Origin: a virus
Lineage: Duplodnaviria; Heunggongvirae; Uroviricota; Caudoviricetes
Virus record (IMG/VR): IMGVR_UViG_3300047202_000291
DNA length: 64,000 nt
Strand: one strand, 5' to 3'
The notes below the pieces were generated by a model. That model was not told where the DNA came from, made no database searches, and saw only the letters and a list, made by a program, of their open reading frames with translations. This document shows, piece after piece, positions 1 through 64,000 of the stretch. The position numbers and the translations under genes are program-made. Within the stretch, counting starts at the first letter, position 1, and each line of letters starts with the position of its first letter.

Positions 1-3000
1 ATTAGTCCAGCCGGTATTTCTCAGGTCTTTGCTCTAGGTGATGAAGTAGCATATTCAGCACAAGTTCCAATAATATCAAATATTACTGAATATGGTGAAA
101 CCGCAAATAGCATAAATATAAGTTGGTTTGTTGATCAGCCAGTAGATAATAGAATGCAGATTGCTAAGAATCCTTGGATACTTGATGCTGCTTGGGCTAG
201 CAGAATTATTAATTATACTGAAACTTTTGAGCACATATATGCTGACACAGATACTTCGGTTCGCCTTTATGTTAGGCCCCCGTATTATGGTGGGATAGTT
301 AGTGTTGTTTGCTCAAATCCAGCATATAGCGCAAATTATTTAATTAATGATAGCGCGAGTCCTGTCGAAATTACTTTCGGGGATGTTAATGAGACAGATT
401 ACTATGATTGGACTATAACTTATATTTTGAATGATACTATACAATGGAATACGGGTAGACCGGCTTTCATGGTAGATAATTTAGATGCGGACACAACTTA
501 TTATTATAGGCTTTGGGCATACGGCCTCGGTGGGCTCAATACAACTCAGGACGGAAGCTTCACTTTAGGAACTCCTCCGGCGACACCTTTATCTGAGATT
601 CACAACTATACTGAGAATAGGCCCGATGAGCAGGTTATAGTCTGTGGTGAACTTACAGATATGAATAGCGAATCTTCAATAGATTGTTCAATTCAATATT
701 GGAACGAGGAATCAACTACCTTCGGGGAAACAACCGCAGATACCATGACCTCAACAGGAACATTCTGTAAGACAATTGATGTTAACTATGGTCACACTTA
801 TGGCTATAGAGCTAAATGTGCTGCCTCAACCACCGGTTATAGTGACGCATACTTTAACGAATTCATGGCAATTCAACCATTCTTTGCCGGCAATCCGATA
901 GAGGATGATCAGGATTATGAAGATAGGCAATATTGTCCTGCGGGTCCTGGAATAGAGCCTTGTTATGAACAGAGAGGATACCGCGAAGGTTCATTGCAGG
1001 AGGAAGATTGGATATGGATAGAGACAAATATTACTGATCAAGGTACTTTAACAGTTCATTGGTGGGATGATGGTTGGTCAACCTATGATATGACAAATGA
1101 CACCGATTCAGATATGAGATATTTGGAATTAACAGGTCTAGATTCTGATTGGCAGACATTTTATATAACGGGATCAGCAGATAATTTGGTTTTGAATTGG
1201 ACAAAGCCATCTATGATTCATTTGGTAAATCAGAATAGGACCGACGAATCAAAATATGTTGCATTCGGAGGAACTCCAACTGCCATTGATTATCAATTAC
1301 TCTATATGGATTCTCAAATATATGATATAAGCGCATATAGGTGGTGCATTGCAGCCGGTGGTTCTCTGTATGATTGCATGGGAGTTCAGTATTGGGGTGG
1401 TGGCTACGAAACTGGGATTCCTCCGTCTTTAAGCGGAACTTCTTATGATAGAGGTCAGCTTTTCAGAGGCGGTGTGATTAATGGTGAAATGTACGACACC
1501 GGGATTCTTACAGAAATTAGGGACACCGGCAAATCTCTTGGGGATGATGTTTATAATCAAAGGTACTGCTTCGCATTCACAGATTACTGGTGGGATTATT
1601 CAATTGTTCCAAGTAACAATATAACTAATTATTATTATCATTATTGGACTGAGAATGAGAAATATTCAGATTATCTTGGTCATAATCAAGATAGGTTATT
1701 TGATTATATATATTTGATGAGATTTGAATATGATGAGTTTAGCATGACGAGGGACTGGAAAGCCATAACTGGAACCACCCAATATGATGAAAATGTGGTT
1801 AAGACTGCGAGTGGTTCTAATTGGGGTACCTCAGCAGATCAAAGTTTGCTTGTTGGCTATGTGGGTGGATTCAATGTAGCAACCGATAAGGATCAGATTT
1901 ACAACTTTGGATTCTATACTGATGGAAGGTGGACAAATCAACAGTTCGGTAAGTATCAGCAGGCCTTCGTTATATTCAACCTGCCGGATAATGCGACTCT
2001 TCAGAGCATGGACAGCGATTCTGATAATTTGACAGATTATGATGAGTTGTATATATATTATACTAACCCGAAGAGCAATGACACTGATGAAGATGGTAGA
2101 GTGGATACATATGAGATTTTATATGATTATGACCCTAATTTGCCAGATTCTTGTGGCGTTGATGATAATGCTTGTGATTATTGTCAGAAATGTGTTTTAG
2201 GAACGTGTACTTTTGAGGCCGCCGATGAGGATGTGAAAGATGATTGTGACTTATATTTTGATGATTGTACAAATGCTTATACCTTGTTAGGGTCTAGTGG
2301 ATTCTGTGATGGTGCCGGAGATTGCGCTTACCATGATTTCGAAGCCAATGTTTCTATAGGAAAGATTTGTGTTGCTGGGCAGAATGTTAGTCCTTCGAAC
2401 AGCGTAAATTGCGGAATTTGGGCTGATTGTGTTGCCGGAACTACAAATACTAGCAGTACATATTTTGTTGGTTATGCCGGCGATGGTACAGCTACTTGTG
2501 ATGATACTGGTTGGGTTTATAGGGGTTGGTCTAATTTCACTATGCCTGCAGGACCAAGAGAATCCTTTGCATCAGCAGTCTTCGATGGAAAAATGTGGCT
2601 TTTTGGTGGAATTGATGCTAATCCGTCATGGAACGCTTATAATGATGTTTGGTCTTCTACTGATGGGATTAATTGGACTCTCGTAACTGATAATGCTAGT
2701 TGGTCTAAGAGAGATAATATGGTGGCAATTGTTTATGACAATAAGATGTGGATCATGGGCGGTTACACTATAACCGGTGTTGAAAATGATGTTTGGTATT
2801 CGACAGATGGTGCTAATTGGATTCTTGCGACCGAACATGCAAATTGGTCTGATAGATATGCTTTTGGGTTAGTTGTATTTAATGGTGCAATGTGGCTCAT
2901 AAGCGGAACTCCAACTGGCTATGCGTGGGATACTGATATTTGGAATTCTACCGATGGAATAAGTTGGAATCACGTAACTGATCAAGCTTGGCCTTATTAT

Positions 3001-4140
3001 GGAAGAGAGTATTTTGAAGTTGTTGTATTTAATAATACAATGTGGTTAATCGGAGGTCATCGGTTAGCTGGTAGTAATTGGTATTCTACGGATGGGGTTT
3101 CTTGGGCCTCTTATGATCCGCCAACAAATTATTGGGGTCAGGGAACTGTGGTGCTTGATGATAAAATATGGGTCACTGGAGGATATGTGTGGGGTGTGGG
3201 AACAAGATCAGATATGTGGTATTCTTCAAATGGATTAAATTGGATTGAATCTGAGTCTAATGCTCCTTGGGGCCCGAGAGTTTATCATGAATCATTAGCA
3301 TATGATGATAAAATATGGCTTTTTGGAGGATCGCCAGACGGTGGGGATTGGGCATATGATGACCTTTGGACTAATGAGCCACCGACATTAGATGTTACTT
3401 CAGGGTATGTCATAAATGTTACCGAGCATGCCGAAGTGTGTCAGGAGATCCTTATTACGGTAAATGTTACTGGGGTTACAACAGATCAGTCAAGCGTAAG
3501 TCCACTAGAAGGATCAACAGTTGATGTATTTTTTAATGTATTTTTAGAGAAGGTTCTTGGGGGGATAACTTCTTACAATATATCCGCAGTGTCTCCTTCA
3601 GGTGCAAGATACGCAGCAACCTGTAACTATACTTTATTTAACATGTCTTGTGTAGTGCCGATGCAGTATTATTATGAGCCGGGATTATGTGATGTGGATG
3701 TATTTGTTAGCGATAATAATGGAAGCGGTGCCCTTTATAAGGATGATTTATTTGATTATGGGTCACTCTTGGCGATGAGAAAAGATAGAGATTATATGGC
3801 TTTGACCGGATCATTTATTGGATTGAATAATGTGTCATTTGATATGCCTATTGATATGACTAATTCTGGGAATGAGAATATTACGGCCATAAAGCTGACG
3901 GCATATGACATTCCTGGGGCCGTTGTTCCTTCAAAGAAGATATTGGCATCTTATTTTAGGGCGGGAATAAGCCTGTCTGATTCAGTGCAGCTTGAGAATA
4001 GTGTCGAGAAGAACATACCCTTTGCATTAACTCCAGGTCCAAATGCAACTGCTGCCTTCGGGATGTGGGTCTCAGTTCCAGCAGATGCTTATCCGCAGGC
4101 TTATGTTTCGGTTATTCCCTGGCAAATAATATTTGAATAA
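1..4140 (+). CDS. Large surface/adhesin-like protein, 5'-partial (frame open from nt 1). Repeated ~47-aa beta-propeller (Kelch/BNR-like) units, Cys-rich module, DxDxDG Ca-binding-like motif, many N-x-S/T sequons
   Basis: No stop in frame from nt 1. About 9 repeats of W.STDG.NW...W..R...VF...MW..GG (nt ~2560-3400). Cys-rich CGVDDNACDYCQKC...; NPKSNDTDEDGRVD. Confidence 0.8.
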   Translation: MSPAGISQVFALGDEVAYSAQVPIISNITEYGETANSINISWFVDQPVDNRMQIAKNPWILDAAWASRIINYTETFEHIYADTDTSVRLYVRPPYYGGIVSVVCSNPAYSANYLINDSASPVEITFGDVNETDYYDWTITYILNDTIQWNTGRPAFMVDNLDADTTYYYRLWAYGLGGLNTTQDGSFTLGTPPATPLSEIHNYTENRPDEQVIVCGELTDMNSESSIDCSIQYWNEESTTFGETTADTMTSTGTFCKTIDVNYGHTYGYRAKCAASTTGYSDAYFNEFMAIQPFFAGNPIEDDQDYEDRQYCPAGPGIEPCYEQRGYREGSLQEEDWIWIETNITDQGTLTVHWWDDGWSTYDMTNDTDSDMRYLELTGLDSDWQTFYITGSADNLVLNWTKPSMIHLVNQNRTDESKYVAFGGTPTAIDYQLLYMDSQIYDISAYRWCIAAGGSLYDCMGVQYWGGGYETGIPPSLSGTSYDRGQLFRGGVINGEMYDTGILTEIRDTGKSLGDDVYNQRYCFAFTDYWWDYSIVPSNNITNYYYHYWTENEKYSDYLGHNQDRLFDYIYLMRFEYDEFSMTRDWKAITGTTQYDENVVKTASGSNWGTSADQSLLVGYVGGFNVATDKDQIYNFGFYTDGRWTNQQFGKYQQAFVIFNLPDNATLQSMDSDSDNLTDYDELYIYYTNPKSNDTDEDGRVDTYEILYDYDPNLPDSCGVDDNACDYCQKCVLGTCTFEAADEDVKDDCDLYFDDCTNAYTLLGSSGFCDGAGDCAYHDFEANVSIGKICVAGQNVSPSNSVNCGIWADCVAGTTNTSSTYFVGYAGDGTATCDDTGWVYRGWSNFTMPAGPRESFASAVFDGKMWLFGGIDANPSWNAYNDVWSSTDGINWTLVTDNASWSKRDNMVAIVYDNKMWIMGGYTITGVENDVWYSTDGANWILATEHANWSDRYAFGLVVFNGAMWLISGTPTGYAWDTDIWNSTDGISWNHVTDQAWPYYGREYFEVVVFNNTMWLIGGHRLAGSNWYSTDGVSWASYDPPTNYWGQGTVVLDDKIWVTGGYVWGVGTRSDMWYSSNGLNWIESESNAPWGPRVYHESLAYDDKIWLFGGSPDGGDWAYDDLWTNEPPTLDVTSGYVINVTEHAEVCQEILITVNVTGVTTDQSSVSPLEGSTVDVFFNVFLEKVLGGITSYNISAVSPSGARYAATCNYTLFNMSCVVPMQYYYEPGLCDVDVFVSDNNGSGALYKDDLFDYGSLLAMRKDRDYMALTGSFIGLNNVSFDMPIDMTNSGNENITAIKLTAYDIPGAVVPSKKILASYFRAGISLSDSVQLENSVEKNIPFALTPGPNATAAFGMWVSVPADAYPQAYVSVIPWQIIFE

Positions 4141-4158
4141 AATTGAATGGGGTGTAAA

Positions 4159-4326
4159 ATGGCAAAATACATTAGGCATACTGTTATGTCTAAGGCGAAG
4201 TTTCAGCCAAAAAGCTTTAAGACCATAGATCCTGGTAGGCCCGGGCATACTAAGCTCGTCATTGGCAGGTTGAAATCAGGTATCCATAAAGGCAAAACTC
4301 GAGTGCATCAGATACTTTGGAAATAA
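4159..4326 (+). CDS. Small basic hypothetical protein (55 aa)
   Basis: ATG with upstream GGGGTG; below the ORF-track length cutoff. Confidence 0.3.
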   Translation: MAKYIRHTVMSKAKFQPKSFKTIDPGRPGHTKLVIGRLKSGIHKGKTRVHQILWK

Positions 4327-4339
4327 AGGGTGAGTTTTT

Positions 4340-5254
4340 ATGAGGGGTTGGCATTATGAATCTCATAGGCATAGTCTTGCAGCCAAAGGCATAAAGACTT
4401 CTCAGCCAAAGCTTGCCAAGGTTCTCAGATCAGAAAATATCATCTTTGAGCCAAAATACGATGGCACGCGCATGATTCTTGAGAAGAAGGGTTCTGAGCT
4501 TACATTCATCAATAGGCGCGGTGTCGTAAAGAATGATACTTATCCTGAATTATATAATATTAATAAGAGCATCAAGGGCGATGTAATTCTCGATGGTGAA
4601 GTTGTCGTTCTAGATAAGGAGCATCCCTTTGGCAATTTTGAAAAGCTCGCAATGAGAGATAGGCTAAAAGATAAAGAGGAAATAGAGAAAAGATCCAAAA
4701 CCCTTCCATTGACTTATGTTGTTTTTGATATTCTGGAAAAAGACAGGCAAAAGGTGGCAGATTTGCCATTGTCCGAGCGGAAGAAGATTCTTGATAATGT
4801 GATTGCACAAGGAAAGAACATCAGAGAAATAGAGTTCTCAAATAAATCAAGCGAGATGTTGTCTAAAGTTAAGCAGGCAAAAGGAGAAGGAATTGTGCAA
4901 AAAGACATCAATTCTAAATATGCACCAGGTTCCACGAGGTCCTGGGAAAAATACAAGCTTCTTAAGACAAATGATGTGGCAATAATTGGTATCACTTTAG
5001 GGACGGGAAGAAGAAAAGGTTATTTTGGTGCATTAAAGATTGCAGTTAATACTCCAAAAGGTTTAAAACCTGTTGGAAAAGTCGGCACCGGATTCTCAGA
5101 CGCTGATTTAAAGGAGATAAAAAGTAGATTGGATCAAGGTGAAAAACTCGTTGCTCGAATTCAATATAGAAAAATAGGTAGTGCTGATCATTATATTGAA
5201 CCTCGTTTTCAGGCAATTCGAACAGATATTTCTCAAAGTGATACGCACGAATGA
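4340..5254 (+). CDS. ATP-dependent DNA ligase (small, viral-type) carrying the shared N-terminal GW.YESYRHSLAAKGIKT module
   Basis: Motif I EPKYDGTRM (KxDGxR), motif III VILDGEVVV, motifs V/VI GIVQKD...WEKYKLLK. SD AGGGTGAG upstream. Confidence 0.85.
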   Translation: MRGWHYESHRHSLAAKGIKTSQPKLAKVLRSENIIFEPKYDGTRMILEKKGSELTFINRRGVVKNDTYPELYNINKSIKGDVILDGEVVVLDKEHPFGNFEKLAMRDRLKDKEEIEKRSKTLPLTYVVFDILEKDRQKVADLPLSERKKILDNVIAQGKNIREIEFSNKSSEMLSKVKQAKGEGIVQKDINSKYAPGSTRSWEKYKLLKTNDVAIIGITLGTGRRKGYFGALKIAVNTPKGLKPVGKVGTGFSDADLKEIKSRLDQGEKLVARIQYRKIGSADHYIEPRFQAIRTDISQSDTHE

Positions 5255-5268
5255 AGGAGGAGATAAAA

Positions 5269-5382
5269 ATGGGAAAATTGGAAAAAGCATTGAATAAATT
5301 TGCAAAATTCACTTTTGTGAAGGCACCAAAGGCAGGTGTTAAGGCAGGGAATGTAGTCAGGAAAGGCTGGAAAAAGAAGTGA
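5269..5382 (+). CDS. Small Lys-rich hypothetical protein (37 aa)
   Basis: Strong SD GAAGGAGG 8 nt upstream of the ATG. Confidence 0.3.
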   Translation: MGKLEKALNKFAKFTFVKAPKAGVKAGNVVRKGWKKK

Positions 5383-5522
5383 TTCAAAAGTAGATTTATG
5401 GCTAAAAAAAAGGAGAAGCCGATACTTGAGGAATGGATTGAAATGATTGAGGATGATATAAAAAATACAGTTAAGGAGATTAAATATTTTATTGAGCATC
5501 CAAAAAACGAGAGGAGATTAAA

Positions 5523-6359
5523 ATGAAGGGTTGGTATTACGAATCTTATCGTCATAGTCTTGCAGCCAAAGGTATAAGGACAAATTGGGTGTTAATCAAT
5601 GAGAATCCGAGCTATAAGCGCATAAGAATCAATCGCGGATATAAAGATGTCGTCCAGGTAGATGCAAAGACTCTTAAAGAGCGTTTTGAGAAGGATAATA
5701 ATACTCCTCTTGCTTGGAAGCAATTAAGATTCGATCTTCTGAAAAACTGTGAGGAGTTTGATCAATATCCTGAGGTTGATATTCTTTCTTCTGGCAAAAT
5801 AGATTTTAATGATGGTCGTCATAGGGTTGCTGTGGCCGCAGCTCGTGGCGAGACAATCGAAATAGCAGTTAAAAATAAAGATAAATTTCTTGAGGCTTTC
5901 AGTAAGCATTCTTTTGCTGCAAAGCAGGATCCTTATGAATTTCAGGATAGCAATCAGGAGAAGATAGTTCATGCTGATTGGTGGGGTGAGCAACAATATG
6001 ATGCGAATCATAGGCCTCTTCCTTTGCTCTGGAAAGATAATGAGCTCAGATTTGTTCTTGAGGGCTCTGGCGATATTTTCAGGGAGTTCTCAATACATAA
6101 AGCGGATAACTGGTGGTTTGCTCAGAATTATATTGATGAGAAGGCAGCCCGCATTAAGAAATATCTGACTGATCCTTCTTTGGCGAATCATTCCGTCGGA
6201 GAGATAAATAAAGCAAAGCTTGCAGAGATTAGAAGGCTTTGGACAATTCAGCCTTACGAAACAGAGTTGCAGAAGAAAGCTATTGATCTGAACCTTGCGA
6301 TAATTGATAAGGACAATGAGAAGGCACTTTCAATCTTAAAGGAGGTTTCGAAAGTATGA
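5523..6359 (+). CDS. ParB-like nuclease domain protein with the shared N-terminal module
   Basis: ParB/Srx motif FNDGRHRVAVAAARGE. N-terminus MKGWYYESYRHSLAAKGIRT. Confidence 0.7.
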   Translation: MKGWYYESYRHSLAAKGIRTNWVLINENPSYKRIRINRGYKDVVQVDAKTLKERFEKDNNTPLAWKQLRFDLLKNCEEFDQYPEVDILSSGKIDFNDGRHRVAVAAARGETIEIAVKNKDKFLEAFSKHSFAAKQDPYEFQDSNQEKIVHADWWGEQQYDANHRPLPLLWKDNELRFVLEGSGDIFREFSIHKADNWWFAQNYIDEKAARIKKYLTDPSLANHSVGEINKAKLAEIRRLWTIQPYETELQKKAIDLNLAIIDKDNEKALSILKEVSKV

Positions 6360-7105
6360 ATCGTTACAAACCCCTTGGTTGGCGTTATGAATCATACAGG
6401 CATTCCTTAGCAGCCAAAGGCATCAAAACAAGGTATAAGGTGCCTCCGGCATGGAGAAATGTTAAGTATTATAAGGATAAGCCGTATGTTGTAACTGGTG
6501 TTGATAAGAAAGGTAGGGTTCAATATATTTATCCTGAATCTTTTTCTTCTGCAAGCAGTGAAAAGAAGTTTAATAGGATTGAGCGCTTTGAGAAGCAAGC
6601 ACCGGCTATAATCGATTCTGTAATGAAGGATGTTAAAAAAGGAGATAATCCCGAGGCCGAAGTTGTTTATACGATGTACAAAACTGGATTTAGGCCAGGT
6701 TCGGAGAATGATACAATGGCGGAGAAGAAGGCGTTTGGTGCATCAACTTTGCTTAAGGATCACGTTTCTGTGCGAAAAGATGATGTTAAGTTTAAATTCA
6801 TTGCTAAGAAAGGCGTTCCTGTTGAAAAAGACGTTAAGGATAAGCTTCTTGCAGATATAATTAAGAGGCGCATGCAAAGTAGACGGCTCTTTGATACCTC
6901 TGAAGGTCGTTTAAGGGCTTATTTTGATAAAAAGACCCAAGGTAGGTTCCAATTAAAGGACCTGAGGACTTTGAAGGCCTATGAGGTCGCTAAGGAGGCT
7001 GGTGGCGATAAGAAGGAGATAGCTGAACGCGTTTCAGAGGAGCTCAGCAATACGCCCGCAGTCGCGATAAGTTCTTATGTTCATCCGAGGCTGATTAATG
7101 AATAG
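6356..7105 (+). CDS. Type IB topoisomerase-like catalytic-domain protein (compact) with the shared N-terminal module
   Basis: YKTGFRPGSENDTMAEKKAFGASTLLKDHVSVRKDDVKFKFIAKKGV resembles the poxvirus-type TopoIB core (GccsLr.eHv...v.F.F.GK). C-terminal LRTLKAY is a possible catalytic Tyr. N-terminus GWRYESYRHSLAAKGIKT. Confidence 0.5.
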   Translation: MNRYKPLGWRYESYRHSLAAKGIKTRYKVPPAWRNVKYYKDKPYVVTGVDKKGRVQYIYPESFSSASSEKKFNRIERFEKQAPAIIDSVMKDVKKGDNPEAEVVYTMYKTGFRPGSENDTMAEKKAFGASTLLKDHVSVRKDDVKFKFIAKKGVPVEKDVKDKLLADIIKRRMQSRRLFDTSEGRLRAYFDKKTQGRFQLKDLRTLKAYEVAKEAGGDKKEIAERVSEELSNTPAVAISSYVHPRLINE

Positions 7106-7760
7106 ATTAAAGCCAATCGGTTGGAAATACGAAGGATATAGGCATAGTTTAGCAGCTCGAGGTATCAAAACTTCTTTTAAATTAAAATATGGAAAAGACA
7201 TTCCCGCGCAGCTTCATACTGGTTCAAAGGAATTTAAGGATATTAGCGAAGTGAAACAGCACCTCCCTTTTAAGCCAAGGGGCGGTTTTTGGACTTCGAG
7301 CTATAGGCATGATGCAGAGCCTGGATCTAAAAGTGATTGGCTTGATTGGGCATCCTCAGAAATGCCTGGGAAAGCCAGTAGTGAACACATGATTCTTAGG
7401 CCAATTCCAAATGCAAAGATATTTGAGATCGATGATGAAGAAGATATGAGATATTTGTTTGATAAATATGGAACACTTGTGAGCGGTATGCCCGATATTG
7501 ACTGGCAGAAACTCTCGCAGGATTATGATGGATTGCGTGTGACTGAGAATGCTGCACGCAAGTTTCATTTGAATTACGTTTCTATGGAGGATTTGATTAA
7601 AAAGAAGGGATTGAAAAGTCCTTTTGGAAAAGATCATTTTTTATCAGGAGTTACCTTAAATGCTTGGGACTCTGAAAGTACAATTTGGTTTAGGGATGTT
7701 TTCAAGAAGAAAACTCCCGTTGATATGAAAATAAATGCTGAAATGGATACCGGATATTGA
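7098..7760 (+). CDS. Hypothetical protein with the shared N-terminal module
   Basis: N-terminus MNRLKPIGWKYEGYRHSLAARGIKT; no other recognisable domain. Confidence 0.65.
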   Translation: MNRLKPIGWKYEGYRHSLAARGIKTSFKLKYGKDIPAQLHTGSKEFKDISEVKQHLPFKPRGGFWTSSYRHDAEPGSKSDWLDWASSEMPGKASSEHMILRPIPNAKIFEIDDEEDMRYLFDKYGTLVSGMPDIDWQKLSQDYDGLRVTENAARKFHLNYVSMEDLIKKKGLKSPFGKDHFLSGVTLNAWDSESTIWFRDVFKKKTPVDMKINAEMDTGY

Positions 7761-8809
7761 TTGTCAATACTGTCATCGACTTACTTGGGCAAGCTGGGAG
7801 AAACTAAATCACCCTCAACCTCTTTTCCTCTAATTCTTTCTCCCAGCTGTTTGATATATAGTTTCCACTTCAACAAATTATATAAACTCCAAAATCAGAT
7901 TGATTCTTATGTCGTGGACCACTAAGCAGGGCGGTCTTCTCGTCGAAGAGGACGATGAGGAGCTCTGAGCAGTAATACCGTGTGCTTAGTGCCGTGAGGC
8001 TCCCAATTTATGGATGAAGAAAAAGTTATGCAAAGGATTGAGCATCTTGTTCTTGATATTTGCGGGTGCACAAGATCCGAAGCAATTCACATACTTAAAA
8101 AAACAAGCAAAAGGTTGAAAAATATGCAGAATAAGAATGGAACCTAAGCCCCATTGTTGATTTTTATAATCAACCGTGGGAGCTATGTTAAAAAACATAA
8201 AAGTCCAATGTGACTCTAAACCCAAATTGTTTATGATTGATGCGTTTTGCATCGATTTTTCAACGACAGTGACGGTATATGTGTTTGATTGCAAGAAAAG
8301 CATCAAGCAGTATTGCCGTGATGTAGAACTTCCTTTCGAAGAGGTATTTGAAAGATGGCTTTTATTTCAATAAGTAAGTGCATAGTTTCACTCAGTCGTT
8401 AAGCCCTAAAGGGCTTCTGTGCTTTGCTTGACAAGTGAAGTGCAGTTTGGACTGAGGTGGAACCTGTGAAGCATAAGGAGAGAAATAAGGGTGCTGGCAA
8501 GGCTGGCAAGTTTTTTCTGGACAGGATTGAATCCGGGAGGATTCGAACTCCTGAAAAATGGCAGAAGTATCAGCGAAAGCATATTAAGAAGGGGAAAAAG
8601 GGCAGGCGTCCTTATCCCTGGAGAAAAAAGAAAAAGAAAACATTTAAATAAGTAAACATCCACATCGATATATTGACGGGTGCGACGGAACACTATCTAT
8701 TGTATCCTCGGGTTGTATTAGTTGTTTTATAGCATATGGATTTATAAACTGGCTATGAAGTGCAGCGAGCTGGGGCGGGGGATAGGGGATTAATGGTTAT
8801 ACATTATGT

Positions 8810-9346
8810 TTGGTTAAGACATTCGGGGTGGTTACCATCGTAACCATCTCGGAAATAGCGACTGATTTTGGTTTCAAGGGCTCGAAATTTCATAAATACG
8901 CTGAAATTACTGGTTCTAGGCAGGTTACAATTGATGAGTCGACAGCTTCTGAAAACAACGTCGATACTTCTGTGGATTGCTATGTTGCAGGTACTTATAT
9001 TGGTCGAGATGGTGCAACCATAGAGGTTCGTCAAAGATATACGATCTATGTTTCTTACAGTCGTTCTACACAGAGGATTGCGATGACTAAAGTGCGTGCA
9101 GCAATTATCAATGACTTTGAGCATAATTTTCCAAATTTTCATATCATAGATGTTTTCCTTCCAGAGGAGAAGTTCATTATTCCTTTGGGTAAAGAAGGTC
9201 TGCGTGAATCAGAGGAGTTTTATTATGGGTCTGAGCTGTTTAAAGTGCTTTCACGTCGTGATGTTGGTCGATTCAGGGTCGGAACCGAAAAGGATATATT
9301 TAAGTCCCGTATTAGCCAGATAAAAAGAAGATTTAATTTGAGGTGA
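8810..9346 (+). CDS. Hypothetical protein (non-ATG start, TTG/GTG)
   Basis: 178-aa ORF. Start uncertain; overlaps a shorter minus-strand ORF. Confidence 0.4.
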   Translation: MVKTFGVVTIVTISEIATDFGFKGSKFHKYAEITGSRQVTIDESTASENNVDTSVDCYVAGTYIGRDGATIEVRQRYTIYVSYSRSTQRIAMTKVRAAIINDFEHNFPNFHIIDVFLPEEKFIIPLGKEGLRESEEFYYGSELFKVLSRRDVGRFRVGTEKDIFKSRISQIKRRFNLR

Positions 9347-9350
9347 TTAT

Positions 9351-9578
9351 ATGGTAAATAATATAAATGAAGATTTGAAGCAAAATCTTGAGACCTTGGC
9401 AAATTCCTACGTGTCTGCAAAAAGCGATCTCGAGCGTAAGACAGTTAAATTTAAGGCGAAGAAATATATTTGGGAAGCAATTATTCAGGTTTATGATTTT
9501 TATTCAGCTTATTTTAATCAAAAAGTTGAGCAAACAAGAAATCAGCATAAGCTGGACTTTAGAGACGGATCAAAGTAG
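9351..9578 (+). CDS. Hypothetical protein
   Basis: SD GAGGTG upstream. Confidence 0.55.
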   Translation: MVNNINEDLKQNLETLANSYVSAKSDLERKTVKFKAKKYIWEAIIQVYDFYSAYFNQKVEQTRNQHKLDFRDGSK

Positions 9579-9635
9579 TGGCACCTCAAGTTTGCTGCTT
9601 GTCCCCTGCTTAATCTGCTAAAAGGGTGATGTATT

Positions 9636-9743
9636 ATGAGAATCGGGTTGCTGTTATTGGCCATCGCTTGCATTGCAGGTTGGGCTTTATATAAAGCATA
9701 TCAAAAAGGATATAGGATTGATTGGTCGTTCTTTAGGAGGTAG
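9636..9743 (+). CDS. Small membrane protein (35 aa)
   Basis: SD AGGGTGATG. Hydrophobic MRIGLLLLAIACIAGWALY. Confidence 0.35.
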   Translation: MRIGLLLLAIACIAGWALYKAYQKGYRIDWSFFRR

Positions 9744-9748
9744 TTGAA

Positions 9749-10042
9749 ATGATGAAATATTATGATAGATGGACATTCATGCGCATTCTTCTTCATCTAT
9801 GGTCCACTGTTAACGGCGTCACTTTATCAGATTTGCGTAGGAAGATTGGTCTTAGGGTGACGATTGAGCACATTGATTGGCTTGAGAAGCACAAGTATGT
9901 GCGCAGAGTTCAGGATATTGATGATTTTCGAAAGCTCAATATTTATTTAACAGCGAAAGCAAAGCCAGTGTGCAAGGCATTAATGGATTTGAAATATTCC
10001 TTGCCAGAGGATTTGGGAAATGAATTTTTTAGGTCGCATTAA
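9749..10042 (+). CDS. Winged-helix DNA-binding protein (MarR/ArsR-like)
   Basis: GVTLSDLRRKIGL...HIDWLEKHKYVRR helix-turn-helix/wing pattern. SD TAGGAGG. Confidence 0.55.
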   Translation: MMKYYDRWTFMRILLHLWSTVNGVTLSDLRRKIGLRVTIEHIDWLEKHKYVRRVQDIDDFRKLNIYLTAKAKPVCKALMDLKYSLPEDLGNEFFRSH

Positions 10043-10547
10043 GCTTCTTTTTGAATATTTTAAAAAGAATGATATGACTCTACGCGAGTTTGCAATAGGT
10101 ATGAACTCAGAGGTCAGCATCAAGAAGGACCTTCATATTCTTTTCTTCGATTATGATGAAGTCTCCCAAGAAGATGTCGAGGAATCTGTATTGGAATGCC
10201 AGGTTTTTTGGAATCTTTCAGACTGTTTTCTCTATAAGACTGGGAATGGGTTTCATGCATATTTTTATTATGATATAATGCCCTACACAAGAGTGCGCAT
10301 GATTATCGACTTTGCTAAATATGTTGATCCAATGTTTAAGTTCATTGGCAGATTTTATGATTATAAAACCATACGCCAGGCAGGAAAATACAAAGTGCAG
10401 GACATTTCTTTCTTGAAAATGATCCCGGGCAAGAGAACGCCCACTCTGGGAGAGGCTGAATTAGGTGATCTGAAGCGCAGGGAACGTGAATATTTATCCC
10501 AGATGCACGGCATTTTGAAGCCAGAAGTATTAAAAGACAAGAAATAA
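10020..10547 (+). CDS. Archaeo-eukaryotic primase (AEP)/primase-polymerase-like small protein
   Basis: AEP motif I ILFFDYDE (hhhDxD) and motif II TGNGFHAYF (sGxGxHxY). Lies directly upstream of the iteron-rich ORF-free region. Confidence 0.55.
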   Translation: MNFLGRIKLLFEYFKKNDMTLREFAIGMNSEVSIKKDLHILFFDYDEVSQEDVEESVLECQVFWNLSDCFLYKTGNGFHAYFYYDIMPYTRVRMIIDFAKYVDPMFKFIGRFYDYKTIRQAGKYKVQDISFLKMIPGKRTPTLGEAELGDLKRREREYLSQMHGILKPEVLKDKK

Positions 10548-10759
10548 TTACTACTAAAAAGTGGGCATAAACATAAGCATTAACATAAACATCGACGATA
10601 ATGCATATGTCTCGTGCTTATGCCAAGAACATATGCTTGTGCTGGCTTAATGCTATATTTCTTGTTTTTGGGTGTCTTGAATTAGTTGATATTTTACTAC
10701 TTTTTAGTTATAAAATATTAAATTAACTACTGATTAGGAATTAAGAAAGGTTTAATAAT

Positions 10760-11035
10760 AGGGGTTGTTTTCTACTCTTGAAATAAGAGAAGGGGGGTTT
10801 TTAGCTATGAGTATTAAAGGGGGTTTATTTTTGTATGAAAGGGGGTTTAATAGGGCGATAAATAAAGGGCTATTTCTTGCGGTAATAAGGGCGATTAATA
10901 AGGGCGATATAAGGCGATATAAAAAGGCGATTTCTTGCGACTATTTAGGGCGACTAATAAGGGCGACTATTAAAGGGTTTTCTAAAAGGTTTTCTCTTGC
11001 GATTAAAGGGGTTTCTCATTATCTAATTTTTTAAT
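10760..11035. repeat. Iteron array (GGGGGTTT, TAATAAGGGCGA[TC], TTCTTGCG families)
   Basis: Direct repeats visible in sequence. The 89-aa ORF the track calls here has a translation that simply mirrors the repeats. Confidence 0.6.
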
Positions 11036-11234
11036 CACCTTTCGGTAATAACCACCACCACCAAAAAGTTTATATACTGAATATGCTTTTCTCCTTCTCA
11101 TATCGCCTATAACGGCGGTTTTGGTATTTAACCAAAAATAAGGTTTTAACCAATTAAAAGGGCAAAACGCAACCTTTAAGGCGAAAGTTTTAAAGGTTTA
11201 GGTTAAAGTTTAGTATCCTACCTTTTTGAATACT

Positions 11235-11256
11235 GCTCACTTACAGGGCTATTCGC
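11235..11256 (+). promoter_or_regulatory. 22-nt element GCTCACTTACAGGGCTATTCGC; reverse complement of the element at 52926-52948
   Basis: Near-exact (single 1-nt indel) inverted copy 41.7 kb away; sits ~120 nt upstream of the gene starting at 11373. Confidence 0.5.
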
Positions 11257-11372
11257 ACAGGAAAAACTACCTTTTCTTTTAAGGACTACGAGCATTAACA
11301 TTAAGTTCTTTTGTTAATTAAAAGGGCTTAATTTCGTTCTCCATTATTAAAACCAAATCGGAGGCGATAATA

Positions 11373-11834
11373 ATGGAAACAATAGAGAAAACAAAAATAG
11401 TAGTTCCAGAGAAAATACCTGCCCAAATCTCTAAAAAATTAGAGATGTTTGGAGAGGTTGTAGATGTAGATTTCGTTTTTGCTGGAGTAGGCAAAAATGG
11501 AACAAGGCATATATCTACAAAGTCATTTGTTCCTTCTAATGAGAAGGAAGCAAAGGCTTTTGTCATAAAGCCGTGTTTGAAGGGCTTTAAGACAGCAGAG
11601 GGATATAGAAATCCTTGGGTATGGTATTTAAACCACAAGGGTATTGTCTTTAATGACGACGGCACAATAGCCATAGTCTTAAAAGACCAAACAGAGCCAA
11701 CTATTTATAAGGTTGAGCATAAGATGATTCTCTATAATGGGGAATTATCGAATAGGAGTGGTATCACCACTTTTAGAAGGGCGGACAACGACAGCGAAAC
11801 CAGCGAACTACCATATTCGCTGGTAGAGGAATAA
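11373..11834 (+). CDS. Hypothetical protein
   Basis: Start context GGAGGCGATAATAATGG (shared with the genes at 18671 and 53187). Confidence 0.65.
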   Translation: METIEKTKIVVPEKIPAQISKKLEMFGEVVDVDFVFAGVGKNGTRHISTKSFVPSNEKEAKAFVIKPCLKGFKTAEGYRNPWVWYLNHKGIVFNDDGTIAIVLKDQTEPTIYKVEHKMILYNGELSNRSGITTFRRADNDSETSELPYSLVEE

Positions 11835-11913
11835 ATTTTTTGATGGAGAACGATTTTAAGCTTTCTATATTTTTTTGAGCAACGACAGATAGGACTTTCT
11901 GCGAGGTGTTTCT

Positions 11914-12099
11914 ATGAATGACACGCATATAGAAGAAGAAACCACAATAGGAGATTTTTTGCGTTCTCCTGATGTGATGTCCAAAGACGCATATTTGAAA
12001 CTGCGTAATTCGGGCAAATTAGACGGTAAGGTTAGTTTCCCATATGGGATAATTAAAGCCAGTAAAAAAGAGGGTGAGATGTATGGAAGAGGACTTTGA
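11914..12099 (+). CDS. Hypothetical protein
   Basis: ATG ORF on the + strand. Confidence 0.4.
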   Translation: MNDTHIEEETTIGDFLRSPDVMSKDAYLKLRNSGKLDGKVSFPYGIIKASKKEGEMYGRGL

Positions 12100-12290
12100 T
12101 GTTAAGTCTCCATTCTGTAATATCCTTTCTCCAAAGGCAGAGCATTTTGATAGATTAGAGGCGAGTTAAAATGCTTTTGCTCGATATAGAGGAGGATATT
12201 AATCAGGACTTACTTGATGGAGATGTTAAACTCATTAAGATAAATAAAAGAAAGGAATTAATCCCATTCCCAGAAGAATAGAGGTGTTCT

Positions 12291-12473
12291 ATGAAGCGAG
12301 GAACAGGATATGTAAATAACGCCAGAGGATTTACCAATACATTTCCCGACGGCGTTAAACTCGGGGCAGAAGATGTCAAAGCCAGATTGGTTTGCTATAA
12401 TTCGGCAAAGATAACTCCTGCGAAAAAAGAGAGTAGTATCGGTAGAATAATTGCCGATAGTCAAGAGCAATAA
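12291..12473 (+). CDS. Hypothetical protein
   Basis: ATG ORF on the + strand. Confidence 0.45.
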   Translation: MKRGTGYVNNARGFTNTFPDGVKLGAEDVKARLVCYNSAKITPAKKESSIGRIIADSQEQ

Positions 12474-12545
12474 AGGAATGGAATAATGTCAGGCAGGCTT
12501 ATTTCATTCCAAACTTTTTTAAATAAGATAAGCGAGGTGATTTAA

Positions 12546-12674
12546 ATGGGAGAACCAGACCAGCAGATAATATGTTCCTGCTGTGGTGAGCCAATTGGAG
12601 ATGCAGGTTTGCACGCATTACAAACAGGACATACTGCTTTTAGGTTCAATAGTTCAGCAATATACGGGGTGTAA
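12546..12674 (+). CDS. Small Cys-rich/zinc-ribbon-like protein (42 aa)
   Basis: SD GAGGTG. CSCCGEP motif. Confidence 0.4.
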   Translation: MGEPDQQIICSCCGEPIGDAGLHALQTGHTAFRFNSSAIYGV

Positions 12675-12678
12675 TCCT

Positions 12679-12792
12679 ATGAGTGACAAATGTAGTATTA
12701 AGCATTGTCGAAAAGAGAAAGAGATTACATTACCAGATGGTAGAGGACTATGTTGGGAACACTGGGAAAAGCATTGTGAGGATAAGGAATGA
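12679..12792 (+). CDS. Small Cys/His-rich protein (37 aa)
   Basis: CSIKHC...CWEHWEKHC. The track's 12583 ORF looks like a composite of this and the preceding gene. Confidence 0.35.
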   Translation: MSDKCSIKHCRKEKEITLPDGRGLCWEHWEKHCEDKE

Positions 12793-13067
12793 ACCAAAGC
12801 GAAGCTTTTAAGGACTTGGAGAATTGGTGTGCTAAATTACAGCAGAACCGATTTAAAGAGGAATTAAGGAACGAGATGAGGCGGGATGTCCATAAGCTCG
12901 TATTTACTAAGATAAATCAAGGGCTTACAATAAGCCAATTATTTGATTGGGTTGTTGAGCATGAAATGTTATTTGCAGGTTCAACTATGCAAGGACCATA
13001 TTGGGCTTACCAAGAATATGTTTCTGTTAGGCAGAAGCTTTGGGGCTTGAAGCAAAAGGTGAAATGA
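12789..13067 (+). CDS. Hypothetical protein
   Basis: ATGA start/stop overlap with the upstream gene. Confidence 0.55.
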   Translation: MNQSEAFKDLENWCAKLQQNRFKEELRNEMRRDVHKLVFTKINQGLTISQLFDWVVEHEMLFAGSTMQGPYWAYQEYVSVRQKLWGLKQKVK

Positions 13068-13203
13068 TGAAATATCTTATTAACCCAACAGATAGAGGAT
13101 GTATCGGTGTCGTGGACGCTGATGATGACGATGAGGCTAAGGAGATAGCTACGAGAAGATTCGGGCTGAGTAAAGTATGGCTTAAACAAATAAGGTGATT
13201 AAT

Positions 13204-13359
13204 ATGGTTGTTCAAAAGAAAGTTAACGCAAGGCACGGCAAAAGCTTTGCTGTATGCTTAAAATGTGGAGCTCAATTTAAACTCCGAAGAAACACCAAGC
13301 ACAGCAAACAGAAAGTGATAAAAGCCATTTGTTCAAAATGTTCAGGTGAGAAAAAATGA
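13204..13359 (+). CDS. Zinc-ribbon mini-protein (51 aa)
   Basis: CLKCG...CSKCSG (2x CxxC). Confidence 0.45.
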   Translation: MVVQKKVNARHGKSFAVCLKCGAQFKLRRNTKHSKQKVIKAICSKCSGEKK

Positions 13360-13535
13360 CTGAATTAACACCAGAGCAGGAAAACTATTTGGAAGAGCAG
13401 GCTCGGGAGAAATATCTTGAGGAGAAGCACAAGAAGGGGCTTGTCGAGTGTAAGTTCTGTGGCTTCGAGCATTCCAAAGATATTTCTTGTCCAGAGTGCG
13501 AAAGGCAATTATTTGAATATAACAAGGAGAAATAA
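13356..13535 (+). CDS. Zinc-ribbon mini-protein (59 aa)
   Basis: CKFCG...CPEC; ATGA overlap with the previous gene. Confidence 0.45.
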   Translation: MTELTPEQENYLEEQAREKYLEEKHKKGLVECKFCGFEHSKDISCPECERQLFEYNKEK

Positions 13536-13632
13536 TTTTATGTTCGACTGCACAAAAGAAAGACGGAGTGAGCGGGTGCAATTCCCGATTAAGTATTAGA
13601 AAACTCTATCAATCTGTGCATGAGGTGAAATA

Positions 13633-13770
13633 ATGAGAAAATATAGGTGCTTTCCTTGCAATAAATACTTTCCGTTAAAGGAATTAATTAAGAGAAATGA
13701 CGGAAGGCATATCGACTATGTTTGTCCGATATGCGAAAAGGTTATCATTTGTAGTGAGGGAACAAAATGA
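13633..13770 (+). CDS. Zinc-ribbon mini-protein (45 aa)
   Basis: CFPC...CPIC. Confidence 0.4.
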   Translation: MRKYRCFPCNKYFPLKELIKRNDGRHIDYVCPICEKVIICSEGTK

Positions 13771-14042
13771 AGAAGCTTGGTTTTAAGATAGGCAAGCAGT
13801 TTCTTGAATCGACCAAGAATCTTGAAGAAGGGCAGATATGGGCTACATTTAGTCCCGTTGGTTATCAGCTTGTGAAGATACGCCACATTGACAATAAAAG
13901 CGTAACTGCGAGCAGTCCATATATTGATGCCAAATTGCTTAATAACAAGCTTGAGTTCGTTAAGGATGTAATCGTCGAAATGTATTCCTTGCGTGAAGTA
14001 AGGATATACACAAAACGAAAACGGAAGAAGGTGAAGAAATGA
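13767..14042 (+). CDS. Hypothetical protein
   Basis: ATGA overlap chain. Confidence 0.55.
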   Translation: MKKLGFKIGKQFLESTKNLEEGQIWATFSPVGYQLVKIRHIDNKSVTASSPYIDAKLLNNKLEFVKDVIVEMYSLREVRIYTKRKRKKVKK

Positions 14043-14263
14043 AACTATTTTTGGCTCTGTTGATATTGTCAGTCATTGTTTTGGCTGGATGTCAAGAGGC
14101 AGATAATGGTAGCCAAAGGGTCGGAACCCATAGTTTAGGCAATGATTTAGTTATTTACACTCTTTGTGTAGATAATGTTATCTGTTATTATCATCCTGGC
14201 GGTTACGCGGGCGGTATGGATTGCTTTAGGGATGATGATTTAGTGACAAAATATTGCGGGTGA
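14039..14263 (+). CDS. Putative lipoprotein/secreted small protein
   Basis: Signal peptide with lipobox-like LAGC. Confidence 0.5.
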   Translation: MKLFLALLILSVIVLAGCQEADNGSQRVGTHSLGNDLVIYTLCVDNVICYYHPGGYAGGMDCFRDDDLVTKYCG

Positions 14264-14481
14264 AAACAATGGAGATTAATGTGAGACAAGGTTTAAATTC
14301 CTTTCTAAGCGATAGAAAGGATAGATTTCCTAATGTGACTGAGAACCAGAAGAATGAATGGGTTAAGGAAATTGAAGAGGCTCTCGTAGAATGTGTGGAT
14401 GACAATGACATTTACTATGACCACAAGCCAGATAATGTAAAGGAGATAGATGAAGAAGTGGAAGACGAGGATGAGTTATAA
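14254..14481 (+). CDS. Acidic hypothetical protein
   Basis: ATG ORF on the + strand. Confidence 0.5.
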   Translation: MRVKTMEINVRQGLNSFLSDRKDRFPNVTENQKNEWVKEIEEALVECVDDNDIYYDHKPDNVKEIDEEVEDEDEL

Positions 14482-14684
14482 TGGAACTCCATGCTTGTTC
14501 TAATTGCGGAATTGTCTTGAGCATAGAGGAGTTTTCATTTAAGGAGATGCCAAAGGATGAATATGATTCTGAGAAAGTCTTGCTTCGTGATTGCAAAGGT
14601 AAATTCGGTGTCGGCGTTAAGACTCATTATGATAGGAGTTTCATTTGTCCAGTTTGTAAAAATATAATTCGATTGGACAATTAA
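14481..14684 (+). CDS. Zinc-ribbon protein
   Basis: CSNCG...CPVC. Confidence 0.5.
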   Translation: MELHACSNCGIVLSIEEFSFKEMPKDEYDSEKVLLRDCKGKFGVGVKTHYDRSFICPVCKNIIRLDN

Positions 14685-14735
14685 TGTTCTTTAGGGGTTG
14701 TTCCCGATTTTTAAGTTAGCTACGAGGTGTTAGCT

Positions 14736-14900
14736 ATGCGAAGAAAAAAATTCTATATTTCGCAAAGGCTACGCAATGGCAATGAGAATGTTCCGATTGT
14801 CATTGGACGTTTCCAGAGCAGAGAGGATAGGAACAGGGCATTTACTGACAATAGGCTCTGGGAAAAGAATTGTTTTTGTGGGATAAGCAAAGAGGAATAA
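14736..14900 (+). CDS. Small basic hypothetical protein (54 aa)
   Basis: SD GAGGTG upstream. Confidence 0.35.
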   Translation: MRRKKFYISQRLRNGNENVPIVIGRFQSREDRNRAFTDNRLWEKNCFCGISKEE

Positions 14901-14901
14901 G

Positions 14902-15129
14902 ATGTCGTATTTTCAGGTTGGGACTGGTAGAGCCACTTGTTGCGAGTGTTATAAAAGGATTTCAAAGGGTGAGCTCGATATAGTGTTTAATTTCTATCAT
15001 GGAGAAAGGCATACTCATTGGAGATGTCTTGTTATCAAGGCAAGGAAATTTATTGATTCAACGCCACTGAATAATTCAACAGCTTTGCACACGGCGGTAG
15101 TTCAGATTCATGGGGAAAAATATGTATGA
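14902..15129 (+). CDS. Cys/His-rich small protein
   Basis: CCECYKRISKGE...HTHWRC. Confidence 0.5.
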   Translation: MSYFQVGTGRATCCECYKRISKGELDIVFNFYHGERHTHWRCLVIKARKFIDSTPLNNSTALHTAVVQIHGEKYV

Positions 15130-15138
15130 GGTGAAAAT

Positions 15139-15507
15139 ATGGAACAAATAAGAGATGCAAAAGATTTGGAGCTTAAAGAGCTTAATCAGTTTATTGGAAC
15201 TGAATGCTATCATCAGGTATATTTCGATAAAAGTATATCTGGGACGGACGGCATAGTTTACATAATGGAAAGTGGTTATAGCTGGCTTGTGACCGATATG
15301 CTTGCGGTGGTTTGCACAAAGCCAGAAATCAGGAAGCAAGAGTTCCTTGCTATTAAGCTGAAGGTTAAAGATAAGGCGGCAATAGCGACCATAGAGGACG
15401 GAAACAATCATGTTCTTTATCAGCAGGATTATAAATATACGGATGCAAAGAAAGACCTGACTTTGTTTTTAACAAACGATGTGCTGATGTTGTCGGGTGA
15501 ATATTGA
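15139..15507 (+). CDS. Hypothetical protein
   Basis: ATG ORF on the + strand. Confidence 0.55.
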   Translation: MEQIRDAKDLELKELNQFIGTECYHQVYFDKSISGTDGIVYIMESGYSWLVTDMLAVVCTKPEIRKQEFLAIKLKVKDKAAIATIEDGNNHVLYQQDYKYTDAKKDLTLFLTNDVLMLSGEY

Positions 15508-15525
15508 AGTAAAGGAGGCGTAAAT

Positions 15526-15963
15526 ATGCCAGAAGATGAAAAGATAGACTTAACTAAATTGAAGAAAGGAGATAGAATTCTCCTGAAGAAAGCCTGTAAT
15601 GTGGCAATAATGAACGAGGGCAAGATGTTTGAAATAGTGAGTAGATGCTCAAATTATTATACTGCTAAATTAGCAGATAATAGTAGTTGTAGTATTATAA
15701 GCATTTACTTTGCCGGTAGCCCGAATGACGAGTTCTGTTTAGCAGACAGAAAAGAACAGGCAAAATATCTTCGCCAGAAGATAGCTGATTTGAAAGTAGA
15801 TATGGCTGAGATGGAGCAAGAGGCTTTCAGGCTTGAAAAGTTCGAGTCAGAAGAGGCTTATGTTGCCTATAAGCTCGATGAGATTATGAAGGCAAATAAG
15901 AAAGGTGGAGCAGAGGCTATGACTAAAGTGTTGAAAACACTTAAGGAAAGCCATATGTTGTAA
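15526..15963 (+). CDS. Hypothetical protein
   Basis: SD AGGAGG upstream. Confidence 0.6.
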   Translation: MPEDEKIDLTKLKKGDRILLKKACNVAIMNEGKMFEIVSRCSNYYTAKLADNSSCSIISIYFAGSPNDEFCLADRKEQAKYLRQKIADLKVDMAEMEQEAFRLEKFESEEAYVAYKLDEIMKANKKGGAEAMTKVLKTLKESHML

Positions 15964-15983
15964 GTAAAGGGTGATTAACCTTG

Positions 15984-16571
15984 ATGAAGAGAATAGAACT
16001 GGAAGGTTTTGGTTCTGTTGTTCTTTGTCCGATAAAGTTCAGAATGCCAGAAGCCCATTGGATTGATAACAAAGGCAAGGAAGCCAAATATACAATTCAA
16101 GGTAAGGGTAAAGGCGTTTATCTGGACTCTGAAGGCAAAGAAGTCAAGAGAGCGGAACTGAAGAGAAAATATTTGATTAACGGGAAGGAAATCCTTACCG
16201 AGAGGCTGAAGCAAACAGATGTTGTTCGTGCCAAGAAGATAAGTCTTATGGATGGGGCGAATGCACCGCTTGCTTTGATTGGCTCAATTGAAGCTGAGAA
16301 ATTTGGGCTTGTGACAGATAACACTAAGATAAAGGAAGCCTTTGATGGTGGCTCTGCAATTCTTGCTAAAGATGTTGTTCTTACAACTGGCGGGATGCCC
16401 TTTAATCTTATAATGTCTAAATTAACTACTCCTTCAGGTAAGGAGAAGTTAGTCGCATATGCAGTCCGTGGCGATTTCTTCGGGACATTAGAGAAATTCC
16501 AAGATGAGCCAATAGACATTCCATTTGAAGAGCAGAATGTTTCTGAACTGAGCGAAGCTCTTGGTGTTTAA
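15984..16571 (+). CDS. Hypothetical protein (immediately upstream of ligase 2)
   Basis: ATG at 15984; the track start at 15981 is TTG. Confidence 0.6.
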   Translation: MKRIELEGFGSVVLCPIKFRMPEAHWIDNKGKEAKYTIQGKGKGVYLDSEGKEVKRAELKRKYLINGKEILTERLKQTDVVRAKKISLMDGANAPLALIGSIEAEKFGLVTDNTKIKEAFDGGSAILAKDVVLTTGGMPFNLIMSKLTTPSGKEKLVAYAVRGDFFGTLEKFQDEPIDIPFEEQNVSELSEALGV

Positions 16572-16598
16572 ATTATTTAGAGCATTTGAGGTGATAAT

Positions 16599-17450
16599 AT
16601 GCCAGAACTAATGCCGATGCTCTTGCAGGAAGTGGAATTCTCAGAGGATGTCTTTGAGAAATATAAAGACTATGTTTGGCAAGAGAAGGAAAATGGCGTG
16701 CGGGTTATGGTTCATATAAAAGACGGGAAGATTTCTGCAGTAAGAAATAGGCGAAATAATCCTGTCTTGCATTTGTATCCAGAACTAACTGCACTTGATT
16801 TTGGGAAAATTAGTGCTATCTTGGACGGCGAACTTGTTGTCTTTAAAAATAACAAGAGTGTTTTCTATGGTGGTATTAATCAAAGGGATAAGCTTTATTC
16901 AAAGGATTCTGTGGAGAAATTTCCAGTTACATTTGTGGCTTTTGATATGATTTTTCTTAATAAGGAAATTCTATTAGGTAAGCCACATAATGAGAGGTAT
17001 GAACTTTTGAATACTGGATTTCTTTCATATACTGGAAAGCACTTTGTAATCTCTGATAATATTGCTGACCCAAAGAAATACTGGGCTGAGCACGTTATTC
17101 CGGAAGGAAGAGAAGGCTTGGTGCTTAAGGATCCCAAAAGCAAATATGAGCCAAGCCAAAGGTCTTGGTCTTGGCTGAAGCTTAAGAATTATAAGGTTGC
17201 TGAAGTGATTGTCGATAGCATTGATGTCAATGTTAAGGGCAATAAGATTACTGGAAAGGCAACTATTAATTCAGAAGTGTGTATTGTTGAGTGCCAATAC
17301 GGCGGCGTGTATAATATTCAGTTAGGCGATAAGCTTCCTGTCGAATATCTTGATATTGTCGGCGGGAAACTTATTCAGCCACATAAGCCAAGAAAATGGA
17401 AGCCAGAGGTGATTCAAAATGCCAGTGAAAATGAAAGTTCCAAAGATTGA
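16599..17450 (+). CDS. ATP-dependent DNA/RNA ligase (second copy; KxNG motif-I variant)
   Basis: Motif I KENGVR, motif III ILDGELVVF, motifs V/VI LVLKDPKSKY...WLKLK. Confidence 0.7.
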   Translation: MPELMPMLLQEVEFSEDVFEKYKDYVWQEKENGVRVMVHIKDGKISAVRNRRNNPVLHLYPELTALDFGKISAILDGELVVFKNNKSVFYGGINQRDKLYSKDSVEKFPVTFVAFDMIFLNKEILLGKPHNERYELLNTGFLSYTGKHFVISDNIADPKKYWAEHVIPEGREGLVLKDPKSKYEPSQRSWSWLKLKNYKVAEVIVDSIDVNVKGNKITGKATINSEVCIVECQYGGVYNIQLGDKLPVEYLDIVGGKLIQPHKPRKWKPEVIQNASENESSKD

Positions 17451-17628
17451 TTTAGAGGATATGCGTGAGTATTATGCAGAGCTCTGTAAGGAAAAACAGG
17501 AGCTTCTAAAGGAGCGGAACTATACAGCAATTCGTATGAATAGTCTTGAAGAGGAAATCGATAAGATTGAAATCCTGCTTGAAAATGAAGAACTCAAGCA
17601 AAATAATAAGGATATTGAGGTGAAATAA
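17419..17628 (+). CDS. Small coiled-coil protein
   Basis: ATG ORF on the + strand. Confidence 0.45.
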   Translation: MPVKMKVPKIDLEDMREYYAELCKEKQELLKERNYTAIRMNSLEEEIDKIEILLENEELKQNNKDIEVK

Positions 17629-17936
17629 TGGGTTTCTTAACTTGGTTTCATTATAGGACTGGAGAGGTGAGTTTTACAAGTTCATTTTGGCGAGCAATTC
17701 ATTTTAGGAAAACAAGGCGTGAGAGGCAGTGTTATATTTGCAAAGGTAAAATTAAGGTCGGCGATAAATATTCTAATACTACTTGGAGCCCTATTTGTTC
17801 CAAATGTTCTATGGTTCATTATGCTAATATTATAAGGTCGTTTTATACGACTATTCAAAGCATTAATGCTGAACGAATCAAATGTGAAGCTTCTAATTTG
17901 AAGCAAGTTGAGATAAGAAAAGAAGTGTATGTATGA
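17628..17936 (+). CDS. Zinc-finger protein
   Basis: CYICKG...CSKCS. Confidence 0.5.
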   Translation: MGFLTWFHYRTGEVSFTSSFWRAIHFRKTRRERQCYICKGKIKVGDKYSNTTWSPICSKCSMVHYANIIRSFYTTIQSINAERIKCEASNLKQVEIRKEVYV

Positions 17937-18583
17937 GGTGGTATCCTAAAATGGATAACGCACAACAGATAGCGCAAGCGCAAAGCAGCGAAAGCAGGAA
18001 GATTGCTCAGAATAGGGCAATCGATTTGCGTTTGAGAAAAGAGAATAGAGCTTTTCTCGAAAAGGCAACTGCGGTAAAGAAGCAAGCCGTGAAAGACCCT
18101 AGAACAAAGGCTCTTTCGAAGACTCTTGTGCAGAAGAAAGCCCTGAATAAAGAGCTTTCTAAAGCCAATGAGCTTCATCAGAAGGAGTATAACAAGCGTT
18201 CTGAGGAATTTCAGAAGAAGATAGCCAAGCTTGAAAAGGAGCATGGAAAGGTAATGGATAAAGTCAGCAAGGACTTTGCCAGGAAACAAGCTCCCAAGCA
18301 AAAGCTGTTTGAGCAGTTAGGGACTAAATGCCAAAAGTTCCAGGACGAGCTCAACAACAAGTATCAGGAATGCTTCATTACCTATAGTGCAGAGGTAAGG
18401 AGAATACTTACTCCATATGTCAGAGTTGACAAAGGGGTAGTATTAAAGGCCTTGCCTGTTGACAAGACAAAGCTTGTCTTGCAGGTGGAGAAGCTCCAGA
18501 ATAGTGTTGATGGGTTTATCATTAACACTGAGACTTTGAACGACGAGGAACTCTCTAAAGCCATAGAAGAGTTTATTGATTAA
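17933..18583 (+). CDS. Lys/Glu-rich coiled-coil protein
   Basis: ATG ORF on the + strand. Confidence 0.55.
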   Translation: MRWYPKMDNAQQIAQAQSSESRKIAQNRAIDLRLRKENRAFLEKATAVKKQAVKDPRTKALSKTLVQKKALNKELSKANELHQKEYNKRSEEFQKKIAKLEKEHGKVMDKVSKDFARKQAPKQKLFEQLGTKCQKFQDELNNKYQECFITYSAEVRRILTPYVRVDKGVVLKALPVDKTKLVLQVEKLQNSVDGFIINTETLNDEELSKAIEEFID

Positions 18584-18670
18584 GAAAAGATAGGGTTGGT
18601 AGCCTGCGGTGTCCCGTGTATGGTGGGCCAGCCCATTCTTTTCTTTTTAAAGAAAATTGGAGGCGATAAG

Positions 18671-19111
18671 ATGCCAGATGTTGAAATGCAACCAGCAGAG
18701 CAACAGACAAAGTTGAAGGAGATGGGAGTTCATCAGATAAAGCTTGAGAAATATCTTTCTGAGGACGGGGAAGAGCTCATATGCAAAATGAGCCTGAATG
18801 ATAGCTTGAAGAACTTGCTTTCTGCTTTTATTGTTAAGGGTCAATATTCGACTGAAGATTATGATGGGCAGAAAATCAAGAGGTTTAAGATAAAATCTGT
18901 CTTGAGGAACTCTCAGAATTGGAACGGCTCGTTTGTTTATTTCTTCACAAAAGAGTGTGTCGAAGACGGCGCATATGAGATGAAATTTACAAATGTAAGT
19001 GCATTCCAGAACTTTGTTTCGGGTCTTAAGTATTTTAAGGATTTGATTAGGATAATGGAAGAGCTCAAGCGAAAGGAAACTATGGTTGTTTCATATAAGC
19101 TTGAAAGGTGA
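18671..19111 (+). CDS. Hypothetical protein
   Basis: Internal ATG with GGAGGCGATAAGATG context; the track start at 18596 is non-ATG. Confidence 0.6.
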   Translation: MPDVEMQPAEQQTKLKEMGVHQIKLEKYLSEDGEELICKMSLNDSLKNLLSAFIVKGQYSTEDYDGQKIKRFKIKSVLRNSQNWNGSFVYFFTKECVEDGAYEMKFTNVSAFQNFVSGLKYFKDLIRIMEELKRKETMVVSYKLER

Positions 19112-20166
19112 TTAGATTGAAGCCATCAATTGTATGTGGGATTGAAATTGAGATGGAGTATGATGCTCACCTGATGAAAATCAAGAAATCCAATTATCAT
19201 GAGGAATATGATGATAAGGAGGATTATTTTTGGGTCGGTGATAGCGAGAAGTTTATTGCCGAACGGGATGGTTCGCTTGGAGTCTACAAGTTTGCTGAGG
19301 GGGATTGTGTTGAGTTGATTAGTATTCCGTTTCTTATTGAAGACGGAATGCATATCGTTAAGGATTTTGCCAAGCAATTTGGAGCAATGATTGGAAATAA
19401 ACTTGACGAGGTAATCTGCTTTAATGATAGCACAGGAGCTCACATTCATCTAAGTTTGCTTAATCCGGAGAAAGAAGGATATACGAATATTGATTTAAGA
19501 GACCACATTAGGCATAAGTTCAAGGGAAAGCCGATGTTCTTTAGGGATATTATTGGTATATCTATTCTTAACAAGATTAAGGAGAGGCTTATTGAACGTG
19601 CGAAAGCGATTCTTTCAGATGATGCATTTGCTAAATGGTCTTCTGCTTTGGTTAGAGGTTTTGCTGCAAAGATTGAGGAAGAAAATCAGATGTACGAGGA
19701 TAGGCGAAGCGAATGGAATTTGACTTTGCATAATAGGATCGAATATCGGGGATTCAATCTGCGTGGGATTACTACTTGGGGGGAATTCTTTAAAATATAT
19801 GAACTCTTATTTTTAATAATTAAGGAAGTCATATATGAAGAGTTCGAAAGCAAAAAACCTTTCTTTAATCAATCGGTATATGAGCTTTTACCAGATGATT
19901 GCGCTGGTTTGTTTCCAAATGCATTACTTAATTATACAATTGTAGGTGGAAAAATACTTTCAGAGAATGCTGCCGTCTTTGATGTAGGGTTGGAACAATC
20001 ACATAAGAGAAGAAGATATGAAATTGAACTTCCTAATGCTCTTGAACCAGAGGTGAATTTTGTGATTGATATGAATTCATCGCCAGAATGGAATGCAGAT
20101 TGGATTGATGACAGGCCATATTGGGATGAAGATAAGGAACCAGATGAGGACGAAGGAGGTAATTAA
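19108..20166 (+). CDS. Amidoligase-like enzyme (Amidoligase_2/GCS2-like)
   Basis: GIEIEMEY, RDGSLG, ELISIP, STGAHIHLSL. Same motif order as the paralog at 21407. Confidence 0.45.
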   Translation: MIRLKPSIVCGIEIEMEYDAHLMKIKKSNYHEEYDDKEDYFWVGDSEKFIAERDGSLGVYKFAEGDCVELISIPFLIEDGMHIVKDFAKQFGAMIGNKLDEVICFNDSTGAHIHLSLLNPEKEGYTNIDLRDHIRHKFKGKPMFFRDIIGISILNKIKERLIERAKAILSDDAFAKWSSALVRGFAAKIEEENQMYEDRRSEWNLTLHNRIEYRGFNLRGITTWGEFFKIYELLFLIIKEVIYEEFESKKPFFNQSVYELLPDDCAGLFPNALLNYTIVGGKILSENAAVFDVGLEQSHKRRRYEIELPNALEPEVNFVIDMNSSPEWNADWIDDRPYWDEDKEPDEDEGGN

Positions 20167-21042
20167 ATGTGTCATATAAATGTAATTTTTAAGAAAGATA
20201 AGGTGCCAGATAAGAAATTAAGTAGGTATATGAATGTAGTGAGTTATTATAGTTATTTGGCTAATGATGACGGCGAAGGGTATGTTGGTATCGACGCTGA
20301 GAAAGGAAAAGAGATTTCTTTTGGGAAGGGATTTAACAAGTTTTACTTTGTGAATCCATATTGGTTTCTTGCAACGCACCAAAGGATTGCTACTTCTGGA
20401 AAAGGGGTCGGTAACACCCATCCGCACGAAACAAAGGACTTTATTTTGATGCACAATGGGATCATAAGTTCTCTTGGTTCAGATGAGAAATCAGATTCAA
20501 AAGTCTTTGCCGATATGTTGCAGGAGGCTTTTGATAAGCAGGAAGAGGATAAGAAGGACTTGACTTTGGCAATAAGGGAAGTCACCAAGCAGGTAAATGG
20601 AACCTATTCTATTCTTATAGTTGAGAAGGCGACTATGCGTGTTCTTTACTTTAAGGAGCGCATTACAGATATGTATAAGATTGAGAACAAGGATTGGTTA
20701 GTCATGAGTACAGATGAGAAGAATGTCAAGTTTGCAAAATTCTGGTTAGGTATAAAAGGGAAAGTAAAATCAGTTGGGGAGCTTTATATTTATGATGTCT
20801 TGGATAATTTCAAAAAGATAAGGAAATTCGAGGAGCAGCCATATGTTTACGCAGAGTCGAAATCTTCCTCAATTTCAGGATATGGGCGAACTTATTATTA
20901 TGATGAGGATTATCATTATACTGGCAAAATCGTTAAGTCAGCATATGATGAGGAATGGATTAAGGACGATAGGGTAAGTGGCATAGAGAAATCTATTGAG
21001 GATGAGCGAAGGGAAAGATTTGAAAAGTATGACTTCTTTTAA
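20167..21042 (+). CDS. Class-II (Ntn) glutamine amidotransferase domain protein
   Basis: N-terminal MC (Cys nucleophile). RIATSGKGVGNTHPH...LMHNGIIS matches GlmS/PurF R.ATHG....N.HPH...HNGII. Confidence 0.7.
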   Translation: MCHINVIFKKDKVPDKKLSRYMNVVSYYSYLANDDGEGYVGIDAEKGKEISFGKGFNKFYFVNPYWFLATHQRIATSGKGVGNTHPHETKDFILMHNGIISSLGSDEKSDSKVFADMLQEAFDKQEEDKKDLTLAIREVTKQVNGTYSILIVEKATMRVLYFKERITDMYKIENKDWLVMSTDEKNVKFAKFWLGIKGKVKSVGELYIYDVLDNFKKIRKFEEQPYVYAESKSSSISGYGRTYYYDEDYHYTGKIVKSAYDEEWIKDDRVSGIEKSIEDERRERFEKYDFF

Positions 21043-21062
21043 GTAAGAGGTCGGGGTAGAAA

Positions 21063-21395
21063 ATGGAGCCGATAATCTTTGATGAGGGTGATGGTTATCG
21101 TACCAAGGCATACAGGCTTGAAGGTTCTTATGCAAAATTCTTTGGTAACGCTTTTGAATTTGTAGTTATCGAATGGTCACATCCAAATTATGGCTATTGG
21201 GCTGATGCTATGTTCTGGTGGCGTTCAATGCACACTGGTAAATGGCAGCCAGTGCCGATTGTTTCTTGGTGTGCTGGATACGATACACCAGAAGAATTTC
21301 TGGAGGATTTTCCTGTCTTTAAGAAACTCTTTAAGGGCATTGAGGAACGAGATTCGAGTGCAATAAAAAGGGCACTCGATAAGATAATTAAGTAA
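21063..21395 (+). CDS. Hypothetical protein within the amidoligase cluster
   Basis: ATG ORF on the + strand. Confidence 0.55.
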   Translation: MEPIIFDEGDGYRTKAYRLEGSYAKFFGNAFEFVVIEWSHPNYGYWADAMFWWRSMHTGKWQPVPIVSWCAGYDTPEEFLEDFPVFKKLFKGIEERDSSAIKRALDKIIK

Positions 21396-21406
21396 GAGGT
21401 TTTGTA

Positions 21407-22129
21407 ATGGATGTATCTGAAATGGCAATCGGGTATGAGCTTGAGGCTGGGTTAAAGGAGAATAGCAGCGTTAGGAATGTTGCGAGGCAACTTGGATTTC
21501 GTATCGGGGACGATGGTAGCGTATGTTGTGATGATATGGATACTTGGGAAGCTGAGCTTAATTCTCCCATTTATCAGGGGCAGAAAGGCAAAAAGCTGTT
21601 ATTTTTTGAGCTAAAGAAGCCAGATGTGGATAATAAGATTTTTTCAGACTTTGAGCAGTTGTCGCATTATGTGAAGGAGATAAATGATTCTATGGGTCTT
21701 CATATTCATGTTTCTTTCAAGAATAAAAAATATTATCAGTATTTATTCTCTTTCGCTTTCGTGAAATTCTTTCAGAAGGAATATATGAGGCATTTTAAGA
21801 AGCCTGTTGAACGAAATCGAGCAAATAATGAATATTGTGAGTTCTATGATGATGGGGATATTTATGAGTTCAAGGATATAAAGGATGAGGCTCTTGGTTC
21901 TCACGATAAATGTGATGCAAGAAATCACTCGGTTAATTTTAATTCTTATCCCGTTCATAAGACAATTGAGTTCAGGATTTTTCCAGCGACTAAGCGGTCG
22001 AAAGACTTTAAGAGATATGTTAATTTTGTGACTGGTTGTGTCACCAGTTTTATTTCTGAGGTCGAGAAGGAAAAAGTCTTTGAGCAGTTGATGGAACAAA
22101 GGATGAAGAAGATTAAAGTGAATATATAA
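21407..22129 (+). CDS. Amidoligase-like enzyme, paralog of the 19108 gene
   Basis: GYELEAG, GDDGSV, AELNSP, MGLHIHVS. Confidence 0.45.
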   Translation: MDVSEMAIGYELEAGLKENSSVRNVARQLGFRIGDDGSVCCDDMDTWEAELNSPIYQGQKGKKLLFFELKKPDVDNKIFSDFEQLSHYVKEINDSMGLHIHVSFKNKKYYQYLFSFAFVKFFQKEYMRHFKKPVERNRANNEYCEFYDDGDIYEFKDIKDEALGSHDKCDARNHSVNFNSYPVHKTIEFRIFPATKRSKDFKRYVNFVTGCVTSFISEVEKEKVFEQLMEQRMKKIKVNI

Positions 22130-22152
22130 GCACTGGACAAAAATAAAAAACT

Positions 22153-22161
22153 TTATAAATC
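22153..22161 (+). promoter_or_regulatory. TATA-box-like TTTATAAAT ~33 nt upstream of the ATG at 22194
   Basis: Spacing matches an archaeal-type promoter. Confidence 0.3.
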
Positions 22162-22193
22162 ACGCTCTTTTCTTTTAGATAGGGGGTTTGCTA

Positions 22194-22472
22194 ATGAAAC
22201 GTATAAAGATTGTTGCTCTGGCAAATGATTTTACAGATAAGAGTTCTGTTAAGCCTTTGTTTTTGGAACTTGAACACTATGAGGAGAAGCCAATCCCAAA
22301 AGAGCAGGATATATTTTCAGCACATTCTTTTGATACTTTACAGCAGTCAGCTAAGGACCTTGTGAATAGTATCTGGACTGCTTTTAATTCATTTCTTAAA
22401 ATGTCTATGTGGGCAATCATTGTTATTGCGGAAGCCTTAAAATGGCTATGGAATAAAGCGTTTAAAAAATAA
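22194..22472 (+). CDS. Hypothetical protein
   Basis: ATG at 22194. Confidence 0.5.
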   Translation: MKRIKIVALANDFTDKSSVKPLFLELEHYEEKPIPKEQDIFSAHSFDTLQQSAKDLVNSIWTAFNSFLKMSMWAIIVIAEALKWLWNKAFKK

Positions 22473-22485
22473 TAGGGGGTGTATT

Positions 22486-22740
22486 ATGGAAACTTGGGAA
22501 TGGATTATGGCTTGTTTGGTTGGATTTTGTTTTCTGTTGATTTTTGGTGTTATTATTGACCAATGTTGTTGTAGTCCAGTTGCAGCAGATAGAGCAAACG
22601 AACATTGCAAAGCTTCAGGTTTTGATCAGTATAAATCTTTTAGTAGGATTGGCTTTTTTTCAGAAACTCCAGTCGCTATTCAATGCGAATATGCTGAGAA
22701 ATATACTGATTTAGGTGTCAGGGCTTCGACAGGAGGCTGA
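22486..22740 (+). CDS. Small membrane protein with a CCC motif
   Basis: TM helix; SD GGGGGTG upstream. Confidence 0.5.
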   Translation: METWEWIMACLVGFCFLLIFGVIIDQCCCSPVAADRANEHCKASGFDQYKSFSRIGFFSETPVAIQCEYAEKYTDLGVRASTGG

Positions 22741-22744
22741 AAAG

Positions 22745-22918
22745 ATGGTATTTAAATGGAAGATGAACGATGCTATTGAAATTGAACTTTTGGAACCGAC
22801 TTTGGAGGCTCTTGAAAAATTGCTTTCTGATAGTGGATTTTCAATTTTCACTGACGAAGAGAGTAAGGAAATTATTAGGGCTAAGTTCAAAAAGGATGTG
22901 CTAAAAAATGGTAAGTGA
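22745..22918 (+). CDS. Hypothetical protein
   Basis: ATG at 22745. Confidence 0.45.
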   Translation: MVFKWKMNDAIEIELLEPTLEALEKLLSDSGFSIFTDEESKEIIRAKFKKDVLKNGK

Positions 22919-23228
22919 TGAGGAAAGGAAAGTCATAGATGCAGAAGCCAATAAATTCAAAGATGAAATTCCAAAAGAAATTGAGTTTGTTGTCTCAGGA
23001 ATGGTTACTGTTATCGGACCCGTATGTGGCTTGATTGCTAAGGCTAGGCAATTAGATCCGAAAATGGGTCGAGAATTGGCTCGCATGATTATGTGTGTCA
23101 TTGATTTGTTTGCTTGTTCTAATCTTGATGATGGCATTACTCTTCTAAAAGAAACCGAGGAGTTCATTCAGAAGACAGACAAGCACATTATGGAGCAACT
23201 GAGAAAGCAGTATGGGGTGGACAAATGA
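22908..23228 (+). CDS. Hypothetical protein
   Basis: ATG ORF on the + strand. Confidence 0.55.
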   Translation: MVSDEERKVIDAEANKFKDEIPKEIEFVVSGMVTVIGPVCGLIAKARQLDPKMGRELARMIMCVIDLFACSNLDDGITLLKETEEFIQKTDKHIMEQLRKQYGVDK

Positions 23229-23512
23229 AAGCAAAAGAAAATCGTGTAAAGATTTCAGATTTTTTTAATCTTGGGACGGTCGCATTGGTATTTGCTTCCG
23301 CCTATTTTGCCAGTAAAGGGAATAACCTTTGGGCATTTATATTTCTTGGAGTTCTTGTCTTTTTTGAGCTGTTGACATTCTTGATTTTGCTTCTTATTGG
23401 TATAGGTGCAAAGATGATTCTGAAAGAAGCTACAAAGGCACTTGTTAAGCTAAGTAAGCTTAGGAAAGGCATTGATGATTCTGAAGAGAAAGACGAGGGA
23501 ACATATTATTGA
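23225..23512 (+). CDS. Membrane protein
   Basis: Two TM helices. Confidence 0.55.
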   Translation: MKAKENRVKISDFFNLGTVALVFASAYFASKGNNLWAFIFLGVLVFFELLTFLILLLIGIGAKMILKEATKALVKLSKLRKGIDDSEEKDEGTYY

Positions 23513-23529
23513 ATTTAGGAGGTGTCTAT

Positions 23530-23640
23530 ATGGCAGAAAAAGCAAAGAAGAGAAATATCATTAAGGAATCAGCTGAAGATGTTATTGGTGCAGTGAAAGA
23601 TGCAGCCAGTATCTTTACGGAAGAAGAAAGCGAGGATTAA
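23530..23640 (+). CDS. Small acidic protein (36 aa)
   Basis: Strong SD TAGGAGGTG upstream. Confidence 0.45.
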   Translation: MAEKAKKRNIIKESAEDVIGAVKDAASIFTEEESED

Positions 23641-23644
23641 GATT

Positions 23645-23785
23645 ATGGATAAAATCCATGTGGAGAAGCTGACAGAGGACGCCTGGGACTGGTGGCTTTC
23701 AAGCGACATATATTTTATGGAGCAGATAATTGTCCGTGAGTATATGCACTTTAAGAGCCTCAAGCAAGAGGATGTGAGCTGGTGA
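23645..23785 (+). CDS. Small Trp-rich protein
   Basis: Internal ATG of the track ORF 23600. Confidence 0.4.
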   Translation: MDKIHVEKLTEDAWDWWLSSDIYFMEQIIVREYMHFKSLKQEDVSW

Positions 23786-23789
23786 TGAA

Positions 23790-24269
23790 ATGGTAATCTG
23801 GTTCATTGCGGACACTCATTTCTCTCACGAGAATATAATCCGTTATTGTAATCGTCCTTTTAAGGATGTCGATGAGATGAATGAGAAAATCATAAAAAAT
23901 TGGAACTCTATTGTTCAGCCAGAGGATACTGTATTTCATATCGGTGATTTTAGTATGCGAAACCTATTTAAGAAATTTAGGGATCGGCTGAGCGGCAATA
24001 TTATTTTAATTTCAGGGAATCACGATGGCGAGAGTCCGATACAAAGCATATTTATAGAGAATTATGGTAAAGTTTGGCACTTGGTTCATAATCCTGAGGA
24101 AGCTGAGCTTGATTTCAATATATGTGGGCACGTTCATGGATTATGGAAACTCAATAAAATAGATGATAAAATTATTTATAATTGTGGTGTGGATGTTAAT
24201 TCATTCACGCCAGTGTCTATGAAGCAGATTGTTAAGGCAATAAGAAAGGAATATGGAGTTATACTTTAA
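23790..24269 (+). CDS. Calcineurin-like metallophosphoesterase
   Basis: IADTHFSH, GDF, GNHD, GHVHG motifs. Confidence 0.8.
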   Translation: MVIWFIADTHFSHENIIRYCNRPFKDVDEMNEKIIKNWNSIVQPEDTVFHIGDFSMRNLFKKFRDRLSGNIILISGNHDGESPIQSIFIENYGKVWHLVHNPEEAELDFNICGHVHGLWKLNKIDDKIIYNCGVDVNSFTPVSMKQIVKAIRKEYGVIL

Positions 24270-24539
24270 ATGGCTAACTATGCTCGAGGCGCAAAGGTAG
24301 AGTATCATGTGCGTGATCTCTATAAATCAAAGGGCTATTTTGTTATGAGGAGTGCAGGATCACGAGGTGCCTTTGACCTCCTCGCCTACAATAGGCTTAA
24401 TATTATTTTTATTCAATGTAAGAATCATAAGCCCACGAAGGAAGAGCTGAATGATTTCCATAGTGCGATGATTCCAATTGGTTGTAAAAAGGAGCTTTGG
24501 TTTAAGCCATGTCGAGGAAAAGTTGAGGTGCATAAATGA
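24270..24539 (+). CDS. hjc: Holliday junction resolvase, archaeal Hjc-like
   Basis: GYFVMRSAGSRGAFDLLAY...IQCK parallels Hjc GFAVVRSAGSKKVDLVA...IEVK (E-D-K nuclease core). Confidence 0.7.
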   Translation: MANYARGAKVEYHVRDLYKSKGYFVMRSAGSRGAFDLLAYNRLNIIFIQCKNHKPTKEELNDFHSAMIPIGCKKELWFKPCRGKVEVHK

Positions 24540-24632
24540 AGAAGTTATTTTATTTTAAGAATCCGGAACTGATATTGGCGTGCTATAAGGAAGCACCATC
24601 TTCCTAATAGATGGCTGTTTTAGAGGGATAAA

Positions 24633-24899
24633 ATGAAAAAGATGAAAATAACTTTGAGTGTTCCTAAGGGCGAAGAGCTATTTTATTCCGAGGAAGTTGA
24701 GGATAGGCTTTCAATTATTCTCGGTATGCTTGGCTTTCATGGAAAAATCGAAAACGAGGTCACTGGAAACTCTACTGGTATTATGGATAAGTTCGATCCT
24801 AAACAGGAATGTTCGGAGTTCAGTTGGGTCGACGGTAATGTGAAAATCAAGCGACAGATTTTTTCAGGTTCGATAAGTCGACCAGTAAAATTACATTGA
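24633..24899 (+). CDS. Hypothetical protein
   Basis: ATG ORF on the + strand. Confidence 0.5.
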   Translation: MKKMKITLSVPKGEELFYSEEVEDRLSIILGMLGFHGKIENEVTGNSTGIMDKFDPKQECSEFSWVDGNVKIKRQIFSGSISRPVKLH

Positions 24900-25004
24900 G
24901 GTGTGGCATGATTTATGGGATGGAATACATTAATATAATTATTTTGGGAATATGTTTTATATTTATTATTTGTTTGATGCTTGATAAAAAGAAGGGTGGT
25001 GCAA

Positions 25005-25169
25005 ATGAGTAAGAAGACTTGCACAAGTTGGATAGTCAGGGCTGAGCTGTCAGATGGGAAAACCTACAATGTGGATGTTCCAGATGACATTGCTCAGCAC
25101 GTGGATGACTTTTTTGCTCTTGTCGAAAAGGAGCAGAATTGGGACGAATGGATTGTGGATGAGGTGTAA
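25005..25169 (+). CDS. Hypothetical protein
   Basis: ATG with GGGTGGTG SD upstream. Confidence 0.45.
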   Translation: MSKKTCTSWIVRAELSDGKTYNVDVPDDIAQHVDDFFALVEKEQNWDEWIVDEV

Positions 25170-25171
25170 AA

Positions 25172-25393
25172 ATGAAAATAAACAAATCGTTTTTTATATT
25201 GTTTTTGTTTGCTTGGTCGATAGGTGTTATAGCGATTAACTATTATAGTTGGATTTGGTTAGCGGATTTGTCTTTCATAGCCCTTTTATTTATTTATGTG
25301 GTTCGAGCAGAGTGTTCTGTTAATAGAGCACTTGATAAGCAAATAAAAAATACGGGAATTAAAAATGAAAAAGAAAAAAGGATTTACAGATAA
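25172..25393 (+). CDS. Membrane protein
   Basis: Two TM segments. Confidence 0.5.
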   Translation: MKINKSFFILFLFAWSIGVIAINYYSWIWLADLSFIALLFIYVVRAECSVNRALDKQIKNTGIKNEKEKRIYR

Positions 25394-25637
25394 GCAGATT
25401 AATCAGATGCGTGAAGAGCTTAGGCAATGGCTCATAAAATGGACTGGTTGCACTGTTCAGGGCGGTTATGATGAGAAAGGTAAGTATCGGGACTATGGCT
25501 GGCCTTGTGGAACTTGCACTTGTTATTTGATCGGTTGCCTCGGGGTGCATGAGAACAAACAACATAATAAGCCAATCGACAAGGTTAATGAGATGTGGCG
25601 TGCGATATTGCAAATTAGGGGAGAAGAAGATGCCTAA
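25365..25637 (+). CDS. Cys-rich hypothetical protein
   Basis: ATG ORF on the + strand. Confidence 0.5.
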   Translation: MKKKKGFTDKQINQMREELRQWLIKWTGCTVQGGYDEKGKYRDYGWPCGTCTCYLIGCLGVHENKQHNKPIDKVNEMWRAILQIRGEEDA

Positions 25638-25827
25638 GAAAAAGAAAATGGTGCTTGTGCCTGAAGAAGAAATCTCGGAGAATGTAGGGACTATGCTTGA
25701 GGCTTTGAATGACTATATTCTTTGGTGGGATCAGAAGAGCGCAAGCGATAAGGAGATAAGAAAAGCGATCGAGAAGGCCATTGTCTTCGCGCAGAGGCTT
25801 GAAGCAAATATATGGGGTGACGCATGA
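25630..25827 (+). CDS. Hypothetical protein
   Basis: ATG with GGGGAG SD upstream. Confidence 0.5.
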   Translation: MPKKKKMVLVPEEEISENVGTMLEALNDYILWWDQKSASDKEIRKAIEKAIVFAQRLEANIWGDA

Positions 25828-26069
25828 ATAATTTAGTTGGACGAAAGATAGTTAATATGAGGCAGTTGACCAAATGGGAGATGGATGATGAGGGTTGGGA
25901 TGAGCAATATGCTGCTGAAGTTGTAGCTCTTGTTTTAGATGATGGGTCTCTTGTTTATGCAAGCCAAGACGAGGAAGGTAATGGGCCTGGCGAGCTGTTT
26001 ACGAGGGAAAAGGACGGTAAGACAGGTATGTTGTTTATTCAGCATAAGAAAGATGGCAAAAGCAACTAA
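25824..26069 (+). CDS. Hypothetical protein
   Basis: ATGA overlap with the upstream gene. Confidence 0.5.
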   Translation: MNNLVGRKIVNMRQLTKWEMDDEGWDEQYAAEVVALVLDDGSLVYASQDEEGNGPGELFTREKDGKTGMLFIQHKKDGKSN

Positions 26070-26181
26070 GATAAAGGGAACTAATCGCTATGTTGATGAA
26101 CATGGCAATATATTTATCTATGTGGATGAATGTGGCTCTAAGAAGAAGAGAAGGCATATTTTAAATGGGAACGAGGTATGA
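26053..26181 (+). CDS. Small hypothetical protein (42 aa)
   Basis: ATG ORF on the + strand. Confidence 0.4.
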   Translation: MAKATKIKGTNRYVDEHGNIFIYVDECGSKKKRRHILNGNEV

Positions 26182-26182
26182 T

Positions 26183-26782
26183 ATGAAACCGAAACTCAGT
26201 ATAAAGTATTATCAGAACGCAGACAAGAATCATCAGGATTCTTTTTGGTATGATGGAGATATTGCATTGCTTAAATATAAGAATCGAGAAGTGCTTGTAG
26301 TCGCTGCAGGCGACATAAGGATTCACAATAAAAGAGGTGAGTTGGTCTATGATTGTAAGCCCCGCAATTCAGGATTTTCATTCAAGCTTGAGCAAGATAA
26401 AGATTTGTATAAGATAGGTAATAATTATGATGATGATTTCTATTGGGAAAATAACAACTGGTTCGAGCTCTTTTATAAGAACAAAGGAGATTCTAATTGG
26501 AATGATATTTTAGGTGATGTTTATTTTGACTATGGTGTTGTAATAAAAGCGGCGAAAGATGCAATTAAGGATGATAAATGGTGGAATGAAACCTGGAATA
26601 AAGCTACCTGTCTTGAGTGTAAGAAGGAGTTTATTCAGGAAAGGGACATTCAGCTTTGTGATGTTTGCATAAAGAAGTTCAATCTTGACAAGCTCTGGAA
26701 AGACCACGACAATAATAAAATTGATGCTCTTGATTTTAATGAGTCTAAAAAGATACGAGAAAAATATAGGGTGAAGAAATAA
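26183..26782 (+). CDS. Hypothetical protein with a C-terminal CxxC...CxxC motif
   Basis: ATG after GAGGT. Confidence 0.55.
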   Translation: MKPKLSIKYYQNADKNHQDSFWYDGDIALLKYKNREVLVVAAGDIRIHNKRGELVYDCKPRNSGFSFKLEQDKDLYKIGNNYDDDFYWENNNWFELFYKNKGDSNWNDILGDVYFDYGVVIKAAKDAIKDDKWWNETWNKATCLECKKEFIQERDIQLCDVCIKKFNLDKLWKDHDNNKIDALDFNESKKIREKYRVKK

Positions 26783-27933
26783 TGGAAGTAACACACGAAC
26801 AGTTGGCTATGCTTATTGAAGAGCACCGAAGGGCAGGGCTTCCTTTGTTTGTTGATGGTGCAACAGGCATCGGTAAATCTGAAGCTGGTATTAAGAGCAG
26901 TAAGATGTATGCTGATAGAATAAGTAGGCAATGGGTTGCTTGGGTTGATCTATCTAATTTAGATAGGCATAAGTTTCTTGATGACAAGGAGATTGTGAAG
27001 GTTCATTTATTCGTTGACATAAGGACGGCTCTTTTGGAACCGACTGACCTTCTTGGTTTGCCGTTTAAGGATGAGCGTGGTTATGTTGCTTGGTTGCCGA
27101 CTCTTCTTTTCAAGATTCTGAGTTTGCCTTCAGTTTCAGCTACTATATTCTTTGACGAATTCAATTTAGGCAGTTTGATGGTCATGAAATCCAGTTATCA
27201 GCTTATTCTTGATAAGGCCATAGGGGAAGTCAAGCTTGGTAAGGATGTTACAATTCTTGCAGCAGGAAACAGGATTGAGGATCGTGCTCACGTTACAGAG
27301 TCTCCAGCTCCATTAAACAATAGGTTTAGCCATTGCACTTTGCTTTGTCCAACTCCAGATGAGTGGATTATGTATAATCTTAAATCAGAATATCCTGAGC
27401 CAAGGCTCGTTTCTTTCATTAAGTTCAAGCCTAAATATATCTTTGACTTTAAGCCTAACCAAAAGGAGAAAGCATTTCCTACTCCGAGGGCGATTCAGCA
27501 GTTGGCTATGTTGCTTAAGGGAAAAGATGAGATGAATGAGCTCGATAATATGACCATGCTCGCCCAGGCGAAATGTGGTGATGCTTTCGGTGCAGAGTTT
27601 CAATCCTTCTTGCGTCTTACGAGGAAGGTTAATGTTGATGAGATTCTAGAGCATCCTGAAAAGGTGCATGAATTTGAAAAACAGCTTGACTTGAAATATT
27701 CATTAATCTCTGGGGTTGCCGTAAGGGTGAAGCAGGACTTCAATAAGATGGAACAGGCCCTCAAAGTTATAGCCGAGCTTGAAGATGAGTATGGTGTCTT
27801 TTTATTGAGAATGATTATTGATATTTGCGGTATGAAGGTGTTGTCCGTCCTTGAGCATAGTAAGACTTGGGAAACCAGGCTCTATGATAAGTTTAAGGAC
27901 ATATTAAGCACGAGATTTGCGCAGGTGAGTTAA
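26782..27933 (+). CDS. MoxR-family AAA+ ATPase
   Basis: Walker A DGATGIGKSE, Walker B IFFDEFN, sensor AAGNR, PLNNRF arginine-finger motif. Confidence 0.8.
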   Translation: MEVTHEQLAMLIEEHRRAGLPLFVDGATGIGKSEAGIKSSKMYADRISRQWVAWVDLSNLDRHKFLDDKEIVKVHLFVDIRTALLEPTDLLGLPFKDERGYVAWLPTLLFKILSLPSVSATIFFDEFNLGSLMVMKSSYQLILDKAIGEVKLGKDVTILAAGNRIEDRAHVTESPAPLNNRFSHCTLLCPTPDEWIMYNLKSEYPEPRLVSFIKFKPKYIFDFKPNQKEKAFPTPRAIQQLAMLLKGKDEMNELDNMTMLAQAKCGDAFGAEFQSFLRLTRKVNVDEILEHPEKVHEFEKQLDLKYSLISGVAVRVKQDFNKMEQALKVIAELEDEYGVFLLRMIIDICGMKVLSVLEHSKTWETRLYDKFKDILSTRFAQVS

Positions 27934-28174
27934 ATGGATAAAAATAAGCAGTATGCTTTGAAGATAAAACGGCGTTATGAAAACATATGTGAAAAGCTCG
28001 AGCAGTTGAATGCAGAAGCATTTGAGCTTGAGCAGGAGATGATGATGTGGTGAGATTAAAATGAAATTTTATAACTTTAAAGTTGAGGGAATAAGCGAAG
28101 AAATGGTGAAATTATTGATGAAACCATGTGATGAAGAAGGATTAGAATTTATAGTGGAGGAGGTGAAATAGAAA

Positions 28175-28906
28175 ATGTCGCACTTTGTAATGGGTGTAGT
28201 TGTGCCTGGAGATGAGCCATTGACTTTTGTTGATGATGCTCTTGCTCCTTTTGACGAGGCTCTTGTTGTAAAGCCTTATAAAAGGAAGTGTTGGTGTATT
28301 GGTAAGGAGGCAGAAGCGGCAATCGCAAAAGAAGGCACCGAAATATATGGATCTTGGGATGACCTGAGGACTAAGTTCCATGCACAGGAACAGATAAGGC
28401 AGGTAAAAAAAGAACAGGAAAAACTTTATAATAAGCCAAAAGAGGCCAAAAGATATTCTGAAATCGAGGCTTCAATTCAGAAGCAATGGGAAGCTTTCAT
28501 TAAGCCAAAATTAGATTTCGAAAAAAAGTGTTTGAGAGACCATCCTGGAAAAAATTCTCCGATGAAAAATTGTGAATCTTGCAAAGGGACAGGTAAGGAG
28601 ACCGTGACCTATAATCCGAAGTCAAAATGGGATTGGTATGAAGTCGGCGGTCGTTGGGATGGCTTCTTAAGTAAGACCAATGTGACGACTGTGAAGGAAC
28701 ACCTTAAGCAGTTGAAGAAAGCCTTTGACGCTAAAGTTTGTTTCGGCTATTTGGTTGATGGTGAATGGATTGAAAAAGGAGATATGGGTTACTGGGGTAT
28801 GGTTGCTAATGAAAAAAGTGAGCAGGTAATTCGTAAGAAATTCCTTTCATTGCTTGAGGGGTTAAATCCAGATGATAGGATAGTGGCAGTTGATTGTCAC
28901 ATATAG
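28175..28906 (+). CDS. Hypothetical protein
   Basis: SD GGAGGAGGTG upstream. Confidence 0.6.
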   Translation: MSHFVMGVVVPGDEPLTFVDDALAPFDEALVVKPYKRKCWCIGKEAEAAIAKEGTEIYGSWDDLRTKFHAQEQIRQVKKEQEKLYNKPKEAKRYSEIEASIQKQWEAFIKPKLDFEKKCLRDHPGKNSPMKNCESCKGTGKETVTYNPKSKWDWYEVGGRWDGFLSKTNVTTVKEHLKQLKKAFDAKVCFGYLVDGEWIEKGDMGYWGMVANEKSEQVIRKKFLSLLEGLNPDDRIVAVDCHI

Positions 28907-28916
28907 AGGTGAAGCT

Positions 28917-29123
28917 ATGCCTAAATTGTTGTTAGTTTTGGAAGCTCCGATAAAAATCTTTAAAGAACGAGATGTCTATCAGGTTTATAGGGTTTGGGCT
29001 AATGGCGTGCTTGCTCGATACGGATACGGTAAGACCAGAAAAGAAGCCATAGAAGTTGCTAAGAAGTTATTCATAGAATCGAAAAGAGGCAAAGCCGTCT
29101 CTTGTAAATATGTGGGTGATTGA
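28917..29123 (+). CDS. Hypothetical protein
   Basis: ATG at 28917. Confidence 0.5.
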   Translation: MPKLLLVLEAPIKIFKERDVYQVYRVWANGVLARYGYGKTRKEAIEVAKKLFIESKRGKAVSCKYVGD

Positions 29124-29276
29124 ATGATAAAGCCAAAGATAAACTATGCGAAGCTGATACTTGAGATACCGATATATTGGGGTATTGATGACGATGGCAA
29201 TATATTTGATGAAGAGGAGATGACAGAGGACTTTCAGCAGTTGCTGAAAAAGTTAAATCCAAAGAAGGTGAAATAG
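29124..29276 (+). CDS. Small acidic protein (50 aa)
   Basis: ATG ORF on the + strand. Confidence 0.35.
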   Translation: MIKPKINYAKLILEIPIYWGIDDDGNIFDEEEMTEDFQQLLKKLNPKKVK

Positions 29277-29419
29277 TGCCGACTTATGTGTATGTTGAGA
29301 AGAATGGAAATGCTTCATTAATACTTAGTGCAGATGCTGAAGAAGAAGCCGAAGCTTATCTTGGGGCTGTTGTTAAGCTTCCTGTTGAGTGGCGGCTCGA
29401 ATCAGTTGAGGTGGAATAG

Positions 29420-29650
29420 ATGTGCAATCGATACGAGACAAATCTTGAATCTTGGGAATCGAGTTTGAGCGATAGGCTCGATAAGCTTCTGGATGAAGAG
29501 ACTTTGGCTTTCATCAAGGCTTGTAAAGCTGACGGTGGAGAATCTGAGCCAGATGCTTTTGTTAATCCAGATATGGAGGCGGCTCAAAAAGATACTCTTG
29601 TAGCCATACAGCGATGGTTCGACGATAAAAAGGATGTCTTGCAAGTGTGA
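29420..29650 (+). CDS. Hypothetical protein
   Basis: ATG ORF on the + strand. Confidence 0.5.
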   Translation: MCNRYETNLESWESSLSDRLDKLLDEETLAFIKACKADGGESEPDAFVNPDMEAAQKDTLVAIQRWFDDKKDVLQV

Positions 29651-29659
29651 GGTGGAAAT

Positions 29660-29932
29660 ATGAACTTTATGAATATAAATGGCTTGGCAATTAAGTTCGA
29701 TGGAGATAGGCTTACTATTGAGGGCTTAAAGAAAGGCTCAGGTAAATCTATTAAGATTGATAAGGATGGGATAATCACTGGTGATGTCACTGGCGATGTT
29801 CAGGTCATAGGTAATAATGTTATTTTGAATATCGAAGGAGATGTGACTGGGAATATTGTCGGAGCGCGTGAAGTGAAGGTTCACGGTGACGTGACTGGGA
29901 ATATCTCTGCTGGAAAAGTTAGCAAATGGTGA
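29660..29932 (+). CDS. Bactofilin-like beta-helix repeat protein
   Basis: Repeated GDVTGDV / GDVTGNI / GDVTGNIS units. Confidence 0.55.
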   Translation: MNFMNINGLAIKFDGDRLTIEGLKKGSGKSIKIDKDGIITGDVTGDVQVIGNNVILNIEGDVTGNIVGAREVKVHGDVTGNISAGKVSKW

Positions 29933-29941
29933 GGCGAAATA

Positions 29942-30208
29942 ATGTGTAAAAGAAGTTCTTGGAAAGAAGTTCGCGGCGTATTAGTAAAGAAAGTAAAGGT
30001 TGCAGGATATGGAATGGTGTTGGTAAAACTTCCTTCCAGATATATGAGCCTCCACATACCTATGGGCGATGGAGAAGACAAAAAGATGTTCGATGAATTA
30101 GTATATTATAATCAAAGACTATATAATGGAAAAGATGAACAAACAATAAAAGGAAATGTTACAAAATTCATAAAAGAATACAAAGCAAGAAAGTGTGAGG
30201 TGGTATGA
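29942..30208 (+). CDS. Hypothetical protein
   Basis: ATG ORF on the + strand. Confidence 0.5.
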   Translation: MCKRSSWKEVRGVLVKKVKVAGYGMVLVKLPSRYMSLHIPMGDGEDKKMFDELVYYNQRLYNGKDEQTIKGNVTKFIKEYKARKCEVV

Positions 30209-30444
30209 TGAGGGAAATAAAATCAAAAGGCGAATTGGCCGTGTTCATTAACACGTCGAACTGCACTCAGCCTACAAGGCTGTTTTGTTGCGATAGGGTT
30301 GAGCTTGCAGGTAACCACTTGTTCTTTTATAGCAAGGAAACTTTATTGATGAAAGTCTGGTTAAAGGATGAGCTTGTTAGGATAGATGATGCTCTTGTGC
30401 GTGTTGGAATATTTGTAAATGATTTTGGTGAGAAGCTTGGATGA
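30205..30444 (+). CDS. Hypothetical protein
   Basis: ATGA overlap with the upstream gene. Confidence 0.5.
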   Translation: MMREIKSKGELAVFINTSNCTQPTRLFCCDRVELAGNHLFFYSKETLLMKVWLKDELVRIDDALVRVGIFVNDFGEKLG

Positions 30445-30610
30445 AGAAAAATATGTCGCAGTTTTGTGGCTGTTTGAGCAAGGAGAACTTAGTGATATAA
30501 AAAAGCATATGGGTAAAACTCCTTCAAGAGAAGATTTAATTACTCTTGTTGAGGATATACTTGAGCGGTATGGTAATATGGAATATTACGATTTAGAGGT
30601 GTTAGATTGA
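30419..30610 (+). CDS. Hypothetical protein
   Basis: ATG ORF on the + strand. Confidence 0.4.
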   Translation: MILVRSLDEEKYVAVLWLFEQGELSDIKKHMGKTPSREDLITLVEDILERYGNMEYYDLEVLD

Positions 30611-30795
30611 ATTGTCCAAAATGCAGAAAGAAGTTGTCTCGGGTTAATGTCATTTCCCAATGCTGGCAGAAGGCTTGGGTTGATGATAAAGGGAAGATAA
30701 CAGAGTATGGTTCTGTCGAGGAAATTACAGACACTCTTTTTATAGAGTGTCCAGATTGCTTTGCAAAACTTGATAAGGTGGTCAAGGAAGATTGA
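30607..30795 (+). CDS. Zinc-ribbon protein
   Basis: CPKC...CPDC; TTG start. Confidence 0.5.
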   Translation: MNCPKCRKKLSRVNVISQCWQKAWVDDKGKITEYGSVEEITDTLFIECPDCFAKLDKVVKED

Positions 30796-30805
30796 GGTGG
30801 TTTTG

Positions 30806-30964
30806 ATGAAAGGAAGGCTGACTTTTGATGATGTTGTTAATAATATTCGTGAAGCATTAACCGGGATGGATGGTGATGAAGTGGCTGATGCGAATAACTA
30901 TATTTCTTCAGAGATTGAGTATGTTGAAGATAATGTTTGGAGATATAAAGTGAGAGAGGAATAA
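30806..30964 (+). CDS. Hypothetical protein
   Basis: ATG after GAGGTGG. Confidence 0.45.
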   Translation: MKGRLTFDDVVNNIREALTGMDGDEVADANNYISSEIEYVEDNVWRYKVREE

Positions 30965-30967
30965 GAA

Positions 30968-32218
30968 ATGGTTGACGAAAATCTCCTTAAAAGCATCAAG
31001 CGTTGTAAGATTGCTTTGCAAAGAGACTATCCTTTTTTCTCAGATCTGCTTTTCTTTATTACTGTGAAAGAGGGTAATGATGAAGTTCCGACAGCTAAGA
31101 TTGATATTCATGGTAACTTGACTTATAATTCGAAGTTTATGGCAGGTCTGAATGATGATGAGAAGAAAGTAGTGATTTGTCATGAAACACTTCATTCGGG
31201 TCTTTTGCATCTCGCAAGGGGTCACAGTATTGTGCAGTCCCCAGAATATTGGGAAATATATAATATTGCCGCAGATGCCGTGACTAATTATATTCTTGCC
31301 GAGAATGGCTTTATGTTTTCTAAGAAGATAACTTCAATCATTCCAGATGTATATGGGAATAATGTTCAGCTCAAGACAGAAAGTGGGACTCTACTCTATA
31401 CTGTTGAAAAGATTAAGGAGAAGACCGTTGAGAAGGTATTTCATGAATTGTGTAAGAATCTCCCGATTACTTATATTAAGGTTCATATAGTCGGTGCTAA
31501 AGGAGATGGATCCGGCATAAAGAGATTCGATATTCATGGCTTTGGCGAAGGCAAAGAGGCTTCTCAAAAAGCAGAAAAGGAATGGAAGCAAAGGCTCATA
31601 AATGCAGTTGCCCGTGCAAAAAGTATAGGTAAGCTTCCTTCAGGAATAGATCGATATGTCGATAAGATTCTTGAGCCGAAAGTTAGATGGCAGGATATTC
31701 TTTATAGGTTCATTACAGAGCAGATGCCTCATGATTATACATATAGGCGCCCTCATAAGCGTTCAGAAGTTCTTGGCTATTATGTTCCGAGTTATGTCAA
31801 GGAGATGCTCAGGGTTGCTTCATTTATAGATACCTCAGGCTCTATTTCACAGCAAGCTATTGCTGAGTTTAAGGCAGAGAATGTCGGCATAGCTCGTGCC
31901 TTTGAGTCCGTCCAGATTCACCTTGGCTATATTGATGTTCAAGTTCACGATGTTCTTGAGGTCACCAATGGCAATACAGATAAGATTGTTGATTTTGTGC
32001 CAAAAGGTGGCGGTGGAACAGACATGCGTAATGTATTTACCTGGCTCGATAGGAATCTTCCAGATGCCGAGCTTGTTGTTATTTTCACAGATGGTTACAC
32101 GCCTTGGCCTAAGCCAGAGCAAATCTGTCAAAGAAAAGTCCTTTGGCTAGTTAATACTAATGAAAAAGTTCCTTCGGGAATCGGTGAGGTGATTCGATAT
32201 GACAGTGAACAGCTTTGA
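30968..32218 (+). CDS. VWA-domain protein with an N-terminal HExxH putative metallopeptidase domain (DUF2201-like); MoxR partner
   Basis: HETLHSGLLH (HExxH). MIDAS DTSGS...GGGTD...TDGY. Confidence 0.75.
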   Translation: MVDENLLKSIKRCKIALQRDYPFFSDLLFFITVKEGNDEVPTAKIDIHGNLTYNSKFMAGLNDDEKKVVICHETLHSGLLHLARGHSIVQSPEYWEIYNIAADAVTNYILAENGFMFSKKITSIIPDVYGNNVQLKTESGTLLYTVEKIKEKTVEKVFHELCKNLPITYIKVHIVGAKGDGSGIKRFDIHGFGEGKEASQKAEKEWKQRLINAVARAKSIGKLPSGIDRYVDKILEPKVRWQDILYRFITEQMPHDYTYRRPHKRSEVLGYYVPSYVKEMLRVASFIDTSGSISQQAIAEFKAENVGIARAFESVQIHLGYIDVQVHDVLEVTNGNTDKIVDFVPKGGGGTDMRNVFTWLDRNLPDAELVVIFTDGYTPWPKPEQICQRKVLWLVNTNEKVPSGIGEVIRYDSEQL

Positions 32219-32348
32219 TGAATTGAAGAAGCATATAGGCCATGCAGTTTGCATTGTCGGTTACGGAAAGAAGGGCAAGCAGCCTTGGCAAAGCGTGTGT
32301 GTTGAATGCGAGACTTGCCAGGAAGTTTTAATGGAGATGAAGAAATGA
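32199..32348 (+). CDS. Small Cys-rich protein (49 aa)
   Basis: SD GAGGTGA upstream. CVEC..C. Confidence 0.45.
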   Translation: MTVNSFDELKKHIGHAVCIVGYGKKGKQPWQSVCVECETCQEVLMEMKK

Positions 32349-32587
32349 AAATACACTTTTTAAGACCAGAAGTTAAAATTGTTAAACGTAAAATCGTTAA
32401 ACTCGACACATATATAAATATGTGTGGACAACCAGTTTCTTATCCCGGAACTAAGAATGAAATGGAAGTGACTTGTAAAATGTGTTTGAAAATGATAGCA
32501 CATAGAGCACGATATAAACCAATTTTTGATTGGGCTATTGTAGAATATGGGTCTATTGAAAATGCTCTTGATGCAGTTATGAGGTGA
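32345..32587 (+). CDS. Zinc-ribbon-like protein
   Basis: ATG at 32345. CGQP...CKMC. Confidence 0.5.
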   Translation: MKIHFLRPEVKIVKRKIVKLDTYINMCGQPVSYPGTKNEMEVTCKMCLKMIAHRARYKPIFDWAIVEYGSIENALDAVMR

Positions 32588-32861
32588 CGAAGATGAGGGT
32601 CTGTGAGATTTGCGGAAAGACACCAGCTCTTATTTATTACAAGAAGAGTGTGTCTCTGGTTCCTTTAAAGCAAGTGTATCGTTGTTGAGGAGCATAATGG
32701 TGGTGATGATTTATGAGTTGTGATGATTGCGAGGAGTTTCAGAAAACGGGCGATGTCTATTACTTTCGTTGGGGTGTTGCTAATATAGGTATAATTTGTT
32801 GCGACAAACATTTTAGGGAAATAAGGGATGTGTTAATTAAAGCACAAAAGAGGGATGGAAG

Positions 32862-33173
32862 ATGCCATTGAAATTATCAGATGAGGATAAGAAGTCAATT
32901 AGGGCTGAGTTTTTGAAGAGTGATTATGCAGTTCGCAAGACCTTTATAGGTAGCGAAGCGACCAAGCTTTATTCATTGGAGCATCAAAGAAACGAGATTA
33001 TTCATGCGTGTGCTAACGAATGGTTGCGTGTGTGTAAGATAGATAAGGCTTTCTTCTGGAAGGTCGGCATTAGCACAGCCTTGTATGACTTGCTTGGTGG
33101 TTATGATCATAATGCAAGTTTGGCTGCGGCAAAGGCTTTCCTTGAGGAATATGGCTTCGAGGTGAAAGGATGA
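32862..33173 (+). CDS. Hypothetical protein
   Basis: ATG ORF on the + strand. Confidence 0.55.
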   Translation: MPLKLSDEDKKSIRAEFLKSDYAVRKTFIGSEATKLYSLEHQRNEIIHACANEWLRVCKIDKAFFWKVGISTALYDLLGGYDHNASLAAAKAFLEEYGFEVKG

Positions 33174-33340
33174 GGCAAGATAAAAAAGGAAATTTTATTA
33201 CTTTGGAAGAAGATATTCAAAGGATATGGGGTTTGCATGCATGGTCTGGTCGTGAAGCAATGGGAAGTTTCGAGCCATAGATTGCTTAGTTCTGATGAAA
33301 CGACTTGGATAATTAAAGCAAAACCAGCAAAGGTGAAGAA

Positions 33341-33670
33341 ATGAGCAAGTTCAATCCGGGGGATGTGCTCGTTGGGCTTCCATCTTCGGACTTTGAGTAT
33401 CAGAAAACCAATAGCCATACGCTTTTGAAAGTGGAGTTTATTCCTTTAATTGTTGATCGTGATAAGGAGATAATAAAGAATAAGATGTTTGTTTCAATCA
33501 TTATGTTTGAGGATCGTGAGCCATCTGGCGAAGAAAAGAAGACTCACTATCCTGTGGACGATTCATTTTTCCGTTTTGCAACTAAATCAGATAGGGCGAG
33601 ATTCTTGATCAGTCAGCTTGTGAGTTCAGAAAGAAGACAGAGTAGCAGGTTCGCTGCTTTATTTGGGTGA
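33341..33670 (+). CDS. Hypothetical protein
   Basis: ATG ORF on the + strand. Confidence 0.55.
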   Translation: MSKFNPGDVLVGLPSSDFEYQKTNSHTLLKVEFIPLIVDRDKEIIKNKMFVSIIMFEDREPSGEEKKTHYPVDDSFFRFATKSDRARFLISQLVSSERRQSSRFAALFG

Positions 33671-33674
33671 TTAA

Positions 33675-34070
33675 ATGAAAGTCGGAAAGCTTGAAAATGT
33701 CAGCAAAGGTGATTTCCTGAAAATAACTTGGCTCGGCCTTGATGAGAAAGTCGGTCCCGGAAAGAAGTCCAGAAAAATGAGCACCTTTTATATTATAGGG
33801 CAAGTCCGCGATATTGGGATTAAAACTGTGCATAGGGCTACGAGTTTTGCAGCCGTGCCGATGCTTTCTTTTGAGATTCTTTTTTCAAGCTACGGATATG
33901 TTAAGAAAGGTGATGAAGTTGAGATGAATATCCTTAAGATAAATCGTGACCTTTTATTGAGGCCACTTCAAAGGCTTCAAAATCTTGTCGGTAGATTTCC
34001 AGATTGGAGGTTTTATTATGTTGATGTTGAGTTAATCTCGAAAAAGCAGGCTCTGATTTATGAATTATAA
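33675..34070 (+). CDS. Hypothetical protein
   Basis: ATG ORF on the + strand. Confidence 0.6.
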   Translation: MKVGKLENVSKGDFLKITWLGLDEKVGPGKKSRKMSTFYIIGQVRDIGIKTVHRATSFAAVPMLSFEILFSSYGYVKKGDEVEMNILKINRDLLLRPLQRLQNLVGRFPDWRFYYVDVELISKKQALIYEL

Positions 34071-34088
34071 AAAAGATAAAAAGCAAAA

Positions 34089-34107
34089 AGCGAAACATTT
34101 ATATATG
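34089..34107 (+). promoter_or_regulatory. Archaeal-type BRE/TATA promoter AGCGAAACATTTATATATG; near-leaderless start at ATG 34132
   Basis: BRE-like GCGAAA plus TATA TTTATATA sit 27 nt before the ATG. The same 17-mer recurs at 52879. Confidence 0.5.
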
Positions 34108-34131
34108 TTATAGCATTTAGTGAGGTTTAAG

Positions 34132-34500
34132 ATGACAAAGATTTTTGAATTTAAAAAAAAGAAGAAGCTGTCGGGAGAAGAAATGAAGACACTCGTTCAA
34201 GAAAATTTGGATAAGATGTCTCGGGACGAAATTGAAAAGATTCTCGTCGAGGATTTTAATTCTATATTTTCAAATTTCAAGGAATTTACCTGCGTTTGGT
34301 CTTTCTTTAATTTCTTGATCGACAAGCGTAAGGAAAAAGTATTTGCTACGACAAGAGATTCTCTTGTCGGAAAGCATAAGGCTAATTTTGAGAAGCAGTA
34401 TGGTATTAAGATTATTTTCATAGAGGTGGATAAAAATGGAAATAAAAAAGAAAATAACTCTAAGCTTGACGAAAAGGAAAGGCCGTTTTATTGCTCATAG
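34132..34500 (+). CDS. Lys-rich hypothetical protein
   Basis: ATG at 34132 downstream of the TATA element. Confidence 0.55.
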   Translation: MTKIFEFKKKKKLSGEEMKTLVQENLDKMSRDEIEKILVEDFNSIFSNFKEFTCVWSFFNFLIDKRKEKVFATTRDSLVGKHKANFEKQYGIKIIFIEVDKNGNKKENNSKLDEKERPFYCS

Positions 34501-34696
34501 TGCGATGGCTTTGTCAATGATGCTTGGTACTTCGGCCGCAGGTGGTAATCAGCATTTATATAAGGTTGAGAAAGTCAAGGGCGGTTGGGCTGTTCCAAAA
34601 GAAATTGTTCAGGACAGGTTGCGTGAGCTTAGGCAAAGGCGTGTGGAAATCAATGATAAAATTGACATCATTGAGCAGATATTGAAAGGTGAATAA
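34436..34696 (+). CDS. Hypothetical protein
   Basis: SD GAGGTGG upstream; overlaps the upstream gene by 65 nt. Confidence 0.5.
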   Translation: MEIKKKITLSLTKRKGRFIAHSAMALSMMLGTSAAGGNQHLYKVEKVKGGWAVPKEIVQDRLRELRQRRVEINDKIDIIEQILKGE

Positions 34697-34705
34697 GGTG
34701 AAATT

Positions 34706-35098
34706 ATGAAAGGGGCTGTTGTTTTGGCGTTGATTGCATTGGTTGTTGCATTATTGGCTTTATGTAATCCTCATTTTGAAAAGCAAAGGCTTTCAGTCAC
34801 AAAGACTTTAGAAGCAGGAGAATATTTGTGTGTATCTGACTGGTGTTCAAGAATAGCTTACAGATATGAAATAGAGTCTTTTGATTGCGTTCAAAATTCA
34901 GTGGTTGGGTATTATTATGATCCCTTGGGTCCTTTAATCCCTAAACATTGTTCTTCTTATTGGGAGAAACAGCATAGTGGTTATTCTCCTCGATACGATC
35001 CAATGATAGCTTGTAATTATGGGAAGCAGTTTAGAGTAGAGTTTGGCGTATGTGTTGTTAAGGCTTATAGAAACTCATATGTGTTAAGGTGGTTCTAA
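34706..35098 (+). CDS. Secreted Cys-rich protein
   Basis: Signal peptide; six Cys. Confidence 0.55.
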   Translation: MKGAVVLALIALVVALLALCNPHFEKQRLSVTKTLEAGEYLCVSDWCSRIAYRYEIESFDCVQNSVVGYYYDPLGPLIPKHCSSYWEKQHSGYSPRYDPMIACNYGKQFRVEFGVCVVKAYRNSYVLRWF

Positions 35099-35296
35099 AA
35101 GTGATACGAGGAAATTTTATAGGGGTCGCAATTGTGGCGGCAGTGAATGTTATTATAATAGATTTGGGCGGATTCAGGAACTTATCTCGAGTGCATTTAA
35201 TAATATTGAATGTAGTCTTGGATTTTTTGATAATCCTATTTATGGCATTAGCATTTAAGTAAAAAAATAATGGGGGTGAACTGAGAGATGGGATTG

Positions 35297-35446
35297 ATGA
35301 AACAGCTTGATGAGCTAAATAAAATCAAGAAAGATATTGGGGATAAATGGTTAACTAACGTCAAGGAAGATTCTGAGAAGCTGAAAAAGCTGAAAGAGAA
35401 GACTAGCGATAAGGCAACAGAAGTAATCATTAAGGTGATAAAATGA
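35297..35446 (+). CDS. Small Lys-rich coiled-coil protein (49 aa)
   Basis: ATGA overlap with the next gene. Confidence 0.45.
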   Translation: MKQLDELNKIKKDIGDKWLTNVKEDSEKLKKLKEKTSDKATEVIIKVIK

Positions 35447-36120
35447 ATAAATTGACTTTGCAGAAAGTCGAACAGATGGCAGTCGAGTGCCTTGAGAAAA
35501 CAGGGAAGCATTCACCGCAGATTATGGTGGAAACTCCGCAGGGCGTGGTGATGGTTGTTCTTTGTTTTCGGACTATTGGCGAGAAAAAGCAGATACACGA
35601 ATCAATTAGGACTTTGGTTCAGAGAAGTGGAGTAAATAACTATTTTTATGTGACGGAGGCCTGGATGACGAAACAGACAAAGGACAATCCCGTAATGAGC
35701 CCATCAAGATCCGTTGATAGAAAAGAAGTCCTTATGATTGCTGAATTCAAACGGGATGGTTTCGGTAAGAGTATAATGCGTGAATTCAAGCGAAAGGACG
35801 ATAAAATAATCTGGCAAGAGCGTGCAGTTCAAAAGAATAATGAGGCATCATCCTTCGTGGATTTCTTTTCAGATCCGGATGCAGTCCGTAGCAAGATGAA
35901 CGAAGGTGCGTTTCAGCATAATAAGGAATATATGGAGAATTTCTCTAAGCAGCTTTTCAAGAAATATGGTGCTGAATTTGAGAAATGTGTAAATAAGGAA
36001 GATGAAGCTGGATTCAAAGAATTAATGAAAAAGATTATGAGTGAAATGGATAAGGAAGTAACGAGAATAAATTTAATGAAATTAGAAGATCCGGAGGTTA
36101 ATCAAGATGATGAGAACTAA
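35443..36120 (+). CDS. Hypothetical protein
   Basis: ATG ORF on the + strand. Confidence 0.6.
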   Translation: MNKLTLQKVEQMAVECLEKTGKHSPQIMVETPQGVVMVVLCFRTIGEKKQIHESIRTLVQRSGVNNYFYVTEAWMTKQTKDNPVMSPSRSVDRKEVLMIAEFKRDGFGKSIMREFKRKDDKIIWQERAVQKNNEASSFVDFFSDPDAVRSKMNEGAFQHNKEYMENFSKQLFKKYGAEFEKCVNKEDEAGFKELMKKIMSEMDKEVTRINLMKLEDPEVNQDDEN

Positions 36121-36331
36121 GATAGAGGTTGATGGAATTATCATCACCAATCGAAAAGATATTCGAAAAGTCTTTAAAGCAATCGAGCAAACAGGAATGG
36201 ATTTTAATTATTCTGCCATCGCCAAGAAGCTTGATAAGTCAGTTAGCACAATTTATGATGTCTTGAAAAAATTCAAAGAAAGAAATGACATTGAGCTCTT
36301 AATAAAAGTCAAGGGCGCATTTGTGAGGTAA
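36107..36331 (+). CDS. HTH DNA-binding protein
   Basis: YSAIAKKLDKSVSTIYDVLKKF helix-turn-helix. Confidence 0.55.
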   Translation: MMRTKIEVDGIIITNRKDIRKVFKAIEQTGMDFNYSAIAKKLDKSVSTIYDVLKKFKERNDIELLIKVKGAFVR

Positions 36332-36335
36332 AACT

Positions 36336-36659
36336 ATGGAAAAGTGCCAAATTTGTGCAGATCGAAGGCATCTTGTAAAAGAGCTTATTAGTCAGGGGAA
36401 GAAGCAATCATATGAAAGGCGCAATGCTGGTAAGGATGCTTTTGATTCGCAAAGGGGTTGTCCGATTCCAGGATCCGGGGTAAGGAGCCAGCTCAAGGAA
36501 TGTTGTGATGGTGTGGTCGGCAGTTTTTCAGATCATTTCCTTGGAGACAGAGTAAAGAAGCACCATCATGTTTGTGTCAAGTGCGGGAAGCGTTTTCCTA
36601 TTCAAGGAAGCTACGATGGTGATTTCGTGAACGATGATTTAACAGGTGAGGCCCAATGA
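36336..36659 (+). CDS. Cys/His-rich zinc-binding protein
   Basis: CQIC...C...CVKCG. Confidence 0.5.
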   Translation: MEKCQICADRRHLVKELISQGKKQSYERRNAGKDAFDSQRGCPIPGSGVRSQLKECCDGVVGSFSDHFLGDRVKKHHHVCVKCGKRFPIQGSYDGDFVNDDLTGEAQ

Positions 36660-36829
36660 AGACAGATTTCAATAAACAGGACTTTGTAGACTGGCTCAGC
36701 AACGAGTGTGACTATTATAAAGATAAGGCAGATGATAGTGAAGAGAGTTTTGAAGAAAGAAAATTTGCGAAGAATGTTCTCTATGGGATAAATAAAGTTC
36801 TTGGTCTAATAGCCAAAGGGAGATTTTGA
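36656..36829 (+). CDS. Small acidic protein (57 aa)
   Basis: ATGA overlap with the upstream gene. Confidence 0.45.
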   Translation: MKTDFNKQDFVDWLSNECDYYKDKADDSEESFEERKFAKNVLYGINKVLGLIAKGRF

Positions 36830-36830
36830 A

Positions 36831-37067
36831 ATGATACCGTTTAAATTGCCAAAGTTGCCAAGGGGCGTTCAGATAATAGAAGTCGAGAGCATGAATCTCA
36901 TTGAGAAGGATGTTATCTTCGTGAAGAATATAGATGACTTTCTTTTCCTGTTAGGGGATAGTATGACCGTGTTTAGGCTCAATAATCTGCTTTATGCTAT
37001 GAGCGCTCATGTCGCATATGTGTATGATGCGGCCGGTAATAAAAAAAATGATAAAAATATGTCCTGA
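36831..37067 (+). CDS. Hypothetical protein
   Basis: ATG ORF on the + strand. Confidence 0.5.
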   Translation: MIPFKLPKLPRGVQIIEVESMNLIEKDVIFVKNIDDFLFLLGDSMTVFRLNNLLYAMSAHVAYVYDAAGNKKNDKNMS

Positions 37068-37075
37068 GGTAGAAG

Positions 37076-37633
37076 ATGACGAAGAGGAAAAATAAAGAAG
37101 ATTGGATCGACCTGAGTTATAAAATAGCAAAGATAGTTGATAGAAAAACAGGCAGAATGTATAATGAATATCAGTTTGCCTTGAAGATGTATAAAGGGGG
37201 TGCGATTCTTTATGCTGATTTGGAGGGAATTTCTCTTTGTACTAATGGGGAATATTATCTCATAGATAAGTGTGGTAATTCAGTTTATATAGATAGGGCC
37301 AAATATAAGCTTTGGATTAATTATGGTGAATGTGCCGAGATGAGTAGGGATGACCTGGCTTTTAGATGTAGGTGTCTTTCTGTTAATGTTGGTGCTCTTG
37401 GAAGTATTAATTTTGATCTGAAAAGTCAGATAAGACTTCTTCAGCGAAAGGTAACTAAATTGGAAGCTAGGAATAATTATCTCGTTCAGCAGTCTGGCCA
37501 TAAGGAGAAACAGGGCTATGAGAAAATGAAGATTCCCGGGAGATTTTCTGCTTCAAAGTCAAGAAGAGATTATGGTGTTAGGAAATATAATGAGCGGGAA
37601 AAAGAAAGAAAAGTAAAGGAAATGGTGGAATGA
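37076..37633 (+). CDS. Hypothetical protein
   Basis: ATG ORF on the + strand. Confidence 0.6.
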   Translation: MTKRKNKEDWIDLSYKIAKIVDRKTGRMYNEYQFALKMYKGGAILYADLEGISLCTNGEYYLIDKCGNSVYIDRAKYKLWINYGECAEMSRDDLAFRCRCLSVNVGALGSINFDLKSQIRLLQRKVTKLEARNNYLVQQSGHKEKQGYEKMKIPGRFSASKSRRDYGVRKYNEREKERKVKEMVE

Positions 37634-37634
37634 T

Positions 37635-38225
37635 ATGGGAACTAGAGGCTTAATTGGATTTAGATCAAAAGATAAAGACTATTTGACCTATAATCACTTT
37701 GATAGCTATCCGGAATCTCTTGGTGTTGCTATCCTCGAAGAGCTTGAAACCATGGATTTTAACAAGCTGAAAAAGGCAATCGAAAAGCTCGTATTAGTTA
37801 ATGAGGATACAAAACCGACTTTTGAGCAGAGGCTTGATGTAGCTAAGGAGTTTTGGGATCTATCTGTTGGCAATCAAACACCAGAGAGTTGGTATTGTCT
37901 ATTGCGTAATGCCCAGGGAAAATTGTATCCTTATTACTCTGGCGAACTGAAATATATGATAGATAGCCATAATTTTATTACAGATAGTTTGTTCTGTGAA
38001 TGGGTATATATAGTTAATCTTGATACGATGAAGCTCGAGGTATGGCGTGGCTTCCAGAAAGCACCGCAGAAGGATAATCGTTACATTAAGGATGTGCCGT
38101 TGATTAAGGGAGAATATAAAAAACCCGAATATTATCCTTGCGCTCTTGTGAAAGAATATTCTTTGAAGAAGTTGCCTTCTAAGGATAAGTTTCTAAAGGA
38201 TTTGGAGGAAAAAGACGATGAATAA
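37635..38225 (+). CDS. Hypothetical protein
   Basis: ATG ORF on the + strand. Confidence 0.6.
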   Translation: MGTRGLIGFRSKDKDYLTYNHFDSYPESLGVAILEELETMDFNKLKKAIEKLVLVNEDTKPTFEQRLDVAKEFWDLSVGNQTPESWYCLLRNAQGKLYPYYSGELKYMIDSHNFITDSLFCEWVYIVNLDTMKLEVWRGFQKAPQKDNRYIKDVPLIKGEYKKPEYYPCALVKEYSLKKLPSKDKFLKDLEEKDDE

Positions 38226-38601
38226 GCAACAGCAAGCACAAAAGAAGAGATCTTATCAGCAAAGTGACCGTGATTTGAGGATTCTTATTAAGCGCGGGGT
38301 TCTTGTTAAGTCAAAGACCTCAAAAGGCTTTCTTCATTTGAGCGACAAGTTTATCCAAAAGCGAGCGAGGGCTATGATTAAGCTTTCCAGAGACAATAAG
38401 TTTAATCTTAATACTTTCAAAGGTTTCAAGGAATGGATTTGCGCAGCAAATTATCTAACTATTTTATCTATATTTGAGAAAGGTCTTCGAGAGGATATTC
38501 TTGATAGGTATTCTGATGTGGTCGAGGTCTTTGATAAGCCGATGATAAAGGAAGCAAAATTGCGTTTATATAAAAGAAAGGTGAACAAAAATGATAAGTG
38601 A
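38218..38601 (+). CDS. Basic hypothetical protein
   Basis: ATG ORF on the + strand. Confidence 0.55.
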   Translation: MNKQQQAQKKRSYQQSDRDLRILIKRGVLVKSKTSKGFLHLSDKFIQKRARAMIKLSRDNKFNLNTFKGFKEWICAANYLTILSIFEKGLREDILDRYSDVVEVFDKPMIKEAKLRLYKRKVNKNDK

Positions 38602-38776
38602 ATTTTTAACCACGGATAATATGGTTAAATTTACTCTCGCCCCTTATGGAGAATTTGGGAGTGTAACTTGGAATATAGCAATGAGTGTTGTGTTGATTAT
38701 AGCGATTATCCTATTGATTTCTGTGATCAAGGACGCGAAATTAAAAAAGAAGAAAGAAAAATTAGGGGTGATGTAA
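38591..38776 (+). CDS. Small membrane protein
   Basis: TM helix. Confidence 0.45.
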   Translation: MISEFLTTDNMVKFTLAPYGEFGSVTWNIAMSVVLIIAIILLISVIKDAKLKKKKEKLGVM

Positions 38777-38778
38777 AA

Positions 38779-38973
38779 ATGACAGATGCAGTATATGTCG
38801 GGCAGGGAGCTTGCAAGAAAGTCTATAGCGTGACTATAAGGGAACGCCAGGTTAATGAGAAAGGTAGGGTTACACAGAAGAGCCTTAACTCCATGAGTTT
38901 CCAGATTAAGGACGTTCTTGGCACAACTTCTCTTGGGGAAATCAAAGAGAAGCTGATGAGGTGCGTGAAGTGA
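38779..38973 (+). CDS. Hypothetical protein
   Basis: ATG with GGGGTGA SD upstream. Confidence 0.5.
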   Translation: MTDAVYVGQGACKKVYSVTIRERQVNEKGRVTQKSLNSMSFQIKDVLGTTSLGEIKEKLMRCVK

Positions 38974-38999
38974 GGCCAATAAAGAAAACTGTGAATCTT

Positions 39000-39113
39000 A
39001 TGCCTGAACTTTTAAAGGAGATTGAAACCTTCTGTCAAAAGGAAGATAGAAATTTCAGTCAATTGGTGCGGTGTGCCATTAGGGAATATTTAGATAAGCG
39101 GGGTGTCAAATGA
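39000..39113 (+). CDS. Ribbon-helix-helix (CopG/Arc-like) mini-protein (37 aa)
   Basis: RNFSQLVRCAIREYL. Confidence 0.45.
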   Translation: MPELLKEIETFCQKEDRNFSQLVRCAIREYLDKRGVK

Positions 39114-39230
39114 GCAATTGGAGTTGTTTTAAATGTGGCTTTGAGGCACAAGAAAACAGGTTGAAGATCACAAATGCCCCGGTCTTATTTTGGTGAAGGA
39201 TAAGCAAGGGAAATTACACAAGGTGATAAG

Positions 39231-39569
39231 ATGAAAATAGTCGAAGAAGATAGCTGGAAGAGAAGCGTATCATTAGATAAGGATTATGATTATTTCACAA
39301 AACATAGGAAGATTATTCGTGATATTGCTTTAAATCATAATTTGAGGTTTAGATGGTTTTGTTCATTTGAGAAGAAGCTGAAGCAAGGAAATAGTGTTTT
39401 TATAGACGAGGCCGTGATTAATTTCACAGATAACCAATTTAAAATATTTGTTCATTATGATATGGTAATATATGATACACCTCGTTTCAAAAGAAGTATT
39501 CTTGGTTTTGCAAAGGATCTTGAGTTAAGGACAAAACGAAAAGTGAATGTAATATTTAGTAATATTTAG
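39231..39569 (+). CDS. Hypothetical protein
   Basis: ATG ORF on the + strand. Confidence 0.55.
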   Translation: MKIVEEDSWKRSVSLDKDYDYFTKHRKIIRDIALNHNLRFRWFCSFEKKLKQGNSVFIDEAVINFTDNQFKIFVHYDMVIYDTPRFKRSILGFAKDLELRTKRKVNVIFSNI

Positions 39570-39581
39570 AAGGTGACTATA

Positions 39582-40100
39582 ATGGCACTTTCAAACTCAA
39601 AAAATAAATCGAGCGAATTTGGTCGTGGTTTATGTATTTGTTTGGTAAAATTCGCAGAGCATTGTGAGAGGGATCAATCTCTTGGTGTTATTTACAAATG
39701 GATGAAGGAAACTCCGGAGAATCAGAAGGCTATGCTCTTAGAAAATCCCCCGGATAAGCTTAATTTTGGATCAATTTTGCATAATCTTAAGTCTTTTGTA
39801 GATATTGCCAATAAGATTTATGAGGGCGATTTCAAAAAAGCCATGTCTCATAGGATTGAGATGGTGATGAATGGCGCATCAGATCATTTATATGAGATTC
39901 AAGTTCCTGGTGAGCCTTTCTGGGATGATATTAGGATTGCAGTTGACTTGTTAAGGACTAAGGCTCTTGCAATGGGTCACGGGTTTACTGGTCAGATTTG
40001 GACAATTGAGGATTTAATTGAAGTGAGGCAGGCAACGAGGGATGTTGCGATGATGATAGATAAGAGGCTTTATTTAGAGCCGGAGGAAGGTGAGTGGTAA
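39582..40100 (+). CDS. Hypothetical protein
   Basis: ATG after AGGTGA. Confidence 0.55.
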   Translation: MALSNSKNKSSEFGRGLCICLVKFAEHCERDQSLGVIYKWMKETPENQKAMLLENPPDKLNFGSILHNLKSFVDIANKIYEGDFKKAMSHRIEMVMNGASDHLYEIQVPGEPFWDDIRIAVDLLRTKALAMGHGFTGQIWTIEDLIEVRQATRDVAMMIDKRLYLEPEEGEW

Positions 40101-40813
40101 TGGCAAATGTGAGGCGAATATTGGCGTGGCTTTATTGGCTGGCTCTTTTTATAGCTGTGTTTAAGGGCATCTGGTGGGCTTTTGGCTTTGCAGTTGGTCT
40201 AAGCTTGGTAATTACAGCTCTGTCCTTATTCTATGAGAGAAAGCCTTTGAAGCATCCTTCTTTTGTTGAGAAGGTTCAGCGTAGGCTTGGTCTTTCATTT
40301 GTTAAGGTGTCTATTGCCCAGGCAAAGCCAAAGAGAATCATAGCTGGGTTTGTTATCCCTATTTTTCCTGCTTTTGTCAAGATTCGTTACCAAAATGAAA
40401 AGATAAAGCTTGAGGCAATCATTCATGAGCTTTGTCATCTGCATTACTTTATTTATGGTTTCCAGATCGCTGGTTTCCTGTTGCTTGTTCAATTAGGTAT
40501 CGGCATTAACCCATTGATCAAATGGTCTATCTTTGTTCTGTTCTTGTTGTTCCAGGAATTTCTTGCATTTAATCATGCTCATAAAATCGGCAAGGAGTTT
40601 GGTATCGATACGAGGAAATTCAATAATAAGATTCTCTTTAAGTATGTTTTAGTTTATTCGACAGTTGCTGCACTCGCCTATATAACTATGTATGTCTTGC
40701 GGTCATCGGTTGGCTTTCTATTTGGGGTTCTATTGTTCTTTATCGCAGTTAAGATTATTGATATGAGTTTTTGGTATTTATTTAAATTCATAGATGGAGT
40801 AATTGGAAAATGA
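40100..40813 (+). CDS. Polytopic membrane protein with an HExxH motif (putative intramembrane metalloprotease)
   Basis: IIHELCHLHY embedded among TM helices. Confidence 0.55.
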   Translation: MANVRRILAWLYWLALFIAVFKGIWWAFGFAVGLSLVITALSLFYERKPLKHPSFVEKVQRRLGLSFVKVSIAQAKPKRIIAGFVIPIFPAFVKIRYQNEKIKLEAIIHELCHLHYFIYGFQIAGFLLLVQLGIGINPLIKWSIFVLFLLFQEFLAFNHAHKIGKEFGIDTRKFNNKILFKYVLVYSTVAALAYITMYVLRSSVGFLFGVLLFFIAVKIIDMSFWYLFKFIDGVIGK

Positions 40814-40983
40814 TGAAGGGGATATGTTACTGTAATGTGAGCGGTTGTCGAAACCTCGTCTTGATTAGAATATTTAGTCAGACTGGGAAAACAATTGTAG
40901 CTCAATATTGTGAGGAGCACACCCTTTGGGCATTGGAGCAAATTGCCCACTCATATCATATAATAAGGAAGGTGAAACCATGA
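40810..40983 (+). CDS. Cys/His small protein (57 aa)
   Basis: CYC..C...CEEH. Confidence 0.4.
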   Translation: MMKGICYCNVSGCRNLVLIRIFSQTGKTIVAQYCEEHTLWALEQIAHSYHIIRKVKP

Positions 40984-41198
40984 AGAGTGAAATGAAGCCA
41001 GGGGATTTTGAGCCGAGAATCGTAAAAAAGGGCATTGAGGAAACTTCTCTTAAAGTTAAGGAAGGCGGGACTTATTGGTATGTTGCGGCAGCAGAGGGCG
41101 GTGGTTATGATGTTAAGGAAGAGATCGATGCTATTATTTTATCTCATCTTATCAGGATAGAGATCATATTGAAGAAGAATTTCAGGAGGCTTTCTTAA
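40980..41198 (+). CDS. Hypothetical protein
   Basis: ATG at 40980. Confidence 0.5.
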   Translation: MKSEMKPGDFEPRIVKKGIEETSLKVKEGGTYWYVAAAEGGGYDVKEEIDAIILSHLIRIEIILKKNFRRLS

Positions 41199-41590
41199 TG
41201 AACATAGATATAGATAAGGTATTTTTGACATTGAAGCTGGAGTTCAGTAATCTTGAAGAAGCTTTATTGGCTAAGCAAAGGCTTGGTGAATACTTTAGAA
41301 ATATCCGGCTTAATGTTGAAAAAGTAAATTATAAGAGGAAGCTTGTAAGGCAAAAGCTAATTTTGGAAAGGCTTAATGCGCATCATGAGCCTGTTTTGAT
41401 AGGCTATCTTTGGAGGCTTGTTCGTCCAGGTATGAATATATCATATAAGCAATTCTCAAGGGACATCAGCGAGCTTCTATTGAAAGGGGATATTTGTGGA
41501 AAGAGGCAGAAAGGCTACGGTGGAAATACAACAATATTGTGGGTGAAAGGCTATGAAAGTGCTACGGATAAATATAAACGGAAATTTTAA
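41198..41590 (+). CDS. Hypothetical protein
   Basis: ATG ORF on the + strand. Confidence 0.55.
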   Translation: MNIDIDKVFLTLKLEFSNLEEALLAKQRLGEYFRNIRLNVEKVNYKRKLVRQKLILERLNAHHEPVLIGYLWRLVRPGMNISYKQFSRDISELLLKGDICGKRQKGYGGNTTILWVKGYESATDKYKRKF

Positions 41591-41674
41591 GTTTGCGCGC
41601 GAAATTGTAGGAGATATCGAAGAATTGGAGATTGCAATTCTTCCGGGTAAGCTGACGAAAAGAGGAGTTAAAAA

Positions 41675-42001
41675 ATGAGATATGAAAATTTATTTGTTAA
41701 ATCAATCGAAGGGGGAAAAAATCACATGGAGCATTTTGGTAAATCTAGGAAAATTAGGACAGATGAGTTTTTGGATTCTGCGGGATATATAAGGAGGCTT
41801 CGGCACGATCCCGGACCATCTTTTTTGTCGATTTTATTCATGGTCTTGGTTGTTGCTTTAGTGTTCCTTATTGTTTCCTTTTGGAAAATTATTCTTATGG
41901 TGCTTATGGGCATTATACTTTTAATCGGTGCAATTTTCCTGCTTGTTCGTTTAGTTAAAAAGAACAAGGAAAAGCGAAGGCAAGTATTGATATGGAGATA
42001 A
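41675..42001 (+). CDS. Membrane protein
   Basis: Two TM helices. Confidence 0.5.
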   Translation: MRYENLFVKSIEGGKNHMEHFGKSRKIRTDEFLDSAGYIRRLRHDPGPSFLSILFMVLVVALVFLIVSFWKIILMVLMGIILLIGAIFLLVRLVKKNKEKRRQVLIWR

Positions 42002-42002
42002 G

Positions 42003-42443
42003 ATGAAGAAAGGAGCTCATCATTCAGAGAAGACAAAAGCCAGATTGGCTGAGGCAACTCATTTGGCTTATAAACGAGGAAAATTAAAGGCCGGTAAGAA
42101 ATATCAGTTTAAGAAAGGCGAAATTCCTTGGAATAAAGGTCTCGAGGGATTCAATCCAAGTCCGGAAACCTGCTTTAAGGAAGGTCAGTTTGTTGGCAAA
42201 GAGCATCCAAGCTGGAAAGGTGGTATTCAGCATATAACTAACGATTGTGTGCATCTCTGGGCTGGTTGCAATAAGCGTGTCCGTCGTCCAAGGATAATTT
42301 ATAAAAAATACTTCGGTAAGATACCGAAAGGTTTTATTGTCTTCCATAAGGATGGCGATAAGGAAAATGATGATCCTAATAATCTCATAGCGATAAGTCG
42401 CGCTGAGCTTTTGGAAATAAATAACAAAAAACGGAGGAAATAA
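42003..42443 (+). CDS. HNH endonuclease with a NUMOD3-like motif
   Basis: HHSEKTKARLAEA (NUMOD3-like). FHKDGDKENDDPNNL (HNH). Confidence 0.65.
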   Translation: MKKGAHHSEKTKARLAEATHLAYKRGKLKAGKKYQFKKGEIPWNKGLEGFNPSPETCFKEGQFVGKEHPSWKGGIQHITNDCVHLWAGCNKRVRRPRIIYKKYFGKIPKGFIVFHKDGDKENDDPNNLIAISRAELLEINNKKRRK

Positions 42444-42445
42444 AA

Positions 42446-42646
42446 ATGGTTGAAGAAACAATATATGTAGAAAGATATCAAGGACAGAACATCGTGGATA
42501 AAGGAACTTTTAAGACGATGGATGAAGTAAAGACAAAAGTTCTTGCTTGGATTATGGCCGGAGCACAGCCAGCAGAGATTGTTTGCTATGCAGTTAGGGA
42601 TATTAAGTTCAATATAGTCCGAAAAGTAGATATTGAATTTATTTGA
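42446..42646 (+). CDS. Hypothetical protein
   Basis: ATG ORF on the + strand. Confidence 0.45.
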   Translation: MVEETIYVERYQGQNIVDKGTFKTMDEVKTKVLAWIMAGAQPAEIVCYAVRDIKFNIVRKVDIEFI

Positions 42647-42654
42647 GGCGCAAT

Positions 42655-42915
42655 ATGCAGTTTAAGACGAAAGCCTGCTTAAGGATAGAGAAATTTTTGA
42701 GGAAGGAATGTGTTGGCTGTTTCTTTTCTACTTGGCGGCCTTATGAGCCTTTTAGTGCTGTGCTTTGTGATATTTCTGGGAAGCAAAAGAAGCCAACCGA
42801 TTCCTGTAAAAAATTTAAGTGTTCTGAGTTTAGGAAAAAGGAGATGCATAGGCTCCTTTTGCAGTGTTCTCCGAGGGAGAAAAAAGAGCTTTCAAAATTC
42901 ATTGGACAAAAATAA
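42655..42915 (+). CDS. Cys-rich hypothetical protein
   Basis: ATG at 42655. Confidence 0.45.
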   Translation: MQFKTKACLRIEKFLRKECVGCFFSTWRPYEPFSAVLCDISGKQKKPTDSCKKFKCSEFRKKEMHRLLLQCSPREKKELSKFIGQK

Positions 42916-42965
42916 CGAAACATTTATAAACTTAATAACTTTAGTGGGTTTGATAAGGTGATAAA

Positions 42966-43292
42966 ATGGCAGCAACTTTGTTTTGGATGGATATGATTCG
43001 GGACAGGTTGATTTCTTATCCTTATAAAAATAAGGAAGAAAAGAAACTTATCAGTAATTTTATGGCTCCGGTTATTTTAATGGGGGTCGAAGCAGAGCGC
43101 GATCTTAACAAAAGCCTCAAACAGTCTTTACGTGAAACCAAGCATGATTGTGGGGCAGCCTCAAAGATTCTGATTAAGGAATTAATGCATGTTGATAAAT
43201 CTATAATTGCTAAAAAGCCTAATTGTATTTTCTGTGGAAAGCCTCTTGATAAGCATAGTGGAAATTGCAAGGTGAAGCCTAGTGACTTATAA
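42966..43292 (+). CDS. Hypothetical protein with a CxxC...C motif
   Basis: ATG ORF on the + strand. Confidence 0.5.
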   Translation: MAATLFWMDMIRDRLISYPYKNKEEKKLISNFMAPVILMGVEAERDLNKSLKQSLRETKHDCGAASKILIKELMHVDKSIIAKKPNCIFCGKPLDKHSGNCKVKPSDL

Positions 43293-43596
43293 ATCTGATT
43301 TGAACTGGGAAGTTATGTTGGCAGCATTTATGTTAGGTTCAGCTTTTATCCAAGGAATTGTAAATGGCTCTTTGACAATATTTATTTTCTTTTTTATGCC
43401 TTCTTTGGCGTTGGTGATTTTACAATATCGAAGAACTGTCATTCTTCCTTCAAGGCAAGCACATCTGGAGTTAAAATCAGCCTTAGATGAAATCGATAAG
43501 ATTAAAAGAAGCCAAAGCGATGCGCCAAAGCATAGCTTAGCCGATATGAAGAAAATAACCAAAAGAGCAAAATCAAAAAGGGTGAAGTCAAAATGA
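43282..43596 (+). CDS. Membrane protein
   Basis: TM helices. Confidence 0.5.
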   Translation: MTYKSDLNWEVMLAAFMLGSAFIQGIVNGSLTIFIFFFMPSLALVILQYRRTVILPSRQAHLELKSALDEIDKIKRSQSDAPKHSLADMKKITKRAKSKRVKSK

Positions 43597-43931
43597 ACAT
43601 CTTATTTTTGGTGGCATTGGCTGTTGTTATAATTGTCTATGTTCTCATTAGTCGAAAGGAGACAAAGGAAGCCATTAAAAAGACAACCCCAAAGGAAGAC
43701 GCCGGAAAATTCTTCCATCATTTTTCTCAAACTTTAATTTATCTATTTATATTAATGATATGGGGTTTGCGTTGGATCTTCGGCATTTTCAAGGTCTTCA
43801 TTAATTGGTATAAGTCTAAACCAAAAAAAGAAGAGGAGAAAAAGCCAAATAAGCAGCCAAAAGGAACTTTATGGTGTCCTCGATGCCAGAAGTTTTTCAA
43901 AAAAGATCATGCTTGTTTCAAAGGGGGATAA
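43593..43931 (+). CDS. Membrane protein with a C-terminal CxxC
   Basis: TM helices. Confidence 0.5.
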   Translation: MNILFLVALAVVIIVYVLISRKETKEAIKKTTPKEDAGKFFHHFSQTLIYLFILMIWGLRWIFGIFKVFINWYKSKPKKEEEKKPNKQPKGTLWCPRCQKFFKKDHACFKGG

Positions 43932-43932
43932 A

Positions 43933-44358
43933 ATGGAAAAAACAAATATTAAGAAAAAAAGAAAAGAACTTGTTGTTCCAAAGCCTCCAGTCATACATTC
44001 AGGGACAACTCCTCTGAGCGTAGCAAATTCTTCGCAAATAAAATCATCTAATCGATTAACCGTGGGTCAATGGGCTTTTGTGTTTTTGATTGCAGCTTGT
44101 ATTCTATTGTTATATTTAGTGGTTACTGGCGGGTTCATTCATATGAAAGAAGCTTCGGCTAATAAGAGGGTGTCTGTTTATGGCGAGAATGGGGCGCTCA
44201 ATGAAATTTCATGTGCAGATATTTGCGATAGCCATAATTATGTTACTATTGGAGTTGCACACGGTGTCGAGACTAATCGTAATCCAGTATGCTTTTGTGT
44301 TGAGAGTATAGCATATGAAAAGAAAACAGAAAATAAAATATGGACATTTACCATATAA
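43933..44358 (+). CDS. Membrane-anchored Cys-containing protein
   Basis: ATG at 43933. Confidence 0.5.
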   Translation: MEKTNIKKKRKELVVPKPPVIHSGTTPLSVANSSQIKSSNRLTVGQWAFVFLIAACILLLYLVVTGGFIHMKEASANKRVSVYGENGALNEISCADICDSHNYVTIGVAHGVETNRNPVCFCVESIAYEKKTENKIWTFTI

Positions 44359-44371
44359 GCGAGGTGGAAAA

Positions 44372-44965
44372 ATGGAAGTAAGCAAAGGTTGGGTTGTTGG
44401 AATAACTATAACGGCCATATTGTTGTTTCTTATATTTACATCAATAGGCTGGGTCGTCGGCTTCTATAATAAGATGGTTGTAGCAAGGCAGGACATTGAT
44501 ACGCAGTTCAGCAACATAAAGACAGAGTATCAGAGAAGGGCAGATCTCTTTGTCAATCTTGTTGAAGTCGCGAAAGGTTATGCAAATTTCGAGCAGGATA
44601 CATTAGTTGAAGTTACCAAGATGCGTAATCTTAATTTCGCAGGGCTTCAAGGAACAAAGGAAGAGCAGATGGCTCAGCTTAATGGCATAGAAGGCACTTT
44701 GTCAAGGTTGTTGGTTGTGCTTGAGAAATATCCCGAATTGAAGACGGTTGAGCTTTATACTAAGCTCCACGACCAAATTCGTTCAACAGAGGATAGGATA
44801 CAGATTGCTCGTTCGGACTACAACGGCATTGTTAGGAGCTATAACATTCAGAGACAAAGATTCCCGAATGTTCTGCTTGCAAATATAATGGGCTTTGCTC
44901 AGGAGAAATACTTTGAGAACCAGCCCGGAACAGAGCAGGCACCCGTAATAAATGCAACAATTTAG
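44372..44965 (+). CDS. lemA: LemA-family protein
   Basis: N-terminal TM then YQRRADLFVNLVEVAKGYANFEQ...R. SD GAGGTGG upstream. Confidence 0.7.
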   Translation: MEVSKGWVVGITITAILLFLIFTSIGWVVGFYNKMVVARQDIDTQFSNIKTEYQRRADLFVNLVEVAKGYANFEQDTLVEVTKMRNLNFAGLQGTKEEQMAQLNGIEGTLSRLLVVLEKYPELKTVELYTKLHDQIRSTEDRIQIARSDYNGIVRSYNIQRQRFPNVLLANIMGFAQEKYFENQPGTEQAPVINATI

Positions 44966-44972
44966 GATTAAA

Positions 44973-45365
44973 ATGAAAGGAACTTACTTTGCAGTTTATT
45001 GTGCAGTATTGGGTTTCATCCTATTTTTAAGCCTGATGTATATGATTTCGAGTTTTAGCGCAACAGGCTATTATGTGGTTGAAACCCATACAACTCCTTT
45101 CGCATTGCCGACAACACAGGTTGTTTCCCAGGTTCCAGAAAAGCCGCAGGAAATCCAGCATTATGAGCAGATGCGTGATGACATTGTGAAGCAAGAGGAA
45201 GGGATTTCTGCAAATATCAGCCAGGAATTTAATGTGACACAGAACATTATTGAGTTTTATAATCAGATGGCTGGGAAATTTTCTGGTTGGATTACTGTAA
45301 CCACGATAATATTATTCATATTGGTCTTTTTCAAAGGTTTTGCGAAAGGAATATGGCGTTGGTGA
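44973..45365 (+). CDS. Small membrane protein, paralog A
   Basis: Shares PEKPQEIQHYEQMRDDIVKQEEGIS with the next gene. Confidence 0.55.
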   Translation: MKGTYFAVYCAVLGFILFLSLMYMISSFSATGYYVVETHTTPFALPTTQVVSQVPEKPQEIQHYEQMRDDIVKQEEGISANISQEFNVTQNIIEFYNQMAGKFSGWITVTTIILFILVFFKGFAKGIWRW

Positions 45366-45369
45366 AATT

Positions 45370-45750
45370 ATGAAAAAGAAAAACTTCATTTTATATTGCA
45401 GTGGCCTTGGAGTCCTTGTTTTAATAGGTTTCATAATGATGTTAGTCGGCCTTAACTCCACTTATTATGTTAAGGGAACTTACACGACAGTTAAATATGT
45501 TCCAGATAAGCCTCAGGACATGCAGCATTATGAGGCTGCGCGTGACAGCATCGTTAAACAGGAAGAGGGCATTAATCAAGATATAAATAATTGGAATACT
45601 TCAAGCGTCACTTCTATGAGTGAGATGTTTAGTGTGACTATGGCGACGGTAGTAACCGGAGTTGGTTCTTTTGCAAGCTTGATAGTCTTGCTGATTGTCC
45701 TTGGATTTATAGTTGGATTATTCATAAAATTATCAACATTGTTTAAATAA
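45370..45750 (+). CDS. Small membrane protein, paralog B
   Basis: PDKPQDMQHYEAARDSIVKQEEGIN. Confidence 0.55.
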   Translation: MKKKNFILYCSGLGVLVLIGFIMMLVGLNSTYYVKGTYTTVKYVPDKPQDMQHYEAARDSIVKQEEGINQDINNWNTSSVTSMSEMFSVTMATVVTGVGSFASLIVLLIVLGFIVGLFIKLSTLFK

Positions 45751-45765
45751 AACGGAGGGTGTAAA

Positions 45766-46734
45766 ATGGAAGAAGATTTAAGGAAAGTAATGAAGATTGT
45801 CCTTACGGGAGGAGTGATTTTGATATTTATAATCCTGTTTTTTGGGACATTCTATACAATACAGTCGGGTCAGGAGGGTATTCTTTTGACTTTCAATAAG
45901 GCAGCGCCAGCAGGTATTCAGCCAGGGCTTCATCTGAAGTTTCCATTGATCCAGAGAATTGTGAAATTCAATGTCAGGACGCAGGCTTACGGCGCTAGCG
46001 GAACTGAAAACACATTGGAAAGTGCAGCATCATCAGATCTTCAGCAAGTGAAGATGCAGTTGGTTGTGAATTACCATTTAACTGCGGGTAGAGTTCCCGA
46101 GTTGTTCACAAACGTAGGGCCTGCTTATGAAGATACTGTTATTAGGCCAACAGTTCATGAAGCAACAAAGGCTTGTACAGCGAAATTTGCGGCAGTGGAG
46201 CTAATTAATAAGAGAGAGGACGTAAGTGTTTGTATGAGCGATTTGTTGAAGGGGAAACTAGGTATATATAATATAGTGGTTGAGCAGGTATCAATCACGG
46301 CCTTTGATTTCAGTGAGCAATTCAACAACGCTATCGAACAAAAAGTAACAGCAGAGCAGGATGCATTGAAAGCAAGGAATAAGCTTGAGCAGATTAAGAT
46401 GGAAGCTGAGCAAGTTCGTGCGGCTGCAGCAGGGCAAAGGGACGCTAAGATAGCTACTGCTGAGGGAGAGGCTCAATATATCAAGCTCATTCAGGAGCAG
46501 CTTATAAGGAGTCCTCAATACATTGAGTATGTGAAAGCAAAGCAGTGGAATGGTGTGTTGCCTCAATTTTATATGAGTGGCAGCAGTAATCCGTTGATCA
46601 TGCAGTTGCCTAGCTTGACATCGAGTAGCTTGACTGCTTCGAGCAGCGGGTATGTGCCGGTGGAGGTTCCATTGACTATGCCTGGTGAGATTATTGCACA
46701 TGGTACGAATGCGACAAATTCAACCAAAGCTTGA
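45766..46734 (+). CDS. SPFH/band-7 (prohibitin/HflK-like) membrane protein
   Basis: N-terminal TM; GQEGILLTFNK...PGLHLKFPLIQ...VQLVVNYHL; C-terminal coiled coil. Confidence 0.75.
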   Translation: MEEDLRKVMKIVLTGGVILIFIILFFGTFYTIQSGQEGILLTFNKAAPAGIQPGLHLKFPLIQRIVKFNVRTQAYGASGTENTLESAASSDLQQVKMQLVVNYHLTAGRVPELFTNVGPAYEDTVIRPTVHEATKACTAKFAAVELINKREDVSVCMSDLLKGKLGIYNIVVEQVSITAFDFSEQFNNAIEQKVTAEQDALKARNKLEQIKMEAEQVRAAAAGQRDAKIATAEGEAQYIKLIQEQLIRSPQYIEYVKAKQWNGVLPQFYMSGSSNPLIMQLPSLTSSSLTASSSGYVPVEVPLTMPGEIIAHGTNATNSTKA

Positions 46735-46819
46735 ACTTAATCAAGAGCAGTCAATATTTGAAACTTTTTTTTCAATTTTTCCAGTTTTTCTTTTATCTGG
46801 GTTGATCGGGGTGATAATT

Positions 46820-47011
46820 ATGGTAGCTGAGCGAGTTAAGAGGAAAGTCAGTCAAGCGACAAATGTAGCTGGGAAAATCTTGGCTGATTGGAAAATTGGA
46901 GAGCCAAAGCAACAGGAGGATTTTGTTGCCTATTTGTTTAAGCAATGGCAATTTTGGGTAATCCTCATAGTCTTGCTTTTGGTATTTGTCCTGGCAATAT
47001 TAAACAGTTAA
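46820..47011 (+). CDS. Small membrane protein
   Basis: ATG after GGGGTGATAATT; the start could lie upstream (TTG/GTG). Confidence 0.4.
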   Translation: MVAERVKRKVSQATNVAGKILADWKIGEPKQQEDFVAYLFKQWQFWVILIVLLLVFVLAILNS

Positions 47012-47024
47012 ACGAGGTGTTTAA

Positions 47025-47570
47025 ATGAAAGCTAGAATAGGAAATGTGGAATTTGAAGTATATAGTGAAGAAGATTTGAAGCTTCTTTCTAAATTTACTG
47101 AAGACAAAAAATTATTCGAAAAGATAGAGAAAACAAAAGAGACAGAAAAAGCAAGAAAAACGCATATCGTCCCTCACTTAATAACAGGAAAGTTGCTTAG
47201 TAGGGATAATAGAATTGCTCAAGCAGTAAAACTTTCAGAGAAAGAAGGCATTGCGCTTGGTCCAGCTTGCCAAAAGCTTGGTTTCTATGCTTGCGGGATA
47301 GACTATAAACGAGCAGTAGAAAAGTTTGGTTATAAAAAAGGACATTATAGGAAAAGGAAACCTAAGCTGGTTATTCTCGATAGTTTGCCTAATATAAAAG
47401 GCAGGCGAAAGAGTAAATGGTGGACTAAAAAGGAAAAGGCTTTTCTTGATAAGGCAAGGCACGATTTGCCCGTAGGTAAGATTGCCAAGCTCTTGAAAAG
47501 GTCTTCAGCAGCAGTAAGGTGTCAGATATGGCTTTTGCAGCATCCAGAAATGCCAAAGAGTAGAAAATGA
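47025..47570 (+). CDS. Basic hypothetical protein
   Basis: ATG ORF on the + strand. Confidence 0.6.
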   Translation: MKARIGNVEFEVYSEEDLKLLSKFTEDKKLFEKIEKTKETEKARKTHIVPHLITGKLLSRDNRIAQAVKLSEKEGIALGPACQKLGFYACGIDYKRAVEKFGYKKGHYRKRKPKLVILDSLPNIKGRRKSKWWTKKEKAFLDKARHDLPVGKIAKLLKRSSAAVRCQIWLLQHPEMPKSRK

Positions 47571-47851
47571 AACAAGGACAGGTAGTTGTTGATTTTTTAG
47601 TTACCTATGGTTGGGCTATTTTAGTGATCCTTATAGCGATAGGGGCCCTGGTTTATTTCGGAGTTTTAGGTCCGCATCCAAAACAACCAGAAAAAACAGG
47701 TTTATTTGACACAAAATTCGGAGTGCTTAACTGCAGTGATTCGTATTACGTTCAGGATTGTGGTGTGTTCCTGAGTAGATGTAGGAACAATGATTCAACC
47801 ATAGATAATTCGACCCATGTGTGTTTGGTTGATGTAAAGATAATCAAATAG
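47567..47851 (+). CDS. Type-IV pilin-like protein with an archaeal class-III signal peptide
   Basis: MKQG|QVVVDFLVTYGWAILVILIAIGALVYF follows the KG|Q...(E/D)FL hydrophobic-stretch pattern. Confidence 0.5.
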   Translation: MKQGQVVVDFLVTYGWAILVILIAIGALVYFGVLGPHPKQPEKTGLFDTKFGVLNCSDSYYVQDCGVFLSRCRNNDSTIDNSTHVCLVDVKIIK

Positions 47852-47888
47852 ATGGTGGTGACTTTATGCAGAGTCTTATGAGGTAAAT

Positions 47889-48134
47889 ATGGCTAAAAAA
47901 AAACAGCAGAGCATCTGGAGATTTTGGTGGGTGGCTTTAATTGTCATTCTGATTCTTGCCGGAATCTCTGAAATATCGAATCGTATGTCTAGGCATACTC
48001 GGTGTGTGCAGGAAGAGAATGTATGCTATAAAACTGAATGCTCTTTTTGGGGCTGTGGAAAAATCAAGGTAGATATTAACTCTTCGGCCTGTGAGATAAA
48101 GGCAAAAGAATGCACACTTTTTGAGGTGAAATAA
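47889..48134 (+). CDS. Membrane-anchored Cys-rich protein
   Basis: TM helix plus six Cys. Confidence 0.5.
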   Translation: MAKKKQQSIWRFWWVALIVILILAGISEISNRMSRHTRCVQEENVCYKTECSFWGCGKIKVDINSSACEIKAKECTLFEVK

Positions 48135-48355
48135 TGGCTATGAAATGCAAAAAATGTAATGGAATAATTCCAGACATTATGCCGCTTGGCGAGGATAGGG
48201 GCGATTGTAAGAATCATAGAAAGCGAAAGCCAGATATTAATTTTTTTAAACCAACTAAGATTGAAAGAGAATGTATTTGGATAGGAACTGGTTTGAGTGC
48301 TTTTATAATATTTTTGTCAATAATTTGTATGATTATATTGACTTCGGGAGGTTGA
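48134..48355 (+). CDS. Small protein with a CxxC and a C-terminal TM
   Basis: ATG ORF on the + strand. Confidence 0.45.
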   Translation: MAMKCKKCNGIIPDIMPLGEDRGDCKNHRKRKPDINFFKPTKIERECIWIGTGLSAFIIFLSIICMIILTSGG

Positions 48356-48359
48356 TTTT

Positions 48360-48719
48360 ATGATAAGGTGGGAAATAATAATATTATTGGGGCTTGTAGT
48401 TATAGATGTTGCGATGACCTATATTTTGATGTATTTCCTTAAGGAAAAGCTTCATGTTAAGGACTATTATAAGTATGAGCGTAACCCGATTGTGAAGAGG
48501 TTTGTCGCAAAACATGGGCTGCATAAAGGCATCAGGCTTTCCTTTGTCTGGTCTATTGTAATGTGGTTTATCGTTATAATATATCTTAGTATTAGGGTCA
48601 ACTGGTTTGACTTTTCGAGGATGATCTTTCTTGCTATTGGTATTTATGTGATGATGAACACAATACATTTTTATACTTTGCAGGAAGTCCTTGCTCAAGT
48701 TAAGAAGAAAAAAAGGTGA
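48360..48719 (+). CDS. Membrane protein
   Basis: Three TM helices. Confidence 0.55.
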   Translation: MIRWEIIILLGLVVIDVAMTYILMYFLKEKLHVKDYYKYERNPIVKRFVAKHGLHKGIRLSFVWSIVMWFIVIIYLSIRVNWFDFSRMIFLAIGIYVMMNTIHFYTLQEVLAQVKKKKR

Positions 48720-48723
48720 ACTT

Positions 48724-48945
48724 ATGTGGGCCTATTGCTTTAAGCATAAGAACATCTCGGTCACTTGTCATTGTCCTCCGGAGGACTTTGAGCTTGAGTG
48801 TGGCTGTAGGATCAAGGCAAAGGACATAGACAAGCATAGGGTAAAGAGAGTTATGATGGTTGGCAATTTTCTTCTAATTAAGAAGAAGTTTCAGCCTCAG
48901 TATGATTTGGTGGAGGTTGACAAAGATGACATCGGAAAGCGTTAA
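48724..48945 (+). CDS. Cys-rich small protein
   Basis: ATG after AGGTGA. Confidence 0.45.
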   Translation: MWAYCFKHKNISVTCHCPPEDFELECGCRIKAKDIDKHRVKRVMMVGNFLLIKKKFQPQYDLVEVDKDDIGKR

Positions 48946-49255
48946 GAGGGCAATGCATCGTTATCTCCAGACGGAAAAGGGAAAGGTAACTAGGAAGAAA
49001 TGGCTTGATGCTAATAAGGAGAAGATGTCTAGTTATTACAGTAAATATAACAAGAGGCTTCGGGAAAGATGCCGTTTTCATGGGCTGTGCATTCGTTGTC
49101 ATAATAATAAGGTTAAGAAAGGCTATGCTCAGTGCGATGAGTGCCTTGTTAGATTTAAGACAAAGCCGAAAGAGACATGCGAGAAGTGTGGTAATCCTTC
49201 TCGGTCTTTGTTCGATGTAGATGGCGTTTGGCTTTGTGGAGCATGCAAAAAATGA
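48926..49255 (+). CDS. Multi-CxxC zinc-finger protein
   Basis: SD GGAGGT upstream. CRFHGLCIRC...CDEC...CEKCG...CGAC. Confidence 0.55.
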   Translation: MTSESVKRAMHRYLQTEKGKVTRKKWLDANKEKMSSYYSKYNKRLRERCRFHGLCIRCHNNKVKKGYAQCDECLVRFKTKPKETCEKCGNPSRSLFDVDGVWLCGACKK

Positions 49256-49524
49256 TCTCGGCTAAAAAGGCAGAAGAAATCTGGAATAGGGTCCTTAACC
49301 ATTGGAAGGATAAATTTAAGCAGGAAGATTCTCTTGATCCCATAACACTCGCAGCAGTAAGATTGTTGATATTCATGTTCCCTCACGAGGACGGCAACCA
49401 AAGAGTTGTCGATATGCGCACTGGATTTACCCATCTTGTTCCTTTAGAGGAGATAATTCTCAATGGTTTGCATGGCACAGACCTCCATAAATTTCCGATA
49501 GAATATAAACCAAAAAAAAGGTGA
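49252..49524 (+). CDS. Hypothetical protein
   Basis: ATG at 49252. Confidence 0.5.
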   Translation: MISAKKAEEIWNRVLNHWKDKFKQEDSLDPITLAAVRLLIFMFPHEDGNQRVVDMRTGFTHLVPLEEIILNGLHGTDLHKFPIEYKPKKR

Positions 49525-49545
49525 ATCAAATGACCTCAGTAGAAG

Positions 49546-49746
49546 GTGATTAAATTGTATTGTGTTGAATGTGAGAAAAGAATTAAAAAAGGGTATAAAT
49601 TTATGGCAGATGTATTCTGTTCAAAAAGGTGTCTGATTAAATCAGTCATGGAAAATATGGATGTGGAATTTGGTAAACAAACTGAAAAAGAACTTTTTGA
49701 GGATGAAGCAATCAGAGATTCCCAAAAAGAATTATTTGGAAAATGA
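49546..49746 (+). CDS. Zinc-ribbon-like small protein (non-ATG start)
   Basis: CVECEK...C..C. Confidence 0.4.
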   Translation: MIKLYCVECEKRIKKGYKFMADVFCSKRCLIKSVMENMDVEFGKQTEKELFEDEAIRDSQKELFGK

Positions 49747-49755
49747 GGCGATTTT

Positions 49756-49989
49756 ATGAGAAAGACAATAACTGTAATTAAAAGGGAGTTTTGGATCGTT
49801 TCAGCAATTCTCGGTGCAATTGCTTTTTTGACTGCTCTTTATTCTGAGCGGTTTTGGCTTAAGCTTTGTCTTATTCCATTGAGCTTACTCCTTATATTTA
49901 TCGGCGCAATGAAACTTAAGGAAAATGAGCATACAATTATAGTGAGATTTTTAGAGGTTAAAAAGCTCCATGGTAGAAAAGATTTATGA
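49756..49989 (+). CDS. Membrane protein
   Basis: Two TM helices. Confidence 0.5.
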   Translation: MRKTITVIKREFWIVSAILGAIAFLTALYSERFWLKLCLIPLSLLLIFIGAMKLKENEHTIIVRFLEVKKLHGRKDL

Positions 49990-50362
49990 ATGGAATCAGA
50001 TACAAGAAGGCGATTTTATCAGAGTCTCTTGGGAAGAGGCAAAATATGTCGAGAACCACTGGACAATCAAGCCACAGTTCCTTGTTGCTAAAATCATTGA
50101 GAAGACGTTTCGTCACTTGGATTGTGAGGTTTATTTCCCAAGTGATAAGGAGTTTTACCGTGACGTCATAGATTTGATGGTTAAAAAAGGCAATGTTGAG
50201 CTTAATATTCGGAATAAGATTGTCATCCCGAGATCAGCTTTTACTCATTTAACGTGGTCAAAGAAGAAGCGCATGGACGCCTTGATCAGGGATAAGGAGC
50301 CCTTGGTCTATACCAAGGTTCAGAAGCTCAAGCCATCAGATGTGCTTATTTATGAAATATAG
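49970..50362 (+). CDS. Hypothetical protein
   Basis: ATG ORF on the + strand. Confidence 0.55.
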   Translation: MVEKIYEWNQIQEGDFIRVSWEEAKYVENHWTIKPQFLVAKIIEKTFRHLDCEVYFPSDKEFYRDVIDLMVKKGNVELNIRNKIVIPRSAFTHLTWSKKKRMDALIRDKEPLVYTKVQKLKPSDVLIYEI

Positions 50363-50370
50363 GTGGGTGA

Positions 50371-50664
50371 ATGATTAATTGTCCGGTTTGTAAAAATCAG
50401 ATTCCAGAAATAATTGTCAATTGTCATTTTTGTGGAAAGGAATTAAATGCTACAGCAAAGATAAGAAAGCTCGTTGCTGAATTAGAAGATTCAAAAGCAA
50501 AAGGTAAGATTTTTCATAAGCGGCTGAATGAGATGAATTTGTTGTTCAGCAAGGTTGTGAAATGGAATTATAATCAGAGATTTCGCTTTAGGAGAAAATC
50601 ATTTAAAGAGCTGAATGATTTGATTCATGAATGGCAGAAGGAGAAGCAACATGGCAAAACATAA
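50371..50664 (+). CDS. Zinc-ribbon protein
   Basis: CPVC...CHFCG. Confidence 0.5.
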   Translation: MINCPVCKNQIPEIIVNCHFCGKELNATAKIRKLVAELEDSKAKGKIFHKRLNEMNLLFSKVVKWNYNQRFRFRRKSFKELNDLIHEWQKEKQHGKT

Positions 50665-50968
50665 ATGTGAAATCTGTGGAAAAGACCACGGAAAGAATGC
50701 GAAGAAAAAACATCTGAAATATTGCGTGAAGCATGATTTCTGGCATGAAGGAGATAAGTGCCCTCGGCACGTTTTGGCTGCTAAACGGGCTTATAATTAT
50801 GATCGAAAGATTGATAAAACGAGGAGGATAATAATGGTGGAAGACAAGAATAAAACAAGTGAGTATGATTTAAGGCAGACGAAAGTAATATGCGCATGGC
50901 TTTTTGGGACAGCAATCTTGATAGCCTTGCTTGTATTTATTTATCAAATTGTTTGTAGATGTCATTAA
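50651..50968 (+). CDS. Zinc-ribbon protein with a C-terminal TM
   Basis: CEICGK...C..H...C. Confidence 0.5.
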   Translation: MAKHKCEICGKDHGKNAKKKHLKYCVKHDFWHEGDKCPRHVLAAKRAYNYDRKIDKTRRIIMVEDKNKTSEYDLRQTKVICAWLFGTAILIALLVFIYQIVCRCH

Positions 50969-50985
50969 ACTATAAAGGTGAAAAA

Positions 50986-51462
50986 ATGAAACTGAATGAA
51001 GTTTTAGGGGAGTTGAAGAAGCTCGATGGGGATTTGAATAAGCTGTATTCGAAGAGAGAGCGTACCTTGAAATCAAATCCTGTGACGCATGTTGATAAGA
51101 TGACCTTGCAGGAAATTAAGGATGCTGAGGCAAAGTTCTCCGCAGAAAGGGCTAAGAAATATATTGAGATTGATGCAGAGATAGAGCGCGTTAAGCAGAG
51201 GATAATTGGTCTTAAGGTCTTGCTTATGGCGCGTAATCATGAGCTTGGCCTGAATGAGAAAATCATCAGGCTCAAGATGATCAGGATTGAGCTCTCTAAA
51301 TTGATGGGCTTAGTTGATACTGATAGGTATTTCCTGTCTTCATCTGCTCTCGATTCGGCTGTTGATGACCTTCAGATCAATGAGAAGATAAAGAATCTTG
51401 AAGCAGAGAAAAGAAAGATTGATGCTGAAATCCAGGCAATTAACTGGAATAATTCAGCTTGA
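50986..51462 (+). CDS. Coiled-coil protein
   Basis: ATG after AGGTGA. Confidence 0.55.
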   Translation: MKLNEVLGELKKLDGDLNKLYSKRERTLKSNPVTHVDKMTLQEIKDAEAKFSAERAKKYIEIDAEIERVKQRIIGLKVLLMARNHELGLNEKIIRLKMIRIELSKLMGLVDTDRYFLSSSALDSAVDDLQINEKIKNLEAEKRKIDAEIQAINWNNSA

Positions 51463-51709
51463 TGCTCCTTACTTGTTGTGACTAACCAGTTAGGAGATTG
51501 TGGATTGTTGAATGAAGCTGTCTCGTAATTAATTATGGACACCACTTCCCTTCGCGGGGAGGACGCGGCTTTTCAATTCGGTGCATCGTTTGCCTCAAGA
51601 ATCAAGCACCTGCGAACTTTCAACTTATCAAGAATCATTATGCTGACTATGCTAATGTTGGCAGCTAATTTAGCAATCCACAATTTTTTAATAATAGGAG
51701 GTAATAAAA

Positions 51710-51901
51710 ATGCCATATGAATATGAGCTTATAATAGATGGAAAAATTAGAAGAAGGGACAACAGCGAGTTTAGGCCGAATGTCATCGCCATTATGGTCG
51801 AGGATATGGTGAAACTATCTAGTAAGAATAGATCATTCGAGATGAAAATAAAGATGGTTGAGCATTGGCAAGACCTGCAGAAGAAAATGCCTTTTAGGTG
51901 A
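51710..51901 (+). CDS. Hypothetical protein
   Basis: SD AGGAGGT upstream. Confidence 0.5.
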   Translation: MPYEYELIIDGKIRRRDNSEFRPNVIAIMVEDMVKLSSKNRSFEMKIKMVEHWQDLQKKMPFR

Positions 51902-51905
51902 GCCG

Positions 51906-52235
51906 ATGAATTTTATTGAATACCAGCATTATAGCAGAAAAACTGCCATATATCCCGAACTCGGTAAAAATTTCTTATATCCGACAATAGGCTTATTCGG
52001 TGAATGTGGCGAAATCGCTGAAAAGATAAAGAAAATAATCAGGGATAAGCATAATAAGGTTTCTAAAGCTGATAAGATGGAAATAAAGAAAGAGCTTGGC
52101 GATGTCCTTTGGTACATCTCAGCATTATGCTCAGAATTAAAATTATCATTGAATGATGTTGCGGAATCAAATATAAGTAAGCTTCAATCAAGAAAGAATA
52201 GAAGTCTTCTGCACGGAGATGGCGATAACAGATGA
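51906..52235 (+). CDS. mazG: MazG-like nucleotide pyrophosphohydrolase
   Basis: FGECGEIAEK...ELGDVLWYISALC...NISKLQSR (EExxE/D metal-binding helices). Confidence 0.7.
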   Translation: MNFIEYQHYSRKTAIYPELGKNFLYPTIGLFGECGEIAEKIKKIIRDKHNKVSKADKMEIKKELGDVLWYISALCSELKLSLNDVAESNISKLQSRKNRSLLHGDGDNR

Positions 52236-52408
52236 TTCCAAATTGTATTGGTTGTAGATGGGAGCTTGACGAAGCTTATCGTGCGCAGGAGCAGGATGGC
52301 TTGTACTTGGCTACTTGCAAAGATTGGCCAAGTTCAGAGAATATTGGTCATCGTGGTCATTTCGCACTTGTGCTTGTAAATGATGATGGCAAAGTGATTA
52401 TGAGGTAA
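52232..52408 (+). CDS. Small Cys-containing protein (58 aa)
   Basis: ATGA overlap with the upstream gene. Confidence 0.45.
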   Translation: MIPNCIGCRWELDEAYRAQEQDGLYLATCKDWPSSENIGHRGHFALVLVNDDGKVIMR

Positions 52409-52410
52409 GC

Positions 52411-52674
52411 ATGGATATTGAAAAATTAAGTGCTAAGCACAAGCTCGAGGAACTTGGGCTTAAGGCTTGGGACGAAAACGGATTGATGCTTTTACCGGAG
52501 AAGCTGTTGAAATTTATTCCCGATAATATGATTATGACATCCATAAATAAACATCGTCGGTACAAGAAACAAATCGATACGGATACGAGGGGCGGAATCC
52601 TAGCTTATGGATTTATAGAAGATCAATATGAGAAGATAGCTAGTTTATTAATGAGGAAAGCGAAGAATGAATGA
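52411..52674 (+). CDS. Hypothetical protein
   Basis: ATG ORF on the + strand. Confidence 0.5.
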   Translation: MDIEKLSAKHKLEELGLKAWDENGLMLLPEKLLKFIPDNMIMTSINKHRRYKKQIDTDTRGGILAYGFIEDQYEKIASLLMRKAKNE

Positions 52675-52879
52675 TTTTAAATTCAAAGTGGATAATGGGG
52701 ACGATCTTATTTTTTTTATTTCCGGTTTATTGATGGCAGGAATGTTCCTTTATAAGAATAATTTTAACTTGTCGTGGCCATTAGGATTTCCACTTATCTT
52801 CCTCTTGATCGTCTCGATTATAATTTTTTATGCCTCTTTTATATCTCTTAAATTGTTGAGGGCTAACAAAATTCTTTAA
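52667..52879 (+). CDS. Small membrane protein
   Basis: Two TM helices. Confidence 0.45.
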   Translation: MNDFKFKVDNGDDLIFFISGLLMAGMFLYKNNFNLSWPLGFPLIFLLIVSIIIFYASFISLKLLRANKIL

Positions 52880-52900
52880 AGCGAAACATTTAAATATATT
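52879..52900 (+). promoter_or_regulatory. BRE/TATA-like promoter AAAGCGAAACATTTAAATATAT
   Basis: Shares AAGCGAAACATTTA.ATAT with the 34087 promoter. Nothing but a 4-codon ORF follows before the terminator. Confidence 0.45.
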
Positions 52901-52911
52901 AAACTTACTTG

Positions 52912-52990
52912 ATTGATTATGTTTGCGAAATAGCCCTGTAAGTGAGCTGTGGCGGGATAATTAAACTTGTCCCGCCTTCATTTTTATAGG
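52912..52990 (+). ncRNA. Candidate ~80-nt small RNA (promoter, 23-nt element, intrinsic terminator), antisense-complementary to 11235-11256
   Basis: TATA at 52889-98. GCGAAATAGCCCTGTAAGTGAGC at 52926-48. Hairpin GGCGGGA-N12-TCCCGCC at 52952-77 followed by TTCATTTTT. Confidence 0.35.
52952..52990 (+). terminator. Hairpin plus T-tract terminator-like element
   Basis: GGCGGGATAATTAAACTTGTCCCGCC then TTCATTTTTA. Confidence 0.5.
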
Positions 52991-53007
52991 TCGGAGGAGG
53001 TTGGGTG

Positions 53008-53166
53008 ATGATGATGGACAAAGACTATCCTATTATGGTTAAGGCGGACACTAAAAAAGCTCTTTCTGATTTCAAGACGAGGAACGAAGTAAAGATCCTT
53101 ATGCATAAGAAGAGGCGGTATGCTTCTTGGGATGATGTCATTAAATTTTTGTTGAGGGATAAATAA
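53008..53166 (+). CDS. Small DNA-binding-like protein (52 aa; RHH/CopG-like?)
   Basis: Strong SD GGAGGAGGTTGGGTG upstream. Confidence 0.5.
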   Translation: MMMDKDYPIMVKADTKKALSDFKTRNEVKILMHKKRRYASWDDVIKFLLRDK

Positions 53167-53186
53167 AGGTTAAGGAGGCGATAGCT

Positions 53187-53648
53187 ATGGCAATTCCGCC
53201 AGTTATGATTTTAGGGATTAGGGCAAAGACAATAGTCTGGTTTTTTATAGCAGTTGTCCTCGGTCTGATCTTTTCAATGGTTATGTGGCCCCAATGGTGG
53301 AGGAAGTATTATCAGAAGAAGAAAGAAGAAGCTTTAAAGAAAGAAGCCCTGAAGAAAGGTACTAAGATAGAGCTTCCGAAGAAGAAATTTAACATATGGT
53401 TTTTAATTGCTATAATTTTGATTTTGTTATGTGGAATTATCATCGGTTCGATGTTGGGCTTTAAGCAGGCAGTTGATCATATACCTCAGCCAGTTTTGGC
53501 AACGAGTTGCATTGAGTATAATCAATGCTCTCAGATTAACTGTTCGGAACTGATGACTGCGGGATGCCCCGGGTGTGTGTGTTCTTATTGCGGTGATCCG
53601 AGCTATAATGGTGCCGTAAGGATCGAAATACCCTATCCGAGGCGATAA
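53187..53648 (+). CDS. Membrane protein with an extracellular Cys-rich domain
   Basis: GGAGGCGATAGCTATGG start context. CIEYNQCSQINCSELMTAGCPGCVCSYCGD. Confidence 0.55.
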   Translation: MAIPPVMILGIRAKTIVWFFIAVVLGLIFSMVMWPQWWRKYYQKKKEEALKKEALKKGTKIELPKKKFNIWFLIAIILILLCGIIIGSMLGFKQAVDHIPQPVLATSCIEYNQCSQINCSELMTAGCPGCVCSYCGDPSYNGAVRIEIPYPRR

Positions 53649-53656
53649 TCATTGTT

Positions 53657-53839
53657 ATGATAGTTGCAATAATCATCACCGTGATGGCTTTTTTAACGCT
53701 GTTCGGTTTTATGTATTGGTTAGCAGATAAGGTGGATAAGGAGCAGGAGCAAATTAACCAATACAACGAATGGTTGCGGCAGCAACAGCAGTATTATTTT
53801 GAAGGACAGGGGCAACATGGATATGGCAGTTGGCTTTAA
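53657..53839 (+). CDS. Small membrane protein
   Basis: TM helix. Confidence 0.45.
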   Translation: MIVAIIITVMAFLTLFGFMYWLADKVDKEQEQINQYNEWLRQQQQYYFEGQGQHGYGSWL

Positions 53840-54065
53840 GCTATCGAATGTCTTGGAAATCGAGATTGATCCTGAGGAGGATAATGCCCTCATTTTCACG
53901 ACAAAGGCAATCAGGTATAGGATTATTTTTGATGATGTTAAAAAAAGGGATAAGATGGTTCAGATGATTGCTGCCTTTAGGGAACCTAAGCAGGGATCAG
54001 TTCCAGAGAAGCCAAAGAAAACTTTTTATATAGAAGAGAGTAAGATGCATGAGAACAAACCTTAG
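53817..54065 (+). CDS. Hypothetical protein
   Basis: ATG at 53817. Confidence 0.45.
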   Translation: MDMAVGFKLSNVLEIEIDPEEDNALIFTTKAIRYRIIFDDVKKRDKMVQMIAAFREPKQGSVPEKPKKTFYIEESKMHENKP

Positions 54066-54142
54066 CAAAGCAGAATATGCTGAAAGACTGCATAAGATGA
54101 AAAAAGATTTATCTGTTCTCGGTTCAGTTATTCTCCAAGAAT

Positions 54143-54817
54143 ATGAGCAGTGGGGTGATGTATTTGAAGAAAAGAGAACCTGTAAGGGTGATAAAGCAAG
54201 AGAACATTAAATATATTTGTACCGAATGTGGCCATATTGAGAAAAGGACTTTATTCGACAGGGTTGTTTTCACAATTTGCCGTTTTGCTGGGATAACCGG
54301 ATTCCTATTCCTTATTTTTCTTATTATTTTTTCACATGGCGAGATTGGTGGGCTTTTGCCAATCTATGTGCAGACTTTAAAATACAATACGGCTTATGAG
54401 AAGAATTTTGATCTTAAGATCGCTGTTGCGCCCCCGGTTAAGTCCTGCATAACTAATGAGGATTGTATCATCATAAAGATGGCTGAGTTTTTGAAGAATG
54501 AAACAACATATGTTCTTCAAGGGGACAACATGGAGCAGGATCCGATGACCACTTTGCAAATCGGTGGAGGTAATTGTGAAGATCTGAGTATCTTGACCGC
54601 GGGAGCTCTCCGTCAATTTGGAATCATGGCCTTCGTGAACTGTAAGATAAAATATCGGCATTGTTTTGCAACAGCTTATCCTGCGGGAAAGGATTATTTT
54701 TATATTATTGATCTGACAAAAGATATTTCCTTTATCGAGAAATTAGATATTGGTGTTGATCCTTGGAGTGTTTATGATAAGCATATAGAATATGAATACA
54801 TCGAGCTTGAGGACTGA
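54143..54817 (+). CDS. Transglutaminase-like Cys-protease-fold protein with an N-terminal zinc ribbon and TM
   Basis: CTECGH; TM helix; GGGNCEDLSILTAGALRQFGI...H...D (Cys-His-Asp core). Confidence 0.55.
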   Translation: MSSGVMYLKKREPVRVIKQENIKYICTECGHIEKRTLFDRVVFTICRFAGITGFLFLIFLIIFSHGEIGGLLPIYVQTLKYNTAYEKNFDLKIAVAPPVKSCITNEDCIIIKMAEFLKNETTYVLQGDNMEQDPMTTLQIGGGNCEDLSILTAGALRQFGIMAFVNCKIKYRHCFATAYPAGKDYFYIIDLTKDISFIEKLDIGVDPWSVYDKHIEYEYIELED

Positions 54818-54920
54818 TGGGTGAATGATGACTTTCCTTTATTATTTAATTCCAATTTGTATGCTTATATTTGTTATTTGGCTGATTGTTAAAGTGCAGG
54901 GTTGGGATCCGGCGGGATAA

Positions 54921-55157
54921 ATGGTATCACTCTTCGCGTCCTTTTCAGGAATTGGAAAAATTATTTTTTATGGGCTGATGCTGTTCGCAGTCTTTTATGT
55001 TTACCTGTTGTTCACCCAGCCGCAGAATGCCTTGCACTATGCTGAGGTTATGTTCACGGCAATCTTTAAAATCATATCCGGAATATTTTATGTGGTTTAT
55101 AAGGTCTTAGAGGCCTTAGTTAAGCTCATAGCAAGATTGTTCAAAAGAAGACGATGA
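54921..55157 (+). CDS. Membrane protein
   Basis: Two TM helices. Confidence 0.5.
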   Translation: MVSLFASFSGIGKIIFYGLMLFAVFYVYLLFTQPQNALHYAEVMFTAIFKIISGIFYVVYKVLEALVKLIARLFKRRR

Positions 55158-55444
55158 TCAAAGCACCTAAGCAAAAAAGAATATCCTCATTGCGGTTCTG
55201 CACAGTCTGTAAGAAGAACACCATTTTTGTTTTCAACAATGTAATTGGTCACAGTGAATGCCAGGGGTGTGGCTTCAGATTTTCAGCCCCAGTCAGGGAT
55301 AATGTAATCGAAGTAATTAATAACAGGATTGTTGAATTGAAAAGGCATCTGGAAACAAATAGCTCGATCGAGAAGCGTCCTGTTGAAGCGAGGATTGATG
55401 AGCTATGTTGGTTAAGAAAAAAGATCACCGAGGTGAAAAAATGA
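55154..55444 (+). CDS. Zinc-ribbon protein
   Basis: CTVC...CQGCG. Confidence 0.55.
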   Translation: MIKAPKQKRISSLRFCTVCKKNTIFVFNNVIGHSECQGCGFRFSAPVRDNVIEVINNRIVELKRHLETNSSIEKRPVEARIDELCWLRKKITEVKK

Positions 55445-55593
55445 TAGATAAAGTTCAGATTACAATCAGCGCATGGAATTTTCAGAGGCTTTGCGAATTG
55501 CACGATAGGTTGCTAAAAGCCAAGGGCTCTGTTATGGTTGAGCAGGATATAAATTACATGATTGGTAGGTTATTAGATGGGGTGAAAAAATGA
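55441..55593 (+). CDS. Small hypothetical protein
   Basis: ATG after GAGGTGA. Confidence 0.5.
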   Translation: MIDKVQITISAWNFQRLCELHDRLLKAKGSVMVEQDINYMIGRLLDGVKK

Positions 55594-55883
55594 GATATAT
55601 CATTCAGACTGAAGACAGTGAAGGTATCATAGGGATGGCTTTGGCAAAATGGAATAAGGAGAAGAAGCTCGAGCTGATTGAGAAAGGAGAGCCAATAATT
55701 GAGCTTCAGGCTCATCTTGAGCGCGTTGCAAAAGCATTAGAGATATTAAAGAAAGCAGGGTACAATAGCGCAGTGATGAAGAACTGGATATATCAGCAGA
55801 CTAAGCTTCCGAAGTCAAAAGTCGATGCTGTGCTGTCAAGCCAGGAAGAGTTTTTCAAGCAAATTGGTATTATGAAAAGATAA
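55590..55883 (+). CDS. Hypothetical protein
   Basis: ATGA overlap with the upstream gene. Confidence 0.55.
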   Translation: MRYIIQTEDSEGIIGMALAKWNKEKKLELIEKGEPIIELQAHLERVAKALEILKKAGYNSAVMKNWIYQQTKLPKSKVDAVLSSQEEFFKQIGIMKR

Positions 55884-55893
55884 GGGTGTCAAA

Positions 55894-56136
55894 ATGGGCT
55901 TAGCATCTATAAATATGAATAGTAGTCCTTGGGGCTTGCCAAAAAGTTGGGATATGAAATTGTGGCTGGCATTTAAGAAACATCATTTAGATGCTGACTT
56001 CAATGAAACTGAAATAGAGGCTAATCTCAAAAAGGAACTTTTAATAATAGATAAATATGGAATAAAAGCAGTAAAGAAAAATTTAGAAAAATCTATTTTG
56101 GGGGAAGATAAAAATGCCAACTATGGAAGAGCTTAA
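55894..56136 (+). CDS. Hypothetical protein
   Basis: ATG ORF on the + strand. Confidence 0.5.
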   Translation: MGLASINMNSSPWGLPKSWDMKLWLAFKKHHLDADFNETEIEANLKKELLIIDKYGIKAVKKNLEKSILGEDKNANYGRA

Positions 56137-56458
56137 TGCGAAATTCAAGAACAATGCCTTTTTCTCTAAGATTAAGGGAGTCACTCAGGGTAATCGGCAG
56201 CAAAATCTTAAGGGTCTGCAGAAGGCCCAGAAGCTTTATCCTAAATTCGAGGACGACAATCCCGTGGATCCAAATGCCATAAAGCTTTTTGCAGATGAAA
56301 CGATGCTTATAGACCTTGGTTACATATCGAGAGATTTGGTTGCTGATCTTAGGGAGTTTAAGAAGCTCGGCATCGATTTTGAGATTCGGGTGACCGATGT
56401 GACTGGCCTCAACAAGCAGACTCAAGGCTGCAATATCCTTATTATGTTGAAAAGGTGA
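56114..56458 (+). CDS. Hypothetical protein
   Basis: ATG ORF on the + strand. Confidence 0.55.
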   Translation: MPTMEELNAKFKNNAFFSKIKGVTQGNRQQNLKGLQKAQKLYPKFEDDNPVDPNAIKLFADETMLIDLGYISRDLVADLREFKKLGIDFEIRVTDVTGLNKQTQGCNILIMLKR

Positions 56459-56462
56459 ACTG

Positions 56463-56951
56463 ATGAATGAAGAGAATGTGTTCCAAATCGTGTTTATGGT
56501 ATGCATAATATTTCTTTTTGGATTTGGGATTTTATATAGGGAGCCGGTAGCATATAGCATCGCAAAGGGCGAATTGCTTTCGGCATCAAAACAATATGAC
56601 GAGCTTGTGGTGCCTTATCTTTCCAATTGTAACCAGTTACAGGATGACGCGCAGGTGAGATGTATGATAGACGAACTTAGGCCGATCATAAAATATAATG
56701 GGACTGAAAAATCCTTAACAATTTTATCTCCGGAAAAATATCTTGAGCGTGGCGGAACCTGCAAAGAGATTGCAGCAATTTATGCTTCTGCATTTAGGCA
56801 GTTGAATTGGACGAGGGTTGATTTTAGGTCTCCGGTTCCAAGGCACATGTCAATTACCATAGCTAAAGCGATTGATAATAGTACCTGGATTTATTGTGAT
56901 GTGGAGATGAACAGAGCAAATTGTATCAACGTCCAAAATACACTATGGTAA
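56463..56951 (+). CDS. Transglutaminase-like protein (second copy) with an N-terminal TM
   Basis: ERGGTCKEIAAIYASAFRQLNW...H...D. Confidence 0.5.
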   Translation: MNEENVFQIVFMVCIIFLFGFGILYREPVAYSIAKGELLSASKQYDELVVPYLSNCNQLQDDAQVRCMIDELRPIIKYNGTEKSLTILSPEKYLERGGTCKEIAAIYASAFRQLNWTRVDFRSPVPRHMSITIAKAIDNSTWIYCDVEMNRANCINVQNTLW

Positions 56952-57832
56952 ATTTATCAAGTATTTCGAAGGTTATCCGTATATTTACTTATCCTATAAT
57001 ACTTTTGTTACTATTCCCTATATTGATTTCGGCGAATTGGGGTTTTTGTGAATTGCCGGATTATATTAATTGTGTTGAGAATAATTTTACTTATCAAGAT
57101 GAAATTATTCATAGCAAGATTGCGTGGACAATGATTGATGATCGTGGCTTGACTTACGAGCAATTTGCTCCGAGCTCTTTTGCAGTCGGCAATGTTTATG
57201 TCCACATATATTATGAAGGTGACGAGCTCTGGTATCTTTATAATCTCACTGATTGGAGCAATGAAACAATAGATAAATATACGACCCTTAGCGGTCCAGG
57301 AATTTTGCTTGATGGCTCTGGTTATTATAAGCTTGCTTCCCTTTTAGATGAATATGTTGGTTGTCCGGTTTTTGTAGCCTTGGCTTATAGCGATCAAACA
57401 TGGCTTGATGAAAATAATACAGAATGGATAACCTATGGCTGGGCCGGAGCAGGTTATTTGAAGCCAAAAAATAATACTTGTAGCCACATAAGAGTTGCGG
57501 AATGCTTGGCCGATGCGGATTGTCTTGAAAATGAATATTGCAATAGACCAGATAATCAGCTCTGGAAAAATTGGTCTTGTCAGCCAATTCCAGATGGCAT
57601 GAAAGTGGATAAGACTCCGATTGTCAAAAATTCTTTCATAGGAACAAATTATTTATCTAGAGCAGGTGGTGGATCTGGTTATACTCCGACCTACGAGAAA
57701 TCAGATGTTCGGAACATATTTATTGATATTGTGGCAACTCCCCTCGTATCTTTTATACAATGGATTGATTTGCTTGCACTCGCTATAATTATTGGAATTA
57801 TCGGGATATTTATTTTGAGGTTCAAAAAATGA
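56921..57832 (+). CDS. Secreted/membrane-anchored protein with N-x-S/T sequons and a C-terminal TM
   Basis: Signal peptide; C-terminal hydrophobic helix. Confidence 0.55.
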   Translation: MYQRPKYTMVNLSSISKVIRIFTYPIILLLLFPILISANWGFCELPDYINCVENNFTYQDEIIHSKIAWTMIDDRGLTYEQFAPSSFAVGNVYVHIYYEGDELWYLYNLTDWSNETIDKYTTLSGPGILLDGSGYYKLASLLDEYVGCPVFVALAYSDQTWLDENNTEWITYGWAGAGYLKPKNNTCSHIRVAECLADADCLENEYCNRPDNQLWKNWSCQPIPDGMKVDKTPIVKNSFIGTNYLSRAGGGSGYTPTYEKSDVRNIFIDIVATPLVSFIQWIDLLALAIIIGIIGIFILRFKK

Positions 57833-58032
57833 GCGCAGAGGATATTTTAGAAGTGCTGAAAAAACATAAGAGAAAATGGTTTACATCAAAGCAGCTTGCC
57901 GAAGAAACCGGATTGAGCCATCAAAGTATAATTAACAGCCTAAGGGGATTGCGGAAAGCCAACAGGCTTTATTATAAGGAGGATAATAGTGGGTATTTTA
58001 AATATCAGCACAAGCCTAACGGACTTTATTAG
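57829..58032 (+). CDS. Winged-helix DNA-binding protein
   Basis: FTSKQLAEETGLSHQSIINSLRGLRKANRLY. Confidence 0.55.
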   Translation: MSAEDILEVLKKHKRKWFTSKQLAEETGLSHQSIINSLRGLRKANRLYYKEDNSGYFKYQHKPNGLY

Positions 58033-58408
58033 GCAAGGAATTTGGTTCTTTGCAATCGGCGTAATTTCAACTTTATTCGATTGGGCTTTTTTTGCAATTG
58101 GCTACAAATGGGTTTATTTGCCATATTGGGTCGCCCTAATCATTTCGTTTTCAATAGGTGCTTTCATCAACTTTAATTTGAATAAGCATCTGACTTTCGG
58201 GAACAAATCAAAGAGCGTCCTTCAGCCAATTACATTTATTATCATTGCTGGCACGATGCTTGCTATAAGCCTCGCTTTGATGGCTTATTTTATAAAGGGC
58301 ATGGATGCGATCATCGCTAGGATGATTACCACCGGAATAGTTTTTATCTGCAATTTCTTTTTGCATAAGATAATTACATTCGGGAGGCTTTTTAAAGATG
58401 GGGGATAG
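57989..58408 (+). CDS. GtrA-like membrane protein (GTG start)
   Basis: Four TM helices; INFNLNKHLTFG motif. Confidence 0.6.
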   Translation: MGILNISTSLTDFIRQGIWFFAIGVISTLFDWAFFAIGYKWVYLPYWVALIISFSIGAFINFNLNKHLTFGNKSKSVLQPITFIIIAGTMLAISLALMAYFIKGMDAIIARMITTGIVFICNFFLHKIITFGRLFKDGG

Positions 58409-58730
58409 ATGTGATTGTAATGAATATAAGCTTTATCATAAGGCTAGTGTGATATGCTTAGTTGCATTGCTCCTTCTTTTAGCCGGATTAGGTGTATTTG
58501 CACACCATGAATTTAGTCAAAAAAAAGCAGATGAGAGTTATGATATTTGTAACGCCACGATGACCGAGCGGCCCGAAATCACCGGGTTGTGGTTTGCAGA
58601 AGGATATTATTGTGTTTGGGCTGCAGGCAGGAACATTAAAAAAATAAATAAAACAGATGTGCACGAGAGTTGTCATGCTTTGATTCATGACGATCCGCAG
58701 CATTTTTGCAAGAGCTATTGTGAAAAATAA
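58398..58730 (+). CDS. Membrane-anchored Cys/His-rich protein
   Basis: TM helix; C..C...C..H..C..C. Confidence 0.5.
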   Translation: MGDRCDCNEYKLYHKASVICLVALLLLLAGLGVFAHHEFSQKKADESYDICNATMTERPEITGLWFAEGYYCVWAAGRNIKKINKTDVHESCHALIHDDPQHFCKSYCEK

Positions 58731-58931
58731 AAATGGAAAATAGAAAAATTTATAAACGTCATTGCATCACTGGTGCTTTATGGTAAGAATTAAGGGACTC
58801 ATACTGTGGTTGAAATCCACGACATCGGCTACCTTAAATAGTTCAGCGACCAGTTGCTGATCCATTTGCCATAGTTTTCTTCAATCATTATTTGCTATGG
58901 ACTTAAGATTTCTATGGCAATTTTTCACATT

Positions 58932-59089
58932 GGTTCCGTAGCTTAGCAGTTAAAGCATCTGGCCGTTAGTGCGTCCGTCACAGACCCCAAATCTGTGCAG
59001 CATCGTGACCTGCGAATAATTGTTTTGACGCGGGACAACGCAAGACAACGGTGACCAGGCGAGCCTCGGTGCAAATCCGAGCGGAACCG
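58932..59089 (+). tRNA. tRNA with an ~85-nt intervening sequence (anticodon possibly GTT/Asn)
   Basis: Acceptor GGTTCCG/CGGAACC; D-arm GCTT-AGCAGTTA-AAGC; T-arm CTCGG-TGCAAAT-CCGAG. Anticodon stem TCTGG/CCAGG flanks an insertion at 37/38. Confidence 0.5.
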
Positions 59090-59109
59090 TTTTGGGTGCG
59101 TAGGTGCGT

Positions 59110-59198
59110 AGGTGCGTAGCTCAACAAAAGAGCACCAGGCCTTTTATCAATGAAAGAAACCTGCGAGGTTGCGAGTGAGAATCTCGTCGCGCCCACCA
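59110..59198 (+). tRNA. tRNA-like element with encoded 3' CCA, preceded by GGTGCGTA x3 (identity unresolved)
   Basis: 3' CGCGCCC-A-CCA; D-arm GCTC-AACAAAA-GAGC; T-arm GCGAG-TGAGAAT-CTCGT. Anticodon region irregular. Confidence 0.3.
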
Positions 59199-59200
59199 TT

Positions 59201-59274
59201 GGGGTTGTGGGGTCTTAACAGAAACCTGTCGGTCTCCAGAACCGAAGATCCGTGTGCGAATCACGGCAATCCCA
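59201..59274 (+). tRNA. tRNA-Trp (CCA)
   Basis: Acceptor GGGGTTG/CAATCCC; anticodon arm TCGGT-CTCCAGA-ACCGA; T-arm CCGTG-TGCGAAT-CACGG. Confidence 0.7.
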
Positions 59275-59284
59275 TTTTTTTAAA

Positions 59285-59356
59285 GGGCTCTGGGTAGGGA
59301 AGCGACACGCCTCGCTTGCAACGAGGAAACAGCGCGAGCATTACGCGCAGAGTCCA
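59285..59356 (+). tRNA. tRNA-Ala (TGC)-like
   Basis: Acceptor GGGCTCT/AGAGTCC; anticodon arm CCTCG-CTTGCAA-CGAGG; T-arm GCGCG-AGCATTA-CGCGC (atypical loop). Confidence 0.35.
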
Positions 59357-59416
59357 TTATTTGTAATCATTACAAAAAATAATGATTAATAATCATATCG
59401 CGAAAAAAAGTTATAT

Positions 59417-59499
59417 GCGCAGTTGGGGAAGCGGTCAAACCCGCTCCGCTTAGGACGGAGTGCCTAGCGCTACCACAGGTTCGAATCCTGTACTGCGCA
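59417..59499 (+). tRNA. tRNA-Leu (TAG), type II
   Basis: Acceptor GCGCAGT/ACTGCGC; anticodon arm CTCCG-CTTAGGA-CGGAG; 14-nt variable arm; T-arm ACAGG-TTCGAAT-CCTGT. Confidence 0.8.
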
Positions 59500-59501
59500 T
59501 C

Positions 59502-59617
59502 GCGGACGTGTCCGAGCGGCCGAAGGAGCCAGATTCAAATAAAGGCTAAACTTAAAGCCATCGGAGAAATCTGGTGCTAAGTGCATAACAACAGCGGTTC
59601 AACTCCGCTCGTCCGCA
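59502..59617 (+). tRNA. tRNA-Leu (CAA) with an ~30-nt intron at 37/38
   Basis: Acceptor GCGGACG/CGTCCGC; anticodon stem CCAGA...TCTGG flanks TTCAAA plus a hairpin-containing insert; long variable arm; T-arm AGCGG-TTCAACT-CCGCT. Confidence 0.7.
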
Positions 59618-59621
59618 GTTT

Positions 59622-59706
59622 GCTGTGGTAGGACAACAGTAGTCCAGCTGGCCTGTAAAAAAAATCAAGTAACCAGCCAATCCCGATGCAACTTCGGGCC
59701 GCAGCT
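59622..59706 (+). tRNA. tRNA with a ~14-nt intron (anticodon probably TGT/Thr)
   Basis: Acceptor GCTGTGG/CCGCAGC; D-arm GGAC-AACAGTA-GTCC; anticodon stem GCTGG/CCAGC flanks 21 nt; T-arm CCCGA-TGCAACT-TCGGG. Confidence 0.5.
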
Positions 59707-59764
59707 TATTAATATTTCAGGCTTAAAATGTTAATCAGAAATTCCTTATTAATATTAGTGATAT

Positions 59765-59836
59765 GGAACAGTGGCCAAGCAGTAAGGCGCGAAGCTGCAA
59801 TCTTCGTATGCGAGAGTGCAATCCTCTCCTGTTCCT
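59765..59836 (+). tRNA. tRNA-Cys (GCA)
   Basis: Acceptor GGAACAG/CTGTTCC; anticodon arm CGAAG-CTGCAAT-CTTCG; T-arm GAGAG-TGCAATC-CTCTC. Confidence 0.7.
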
Positions 59837-59838
59837 TT

Positions 59839-59983
59839 GCCCGGATGATTGGGGAATCTGGTAATCCCGCTGGTCCGCTAATGCCCAGAATCGAATGGCT
59901 TAGCCCAGAATTGAATTTTGGACTTGCCCAGAATGGAACACCAGGATCGAAAGGTCATCTCGGTTCGAATCCGAGTCCGGGCG
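59839..59983 (+). tRNA. tRNA with a ~65-nt intervening sequence containing 3x GCCCAGAAT (identity unresolved)
   Basis: Perfect acceptor GCCCGGA/TCCGGGC; canonical T-arm CTCGG-TTCGAAT-CCGAG; D-arm region with GG. Confidence 0.45.
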
Positions 59984-60506
59984 TATGATTCAGAGTAAAC
60001 CATATGTGAAGACAGTGAATTATCATTGCCTTAGATGTAAATCTTAATAAATCGCATTTTAAGAGAGACTCGACGGTGATCTGTAAGACCTGTGGTTCAG
60101 AGCGTCGATGGAACCAAAAAATTTAAATATAAGTGTATGCTACAACATAAAGGATACTTGGTTTCCTTCATGCTTTCGATGCAAGGCCCGGGGAGAGCCT
60201 CAATCTCCTCATTTATATTCATTGAATAGCGGCTTCGGAAAAGGGGCTGATAACAACAGGCGAGGCTGTTGATAACCCAGTCGCTCAAAAATTCAGGTGA
60301 TTTACTTTCAATGTTAAACATGGAACAGAACGGACTGAGCATCGGAAGAACCGGGCGAACTCAAAGGAGATATATCGCCGGTTGCTTTGGGCATCAAGTA
60401 GACCAGCCCATAGTCCAATAGGCCTCTTCTGTTCCATAACAGCTTCTAAAAATTTGTGGACATTCCATTGGTTGTTTTGGAACAGCCAGAGTTCTATTCG
60501 GATTAT

Positions 60507-60578
60507 ACGGACTTAGTAGAATAGCTAGCACGCAGGGCTCATAACCCTGAGAAGGTGGCGCAATTCCACCAGTCCGTA
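60507..60578 (+). tRNA. tRNA-Met/Ile2 (CAT)
   Basis: Acceptor ACGGACT/AGTCCGT; anticodon arm CAGGG-CTCATAA-CCCTG; T-arm GGTGG-CGCAATT-CCACC; weak D-stem. Confidence 0.55.
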
Positions 60579-60606
60579 GTTATTCACACTTAACTATGAT
60601 ATGTTC

Positions 60607-60679
60607 CTGCGCTTGGTGTAACAGCTTAGCACAATTGGCCGTAGCCCAATTAGAACCGGTGCAATTCCGGTAGCGCAGA
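60607..60679 (+). tRNA. tRNA-Tyr (GTA), short variable arm (archaeal/eukaryal type)
   Basis: Acceptor CTGCGCT/AGCGCAG; anticodon arm ATTGG-CCGTAGC-CCAAT; 4-nt variable region; T-arm ACCGG-TGCAATT-CCGGT. Confidence 0.65.
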
Positions 60680-60681
60680 TT

Positions 60682-60754
60682 GGCCTCATGGTGTAACAAG
60701 TCAACATGTAAGCCTGTCAAGCTTACGCTTCGGATGCAAGATCCGATGAGGCCG
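60682..60754 (+). tRNA. tRNA-Asp (GTC)
   Basis: Acceptor GGCCTCA/TGAGGCC; anticodon arm TAAGC-CTGTCAA-GCTTA; T-arm TCGGA-TGCAAGA-TCCGA. Confidence 0.75.
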
Positions 60755-60823
60755 TTGCAGGCGTAGCTAAGCAGTCACAGCACGCAGATATGCAAAATTA
60801 TTTAAATAAGCATCATATCACAT

Positions 60824-61285
60824 ATGAATATGATGTGGAAAACATGGAAAAGAATTAGTAGGGGAGAATATTGGTTTGCAAAGATTCCAGAGCATCCTAA
60901 TGCAGATAAGAATGGATATGTGCTCGAGCATAGGATTATTATGGAAAATTTGCTAAATAGAGTATTGCAATCATCAGAAATTGTTCATCATGAAAATAAA
61001 AATACAAAAGATAATCGACCTGAAAATTTAAAATTGATGAATAAAGGAATCCATGCTAGAGAACACAATTTAGAAAGGGGGAGGATTTTTGTAAAATTAA
61101 GATGTCCTAATTGTGGAAAACAATTTATAAAGGCAAAAAATCAAACCCATCTAACAGCAAAAAGAAATTCAGCCACTTTTTGTTCATTAAAGTGTTCTGG
61201 AAAGCACAAGCACAATTACGAGCCCAATATTATTGAAGTATTCAAAACAAAAAATTCCGGAACACGAGATAAAGCAAAAATATGA
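60824..61285 (+). CDS. HNH homing endonuclease (HNH_3 family), AT-rich insert within the tRNA array
   Basis: GYVLEHRIIMENLLNR...EIVHHENKNTKDNRPENLKLM...HAREH. Confidence 0.8.
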   Translation: MNMMWKTWKRISRGEYWFAKIPEHPNADKNGYVLEHRIIMENLLNRVLQSSEIVHHENKNTKDNRPENLKLMNKGIHAREHNLERGRIFVKLRCPNCGKQFIKAKNQTHLTAKRNSATFCSLKCSGKHKHNYEPNIIEVFKTKNSGTRDKAKI

Positions 61286-61294
61286 TTCTTTTCT

Positions 61295-61407
61295 GCAGGT
61301 GTGTCCAAGCGGTCAAGGAGCCCGACTGATACGTCAAGTGTCCGGGAATTATATGTCCCCTTGACTAAGAGTTCGGGAAAGCGCAGGTTCGATTCCTGCC
61401 ACCTGCA
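61295..61407 (+). tRNA. tRNA-Ile (GAT) with a 40-nt intron at 37/38
   Basis: Acceptor GCAGGTG/CACCTGC; CCCGA-CTGATA|intron|T-TCGGG; T-arm GCAGG-TTCGATT-CCTGC. Confidence 0.65.
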
Positions 61408-61411
61408 TTTT

Positions 61412-61484
61412 GCTCCTGTAGTTAGCCTGGTTAATCACACCGGACTTTCAATCCGGAGCTCGAGTCCAAATCTCGACAGGAGTA
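61412..61484 (+). tRNA. tRNA-Glu (TTC)
   Basis: Acceptor GCTCCTG/CAGGAGT; anticodon arm CCGGA-CTTTCAA-TCCGG; T-arm TCGAG-TCCAAAT-CTCGA. Confidence 0.6.
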
Positions 61485-61485
61485 T

Positions 61486-61559
61486 GGGGTCGTAGTGTAG
61501 TTTGGTATCATCCTTCGCTTGGGACGAAGTGATCCTGCGTTCGAATCGCAGCGACCCCA
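61486..61559 (+). tRNA. tRNA-Pro (TGG)
   Basis: Acceptor GGGGTCG/CGACCCC; anticodon arm CTTCG-CTTGGGA-CGAAG; T-arm CTGCG-TTCGAAT-CGCAG. Confidence 0.75.
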
Positions 61560-61611
61560 TTCAGTTGATTATAACAACAAATATGATGATTTCGGTTGAG
61601 AATAGAAATGC

Positions 61612-61683
61612 GCGGAGGTAATTTAGTAGTAAAATGCTTCGTTGCCAACGAAGATAGCGTGGGTGCGATCCCCACCTTCCGCA
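61612..61683 (+). tRNA. tRNA-Gly (GCC)
   Basis: Acceptor GCGGAGG/CTTCCGC; D-arm ATTT/AAAT; anticodon arm CTTCG-TTGCCAA-CGAAG; T-arm GTGGG-TGCGATC-CCCAC. Confidence 0.7.
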
Positions 61684-61728
61684 TTAGATAAAAAATATAT
61701 GAAGTATGGAAAAATCTCCATACATTAT

Positions 61729-61801
61729 TGGCGCGTAGTGAAACAGACGATCACGGCAGCCTTCTAAGCTGCAGTTCCGGATGCAACTTCCGGCGTGCCA
61801 A
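61729..61801 (+). tRNA. tRNA-Arg (TCT)
   Basis: D-arm GTGA/TCAC; anticodon arm GCAGC-CTTCTAA-GCTGC; T-arm CCGGA-TGCAACT-TCCGG; acceptor TGGCGCG/CGTGCCA (one GU pair). Confidence 0.65.
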
Positions 61802-61803
61802 TT

Positions 61804-61877
61804 GCGCGCATCGGCTAATCAGGATATGTCGTCCAGCTACGGACTGGAAGGTGTGGATTCAAATTCCACTGCGCGCT
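61804..61877 (+). tRNA. tRNA-Arg (ACG)-like
   Basis: Acceptor GCGCGCA/TGCGCGC; anticodon arm TCCAG-CTACGGA-CTGGA; T-arm GTGGA-TTCAAAT-TCCAC; D-arm irregular. Confidence 0.5.
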
Positions 61878-61878
61878 T

Positions 61879-62121
61879 ATGAAATTTGAACAGCATTGCA
61901 AAAAAAGTAAGAGGCTCTTCAACGAAGATGGAGCTCTCTTTCATAGATGGATTGATATGTTCGCAGCAGAGGAAGGATATGCGCACAGGCATATCTTGCA
62001 TACATTCAAAGGAATGATACTTGGAATAGAGATATTTGGAGAAGCTGCAGGAAAGCACCTTGAGCAGCACATAAGGGATGACTTGCAATTAAAGAAGAAA
62101 GATGAGCTTCCAATATTTTAA
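61879..62121 (+). CDS. Hypothetical protein (His-rich), abutting the tRNA 3' end
   Basis: ATG 2 nt after the tRNA; 80 aa. Confidence 0.4.
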   Translation: MKFEQHCKKSKRLFNEDGALFHRWIDMFAAEEGYAHRHILHTFKGMILGIEIFGEAAGKHLEQHIRDDLQLKKKDELPIF

Positions 62122-62168
62122 ACACCTCTGAACCTGGAAACACCAGCGCGCATCTGGTCGGCGGAATT

Positions 62169-62240
62169 GAGGTCTTAGCTTAGCTAGGAGAGCACATGAC
62201 TGAAGCTCATGCTACCTGGGTGCAATTCCCAGAGACCTCA
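62169..62240 (+). tRNA. tRNA-Phe (GAA)
   Basis: Acceptor GAGGTCT/AGACCTC; D-arm GCTT/GAGC; anticodon arm CATGA-CTGAAGC-TCATG; T-arm CTGGG-TGCAATT-CCCAG. Confidence 0.75.
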
Positions 62241-62244
62241 TCCA

Positions 62245-62736
62245 ATGTACGACAAATATAAAATAATAGCGACCAAGGAAGAGTATTATGCAACTTGGGA
62301 TCGGGAGAACGTAGATATGCTTAGCGAGAGCCTCAAGGAGATGATCTATCAAAAATATTTCCTTAAGTGCATCGTCTTCCAGCGTGACAATTTTAAATGC
62401 CAGAATGAGCATTGCAAGCACGCAGATAACAGATTAACTTTACATCATATCAAGTTCAAGAAGAATAATGGTAAGGATAAGCCAAAAAATGCAGTTACTC
62501 TTTGCAAGTCATGCCATAATGCATATCACCAAGGCAAGACCATGTTGACCTTTTGGGGAATGACTTATCGGATTCAGAAGCAGGAAGGAGAAATAAATTG
62601 GAAGGCCCAGAAGGCAAAAGGCAAAACCATCAGGACTGAAAACAGAGAACATTGTGGCTTCAAAATAAGTTGGAAGCTTTTAGCTATATTGATGAGATTC
62701 CTTGAAAGAGAATATACGGAGTTGGATGATGACTGA
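62245..62736 (+). CDS. HNH endonuclease (start trimmed to the first ATG after the tRNA)
   Basis: CQNEHCKHADNRLTLHHIKFKKNNGKDKPKNAVTLCKSCHNAYH. The track start at 62209 lies inside tRNA-Phe. Confidence 0.65.
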   Translation: MYDKYKIIATKEEYYATWDRENVDMLSESLKEMIYQKYFLKCIVFQRDNFKCQNEHCKHADNRLTLHHIKFKKNNGKDKPKNAVTLCKSCHNAYHQGKTMLTFWGMTYRIQKQEGEINWKAQKAKGKTIRTENREHCGFKISWKLLAILMRFLEREYTELDDD

Positions 62737-62832
62737 GACAATCAATGAGCTGTATGATAGGCTAGGCTTACATAAATGGTGGCAAGAGCCTTTGCCAGAA
62801 AATAGCATCATAAATGATTTACCACTATAGAC

Positions 62833-62903
62833 GCGCTGCAGATGTTGAAGTAGCATACCTGCCTTCCAAGCAGGGTGGATGGGTGCGATTCCCATGCGGC
62901 GCA
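62833..62903 (+). tRNA. tRNA-Gly (TCC)
   Basis: Acceptor GCGCTGC/GCGGCGC; D-arm ATGT/GCAT; anticodon arm CCTGC-CTTCCAA-GCAGG; T-arm ATGGG-TGCGATT-CCCAT. Confidence 0.7.
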
Positions 62904-62904
62904 T

Positions 62905-62978
62905 ATGCGAGTAGTGTAACAGTTTATGCACGACAGACTGTGACTCTGTAAGATTGGGTGCAACTCCCAGCTCGCATA
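62905..62978 (+). tRNA. tRNA-His (GTG)
   Basis: Anticodon arm ACAGA-CTGTGAC-TCTGT; T-arm TTGGG-TGCAACT-CCCAG; acceptor ATGCGAG/CTCGCAT. Confidence 0.55.
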
Positions 62979-62980
62979 TT

Positions 62981-63069
62981 GGGCGAATGGTCCAATCCGG
63001 AACACGACGCCTGGCTAACAAATATTTTTAGAATCCAGGAAGCTCAAGGTTCAAATCCTTGTTCGCCCA
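62981..63069 (+). tRNA. tRNA with a ~13-nt intron (anticodon unresolved, possibly AAC)
   Basis: Acceptor GGGCGAA/TTCGCCC; anticodon stem CCTGG/CCAGG flanks 20 nt; T-arm CAAGG-TTCAAAT-CCTTG. Confidence 0.45.
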
Positions 63070-63202
63070 TAAATAAAAGCAAAGCTTTATATATATGTTC
63101 CAACATACACCCTTTATCCGATAGGCGGTATAAAGCCAAATTCGGAATAAGCGGTAAGCAAAGCTTCGTGCGACGCTAAATCCGCAACAAGGAGAGAGAA
63201 AC

Positions 63203-64000
63203 ATGGATGTGAAATATAAATACCGTGTTGAGAAAAAGATAATTAAAGCAGCAGATCTCAACAACGGCTTCTTTCAGCAGCTGCAAAACAGAAGAAAAAT
63301 AAGGTCAGCGACAGTAAAGGCAATTCTTGAGCGCCTCAATGACGGCAAGCATTTTGGAACGCCATTGCACGTGAACAAGATAGAGCGGAATGCCTATATA
63401 ATAGACGGCAACCATCGTTGGGAAGCCATTAAGAGATTCTTGGCAGAAGACCCAAATAACACAGTAGAGGTTACCTTATTTATTTATGACAACCTCACTG
63501 GAGATGAAGAGAAGGACGTCTATACGACAGTGAACAAAGCCAACAAGCAAAACACCAATGATGTGGTGAAGCAGTATGAGGATGAGATCAACATCCTTAA
63601 GTTCTTCGCCAACGGCTGGCAAGAAGGTGGCACCTTGAAGCAATTCCCTGTGGATGTGACAATATACCCTCAGCCGAACACAGTGTCGTTCTACAGGCTT
63701 GTAGGGGCTTACCTTGCATGCAAGGCACAGAATTGGTACGGAGGCTATATGGGCACGCCTTGGGAGTTTGTTGATGAGGCAAAGGGCCTTAGGCTGCAGG
63801 ATGTAAAGGAGATGTCTGCATTTATGGCTGACTTTATGCAGGCATTCGGTGGCGTAGTGAAGAACAATAACTGGCTCAGAGGCACAGCTCTTACAGCAGT
63901 GATGAAGCTCTGGATTGACAACAGGGCAAACATACCTCCTAATAGGATGGTGTGGCTCTTCGAGAAAAGGCTTTATAACGATGCTAAGGCAGTTGACTTG
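63203..64000 (+). CDS. ParB/DUF262 (DGQHR-like) domain protein, 3'-partial; higher GC than the rest of the window
   Basis: SD AAGGAGAG upstream. TPLHVNKIERNAYIIDGNHRWEAIKRF. No stop before the window end. Confidence 0.6.
   Translation, partial: MDVKYKYRVEKKIIKAADLNNGFFQQLQNRRKIRSATVKAILERLNDGKHFGTPLHVNKIERNAYIIDGNHRWEAIKRFLAEDPNNTVEVTLFIYDNLTGDEEKDVYTTVNKANKQNTNDVVKQYEDEINILKFFANGWQEGGTLKQFPVDVTIYPQPNTVSFYRLVGAYLACKAQNWYGGYMGTPWEFVDEAKGLRLQDVKEMSAFMADFMQAFGGVVKNNNWLRGTALTAVMKLWIDNRANIPPNRMVWLFEKRLYNDAKAVDL

Follow-up and report, generated by a model that had tools for sequence, protein, structure and literature searches.

A candidate giant DPANN-type adhesin, probably N-glycosylated and with an exchanged head cassette, on a putative virus-like mobile element

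What kind of giant protein is encoded at the start of the window (the whole 64,000-nt stretch of DNA analysed here), and which surface does it serve? Giant surface proteins are thought to mediate the attachment of DPANN archaea to the cells on which they depend, and almost none of them has been characterised. The reading that we favour, at somewhat better than even confidence, is that the window holds the C-terminal half of a ~2,650-aa exported, probably N-glycosylated, modular adhesin of DPANN type, carried on a ~117 kb virus-like mobile element.

Frame 1 contains no stop from nt 1 until the stop codon at 4138-4140 on the plus strand, a run of 1,379 codons. The first residue aligns with residue 1272 of P0133, the closest relative (80% identity), which therefore possesses 1,271 additional N-terminal residues. 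Since the frame is open at nt 1 and homology to P0133 begins at the first codon, the gene is 5'-truncated, in agreement with a preliminary description in which the window start cuts the protein. Judged from P0133, ~1,271 upstream codons would be absent from the window and the full protein would measure ~2,650 aa. The following features were assigned:

1-4140, plus strand: 3' part of the giant gene (open frame from nt 1; alignment with P0133 from aa 1)
58-870, plus strand: tandem FN3-like beta-sandwich stalk domains (aa ~20-290; AlphaFold, Foldseek and profile search)
960-2010, plus strand: family-defining conserved domain (aa ~320-670; minimal unit common to all ~45 family clusters)
2011-2142, plus strand: two putative thrombospondin-type-3 (TSP3) repeats of calcium-binding type (invariant Asp; PF18884 match in P0002)
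2118-3817, plus strand: exchanged head cassette (no DNA similarity to the closest relative; aa 715-1137 at the protein level)
2152-2499, plus strand: Cys-rich orphan module (aa 718-833, 13 Cys)
2542-3408, plus strand: six-bladed Kelch beta-propeller (aa 848-1136; Pfam, motif count, AlphaFold and Foldseek), with blades at aa 848-898, 899-946, 947-996, 997-1038, 1039-1087 and 1088-1136
3412-4137, plus strand: conserved C-terminal beta-rich domain (aa 1138-1379; alignment with P0133, P0134, P0149 and P0006)

AlphaFold models were compared by Foldseek, as the preliminary description had proposed; where they are confident, they show FN3-like beta-sandwiches in tandem and a Kelch propeller of six blades. 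No enzyme fold occurs among these parts, and the intracellular enzyme named as the contrary outcome was not seen in these parts. The stalk (pLDDT ~90) matches the tandem FN3 arrays of titin, fibronectin, contactin and the SiiE adhesin, and titin FN3 was also matched by profile search (E 3e-5). In PDB sequence and profile searches that took in the core and the C-terminal domain, a match was obtained for the FN3 part only. The conserved core, which gave zero matches against Pfam and the PDB, is characterised by the motifs LNWTKP, YDRG-LFRGG-NGE-DTG, NNITNYYY, DGRWTNQ and QQAFVIFNLPDNATL, and profile positions 322-729 constitute the minimal unit of the family, present in every cluster. The C-terminal domain, with the motifs C-x-VP-QYYY-x-G and NTGN, always lies at the extreme C-terminus (identity 41% to P0133, 34% to P0134, 27% to P0149 and 28% to P0006). 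It had no homologue among 5.8 billion proteins, and P0133, P0134 and P0149 surfaced later via a representative search. The window protein has neither a transmembrane (TM) anchor nor a hydrophobic C-terminal segment. Three parts fall below a pLDDT of 50, namely the core, the C-terminal domain and the Cys-rich module, so that an enzymatic activity may reside in one of them.

The end of the conserved core is marked by the TSP3 pair, DSDSDNLTDYDE at aa 671-682 and DTDEDGRVDTYE at aa 694-705, whose Asp residues are invariant across the family. The calcium-binding-like loop DTDEDGRVD noted earlier is real, occupying aa 694-702 within the second of these two predicted calcium-binding repeats. Family profile positions 683-726 alone retrieve thousands of TSP3-repeat proteins, and the orthologous stretch of P0002 matches PF18884 (TSP3_bac) at E 1.4e-6; a Pfam scan of the window protein gave nothing for PF18884 at E<0.1. 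Further along, 13 Cys are concentrated in aa 718-833, against 14 in the remaining 1,263 residues. The segment had been called a Cys-rich knot, of which the Cys-richness holds and the knot is at most putative, given a pLDDT of ~30 and no homologue among 5.8 billion proteins.

The propeller is modelled with high confidence (pLDDT ~95), with Foldseek TM scores of ~0.75 to the six-bladed LZTR1, KLHDC2 and SAKe6. Both PF24681 (57.2 bits, cutoff 50) and PF01344 (45.7 bits, cutoff 20.1) exceed their curated gathering thresholds. About nine repeats of ~47 aa, visible at the nucleotide level, had been described; the repeats and their visibility in the DNA are confirmed, with the number corrected to six (42-51 aa each; [MI]W-x-x-[GS]G is present six times and W-x-S-x-[DN]G-x-x-W five times). 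They conform to the Kelch pattern, in which tandem units of 44-56 aa, each with a hydrophobic strand, a GG doublet and conserved W/Y, close into a propeller of 6-7 blades. At the DNA level, six 36-nt copies lie in nt 2644-3372 at a spacing of 126-147 nt, with 64-100% identity to the reference copy. A BNR/Asp-box identity of the STDG motif was rejected: S-[TS]-[DN]-G-x-x-W is one residue shorter between D and G than S-x-D-x-G-x-T-W, and the Pfam scan of the window protein contained no BNR family. More than 1,500 prokaryotic secreted Kelch-repeat proteins (PF01344/PF24681) with the repeat DVW-S-DG--WT...W--R...VF-NK-WV-GG share 30-42% identity with the propeller. In locus L011, the gene for one of them follows a family member at a distance of 4.6 kb downstream. 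However, those proteins are mostly 400-1,100 aa long, carry Big_2, PKD or T9SS domains and lack sequon enrichment, whereas here the propeller is a single cassette inside a giant protein.

By blastn, the window and the related locus L009 share 78% identity over nt 1-2117, none over 2118-3817 and 71% over 3818-4142. P0133 has a Peptidase_M26_N/GLUG-like region in place of the Kelch head, so that 80%-identical cores carry unrelated head cassettes. These comparisons show, at the level of sequence, an exchange of head cassettes between close relatives.

Residues 1-714 define an undescribed family of ~45 clusters among 1.84 billion representatives, with members of 1,400 to >6,600 aa. All named members come from Woesearchaeota or Nanoarchaeota MAGs, and the family is a small one from DPANN-type archaea. 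Relatives of the family contain Laminin_G_3 and DUF2341 domains. No relative was found in IMG/VR by protein pattern or by the pattern of an N-terminal tag that neighbouring genes share, nor was any relative of the window protein found by tblastn among 50,697 phage records.

Evidence for an extracytoplasmic location comes from the N-x-S/T sequons. The "dozens" noted earlier amount to exactly 34, compared with 14.0 +/- 3.4 expected (z 5.9), a number reached by none of 5,000 composition-preserving shuffles; for the reversed motif, [ST]-x-N, the count is 18. The excess is family-wide, with 3,375 forward against 1,568 reversed motifs in 34 members and z>3 in 94% of them. Nine alignment columns retain the sequon in at least seven of ten sequences, and N399-W-T is invariant. 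Among 120 Kelch homologues (mostly bacterial where named), by contrast, the median observed/expected ratio is 1.06. The shuffles, the reversed motif, the Kelch-homologue control and the positional conservation together rule out a composition artefact, and the window protein is probably heavily N-glycosylated. A conserved sequon excess over the level that composition predicts is what archaeal N-glycoproteins (AglB substrates) are expected to show. The earlier statement that such a density is typical of archaeal surface proteins agrees with a real, family-wide excess and with the archaeal origin of the named relatives. Moreover, the N-terminus of P0133, MKKFILFLALILYLVVLASFASA, is a Sec signal peptide; most full-length family members have signal peptides and many have C-terminal TM helices. 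With P0133 as proxy, we infer that the window protein is exported as well. The host-recognition or adhesion role suggested at the outset is thereby divided: an adhesion or surface protein is supported by the folds, the P0133 signal peptide and the sequons, whereas viral host recognition is not, since no capsid, portal, tail or clear terminase gene was found in the window or in L009.

The window itself looks like part of a ~117 kb virus-like mobile element. All listed ORFs of at least 150 aa lie on the plus strand, except for two that overlap plus-strand ORFs, and for most ORFs no family could be assigned. The window carries 16 tRNAs, of which two have short introns (anticodon-loop insertions of 16-41 nt), and the enzymes include two DNA ligases and a Topo IB; a DNA ligase and Topo IB are also the neighbours of the giant gene. 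Contigs of 116-117 kb from other samples carry this gene set as well, and the source contigs of 117,127 and 116,114 bp derive from related elements. Neither the window nor L009 contains a capsid, portal, tail or clear terminase gene, and the region upstream of the giant gene in L009 gave no PHROG or tblastn match to hallmark virion genes.

An unlikely alternative is that a large archaeal virus uses the protein on its virions, as a fibre or for receptor binding; the core would anchor it to the particle and the Kelch head would recognise the receptor. Close relatives share a conserved proximal body but differ in the distal module, with a sharp boundary of recombination between the two, which is the classic pattern of phage tail fibres and receptor-binding proteins. 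Kelch propellers are found in jumbo-phage proteins annotated as structural components of the virion, and also in proteins that resemble fibres and possess chaperone domains. P0005 and P0006 lie among tiny same-strand ORFs without known family, together with one weak terminase-like and one weak minor-tail match, and P0007 is flanked by other giant genes in a row, among them one that contains DUF2793. However, the signal peptide of P0133 and the sequon enrichment of the family imply export and extracytoplasmic glycosylation, so that a fibre assembled in the cytoplasm is improbable and only a membrane-derived virion would fit. The window protein also differs from tail fibres in having a conserved domain after the variable cassette. 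It has no PHROG match, its neighbours are DNA enzymes without structural matches, and several homologues are plainly chromosomal.

Those homologues bring up a second alternative, for which the chances appear slim: that the window is an ordinary DPANN archaeal chromosome and the gene encodes a giant surface adhesin that belongs to the cell itself. On contigs from archaeal MAGs, as long as 615 kb, homologues of 2,800 to >6,600 aa do adjoin housekeeping genes, for example deoxyhypusine synthase and RNR (L003), aRF1, an aminoacyl-tRNA synthetase and UvrC (L015), or a class I (Trp/Tyr-type) tRNA synthetase (L014), and hypothetical genes abound in DPANN genomes, from which giant surface proteins are also known (PMC10266531). 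In the window, though, a scan of 31 larger ORFs over 60 kb gave no match to a housekeeping family; the one-strand orientation, the tRNA array, the duplicated ligases and the recurrence of the gene set on contigs of nearly constant size also speak against a chromosome. Finally, it is very improbable that the Kelch domain is catalytic, which would make the protein a surface-tethered carbohydrate-modifying enzyme (galactose oxidase- or NanM sialic-acid mutarotase-like) instead of a pure binder: a weak match to YjhT/NanM (E 0.0036) and the label "N-acetylneuraminic acid mutarotase" in some JGI annotations of homologues are countered by the best structural matches, which are designer propellers and Kelch domains that bind peptides or proteins (LZTR1, KLHDC2/3). 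Free replacement of the cassette by a non-Kelch module is also more readily reconciled with a head for binding than with an enzyme that is essential.

For the exported modular adhesin that we favour, the following order of events, from N- to C-terminus, may be proposed. A Sec signal peptide like that of P0133 would carry the chain across the membrane, where the host oligosaccharyltransferase would glycosylate many of the conserved sequons, as their enrichment and conservation suggest. The modelled FN3-like beta-sandwiches would form an extended stalk, followed by the conserved domain of ~400 aa and, at the junction, by the predicted TSP3 calcium-binding pair. The exchangeable head, here the disulfide-rich module and the six-bladed propeller, would bind the ligand, and the C-terminal domain, located where other members have a TM helix, presumably anchors the protein to the envelope. 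On this mechanism the protein would therefore be an adhesin for a partner surface, possibly that of the archaeon's host cell; alternatively, it may be a spike on a membrane-derived particle. The locus represents a small family whose conserved core of 400 aa is missing from Pfam and the PDB, displays a strong, conserved sequon signature and a putative distal binding head swapped between near-identical copies, and places one copy on an apparently mobile, virus-like genome. In combination, these properties could provide a handle on partner specificity in DPANN symbioses or viruses.

A more far-reaching scenario, which we regard as speculative and unlikely, is that a ~117 kb DPANN virus captured one of its host's giant symbiosis adhesins and diversifies it by swapping the head, which is of Kelch type in the window and a GLUG-like beta-helix in the close relative. 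If so, the Sec-exported, N-glycosylated product would either serve as spikes of a membrane-derived virion or re-target the attachment of the infected nano-archaeon to its partner cell; in either case, the symbiosis between two cells would be under viral manipulation.

Adhesion-type (LamG/concanavalin) genes have been described on CPR/DPANN viruses (PMC11310336), where a viral or mobile genome likewise equips an ultra-small symbiont with a cell-adhesion protein, and the Laminin_G_3 and DUF2341 domains among relatives of the family extend the resemblance. The window part, in contrast, has no LamG domain and its element is only putatively viral, and neither the size of the protein nor the exchange of head cassettes appears in that description (PMC11310336).

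Among the closest known counterparts is the nanohaloarchaeal "SPEARE" (SVXNc_0300), a giant membrane-anchored surface protein of DPANN archaea with 9,409 aa; proteins of SPEARE type are anchored by a TM segment at the C-terminus and contain an ATPase domain like those of VirB4/TraG (PMC10266531). No search returned sequence similarity between SPEARE and the window protein, whose part in the window contains neither a VirB4/TraG-like ATPase domain (Pfam scan) nor a C-terminal TM anchor, whereas it has its own conserved core, TSP3 hinge and Kelch head, and its gene lies on an apparently mobile element. Both nevertheless are very large, belong to ultra-small archaea, presumably attach to partner cells, and combine a Sec signal peptide (here predicted, with P0133 as proxy) with long arrays of Ig/FN3-like domains. 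ATPase genes also occur near the giant gene in two relatives, one of HerA/DUF87 type (L014) and one with a weak AAA_10 match (L008). These ATPase genes are located just downstream or ~3.4 kb upstream of the giant gene.

On the + strand, frame 1 stays open from the first nucleotide of the window to a stop codon at 4138-4140 (1,379 codons), and similarity to P0133, the closest relative of the query protein, likewise begins at the first codon, which confirms that the giant gene is cut by the window edge, as the preliminary description had proposed. The ATG at nt 154 reported by an ORF finder was rejected as the start because similarity to P0133 already begins at codon 1. Identity between the two is 78% for DNA (nt 1-2117) and 80% for protein (aa 1-714). 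P0133 is 2,648 aa long, has the signal peptide MKKFILFLALILYLVVLASFASA, and carries 1,271 residues ahead of the point matching the window start. Over its C-terminal 243 residues it matches aa 1138-1379 of the query at 41% identity, and between the core and this C-terminal domain the two proteins are unrelated, the cassette being a Peptidase_M26_N/GLUG-like region in P0133 and a Cys-rich module followed by a Kelch propeller in the query. DNA similarity ends at nt 2117, right after the second thrombospondin-type-3 (TSP3) repeat, and is back at nt 3818. This comparison gives a modular architecture with an exchangeable head, in which the order is signal peptide, variable N-terminal region, FN3 stalk, conserved core, TSP3 hinge, exchangeable head cassette and conserved C-terminal domain. 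The C-terminal domain, in which no transmembrane (TM) segment was found, also occupies the extreme end of the relatives P0134, P0149 and P0006.

As a matter of composition the Cys-rich stretch noted earlier is real, with 13 Cys in aa 718-833 vs 14 in the remaining 1,263 residues, and no homologue of it was found among 5.8 billion proteins searched. AlphaFold confidence over this stretch was too low for use, so that the knot proposed for it is putative. The relative P0005 (L005, 10001-17146) has a ~200-aa insertion of repeated Cys-rich units (residues ~1440-1640) between its FN3 stalk and core, so that Cys-rich modules recur in the family at differing positions. The DTDEDGRVD loop also held up, as part of the second of two TSP3-like acidic repeats (aa 671-682 and 694-705) whose Asp residues are invariant across the family; the orthologous segment of the relative P0002 matches PF18884 (E 1.4e-6), and family profile positions 683-726 alone match thousands of TSP3-repeat proteins. 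The surface-protein repeats were found to be genuine and visible in the DNA, but they number six and not about nine: six 36-nt DNA copies lie between nt 2644 and 3372 at a spacing of 126-147 nt, and six protein repeats of 42-51 aa span aa 848-1136, in which [MI]W-x-x-[GS]G occurs six times and W-x-S-x-[DN]G-x-x-W five times. Two Kelch families score above their Pfam gathering thresholds (PF24681, 57.2 bits; PF01344, 45.7 bits). AlphaFold2 modelled aa 842-1134 at pLDDT ~95 from an alignment of 39 homologues, and in Foldseek the propeller model superposes on the six-bladed Kelch domains of LZTR1, KLHDC2/3 and the SAKe6 designs at a target-normalised TM-score of ~0.75. A BNR/Asp-box identity for the STDG motif was rejected, there being no BNR match in the Pfam scan of the query. 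The Kelch cassette belongs to a very large prokaryotic subfamily (>1,500 matches, 30-41% identity). In locus L011 a Kelch protein with 42% identity to it is encoded 4.6 kb downstream of a family member.

To other proteins, only aa 4-714 were common in the first search, which recovered ten giant proteins (42-54% identity), all matched mid-protein. When 1.84 billion cluster representatives were searched exhaustively with a profile, this grew to ~45 clusters sharing the core, whose proteins, a few short fragments excepted, measure 1,400-5,610 aa. The smallest unit common to them is a ~400-aa domain (profile positions ~322-729), for which there was no Pfam match, no PDB relative by sequence or profile search, and an AlphaFold model too poor for use. 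Residues ~20-290 are confidently predicted to form FN3-like beta-sandwiches and match the tandem FN3 arrays of titin, fibronectin, contactins and the giant adhesin SiiE. Four loci of the GTDB genome collection carry the core, every one of them in an archaeal metagenome-assembled genome (MAG), titled Nanoarchaeota (one), "archaeon" only (two) and Woesearchaeota (one, a contig of 615 kb). Family frames in DPANN MAGs are open for at least 6,623 (L004, 1-19871), 4,747 (L003, 2-14242) and 4,096 codons (L002, 2-12289), all lower bounds from frames incomplete at a locus or contig edge, and are among the largest archaeal genes. Cellular housekeeping genes adjoin the family genes of L003, L014 and L015 (deoxyhypusine synthase, ribonucleotide reductase, PRPP synthetase, UvrC, a class I (Trp/Tyr-type) tRNA synthetase and the archaeal-type release factor aRF1). 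Together, the archaeal MAG loci and these neighbours indicate that the family is native to DPANN-type archaeal chromosomes. A Sec-type signal peptide stands at the start of most full-length members, and at the end of many there is a hydrophobic TM segment with basic residues after it; archaeal envelope proteins usually have this topology. Directly downstream of the giant gene in L014 lies a HerA/DUF87-type ATPase gene (8509-9825), and ~3.4 kb upstream of that in L008 a weak AAA_10 ATPase gene (2936-4624), which echo the VirB4/TraG ATPase adjoining nanohaloarchaeal giant proteins (PMC10266531).

The density of glycosylation sequons claimed for the query was upheld against the expectation from composition, with 34 N-x(not P)-S/T sites observed vs 14.0 +/- 3.4 expected (z 5.9), a count reached in 0 of 5,000 composition-preserving shuffles, and 18 occurrences of the reversed motif as a control. 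By part, the core has 16 vs 7.0 expected and the C-terminal domain 9 vs 2.5. Among 34 family members, forward motifs total 3,375 vs 1,568 reversed (z>3 in 94%), while the median observed/expected ratio in 120 Kelch homologues, mostly bacterial where named, is 1.06, and enrichment in the window's remaining + strand ORFs is only mild (72 vs 47). At nine columns of the alignment a sequon is retained by at least 7 of 10 sequences, and N399-W-T never varies. Judged from sequence, this is the pattern that selection for N-glycosylation would produce. Two further window ORFs are sequon-enriched, 19108-20166 (5 vs 1.4 expected) and 56921-57832 (7 vs 2.2 expected; Cys-rich, with a faint Dickkopf_N-like match); the element may thus encode additional exported glycoproteins.

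In the best-supported interpretation the query protein is a modular adhesin, exported and N-glycosylated, and its distal head sets what is bound. Export is suggested by P0133 and the family, glycosylation by the sequon statistics, and the stalk and propeller are shown by confident models; the exchange of the head is demonstrated by the comparison with P0133, and the Kelch face may bind the ligand, by analogy with Kelch domains in general. Giant Sec-exported surface proteins with Ig/FN3 arrays, such as the 9,409-aa SVXNc_0300 and the "SPEARE" proteins, are already known in DPANN archaea (PMC10266531), and adhesion-type LamG genes have been reported from DPANN and CPR viruses (PMC11310336). The query protein works like these but falls outside the SPEARE group: no sequence similarity was detected between them, the query has no C-terminal TM anchor, and its seen part has no VirB4-like ATPase domain. 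The core family to which it belongs is undescribed.

All window ORFs of 150 aa or more lie on the + strand, except two that overlap + strand ORFs, and GC skew is positive throughout. Recognisable genes are as follows.

4340-5254, ATP-dependent DNA ligase
6356-7105, type IB topoisomerase (Topo IB)
16599-17450, second ATP-dependent DNA ligase
26782-27933 and 30968-32218, MoxR-like AAA ATPase and DUF2201 metallopeptidase/VWA partner
44315-44965 and 45766-46734, LemA and SPFH/Band-7 pair

An amidoligase and a phosphoesterase are also recognisable; of the other 31 ORFs scanned, the majority matched no family. The MoxR/DUF2201 and LemA/SPFH sets are membrane or chaperone-type accessory modules of the element. 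Two ligases and Topo IB fall within 13 kb, with a PolX-like gene in addition in the related element L009; this DNA-repair set resembles that of large eukaryotic DNA viruses.

Neither the window nor the 10 kb upstream of the L009 giant gene yielded hallmark virion genes, and the core family and the N-terminal tag described below are both absent from IMG/VR. Display of the protein on a virion is still considered because proteins annotated as virion structural in jumbo phages include Kelch propellers; we regard it as unlikely. The signal peptide and glycosylation signature speak against a tail fibre assembled in the cytoplasm; a spike on a membrane-derived virion would be compatible with them, as would a cell-surface adhesin expressed from the element. 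The window's proteins were found in IMG on a 117,127-bp contig and related proteins on a 116,114-bp contig; other samples hold an identical element (100%, L010) and a relative with 63-71% protein identity (L009), and the genes of P0005 and P0006 have similar mobile-element-like surroundings. Most simply, the window belongs to a mobile archaeal replicon of ~117 kb, virus-like in appearance, and a purely chromosomal origin seems improbable. That the Kelch domain is catalytic, of the NanM or galactose oxidase type, and not a binding face is very improbable.

Four consecutive genes right after the giant gene share a ~20-aa N-terminal tag, (K)GW[YH]YE[SG][YWH]RHSLAA[KR]GI[KR]T, at their starts.

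4340-4400, DNA ligase
5523-5580, 278-aa ORF
6356-6440, Topo IB
7098-7175, 220-aa ORF

In L009 the tag is present on 11 genes around the giant gene, a PolX-like gene, Topo IB and a ligase among them, and in locus L016 on two genes; it is conserved at DNA level too (~55 nt, ~80% identity). It has the look of a signal that targets or packages DNA-repair enzymes.

Sixteen tRNA genes cluster at 59110-63069, a region across which GC rises from ~0.38 to ~0.43. Two of the 16 have anticodon-loop insertions, and both were found by Rfam and missed by ARAGORN.

61295-61407, tRNA with GAU anticodon and a 41-nt insertion after position 37
62981-63069, tRNA with no clear anticodon and a 16-nt anticodon-loop insertion

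When folded, the 41-nt insertion extends the anticodon stem. By size and position the insertions are typical of archaeal or eukaryal splicing and unlike bacterial group I introns. Within the array, the small ORFs 60824-61285 and 62209-62736 have weak HNH endonuclease matches (HNH_3 and HNH), recorded via the identical Logan contig L087.

Follow-up and report, generated by a model that had tools for sequence, protein, structure and literature searches.

Four consecutive open reading frames on the forward strand, at 4340-5254, 5523-6359, 6356-7105 and 7098-7760, begin with a common peptide, (MNRYKPx)GWxYE(S/G)(Y/H)RHSLAA(K/R)GI(K/R)T, hereafter the tag. The window, i.e., the whole stretch of DNA analysed here, spans 64 kb. 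The first two copies are short forms without the NRYKP extension (MRGWHYESHRHSLAAKGIKT, 4340-4399; MKGWYYESYRHSLAAKGIRT, 5523-5582), and the other two are long forms (MNRYKPLGWRYESYRHSLAAKGIKT, 6356-6430; MNRLKPIGWKYEGYRHSLAARGIKT, 7098-7172), all on the + strand. A six-frame regular-expression scan found exactly these four full copies in the window, and a degenerate back-translated DNA pattern recovered the same four sites and no others, with 0 matches in 100 dinucleotide-preserving shuffles. Thirteen residues (G, W, Y, E, R, H, S, L, A, A, G, I and T) are invariant in 4/4 copies. The original prediction of a shared N-terminal module was thus confirmed in both coordinates and peptides, as was the complete divergence proposed beyond it, no meaningful downstream alignment being obtained among the four ORFs.

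The first tagged protein is a minimal ATP-dependent DNA ligase of 304 aa (4340-5254, +; phrog_114). Its earlier assignment as such was supported by detection with Pfam of both a nucleotidyltransferase domain (DNA_ligase_A_M, PF01068, 4e-32), carrying the KxDG motif as KYDGTR (the adenylation motif) at residues 39-44, and an OB domain (PF04679, 3.7e-9); there is no DNA-binding domain. A second ligase in the window, at 16599-17450, is a tagless homologue. The third tagged protein (6356-7105, +), predicted to have a TopoIB-like core, is a topoisomerase IB of the bacterial/pox type according to Pfam (PF01028, 1.5e-12) and alignment to Deinococcus radiodurans TopIB (2f4q; residues 25-246, 7.7e-15). 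This alignment begins directly after the tag, at residue 25, and the active-site motifs fRPGS, aKKG, kDLRT and NTPAV..SY (R/K/R/N/Y) are kept.

The two other payloads are less readily classified. The second tagged protein (5523-6359, +) comprises a domain A (DGRHRVAVAAARG, residues ~30-125) and a helical domain B (DPYEFQDSNQEKIVH), each of which occurs without the other in further proteins with this tag. A DGRHR motif in domain A and a precomputed PF02195 match on the homologue P0008 agree with the ParB-like nuclease proposed originally, but the window protein itself has no Pfam match at E<=0.1. Its AlphaFold model is moderate (pLDDT 67) and matched nothing significantly in the PDB with Foldseek, ParB, PadC and sulfiredoxin appearing only among non-significant matches; motif and homologue together hint that domain A may be ParB/Srx-like. 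The fourth protein (7098-7760, +) has conserved KPRGGFWTS, DYDG and WDSESTxWFR motifs and a tagless homologue, P0004. Called an unknown domain originally, it has no Pfam assignment, a poor AlphaFold model (52.6) and no significant Foldseek match in the PDB.

Immediately before the array, the window encodes the last 1328 aa of a giant surface protein with Kelch repeats (154-4140, +) and then a small basic ORF of 59 aa (4147-4326, +). The giant gene is directly upstream of the tag array in L002/L003, L020 and L145 as well as in the window, with the small basic ORF in between where present. The 59-aa product is 100% identical in L002/L003 and 59% identical in L020, and in L004 it is the payload of a tagged ORF. 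Full-length relatives of the giant protein have Sec-type signal peptides and resemble it in the final ~200 aa, the C-terminal domain being the conserved part of the protein; neither the six-frame scan nor the DNA pattern found a tag in the giant ORF. Sec signal peptides on such neighbours are as compatible with an element that buds or resembles a plasmid as with a tailed virus. Downstream of the array are an untagged 178-aa protein that comes after the array in this lineage, with homologues in 6 loci (8810-9346, +), and an untagged 175-aa protein found downstream of tag arrays in 5 loci (10020-10547, +), the latter with a faint AEP-primase-like Pfam match. A scan for promoters and terminators gave nothing informative.

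A profile search with the N-terminal peptide, as proposed in the original prediction, was run on 1.84 billion representatives and found the motif in 1547 clusters (50% identity, E<=1e-3), demonstrating that it is widespread and not local. The motif lies at residues 1-30 in nearly all of the 150 clusters listed, in proteins of 40-619 aa. Such an exhaustive search was needed since word indexes are unsuited to short motifs, a word-indexed homologue search with the tag alignment having returned a single 40-aa fragment. Examination of 142 loci gave 510 tag copies, with up to 15 per locus. These totals include three Rhodobacteraceae loci (L005, L011 and L016) that were left out of most later tag statistics; their DNA-pattern matches were rejected as tags, being internal segments of one conserved cellular protein.

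No Pfam or NCBIfam family is common to the 148 tagged proteins scanned, none of the Pfam and PHROG matches in the four window proteins touches the tag, and the tag profile gave 0 matches to the PDB at E<=10. The peptide, which the first reading of the sequence had not recognised, thus matches no Pfam, NCBIfam or PHROG family and no PDB chain in these searches. Among 50,697 phage and archaeal-virus records, neither blastn of the region nor tblastn of the tag consensus produced a match; in IMG/VR, a relaxed DNA pattern identified one contig with the tag, two over-strict patterns having given 0 matches. Literature searches on the motif strings, archaeal viruses and Borgs found no description of the peptide. 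Among species-representative genomes, multi-copy tag loci were detected in seven MAGs, 5/7 of them archaeal. The tag-bearing elements, which range from AT-rich to GC-rich, are uncultivated, virus-like and probably archaeal.

Tags are co-oriented in all multi-copy loci (117/117). Consecutive tagged genes are separated by <=20 nt in 76% of cases, a 4-nt overlap being the commonest arrangement, and up to 96% of a locus is taken up by tagged ORFs. BLAST clustering split the 446 payloads into 267 unrelated groups, 198 of them with a single member, and most of the 267 have no annotated function. Annotated payloads of nucleic-acid type comprise ligase, LigD-like ligase, PolX, TopIB, ParB-like, nucleotidyltransferase, HNH repeat, Zn-ribbon and KOW-like proteins; others are HAD/NIF phosphatase, GNAT, cupin, lipocalin, DUF5661 and DUF6321/DUF3140 proteins. 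Coiled-coil proteins, some of them long, and tail-anchored membrane proteins are also tagged. A strong TM-like segment was found in only 9/446 payloads (98% are without), which indicates that the cargo is cytosolic. Cargo differs even between close relatives, with 4 tagged genes in the window, 5 in L002/L003 and 9 in L145. The original idea of a DNA-end-processing kit is too narrow, since the same tag stands on at least 267 unrelated and mostly unannotated payload clusters. We conclude that the peptide is a widespread, undescribed label on hundreds of unrelated proteins.

Differences in cargo between close relatives, together with the location of arrays directly downstream of a giant secreted protein, might be explained at the DNA level, the conserved 5′ sequence acting as a recombination site for payload swapping, by analogy with the orphan toxin modules located downstream of CdiA or Rhs genes, or being left over from tandem duplication. 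In favour of such a cassette handle, the tag on orthologous payloads may be long in one genome and short in another, suggesting exchange within the tag. Information per codon position in the tags is, however, 1.10, 1.37 and 0.34 bits for positions 1, 2 and 3, and both codon families of Ser, Arg and Leu are used. Third positions are thus nearly free, showing that selection acts on the peptide and leaving no conserved DNA site; the same statistics ruled out any reading of the tag as an RNA or DNA element. In addition, the giant protein itself is untagged, every tagged gene has its own start codon, no immunity-like genes are interleaved where 76% of tagged genes abut, and C-terminal tag copies exist. 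As for duplication, identity between the four window copies in the tag-coding DNA is only about 75%, and synonymous differences include AGT<->TCC switches at serine, which excludes recent DNA duplication; the payloads are also unrelated, so that duplication cannot explain the arrays. The view that a tandem-duplication artefact was unlikely was therefore upheld, and a recent-duplication reading was ruled out, on both grounds. The codon-position statistics largely refute a cassette handle, to which we give only a very slim chance.

The consensus, (MNRYKPx)GW-x-x-(E/D)-x-x-RH-x-LAA-(K/R)-G-(I/V)-x-T, covers ~20-25 residues, with about ten positions conserved in >=95% of 159 aligned N-termini. In a minority of about 15-20 copies the tag forms the very C-terminus of the protein, and occasional copies are internal or doubled. 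Portability is further supported by the complete domains found behind the tag and by tagless homologues (P0004 and the second ligase). The module is portable to either terminus and conserved at the peptide level. AlphaFold predicts a tag of pLDDT ~32 with a short helix at residues 5-15, unpacked against the payload. The peptide is polar and basic with no hydrophobic stretch, and does not fit a Sec or Tat signal peptide.

A terminal, exposed peptide predicted to be disordered and on a linker could serve as a handle for a chaperone, unfoldase or protease, as a common degron or quality-control tag, or as a propeptide cut by a dedicated protease. Through such a handle, an element could switch a whole protein cohort on or off together, consistent with the co-regulated operon arrays, and the window contains a MoxR-type AAA+ ATPase with a DUF2201 metallopeptidase/VWA partner as well as an amidoligase. 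However, the MoxR/VWA and amidoligase genes are not among the families recurring next to arrays, and column frequencies from position +18 onwards, after the tag, show loosely S/R/K then F/Y and no conserved cleavage motif. Degrons are, moreover, normally far more degenerate than this motif. We regard such a handle as quite improbable.

The composition of the tag, with a net charge of about +5 and GRKKK-type tails following it in some lineages, could instead point to a tether, which would bind DNA or RNA itself or else a hub sitting on DNA (a sliding clamp, Ku or a chromatin protein, for example). The tag would then concentrate element enzymes on the element genome in the infected cell and would have no role in particle loading. 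Most annotatable payloads act on nucleic acids, genes neighbouring the arrays include Ku-like, Cas4, AEP primase and XPB helicase, and clamp-binding motifs typically sit at either terminus, as the tag does. Nevertheless, the column frequencies of 159 tags contain no PIP box (Qxx[LIM]xx[FY][FY]), the motif as read shows no resemblance to APIM or an AT-hook, and near-invariant G, W, RH, LAA and G would be unusual in a peptide that binds DNA by non-specific electrostatics. A role with nucleic acids is not obvious for many payloads (lipocalin, cupin, GNAT, tail-anchored and long coiled-coil proteins), and the apparent nucleic-acid enrichment is biased by annotatability, since most payload clusters are unannotated. 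A tether appears unlikely, though it deserves some weight.

Variation among tags bears on the nature of a possible partner. The commonest residue at tag position 6 accounts for 0.28 of copies overall, whereas the majority residue within a locus accounts for 0.70, and tag identity is 72% within a locus versus 63% between loci. Tag variants are therefore lineage-specific and evolve in concert within an element, which is the pattern expected from one shared receptor; gene conversion could also produce it. Targeting peptides usually tolerate more variation than this motif, whose strict conservation could instead reflect a mini-fold with its own activity. The occurrence of different tag forms on orthologous payloads is a counterpoint to docking.

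The targeting or docking tag suggested originally fits all measurements, the module being portable and neither part of an enzyme family nor a product of duplication, although its restriction to DNA repair is too narrow. We favour, with a probability of roughly 55%, an autonomous portable terminal peptide that docks diverse soluble cargo to a single conserved receptor, perhaps so that this cargo is delivered along with the genome. The tag itself is a linear motif, short, basic and prone to form a helix, which sits on a flexible linker and which the elements attach to a large and fast-changing set of their own soluble proteins. One conserved receptor, either encoded by the element or universal in the host, would bind the peptide and so gather all tagged proteins in one place. 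We infer a docking signal from these properties; its destination is more speculative, the likeliest being a transmissible particle or genome-delivery complex by which cargo would reach the next cell with the DNA. Delivered cargo would then comprise ligase, PolX, topoisomerase IB, ParB-like and nucleotidyltransferase enzymes along with many unannotated effectors.

Such docking has parallels in known systems. In T4 internal proteins and the N-terminal region of P1 DarB, capsid-targeting sequences send unrelated proteins, including anti-restriction and DNA-acting enzymes, into the particle for co-injection, and the T4 signal is cut at (L/I)xE by the prohead protease. The tag resembles these in being a short N-terminal peptide on several unrelated proteins of one element. 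It differs from them in having no sequence similarity, in also occurring at the C-terminus and in marking far more genes, up to 15 per element; furthermore, neither a prohead protease nor capsid genes were recognised in the 64-kb window or 77 neighbour families, and no conserved cleavage motif follows the tag in the aligned N-termini. Encapsulin cargo-loading peptides, terminal (C- or N-) on a flexible linker, are necessary and sufficient for docking diverse cargo enzymes to one shell protein, and their cargo genes adjoin the shell gene. The tag is likewise a short terminal peptide on a linker, carried by diverse enzymes that it may dock, but its consensus is not of the GSL type, Pfam and PHROG revealed no HK97-fold shell gene next to arrays, and the cargo repertoire is far larger, mostly DNA enzymes and proteins of unknown function instead of ferritin-like proteins and peroxidases.

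Constant N-terminal modules with hypervariable C-terminal payloads are also known from T6SS MIX, T7SS LXG, phage MuF-toxin fusions and CDI/Rhs orphan arrays. The elements share with these tandem arrays beside a giant secreted protein and fast cargo turnover between relatives. In contrast, the module here is only ~25 aa and not a folded domain, and payloads include housekeeping-type ligase, TopIB and PolX; unlike in CDI/Rhs, the giant protein lacks the module, its C-terminal domain is conserved and there are no immunity genes. Finally, in dockerin-cohesin cellulosomes and in clamp- and Ku-binding motifs, one small module gathers many enzymes on a common scaffold. The tag is similar to PIP and Ku-binding motifs in occurring at either terminus, but its sequence is unrelated to any of these, and no scaffold with repeated receptor modules was found.

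As to a destination in virions, neither the 64-kb window, part of a 117,127-bp source contig, nor 77 untagged neighbour families contained anything recognisable as a capsid, portal, terminase or prohead protease. The suggested virion packaging gains no direct support from these genes, and the elements may or may not form virions. A PHROG match to a 'virion structural protein' at 44315-44965 was dropped as evidence of a virion, the protein belonging to the LemA family. A P-loop ATPase family recurs beside arrays; in several loci an intein interrupts its Walker A motif, and it has no match in Pfam or the PDB, even as a profile. It is a candidate for the receptor or a packaging ATPase and may equally be a terminase or helicase. 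A bolder and more doubtful version of docking, which we consider possible, is that of a large unrecognised lineage of archaeal viruses or virus-like extrachromosomal elements, nearly missing from IMG/VR and reference virus collections, in which a peptide address system loads a whole fast-evolving arsenal (up to 15 or more proteins, including the ligase/PolX/TopoIB repair set) into a particle, vesicle or compartment via a new receptor.

Should the tag serve in sorting or docking, it would unite hundreds of dark-matter protein families into one functional cohort, the cargo of these elements. It would also provide an experimental handle on a lineage without a cultivated member and could be used as bait for the receptor; it could mark these elements in metagenomes, IMG/VR having only one contig with it, and might serve as a portable label for loading foreign proteins. 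Were docking true, the ligase, PolX and topoisomerase IB set would be handled alongside effectors that evolve fast; the parallel with enzyme packaging by large eukaryotic DNA viruses may or may not hold. Loading in an archaeal lineage, if true, would represent a protein-sorting code without counterpart among known prokaryotic viruses. Even if the proposed destination is wrong, a 25-residue peptide found across >1500 protein clusters, and with about ten positions kept in >=95% of the copies sampled, needs a mechanistic explanation.

The original prediction that four consecutive ORFs open with the same peptide held in full. All lie on the + strand: ORF1 at 4340-5254 (304 aa; start MRGWHYESHRHSLAAKGIKT), ORF2 at 5523-6359 (278 aa; MKGWYYESYRHSLAAKGIRT), ORF3 at 6356-7105 (249 aa; MNRYKPLGWRYESYRHSLAAKGIKT) and ORF4 at 7098-7760 (220 aa; MNRLKPIGWKYEGYRHSLAARGIKT). 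A six-frame scan of the window revealed no fifth full copy of this tag, and a degenerate DNA pattern for the motif matched the window exactly four times, at the tag sites (0 matches in 100 shuffles). Beyond the tag the four proteins could not be aligned, confirming that their payloads diverge completely. The four copies of the tag-coding DNA share ~75% identity and differ at synonymous sites, serine for instance being encoded by AGT or TCC, so recent duplication does not explain the four tags.

ORF1, proposed to be an ATP-dependent DNA ligase, matched PF01068 (4e-32) and an OB domain (3.7e-9) and carries the KYDGTR motif; by homology it is a minimal enzyme of this type. A second ligase-like gene (window 16599-17450), 29% identical to the tagged one, is untagged and has KENG at the expected place of the adenylation motif KxDG. 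The TopoIB-like assignment of ORF3 was borne out by alignment of residues 25-246 to Deinococcus TopIB (2f4q; 7.7e-15). This homology begins exactly at the tag end, and the active-site motifs Arg, Lys, Arg, Asn and Tyr are conserved, identifying ORF3 by alignment as a complete bacterial/pox-type topoisomerase IB. ORF2 has two domains; in other proteins each of them follows this tag without the other. Its description as ParB-like stood in part: the first domain carries the ParB/Srx signature DGRHR and PF02195 is precomputed on a homologue (P0008), but Pfam gave no detection in the window protein. The ORF4 homologue P0004 is tagless, and AlphaFold models led to no further identification of payloads.

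A 26-position tag profile, run against 1.84 billion representative proteins, matched 1547 of them at E<=1e-3 and 19 at E<=1e-10, placing the motif far beyond the window. The best 150 of the 1547 are proteins of 40 to 619 aa, and nearly all of these match within residues 1-30. In its fuller form the consensus reads M-N-R-Y-K-P-x-G-W-(R/F)-(N/Y)-E-S-(Y/H)-R-H-S-L-A-A-(K/R)-G-I-(K/R)-T, often followed directly by (S/R/K)-(F/Y). No Pfam or NCBIfam family common to tagged proteins was found, and the profile had no match in PDB. Nor did a search of literature full text for the motif strings return anything relevant. Ten clusters that were checked all came from metagenomes only (JGI/IMG, ENA or Logan), and were unnamed or 'hypothetical' except for one LigD-like annotation. 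By these comparisons the peptide lies outside every described family and matches nothing curated.

A second, distinct N-terminal peptide, MSKKGSHQI(R/H)HVRHS(R/K)KGK(V/I)(F/Y)(N/G)AGK, stands at the start of three or more ORFs that otherwise differ, at two fetched loci (L142 140-541 and 1027-1344; L104 ~1679-1759), in elements that also bear the GW..RHSLAA tag. At another locus, two degenerate repeats resembling the tag (GWRGDSEAHKLAAN... GWRGDSEGHKKAALG) stand in tandem at the end of a 155-aa ORF (L145 16430-16897); the tag HMM gives them weak scores.

At the same place, syntenic relatives have more than the window's four tagged genes. L002/L003 have five, the extra 148-aa gene lying between the ligase and ORF2 genes; the corresponding gap in the window (5251-5526; L002 9311-9999) holds only two tiny ORFs of 43 and 42 aa. 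A cargo cassette has thus been gained or lost among closely related elements. Seven tagged genes are present in L001 and nine in L145 (PolX, 351 aa, 243 aa, ligase, 143 aa, ParB-like, 290 aa, TopIB and the ORF4 family), and more distant elements reach 14 (L020, L021) or 15 (L129). A local HMM detected 510 tag copies in 142 fetched loci (710 kb), all copies being on a single strand in 117 of 117 multi-copy loci. Consecutive tagged genes are spaced by <=20 nt in 76% of cases, most commonly with a 4 nt overlap, and tagged ORFs can occupy 80-96% of a contig. About 85% of copies lie <=30 codons from the preceding stop, ~15-20 sit at the very C-terminal end with a short basic tail after them, and a few are internal or doubled.

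Information content at codon positions 1, 2 and 3 was 1.10, 1.37 and 0.34 bits, respectively, over 455 distinct tag-coding 54-mers, and all codon families were used for serine (AGY and TCN), arginine (AGR and CGN) and leucine (CTN and TTR). The conserved object is the peptide and not the DNA or RNA. The less likely reading of the tag as a DNA recombination handle is contradicted by these values, position 3 carrying only 0.34 bits. Tag identity was 72% within an element versus 63% between elements, and variable positions are uniform within a lineage: all 11 copies but one in L006 read PARHALAAKG, while L100 has SHRHYLAAKG and L150 SARHSLARKG. At tag position 6 the overall commonest residue has a frequency of 0.28, versus 0.70 for the within-locus majority. 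Such uniformity is an expected outcome if all tags of an element had to fit one partner; gene conversion could contribute to it. Orthologous payloads carry the long form of the tag (with the N-terminal NRYKP extension) in some genomes and the short form in others.

The original prediction also saw in the tagged genes a DNA repair or end-processing kit. DNA enzymes are indeed among the payloads, but this reading is too narrow: 446 N-terminally tagged payloads fell into 267 BLAST clusters, 198 of them singletons. Recognisable nucleic-acid types are TopIB, ligases (one LigD-like), PolX, ParB-like proteins, a nucleotidyltransferase, an HNH repeat and Zn-ribbons; others are HAD/NIF phosphatase, GNAT, cupin, lipocalin and DUF5661, as well as DUF6321/DUF3140 payloads with a C-terminal anchor. 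A strong membrane-like segment was found in only 9 of the 446. The tagged cohort is thus large, fast in turnover, mostly soluble and mostly uncharacterised, with DNA enzymes as its annotatable minority. A nucleic-acid or clamp tether, the main rival reading, is favoured by the basic charge of the tag and by the preponderance of DNA enzymes in the cargo that can be annotated.

Directly upstream of arrays lie giant proteins with Sec signal peptides and a common C-terminal domain. That of the window has 32 N-x-S/T sequons versus 13.4 +/- 3.2 expected (2.4-fold over shuffles). Its Kelch-repeat ORF (window 154-4140) covers no more than residues 1129-2455 of the L002 protein of 2456 aa (95% identity) and lacks the signal peptide present there, so either the start of the gene precedes the window or the gene is interrupted here by a split or truncation. 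Next to it, a very basic 59-aa ORF (window 4147-4326) is 100% identical in L002/L003, flanking genes being only 83-95% identical; it recurs inside the L020 tag array and as the payload of a tagged L004 ORF, and could be a partner in the tag system. Untagged neighbours at other loci include secreted beta-helix, PKD, NosD and LamG proteins, AEP primases, and integrase, Ku-like and Cas4 proteins. An XPB-type helicase adjoining arrays has its best PDB matches in archaea; the one flanking the L150 array (14719-17322) is probably intein-interrupted. A recurrent P-loop ATPase without known match often has an intein in its Walker A motif (L150 3325-4836, L025, L045).

The tag pattern occurred in 16 loci among 185,579 species-representative genomes. 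Seven MAGs account for the multi-copy loci. Archaea make up five of these (two Methanosarcinales, a Woesearchaeota, and one euryarchaeote and one archaeon that are otherwise unclassified); the three single matches in Rhodobacteraceae are a stretch inside a cellular protein, unrelated to the tag. IMG/VR yielded one contig with the motif, and reference phage and archaeal-virus genomes none. The window has single-strand coding, essentially all credible genes being on +, at 38% GC and with a strong GC skew (0.16-0.38, positive, until ~58 kb; ~0.1 in the tRNA region). This region (59416-62979, +; 42-44% GC) encodes 12 tRNAs (Leu, Cys, Met, Tyr, Asp, Glu, Pro, Gly, Arg x2, Phe, His) with HNH endonuclease ORFs between them, e.g., at 62209-62736. 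Accessory genes encode LemA, SPFH, MoxR with DUF2201/VWA, MazG, amidoligase, GtrA, HIRAN, bactofilin and an Hjc-type resolvase. A weak GATase-like gene adjoins an Amidoligase_2 gene (20167-22129), and a MoxR-type AAA+ ATPase lies near a DUF2201 metallopeptidase/VWA protein (26782-32218); both sets are possible protein-modification or maturation systems, and we make no link to the tag. No capsid, portal or terminase was recognised in the window (64 kb of a 117,127-bp contig). Its sole PHROG match labelled 'virion structural protein' (phrog_1383; 44315-44965) corresponds to LemA-family proteins of Enterococcus, Listeria and Acinetobacter phages, and the label is misleading as evidence for a virion gene. 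The elements are uncultivated; that they are probably archaeal, and virus-like, we infer in both cases.

A targeting or docking signal, as originally proposed, is a reasonable reading of these sequences. The tag would be a portable short linear motif docking many proteins to one partner, since it is autonomous at either terminus, has a flexible linker, is under purifying selection at the peptide level, varies in concert lineage-wide and labels operon arrays of a hypervariable soluble cohort. The AlphaFold prediction of the tag, helical at low confidence and unpacked against the payload, fits the same description. A degron or chaperone handle is less likely. As destination of the tagged cargo, co-delivery with the genome ranks first, because a constant trafficking label on variable, fast-turnover cargo resembles injected or packaged effector sets such as T4 internal proteins, P1 Dar proteins, MuF-toxin fusions and T6SS and T7SS effectors. 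With no particle genes seen, this destination is speculative. In concept the tag agrees with known cargo- or effector-targeting peptides, in a system that is itself uncharacterised, and the confirmed observation is much larger than was visible from the window sequence alone.

Follow-up and report, generated by a model that had tools for sequence, protein, structure and literature searches.

Type IB DNA topoisomerases (TopIBs) of the short class are already known from poxviruses, giant viruses, bacteria, and some phages. TopIBs and tyrosine recombinases have a catalytic fold and chemistry in common (PMC2943603). Among the solved structures, the closest in sequence to the protein discussed here is the 346-aa TopIB of D. 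radiodurans (PDB entries 2f4q and 3m4a), and the best superposition is obtained with the 314-aa poxvirus enzyme from vaccinia and variola viruses (2h7f, 2h7g, 3igc, and 1vcc). According to the title of a reference in PMC4824112, vaccinia virus encapsidates a nicking-closing enzyme.

A phage-specific TopIB of jumbo phages has already been noted (PMC7824862). In uncultivated phages of IMG/VR, portal proteins are the fusion partner in 23 of 65 TopIB ORFs and MuF proteins in 7, and others are combined with ART, InPase, NUDIX, or Acb1; many of the portal and MuF fusions carry an FxESxHPR..GxF motif at the junction. Such fusions have been read as packaged, injected proteins (PMC5512222; PMC5576092). 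A different arrangement is found in phage T4, whose diverse internal proteins have only a short N-terminal capsid-targeting sequence (CTS) in common (PMC3012670).

The 64,000-nt stretch of viral DNA analyzed here (the window) encodes a complete, minimal TopIB of the poxvirus/bacterial short class at 6356..7105 (all features are given on the plus strand). Its gene is third in a tightly coupled block of four; the products are a ligase, a protein with a ParB motif, the TopIB, and a protein of unknown function, all with the same 25-residue start, or tag. This explanation, a minimal TopIB in a tagged four-gene block of a large uncultivated phage-like virus, is very probably correct. Very small TopIBs and phage TopIBs are already in the databases, and the topoisomerase itself is ordinary. 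It adds little on its own and provides an anchor for interpreting the tagged genes in functional terms; the more valuable lead is the tag.

A minimal type IB topoisomerase

The ORF at 6356..7105 starts with ATG and comprises 249 codons and a stop codon, exactly as the earlier note had delineated it. A GGAGG Shine-Dalgarno sequence, or ribosome-binding site (6341..6345), sits 10 nt upstream of the ATG, which argues that the tag is translated. The Pfam domain PF01028 covers residues 65 to 214 with an E value of 1.5e-12 (47.8 bits, compared to the gathering score of 23.7), and a single-sequence phmmer search against the PDB retrieves the D. radiodurans TopIB (2f4q) at E = 7.7e-15. A profile of the family matches the TopIBs in the PDB with E values ranging from 1.8e-61 to 3e-11, including 1.8e-61 for D. 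radiodurans, 6.2e-26 for variola virus, and 1.9e-23 for mimivirus. The TopIB resemblance proposed for this ORF is therefore far above chance. The peptide previously quoted from it, GASTLLKDHVSVRKDDVKFKFIAKKGV, corresponds to residues 128 to 154.

The AlphaFold model of this protein (pLDDT 89.8, pTM 0.84) has the C-shaped clamp of TopIBs, formed by the N-domain and the catalytic domain. In Foldseek, it superimposes on the variola TopIB-DNA complexes over approximately 250 columns with TM scores of 0.72 to 0.75 (rmsd, 2.8 to 3.4 A; E values, 1e-12 to 6e-11), at a sequence identity of 19 to 21% and with a length 65 residues shorter than that of the poxvirus enzyme.

The protein had been proposed to lack the N-terminal domain and to carry the tag in its place. 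The tag is indeed there, but it takes the place of only ~16 proximal residues, and the distal part of the domain is retained. This part, residues 29 to 60 (6440..6535), reads VPPAW...GVDKKGRVQYIY and represents the conserved distal portion of the poxvirus and bacterial N-domain, with the PPAW and GRxQYxY motifs. Residues P30, P31, W33, G53, R54, Q56, and Y59 are near-invariant, and the retained half with GRxQYxY is the DNA-contacting one; Q56, Y57, and Y59 correspond to Q69, Y70, and Y72 in the N-domain strand of the poxvirus enzyme. In the AlphaFold model, it forms three strands, at residues 34 to 38, 46 to 49, and 55 to 58. A search with the dedicated Pfam N-domain family PF21338 (virDNA-Topo-I_N) yields nothing at E ≤ 1; the three distal strands match the vaccinia N-domain structure 1vcc in both a profile comparison (E = 2e-4) and Foldseek (42 columns, rmsd 2.0).

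The compactness noted for this protein is borne out, as is the presence of an adjacent ATP-dependent DNA ligase, recognized by Pfam. Compared with the longer homologues of the set (median length, 338 aa), the protein is short by ~90 residues, and it has a body of ~222 residues past the tag. The catalytic domain (residues 61 to 249; 6536..7102), delimited by PF01028 and segment lengths, stops 8 residues past the catalytic Tyr. Segment lengths show that the largest single loss relative to the long forms is the ~41-residue tail after this Tyr and that several loops are gone as well. The comparison with D. radiodurans TopIB, which has the same PPAW...GRxQYxY and NTPxxxxxSY motifs, locates these losses: the tag replaces ~16 of the first ~45 residues (strand-strand-helix), 13 residues are missing from the K-to-R segment and 12 from the R-to-N segment, only 8 residues instead of ~49 follow the Tyr, and PF21338 is not detected.

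Comparable size and fold are seen in the TopIB of Ostreococcus mediterraneus virus 2 (A0A6H1QWI5, 248 aa), which is the best match in BFVD (TM 0.74 by either length), and in top1B of Bacteroides phage BS162P1 (254 aa), annotated as DNA topoisomerase 1B and 30% identical over the C-terminal 146 aligned residues. Both of them, however, are without the tag, and the phage protein also has no PPAW stretch, keeping, as judged by eye, at most a GREYRF segment that resembles the last strand. Outside the compact family, the nearest viral relatives are the portal- and MuF-fused TopIBs from IMG/VR and the TopIBs of the jumbo phages Motura, PaBG, phiRSL1, and Lu11, with 31 to 40% identity and E values down to 5e-47. 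Only the distal part of PF21338 matches these proteins, indicating that their N-domain is also shortened. The core is the same, but these proteins are 300 to 1,500 aa long, whereas the protein from the window stands alone with an unrelated tag. As a natural minimal TopIB, it helps define what the enzyme requires.

The tagged gene block and its virus

The first gene of the block encodes a tagged ATP-dependent DNA ligase (4340..5254), with matches to PF01068 (E = 4e-32) and PF04679. It is followed by the gene of a tagged two-module protein (5523..6359), which at its stop codon runs 4 nt into the start of the TopIB gene. In module 1, a DGRHR motif of the ParB/Srx-like type is present, and a degenerate tag core, KHSFAAK, links this module to module 2. 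The description of this neighbor as a ParB nuclease is overstated. Only the DGRHR motif and a weak hhalign match to the tagged ParB-like proteins (P = 0.001, 32 columns) point to it; the protein has no significant match in Pfam, PHROG, or PDB. Its AlphaFold model, built from 5 sequences, has a pLDDT of 43, too poor for a structure search. The fourth gene (7098..7760), which begins within the last 8 nt of the TopIB gene, encodes a tagged 220-aa protein of unknown function that matches phrog_8582, also of unknown function, with an E value of 2.6e-4. A second ATP-dependent DNA ligase, encoded at 16599..17450 (PF01068, E = 2.4e-31), is an untagged paralogue of the first; such a tagged and untagged pair is also present in L089/L090, and the coexistence is seen in two lineages.

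In the TopIB, the tag (MNRYKPLGWRYESYRHSLAAKGIKT; motif scan and tag alignment) occupies residues 1 to 25 (6356..6430). The pattern GW.YE..RHSLAA[KR]GI[KR]T, whose 25-residue consensus is also written GW..ES.RHSLAAKGI.T, opens the ORFs at 4340, 5523, 6356, and 7098 and is found nowhere else in the window, so the shared tag reported on neighboring ORFs is real and marks four consecutive starts. The tag codons differ at synonymous sites (e.g., Ser AGT/TCC and Leu CTT/TTA), indicating that the conserved unit is the peptide and not a DNA repeat. In the TopIB model, pLDDT falls below 50 at residues 1 to 13 and 18 to 20, and residues 14 to 20 form a short helix.

The tag profile matches 3,207 representatives of metagenomic protein clusters, nearly always from residue 1. 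Unrelated contigs encode groups of 5 to 7 tagged ORFs. In the window and in these groups, the domains downstream of the tag are unrelated to each other. Some proteins carry the tag at the C terminus, internally, or in tandem copies, and it is also present on small proteins with transmembrane segments. Degenerate tag cores are found at module junctions in 7 cases, compared to 0.07 expected. The tagged proteins of recognizable function include ParB-like proteins, DNA methyltransferases, nucleases, GNAT acetyltransferases, TopIB, ligase, and PolX, a set that mostly coincides with the polyvalent repertoire already known (ParB, methylase, and GNAT). Most of the 113 tagged proteins that were scanned have no recognizable DNA function, and some belong to DUF5661. 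In about half of the compact TopIB family, the tag is replaced by a strongly basic N terminus with V[RK][KR]H[PS]R repeats.

Searches for the tag gave no match in Pfam, only two nonsignificant matches in the PDB (E = 0.25), nothing at E ≤ 10 in 50,697 GenBank phage genomes, and four pattern matches in IMG/VR, none of which was confirmed. Literature searches with the tag motif strings and with DUF5661 returned no match. The tag-bearing lineage may be an uncharted one that is missing from GenBank phages and from IMG/VR.

A large, uncultivated virus resembling tailed phages is the source of this genome. All genes in the window are on one strand, an array of 12 tRNA genes is present, and a virion structural protein is among the PHROG matches. 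Cultured jumbo phages are less than 30% similar, and no near-identical DNA was found in GenBank phages. Beside the tagged cluster, the window showed no identifiable head, portal, or protease gene; in four lineages, a giant adhesin-like protein directly precedes this cluster. Tagged contigs have been binned in conflicting metagenome-assembled genomes, those of Woesearchaeota, Methanosarcinales, and Ectothiorhodospiraceae, and the tRNA sequences and promoter and terminator scans gave no indication of the host domain.

Candidate roles of the tag

The favored reading of the tag is by analogy with other phages. Portal or MuF head proteins are common fusion partners of distant phage TopIBs, suggesting that the tag might be an addressing, and possibly a processing, signal that brings DNA-handling enzymes together, most likely in the virion interior; this reading is put forward tentatively, with the odds somewhat against it in this specific form. 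The tag would then work like the T4 CTS and stand in for the covalent portal and MuF fusions. Like the CTS, it is a short terminal peptide that is the sole common feature of unrelated proteins of one virus. It differs from the CTS in having no sequence similarity to it and in its ability to be C-terminal, internal, or tandem. The link to the fusions is likewise one of analogy and not of homology, since hhalign, used to compare the tag with the FxESxHPR..GxF junction motif, found no similarity and aligned a single column. Further points in favor of a virion link are the overlap of the tagged set with the polyvalent repertoire, the coexistence of tagged and untagged ligases in two lineages, the giant adhesin-like protein directly ahead of the cluster in four lineages, the tag cores kept at module junctions, and the encapsidated vaccinia enzyme; the negative result for head, portal, and protease genes beside the cluster counts against it.

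If the tag has this role, the tagged enzymes would enter the host with the DNA and could act on the incoming genome by relaxing, repairing, or joining it. Approximately 46% of the examined IMG/VR phage TopIB ORFs are portal or MuF fused, which suggests that phage TopIBs commonly work during the packaging or entry of DNA, an aspect that seems not to have been discussed before. A part for the TopIB in genome-end or concatemer processing, as suggested in the earlier note, is possible.

In its broadest version, the proposal is that the tag is an undescribed, widespread cargo-addressing and processing peptide of an uncharted large-virus lineage, which loads an unfused DNA-handling kit for injection. 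This version is doubtful. Besides the minimal TopIB, the putative virion kit would include the ligase, a PolX-like polymerase, ParB-like nucleases, and methyltransferases. What other phages carry as portal- and MuF-fused "polyvalent" proteins would here exist in unfused form, with TopIB as a recurrent, so far unremarked member. If the tag proves to address proteins for packaging or processing, one could read directly from sequence which proteins a whole unexplored virus lineage injects, and the tag could offer a transferable signal with which to load foreign proteins into capsids.

The presence of the tag on transmembrane proteins and its C-terminal, internal, and tandem positions fit a general binding module as well as they fit a packaging signal. 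One such module would be a nucleic acid-binding arm that compensates on the TopIB for the lost proximal part of the N-domain and has no targeting function. The tag is basic and aromatic and is placed where bacterial TopIBs have their first ~45 residues, the alternative N terminus of about half of the compact TopIBs is strongly basic, the tagged proteins of recognizable function work on DNA, and tandem copies are what avidity would predict. Nevertheless, most of the 113 tagged proteins have no recognizable DNA function, and some are small transmembrane or DUF5661 proteins; the tag is predicted by AlphaFold to be flexible and not packed on the TopIB body, and it matches neither a known DNA-binding motif nor a solved structure. 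A binding arm without an addressing function is considered rather unlikely.

Short terminal peptides that recruit replication and repair enzymes to clamps are well known in cellular systems. The tag might similarly be a docking motif for a replication or repair hub, such as a clamp, SSB, or compartment importer, recruiting enzymes to replicating DNA in the cell. This would agree with the presence of ligase, a PolX-like polymerase, TopIB, and ParB-like proteins in the tagged set and with the occurrence of the tag at either terminus. However, by eye, the tag resembles neither the PIP box nor any other known motif for clamps or SSB, and degenerate tag cores are kept at internal junctions, which docking would not require. 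That an untagged ligase paralogue exists alongside the tagged ligase is more consistent with two destinations than with a single replisome. Docking at such a hub is judged improbable, and addressing to the virion remains the preferred reading.

The active site and its alternatives

The R-K-R-(H/N)-Y pentad is present as R113-K151-R204-N232-Y241, in the right order and context, and each position is conserved in 78 or 79 of 79 homologues. Arg113 (codon at 6692..6694) corresponds to R130 of vaccinia virus and R137 of D. radiodurans TopIB, Lys151 (6806..6808) corresponds to K167 and K174, and Arg204 (6965..6967) corresponds to R223 and R239, respectively; all three are found in 79 of the 79 homologues. 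The KDLRT stretch with Arg204 aligns to the TopIBs in the PDB in both single-sequence and family-profile alignments. The fourth residue, Asn232 (7049..7051), is of the bacterial type, as in D. radiodurans (N280), in contrast to His265 of the poxvirus enzyme; it is Asn in 78 of 79 homologues, and its context, LgNTPav, aligns to vGHTPsi. The catalytic Tyr241 (7076..7078), in the context SSYVHP, corresponds to Y274 of variola virus and Y289 of D. radiodurans and is Tyr in 78 of 79 homologues. The catalytic Tyr had been sought in the LRTLKAY stretch (residues 203 to 209), which turns out to carry the catalytic Arg204; its Tyr209 is Tyr in only 5 of the 79 homologues, and it is Y241 that aligns to the known Tyr.

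With this set of residues, the enzyme is apparently active. By the mechanism established for the family, it would clamp duplex DNA, and Tyr241, assisted by Arg113, Lys151, Arg204, and Asn232, would attack one strand and form a 3'-phosphotyrosyl intermediate. Supercoils would relax through rotation, and the strand would be resealed without ATP or metal.

A decayed, noncatalytic remnant kept as a DNA-binding scaffold could also be ~90 residues shorter than its long homologues, lack the tail after the Tyr, and leave PF21338 silent. Such decay is very improbable: the five catalytic residues are intact across ~50 divergent compact homologues at 43 to 96% identity, which points to purifying selection, the fold is predicted by AlphaFold at high confidence, and the Ostreococcus virus and Bacteroides phage enzymes (248 and 254 aa) show that equally small viral TopIBs exist.

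The weakest alternative is a tyrosine-recombinase-fold enzyme (integrase, resolvase, or telomere resolvase) acting site-specifically at genome ends or concatemer junctions, a reading for which the gene's grouping with a ligase and a possible nuclease, the fold and chemistry common to both families (PMC2943603), and Foldseek matches to XerH (E ~2e-3) and to the SSV1 integrase and TelA protelomerase (E values, 0.06 to 0.1) could be cited but which is extremely improbable, as the 22 best Foldseek matches in the PDB are all TopIBs (E values, 1e-12 to 4e-4; TM up to 0.75), with the best recombinase, XerH, ranking below them at TM 0.44 and no recombinase exceeding that score, Pfam matches PF01028 only and no recombinase family, the TopIB-specific PPAW...GRxQYxY is present, and the spacing and context of the pentad (KDLRT and NTPxxxxxSY) are TopIB-like.

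As a TopIB target signal, CCCTT shows neither enrichment nor depletion across the window, with an unremarkable count of 122, compared to 136.5 ± 11.8. A local group of 9 CCCTT, absent from related loci, lies in a repeat region.

An intact minimal type IB topoisomerase

The ORF at 6356-7105 (+ strand; ATG start, GGAGG ribosome-binding site 10 nt upstream) encodes 249 aa, as the earlier note described; the peptide quoted there is residues 128 to 154. Its sole Pfam match is the topoisomerase I catalytic core (PF01028; E = 1.5e-12, 47.8 bits, with the gathering score at 23.7), and its top PDB sequence match is the type IB DNA topoisomerase (TopIB) of D. radiodurans (7.7e-15), followed by mimivirus and variola TopIBs. 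A protein database search finds ~50 compact homologues (243 to 276 aa, 43 to 96% identity) and, beyond these, longer forms of 305 to 417 aa. With a profile of 79 homologues from this search, E values are 1.8e-61 for D. radiodurans TopIB, 6.2e-26 for variola TopIB, and 2e-4 for the vaccinia N-domain on its own (1vcc). The AlphaFold model built on the same alignment is confident (pLDDT 89.8, pTM 0.84). In Foldseek searches against PDB, places 1 to 22 are all taken by TopIB structures, with TM 0.72-0.75 and rmsd 2.8-3.4 Å for DNA-bound variola TopIB, whereas the top tyrosine recombinase, XerH, comes behind them (E~2e-3, TM 0.44). Pfam, profile, and structure matches thus bear out the proposed TopIB resemblance and not the tyrosine-recombinase fold offered as its alternative; a recombinase is highly improbable.

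The R-K-R-(H/N)-Y pentad consists of R113, K151, R204, N232, and Y241, of which the first three are invariant and the last two are each present in 78 of the 79 aligned sequences; a dead remnant of the enzyme is equally improbable. K151, R204, N232, and Y241 align with variola K167, R223, H265, and Y274 and with D. radiodurans K174, R239, N280, and Y289, respectively; with Asn as its fourth residue, the pentad is of the bacterial type. The motif LRTLKAY (residues 203 to 209), previously suggested to hold the catalytic Tyr, instead contains the catalytic Arg204. Y209 was rejected as the nucleophile: Tyr occupies this position in only 5 of the 79 homologues. By the mechanism of the family, the enzyme would relax DNA without ATP via a Tyr241-DNA intermediate. 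As a TopIB the protein is both minimal and intact, and its gene lies in a coupled four-gene block whose products share an N-terminal peptide tag.

The N-terminal domain, earlier thought to be lacking, is partly retained. In the AlphaFold model, residues 29 to 60 (VPPAWRNVKYY...GVDKKGRVQYIY) form three strands; P30, P31, W33, G53, R54, Q56, and Y59 are nearly invariant, and the segment aligns with the vaccinia/variola strand bearing Q69, Y70, and Y72. The missing part is the proximal piece, which in bacterial TopIBs spans ~45 residues (MRLRRS..GFSY...L.RI..L.). Median segment lengths in compact versus long forms are 31 versus 47 before PPAW, 53 versus 66 from Lys to Arg, 29 versus 41 from Arg to Asn, and 8 versus 49 after Tyr; the C-terminal tail is therefore the largest single deletion. 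N termini of the compact family are of two types, the tag or a highly basic segment containing V[RK][KR]H[PS]R repeats.

Small or phage-encoded TopIBs are not new. In BFVD, the top structural match comes from Ostreococcus mediterraneus virus 2 (248 aa, with the annotation topoisomerase I), and entries from two phages, Achromobacter phage Motura and Pseudomonas phage PaBG, come after it. Bacteroides phage BS162P1 encodes a 254-aa protein annotated as "DNA topoisomerase 1B" with an N terminus even more truncated than the one described here, and "short" TopIBs with their own N-domain are found in poxviruses, mimivirus, and bacteria (PMC4824112). The enzyme by itself is thus unsurprising; what is of interest is the shared tag, so far undescribed, and a virus lineage that is uncharted.

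The shared tag and its gene neighborhood

The shared tag mentioned in the earlier note is real: GW.YE..RHSLAA[KR]GI[KR]T starts four successive ORFs (4340, 5523, 6356, and 7098) and is found nowhere else in the 64 kb. Its coding DNA varies at synonymous sites (Ser AGT versus TCC, Leu CTT versus TTA), so what selection maintains is the peptide rather than a DNA repeat. Gene 6356 shares 4 nt with gene 5523 and 8 nt with gene 7098, so the three are probably co-translated. The first tagged gene (4340-5254) encodes an ATP-dependent DNA ligase with an untagged paralogue at 16599-17450. The same arrangement is found in the unrelated contigs L089/L090, where the tag is carried by two unknowns, a PolX-thumb protein, TopIB, and a ligase, and an untagged second ligase lies 9 kb downstream; this recurrence suggests two destinations or roles. 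The tagged ORF 5523-6359 joins two shuffled modules, with a degenerate tag core, FSKHSFAAKQDP, at the junction (near residues 128 to 136, nt ~5904-5930). Module 1 is found behind other modules in proteins P0088 and P0090; module 2 comes immediately after a full tag in P0112, and in P0179 it follows another module. The ParB identity that the earlier note gave to a neighboring nuclease is unproven. Immediately before the cluster, 154-4140 encodes a 1,328-aa protein with Kelch repeats, Cys-rich stretches, and Asp-rich stretches resembling calcium-binding repeats, probably an adhesin or fiber. This gene order is shared with three other lineages, whose giant proteins have 2,690 aa with beta-helix/NosD domains (L001), 2,648 aa (L089), and 1,627 aa (L093).

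At a threshold of E<=1e-3, the tag profile picks out 3,207 cluster representatives among 1.84 billion proteins, nearly always starting at residue 1, although C-terminal, internal, and tandem copies also exist. It was not found in 50,697 GenBank phage genomes or in IMG/VR, turns up rarely in GTDB genomes (five loci, in MAGs whose labels conflict), and has no counterpart in Pfam, among solved structures, or in the literature. Clusters of 5 to 7 successive tagged ORFs are present on other contigs. Few of 113 tagged proteins have recognizable domains, which include DUF5661, ParB-like, DNA methyltransferases, nucleases, GNAT acetyltransferases, and TopIB; the tag is also found on small proteins with transmembrane segments. 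Modules are shuffled among tagged proteins, and two-module fusions keep a degenerate tag core at the junction, such as KHSFAAK or KKSMAGK (7 observed versus 0.07 expected from shuffled sequences).

Contigs with 2 to 7 successive tagged ORFs also occur in MAG bins of unrelated archaea and bacteria: Woesearchaeota DPANNHV_H2.bin.42 (L084, L086), Methanosarcinales (L085/L093), and Ectothiorhodospiraceae (L087). These are probably misbinned viral contigs; the bins are a hint, though no proof, that part of the lineage infects archaea.

Possible roles of the tag and TopIB fusions in distant phages

In IMG/VR, 166 contigs carry TopIB relatives with 31-40% identity. Among 65 non-redundant ORFs, TopIB is fused to the portal in 23 and to MuF in 7; the remaining partners include ADP-ribosyltransferase, InPase, NUDIX, and Acb1 domains. 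In loci L004 to L083, TopIB is often the C-terminal module of portal and MuF fusions, for example in L024:583-2997, L025:5961-7472, and L013:2301-5303. MuF binds the portal (PMC5576092), and portal and MuF fusions have been read as head-packed proteins injected along with DNA (PMC5512222). The frequency of such fusions therefore places TopIB in the "polyvalent" injected-protein repertoire, although the paper defining this class (PMC5512222) makes no mention of TopIB as a portal/MuF fusion module. In 41 of 76 of these IMG/VR TopIB ORFs, the conserved motif FxESxHPR..GxF is placed before the TopIB module; it recurs on adjacent ORFs. Its fuller form, [FW]xE[SE]x HPR x(2-9) G x [FW] with a Gly-rich segment behind it, stands ahead of effector modules, for example in L035 (5 copies in 3 neighboring ORFs), L031, and L021, behaving like a module delimiter. 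Its distribution and that of the tag mirror each other, but profile comparison shows no similarity between them.

The tag might address a set of DNA enzymes to the virion, possibly serving also as a processing site; this tentative reading is the likeliest of those considered. It resembles the capsid-targeting sequence of T4, a peptide that is the sole feature common to unrelated internal proteins (PMC3012670). The tagged enzymes would then act on the incoming genome to relax, repair, or join it, and the genome-end processing proposed in the earlier note fits such a virion-delivered set, as conjecture. The tag is modeled as flexible on TopIB (pLDDT <50). That it is instead a DNA-binding arm seems unlikely, and a motif for docking to a replisome or compartment somewhat less likely still. 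Delivery to the virion remains the preferred, if uncertain, reading.

A candidate origin and other features of the window

An 830-bp non-coding gap (10548-11372) contains iteron-like direct repeats, with ~8 copies of (T)AATAAGGGCGA and ~4 copies of AAAGGGGGTTT. The ORF just upstream (10020-10547) has a faint AEP-primase-like match (PF24387, E=0.08), so the gap is a candidate replication origin. It also has 9 CCCTT pentamers in 220 bp, against an average of ~0.5 per 250 bp; CCCTT is the target of pox and bacterial TopIBs. No such cluster is found in related loci.

The window appears to be a piece of a large tailed-virus genome. It has no nucleotide match to GenBank phages, and its proteins show <30% similarity to those of cultured phages, mainly jumbo phages. 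Every gene is on the same strand, and GC skew is strong. Products include a PHROG "virion structural protein," an SPFH protein, and, at 20167-22129 and 26782-32218, GATase-like and Amidoligase_2 ORFs, and a MoxR-like ATPase (phrog_1297) paired with a DUF2201 VWA/metallopeptidase protein (phrog_1314), the last with closest cultured-phage matches mostly in jumbo phages. Twelve tRNA genes (Leu, Cys, Met, Tyr, Asp, Glu, Pro, Gly, Arg x2, Phe, and His) form an array at 59416-62979; their T-loops are atypical (GTGCAAT.CC), and CCA is not encoded in most of the genes. Across the final 6 kb, GC content rises from ~0.38 to 0.42-0.44.
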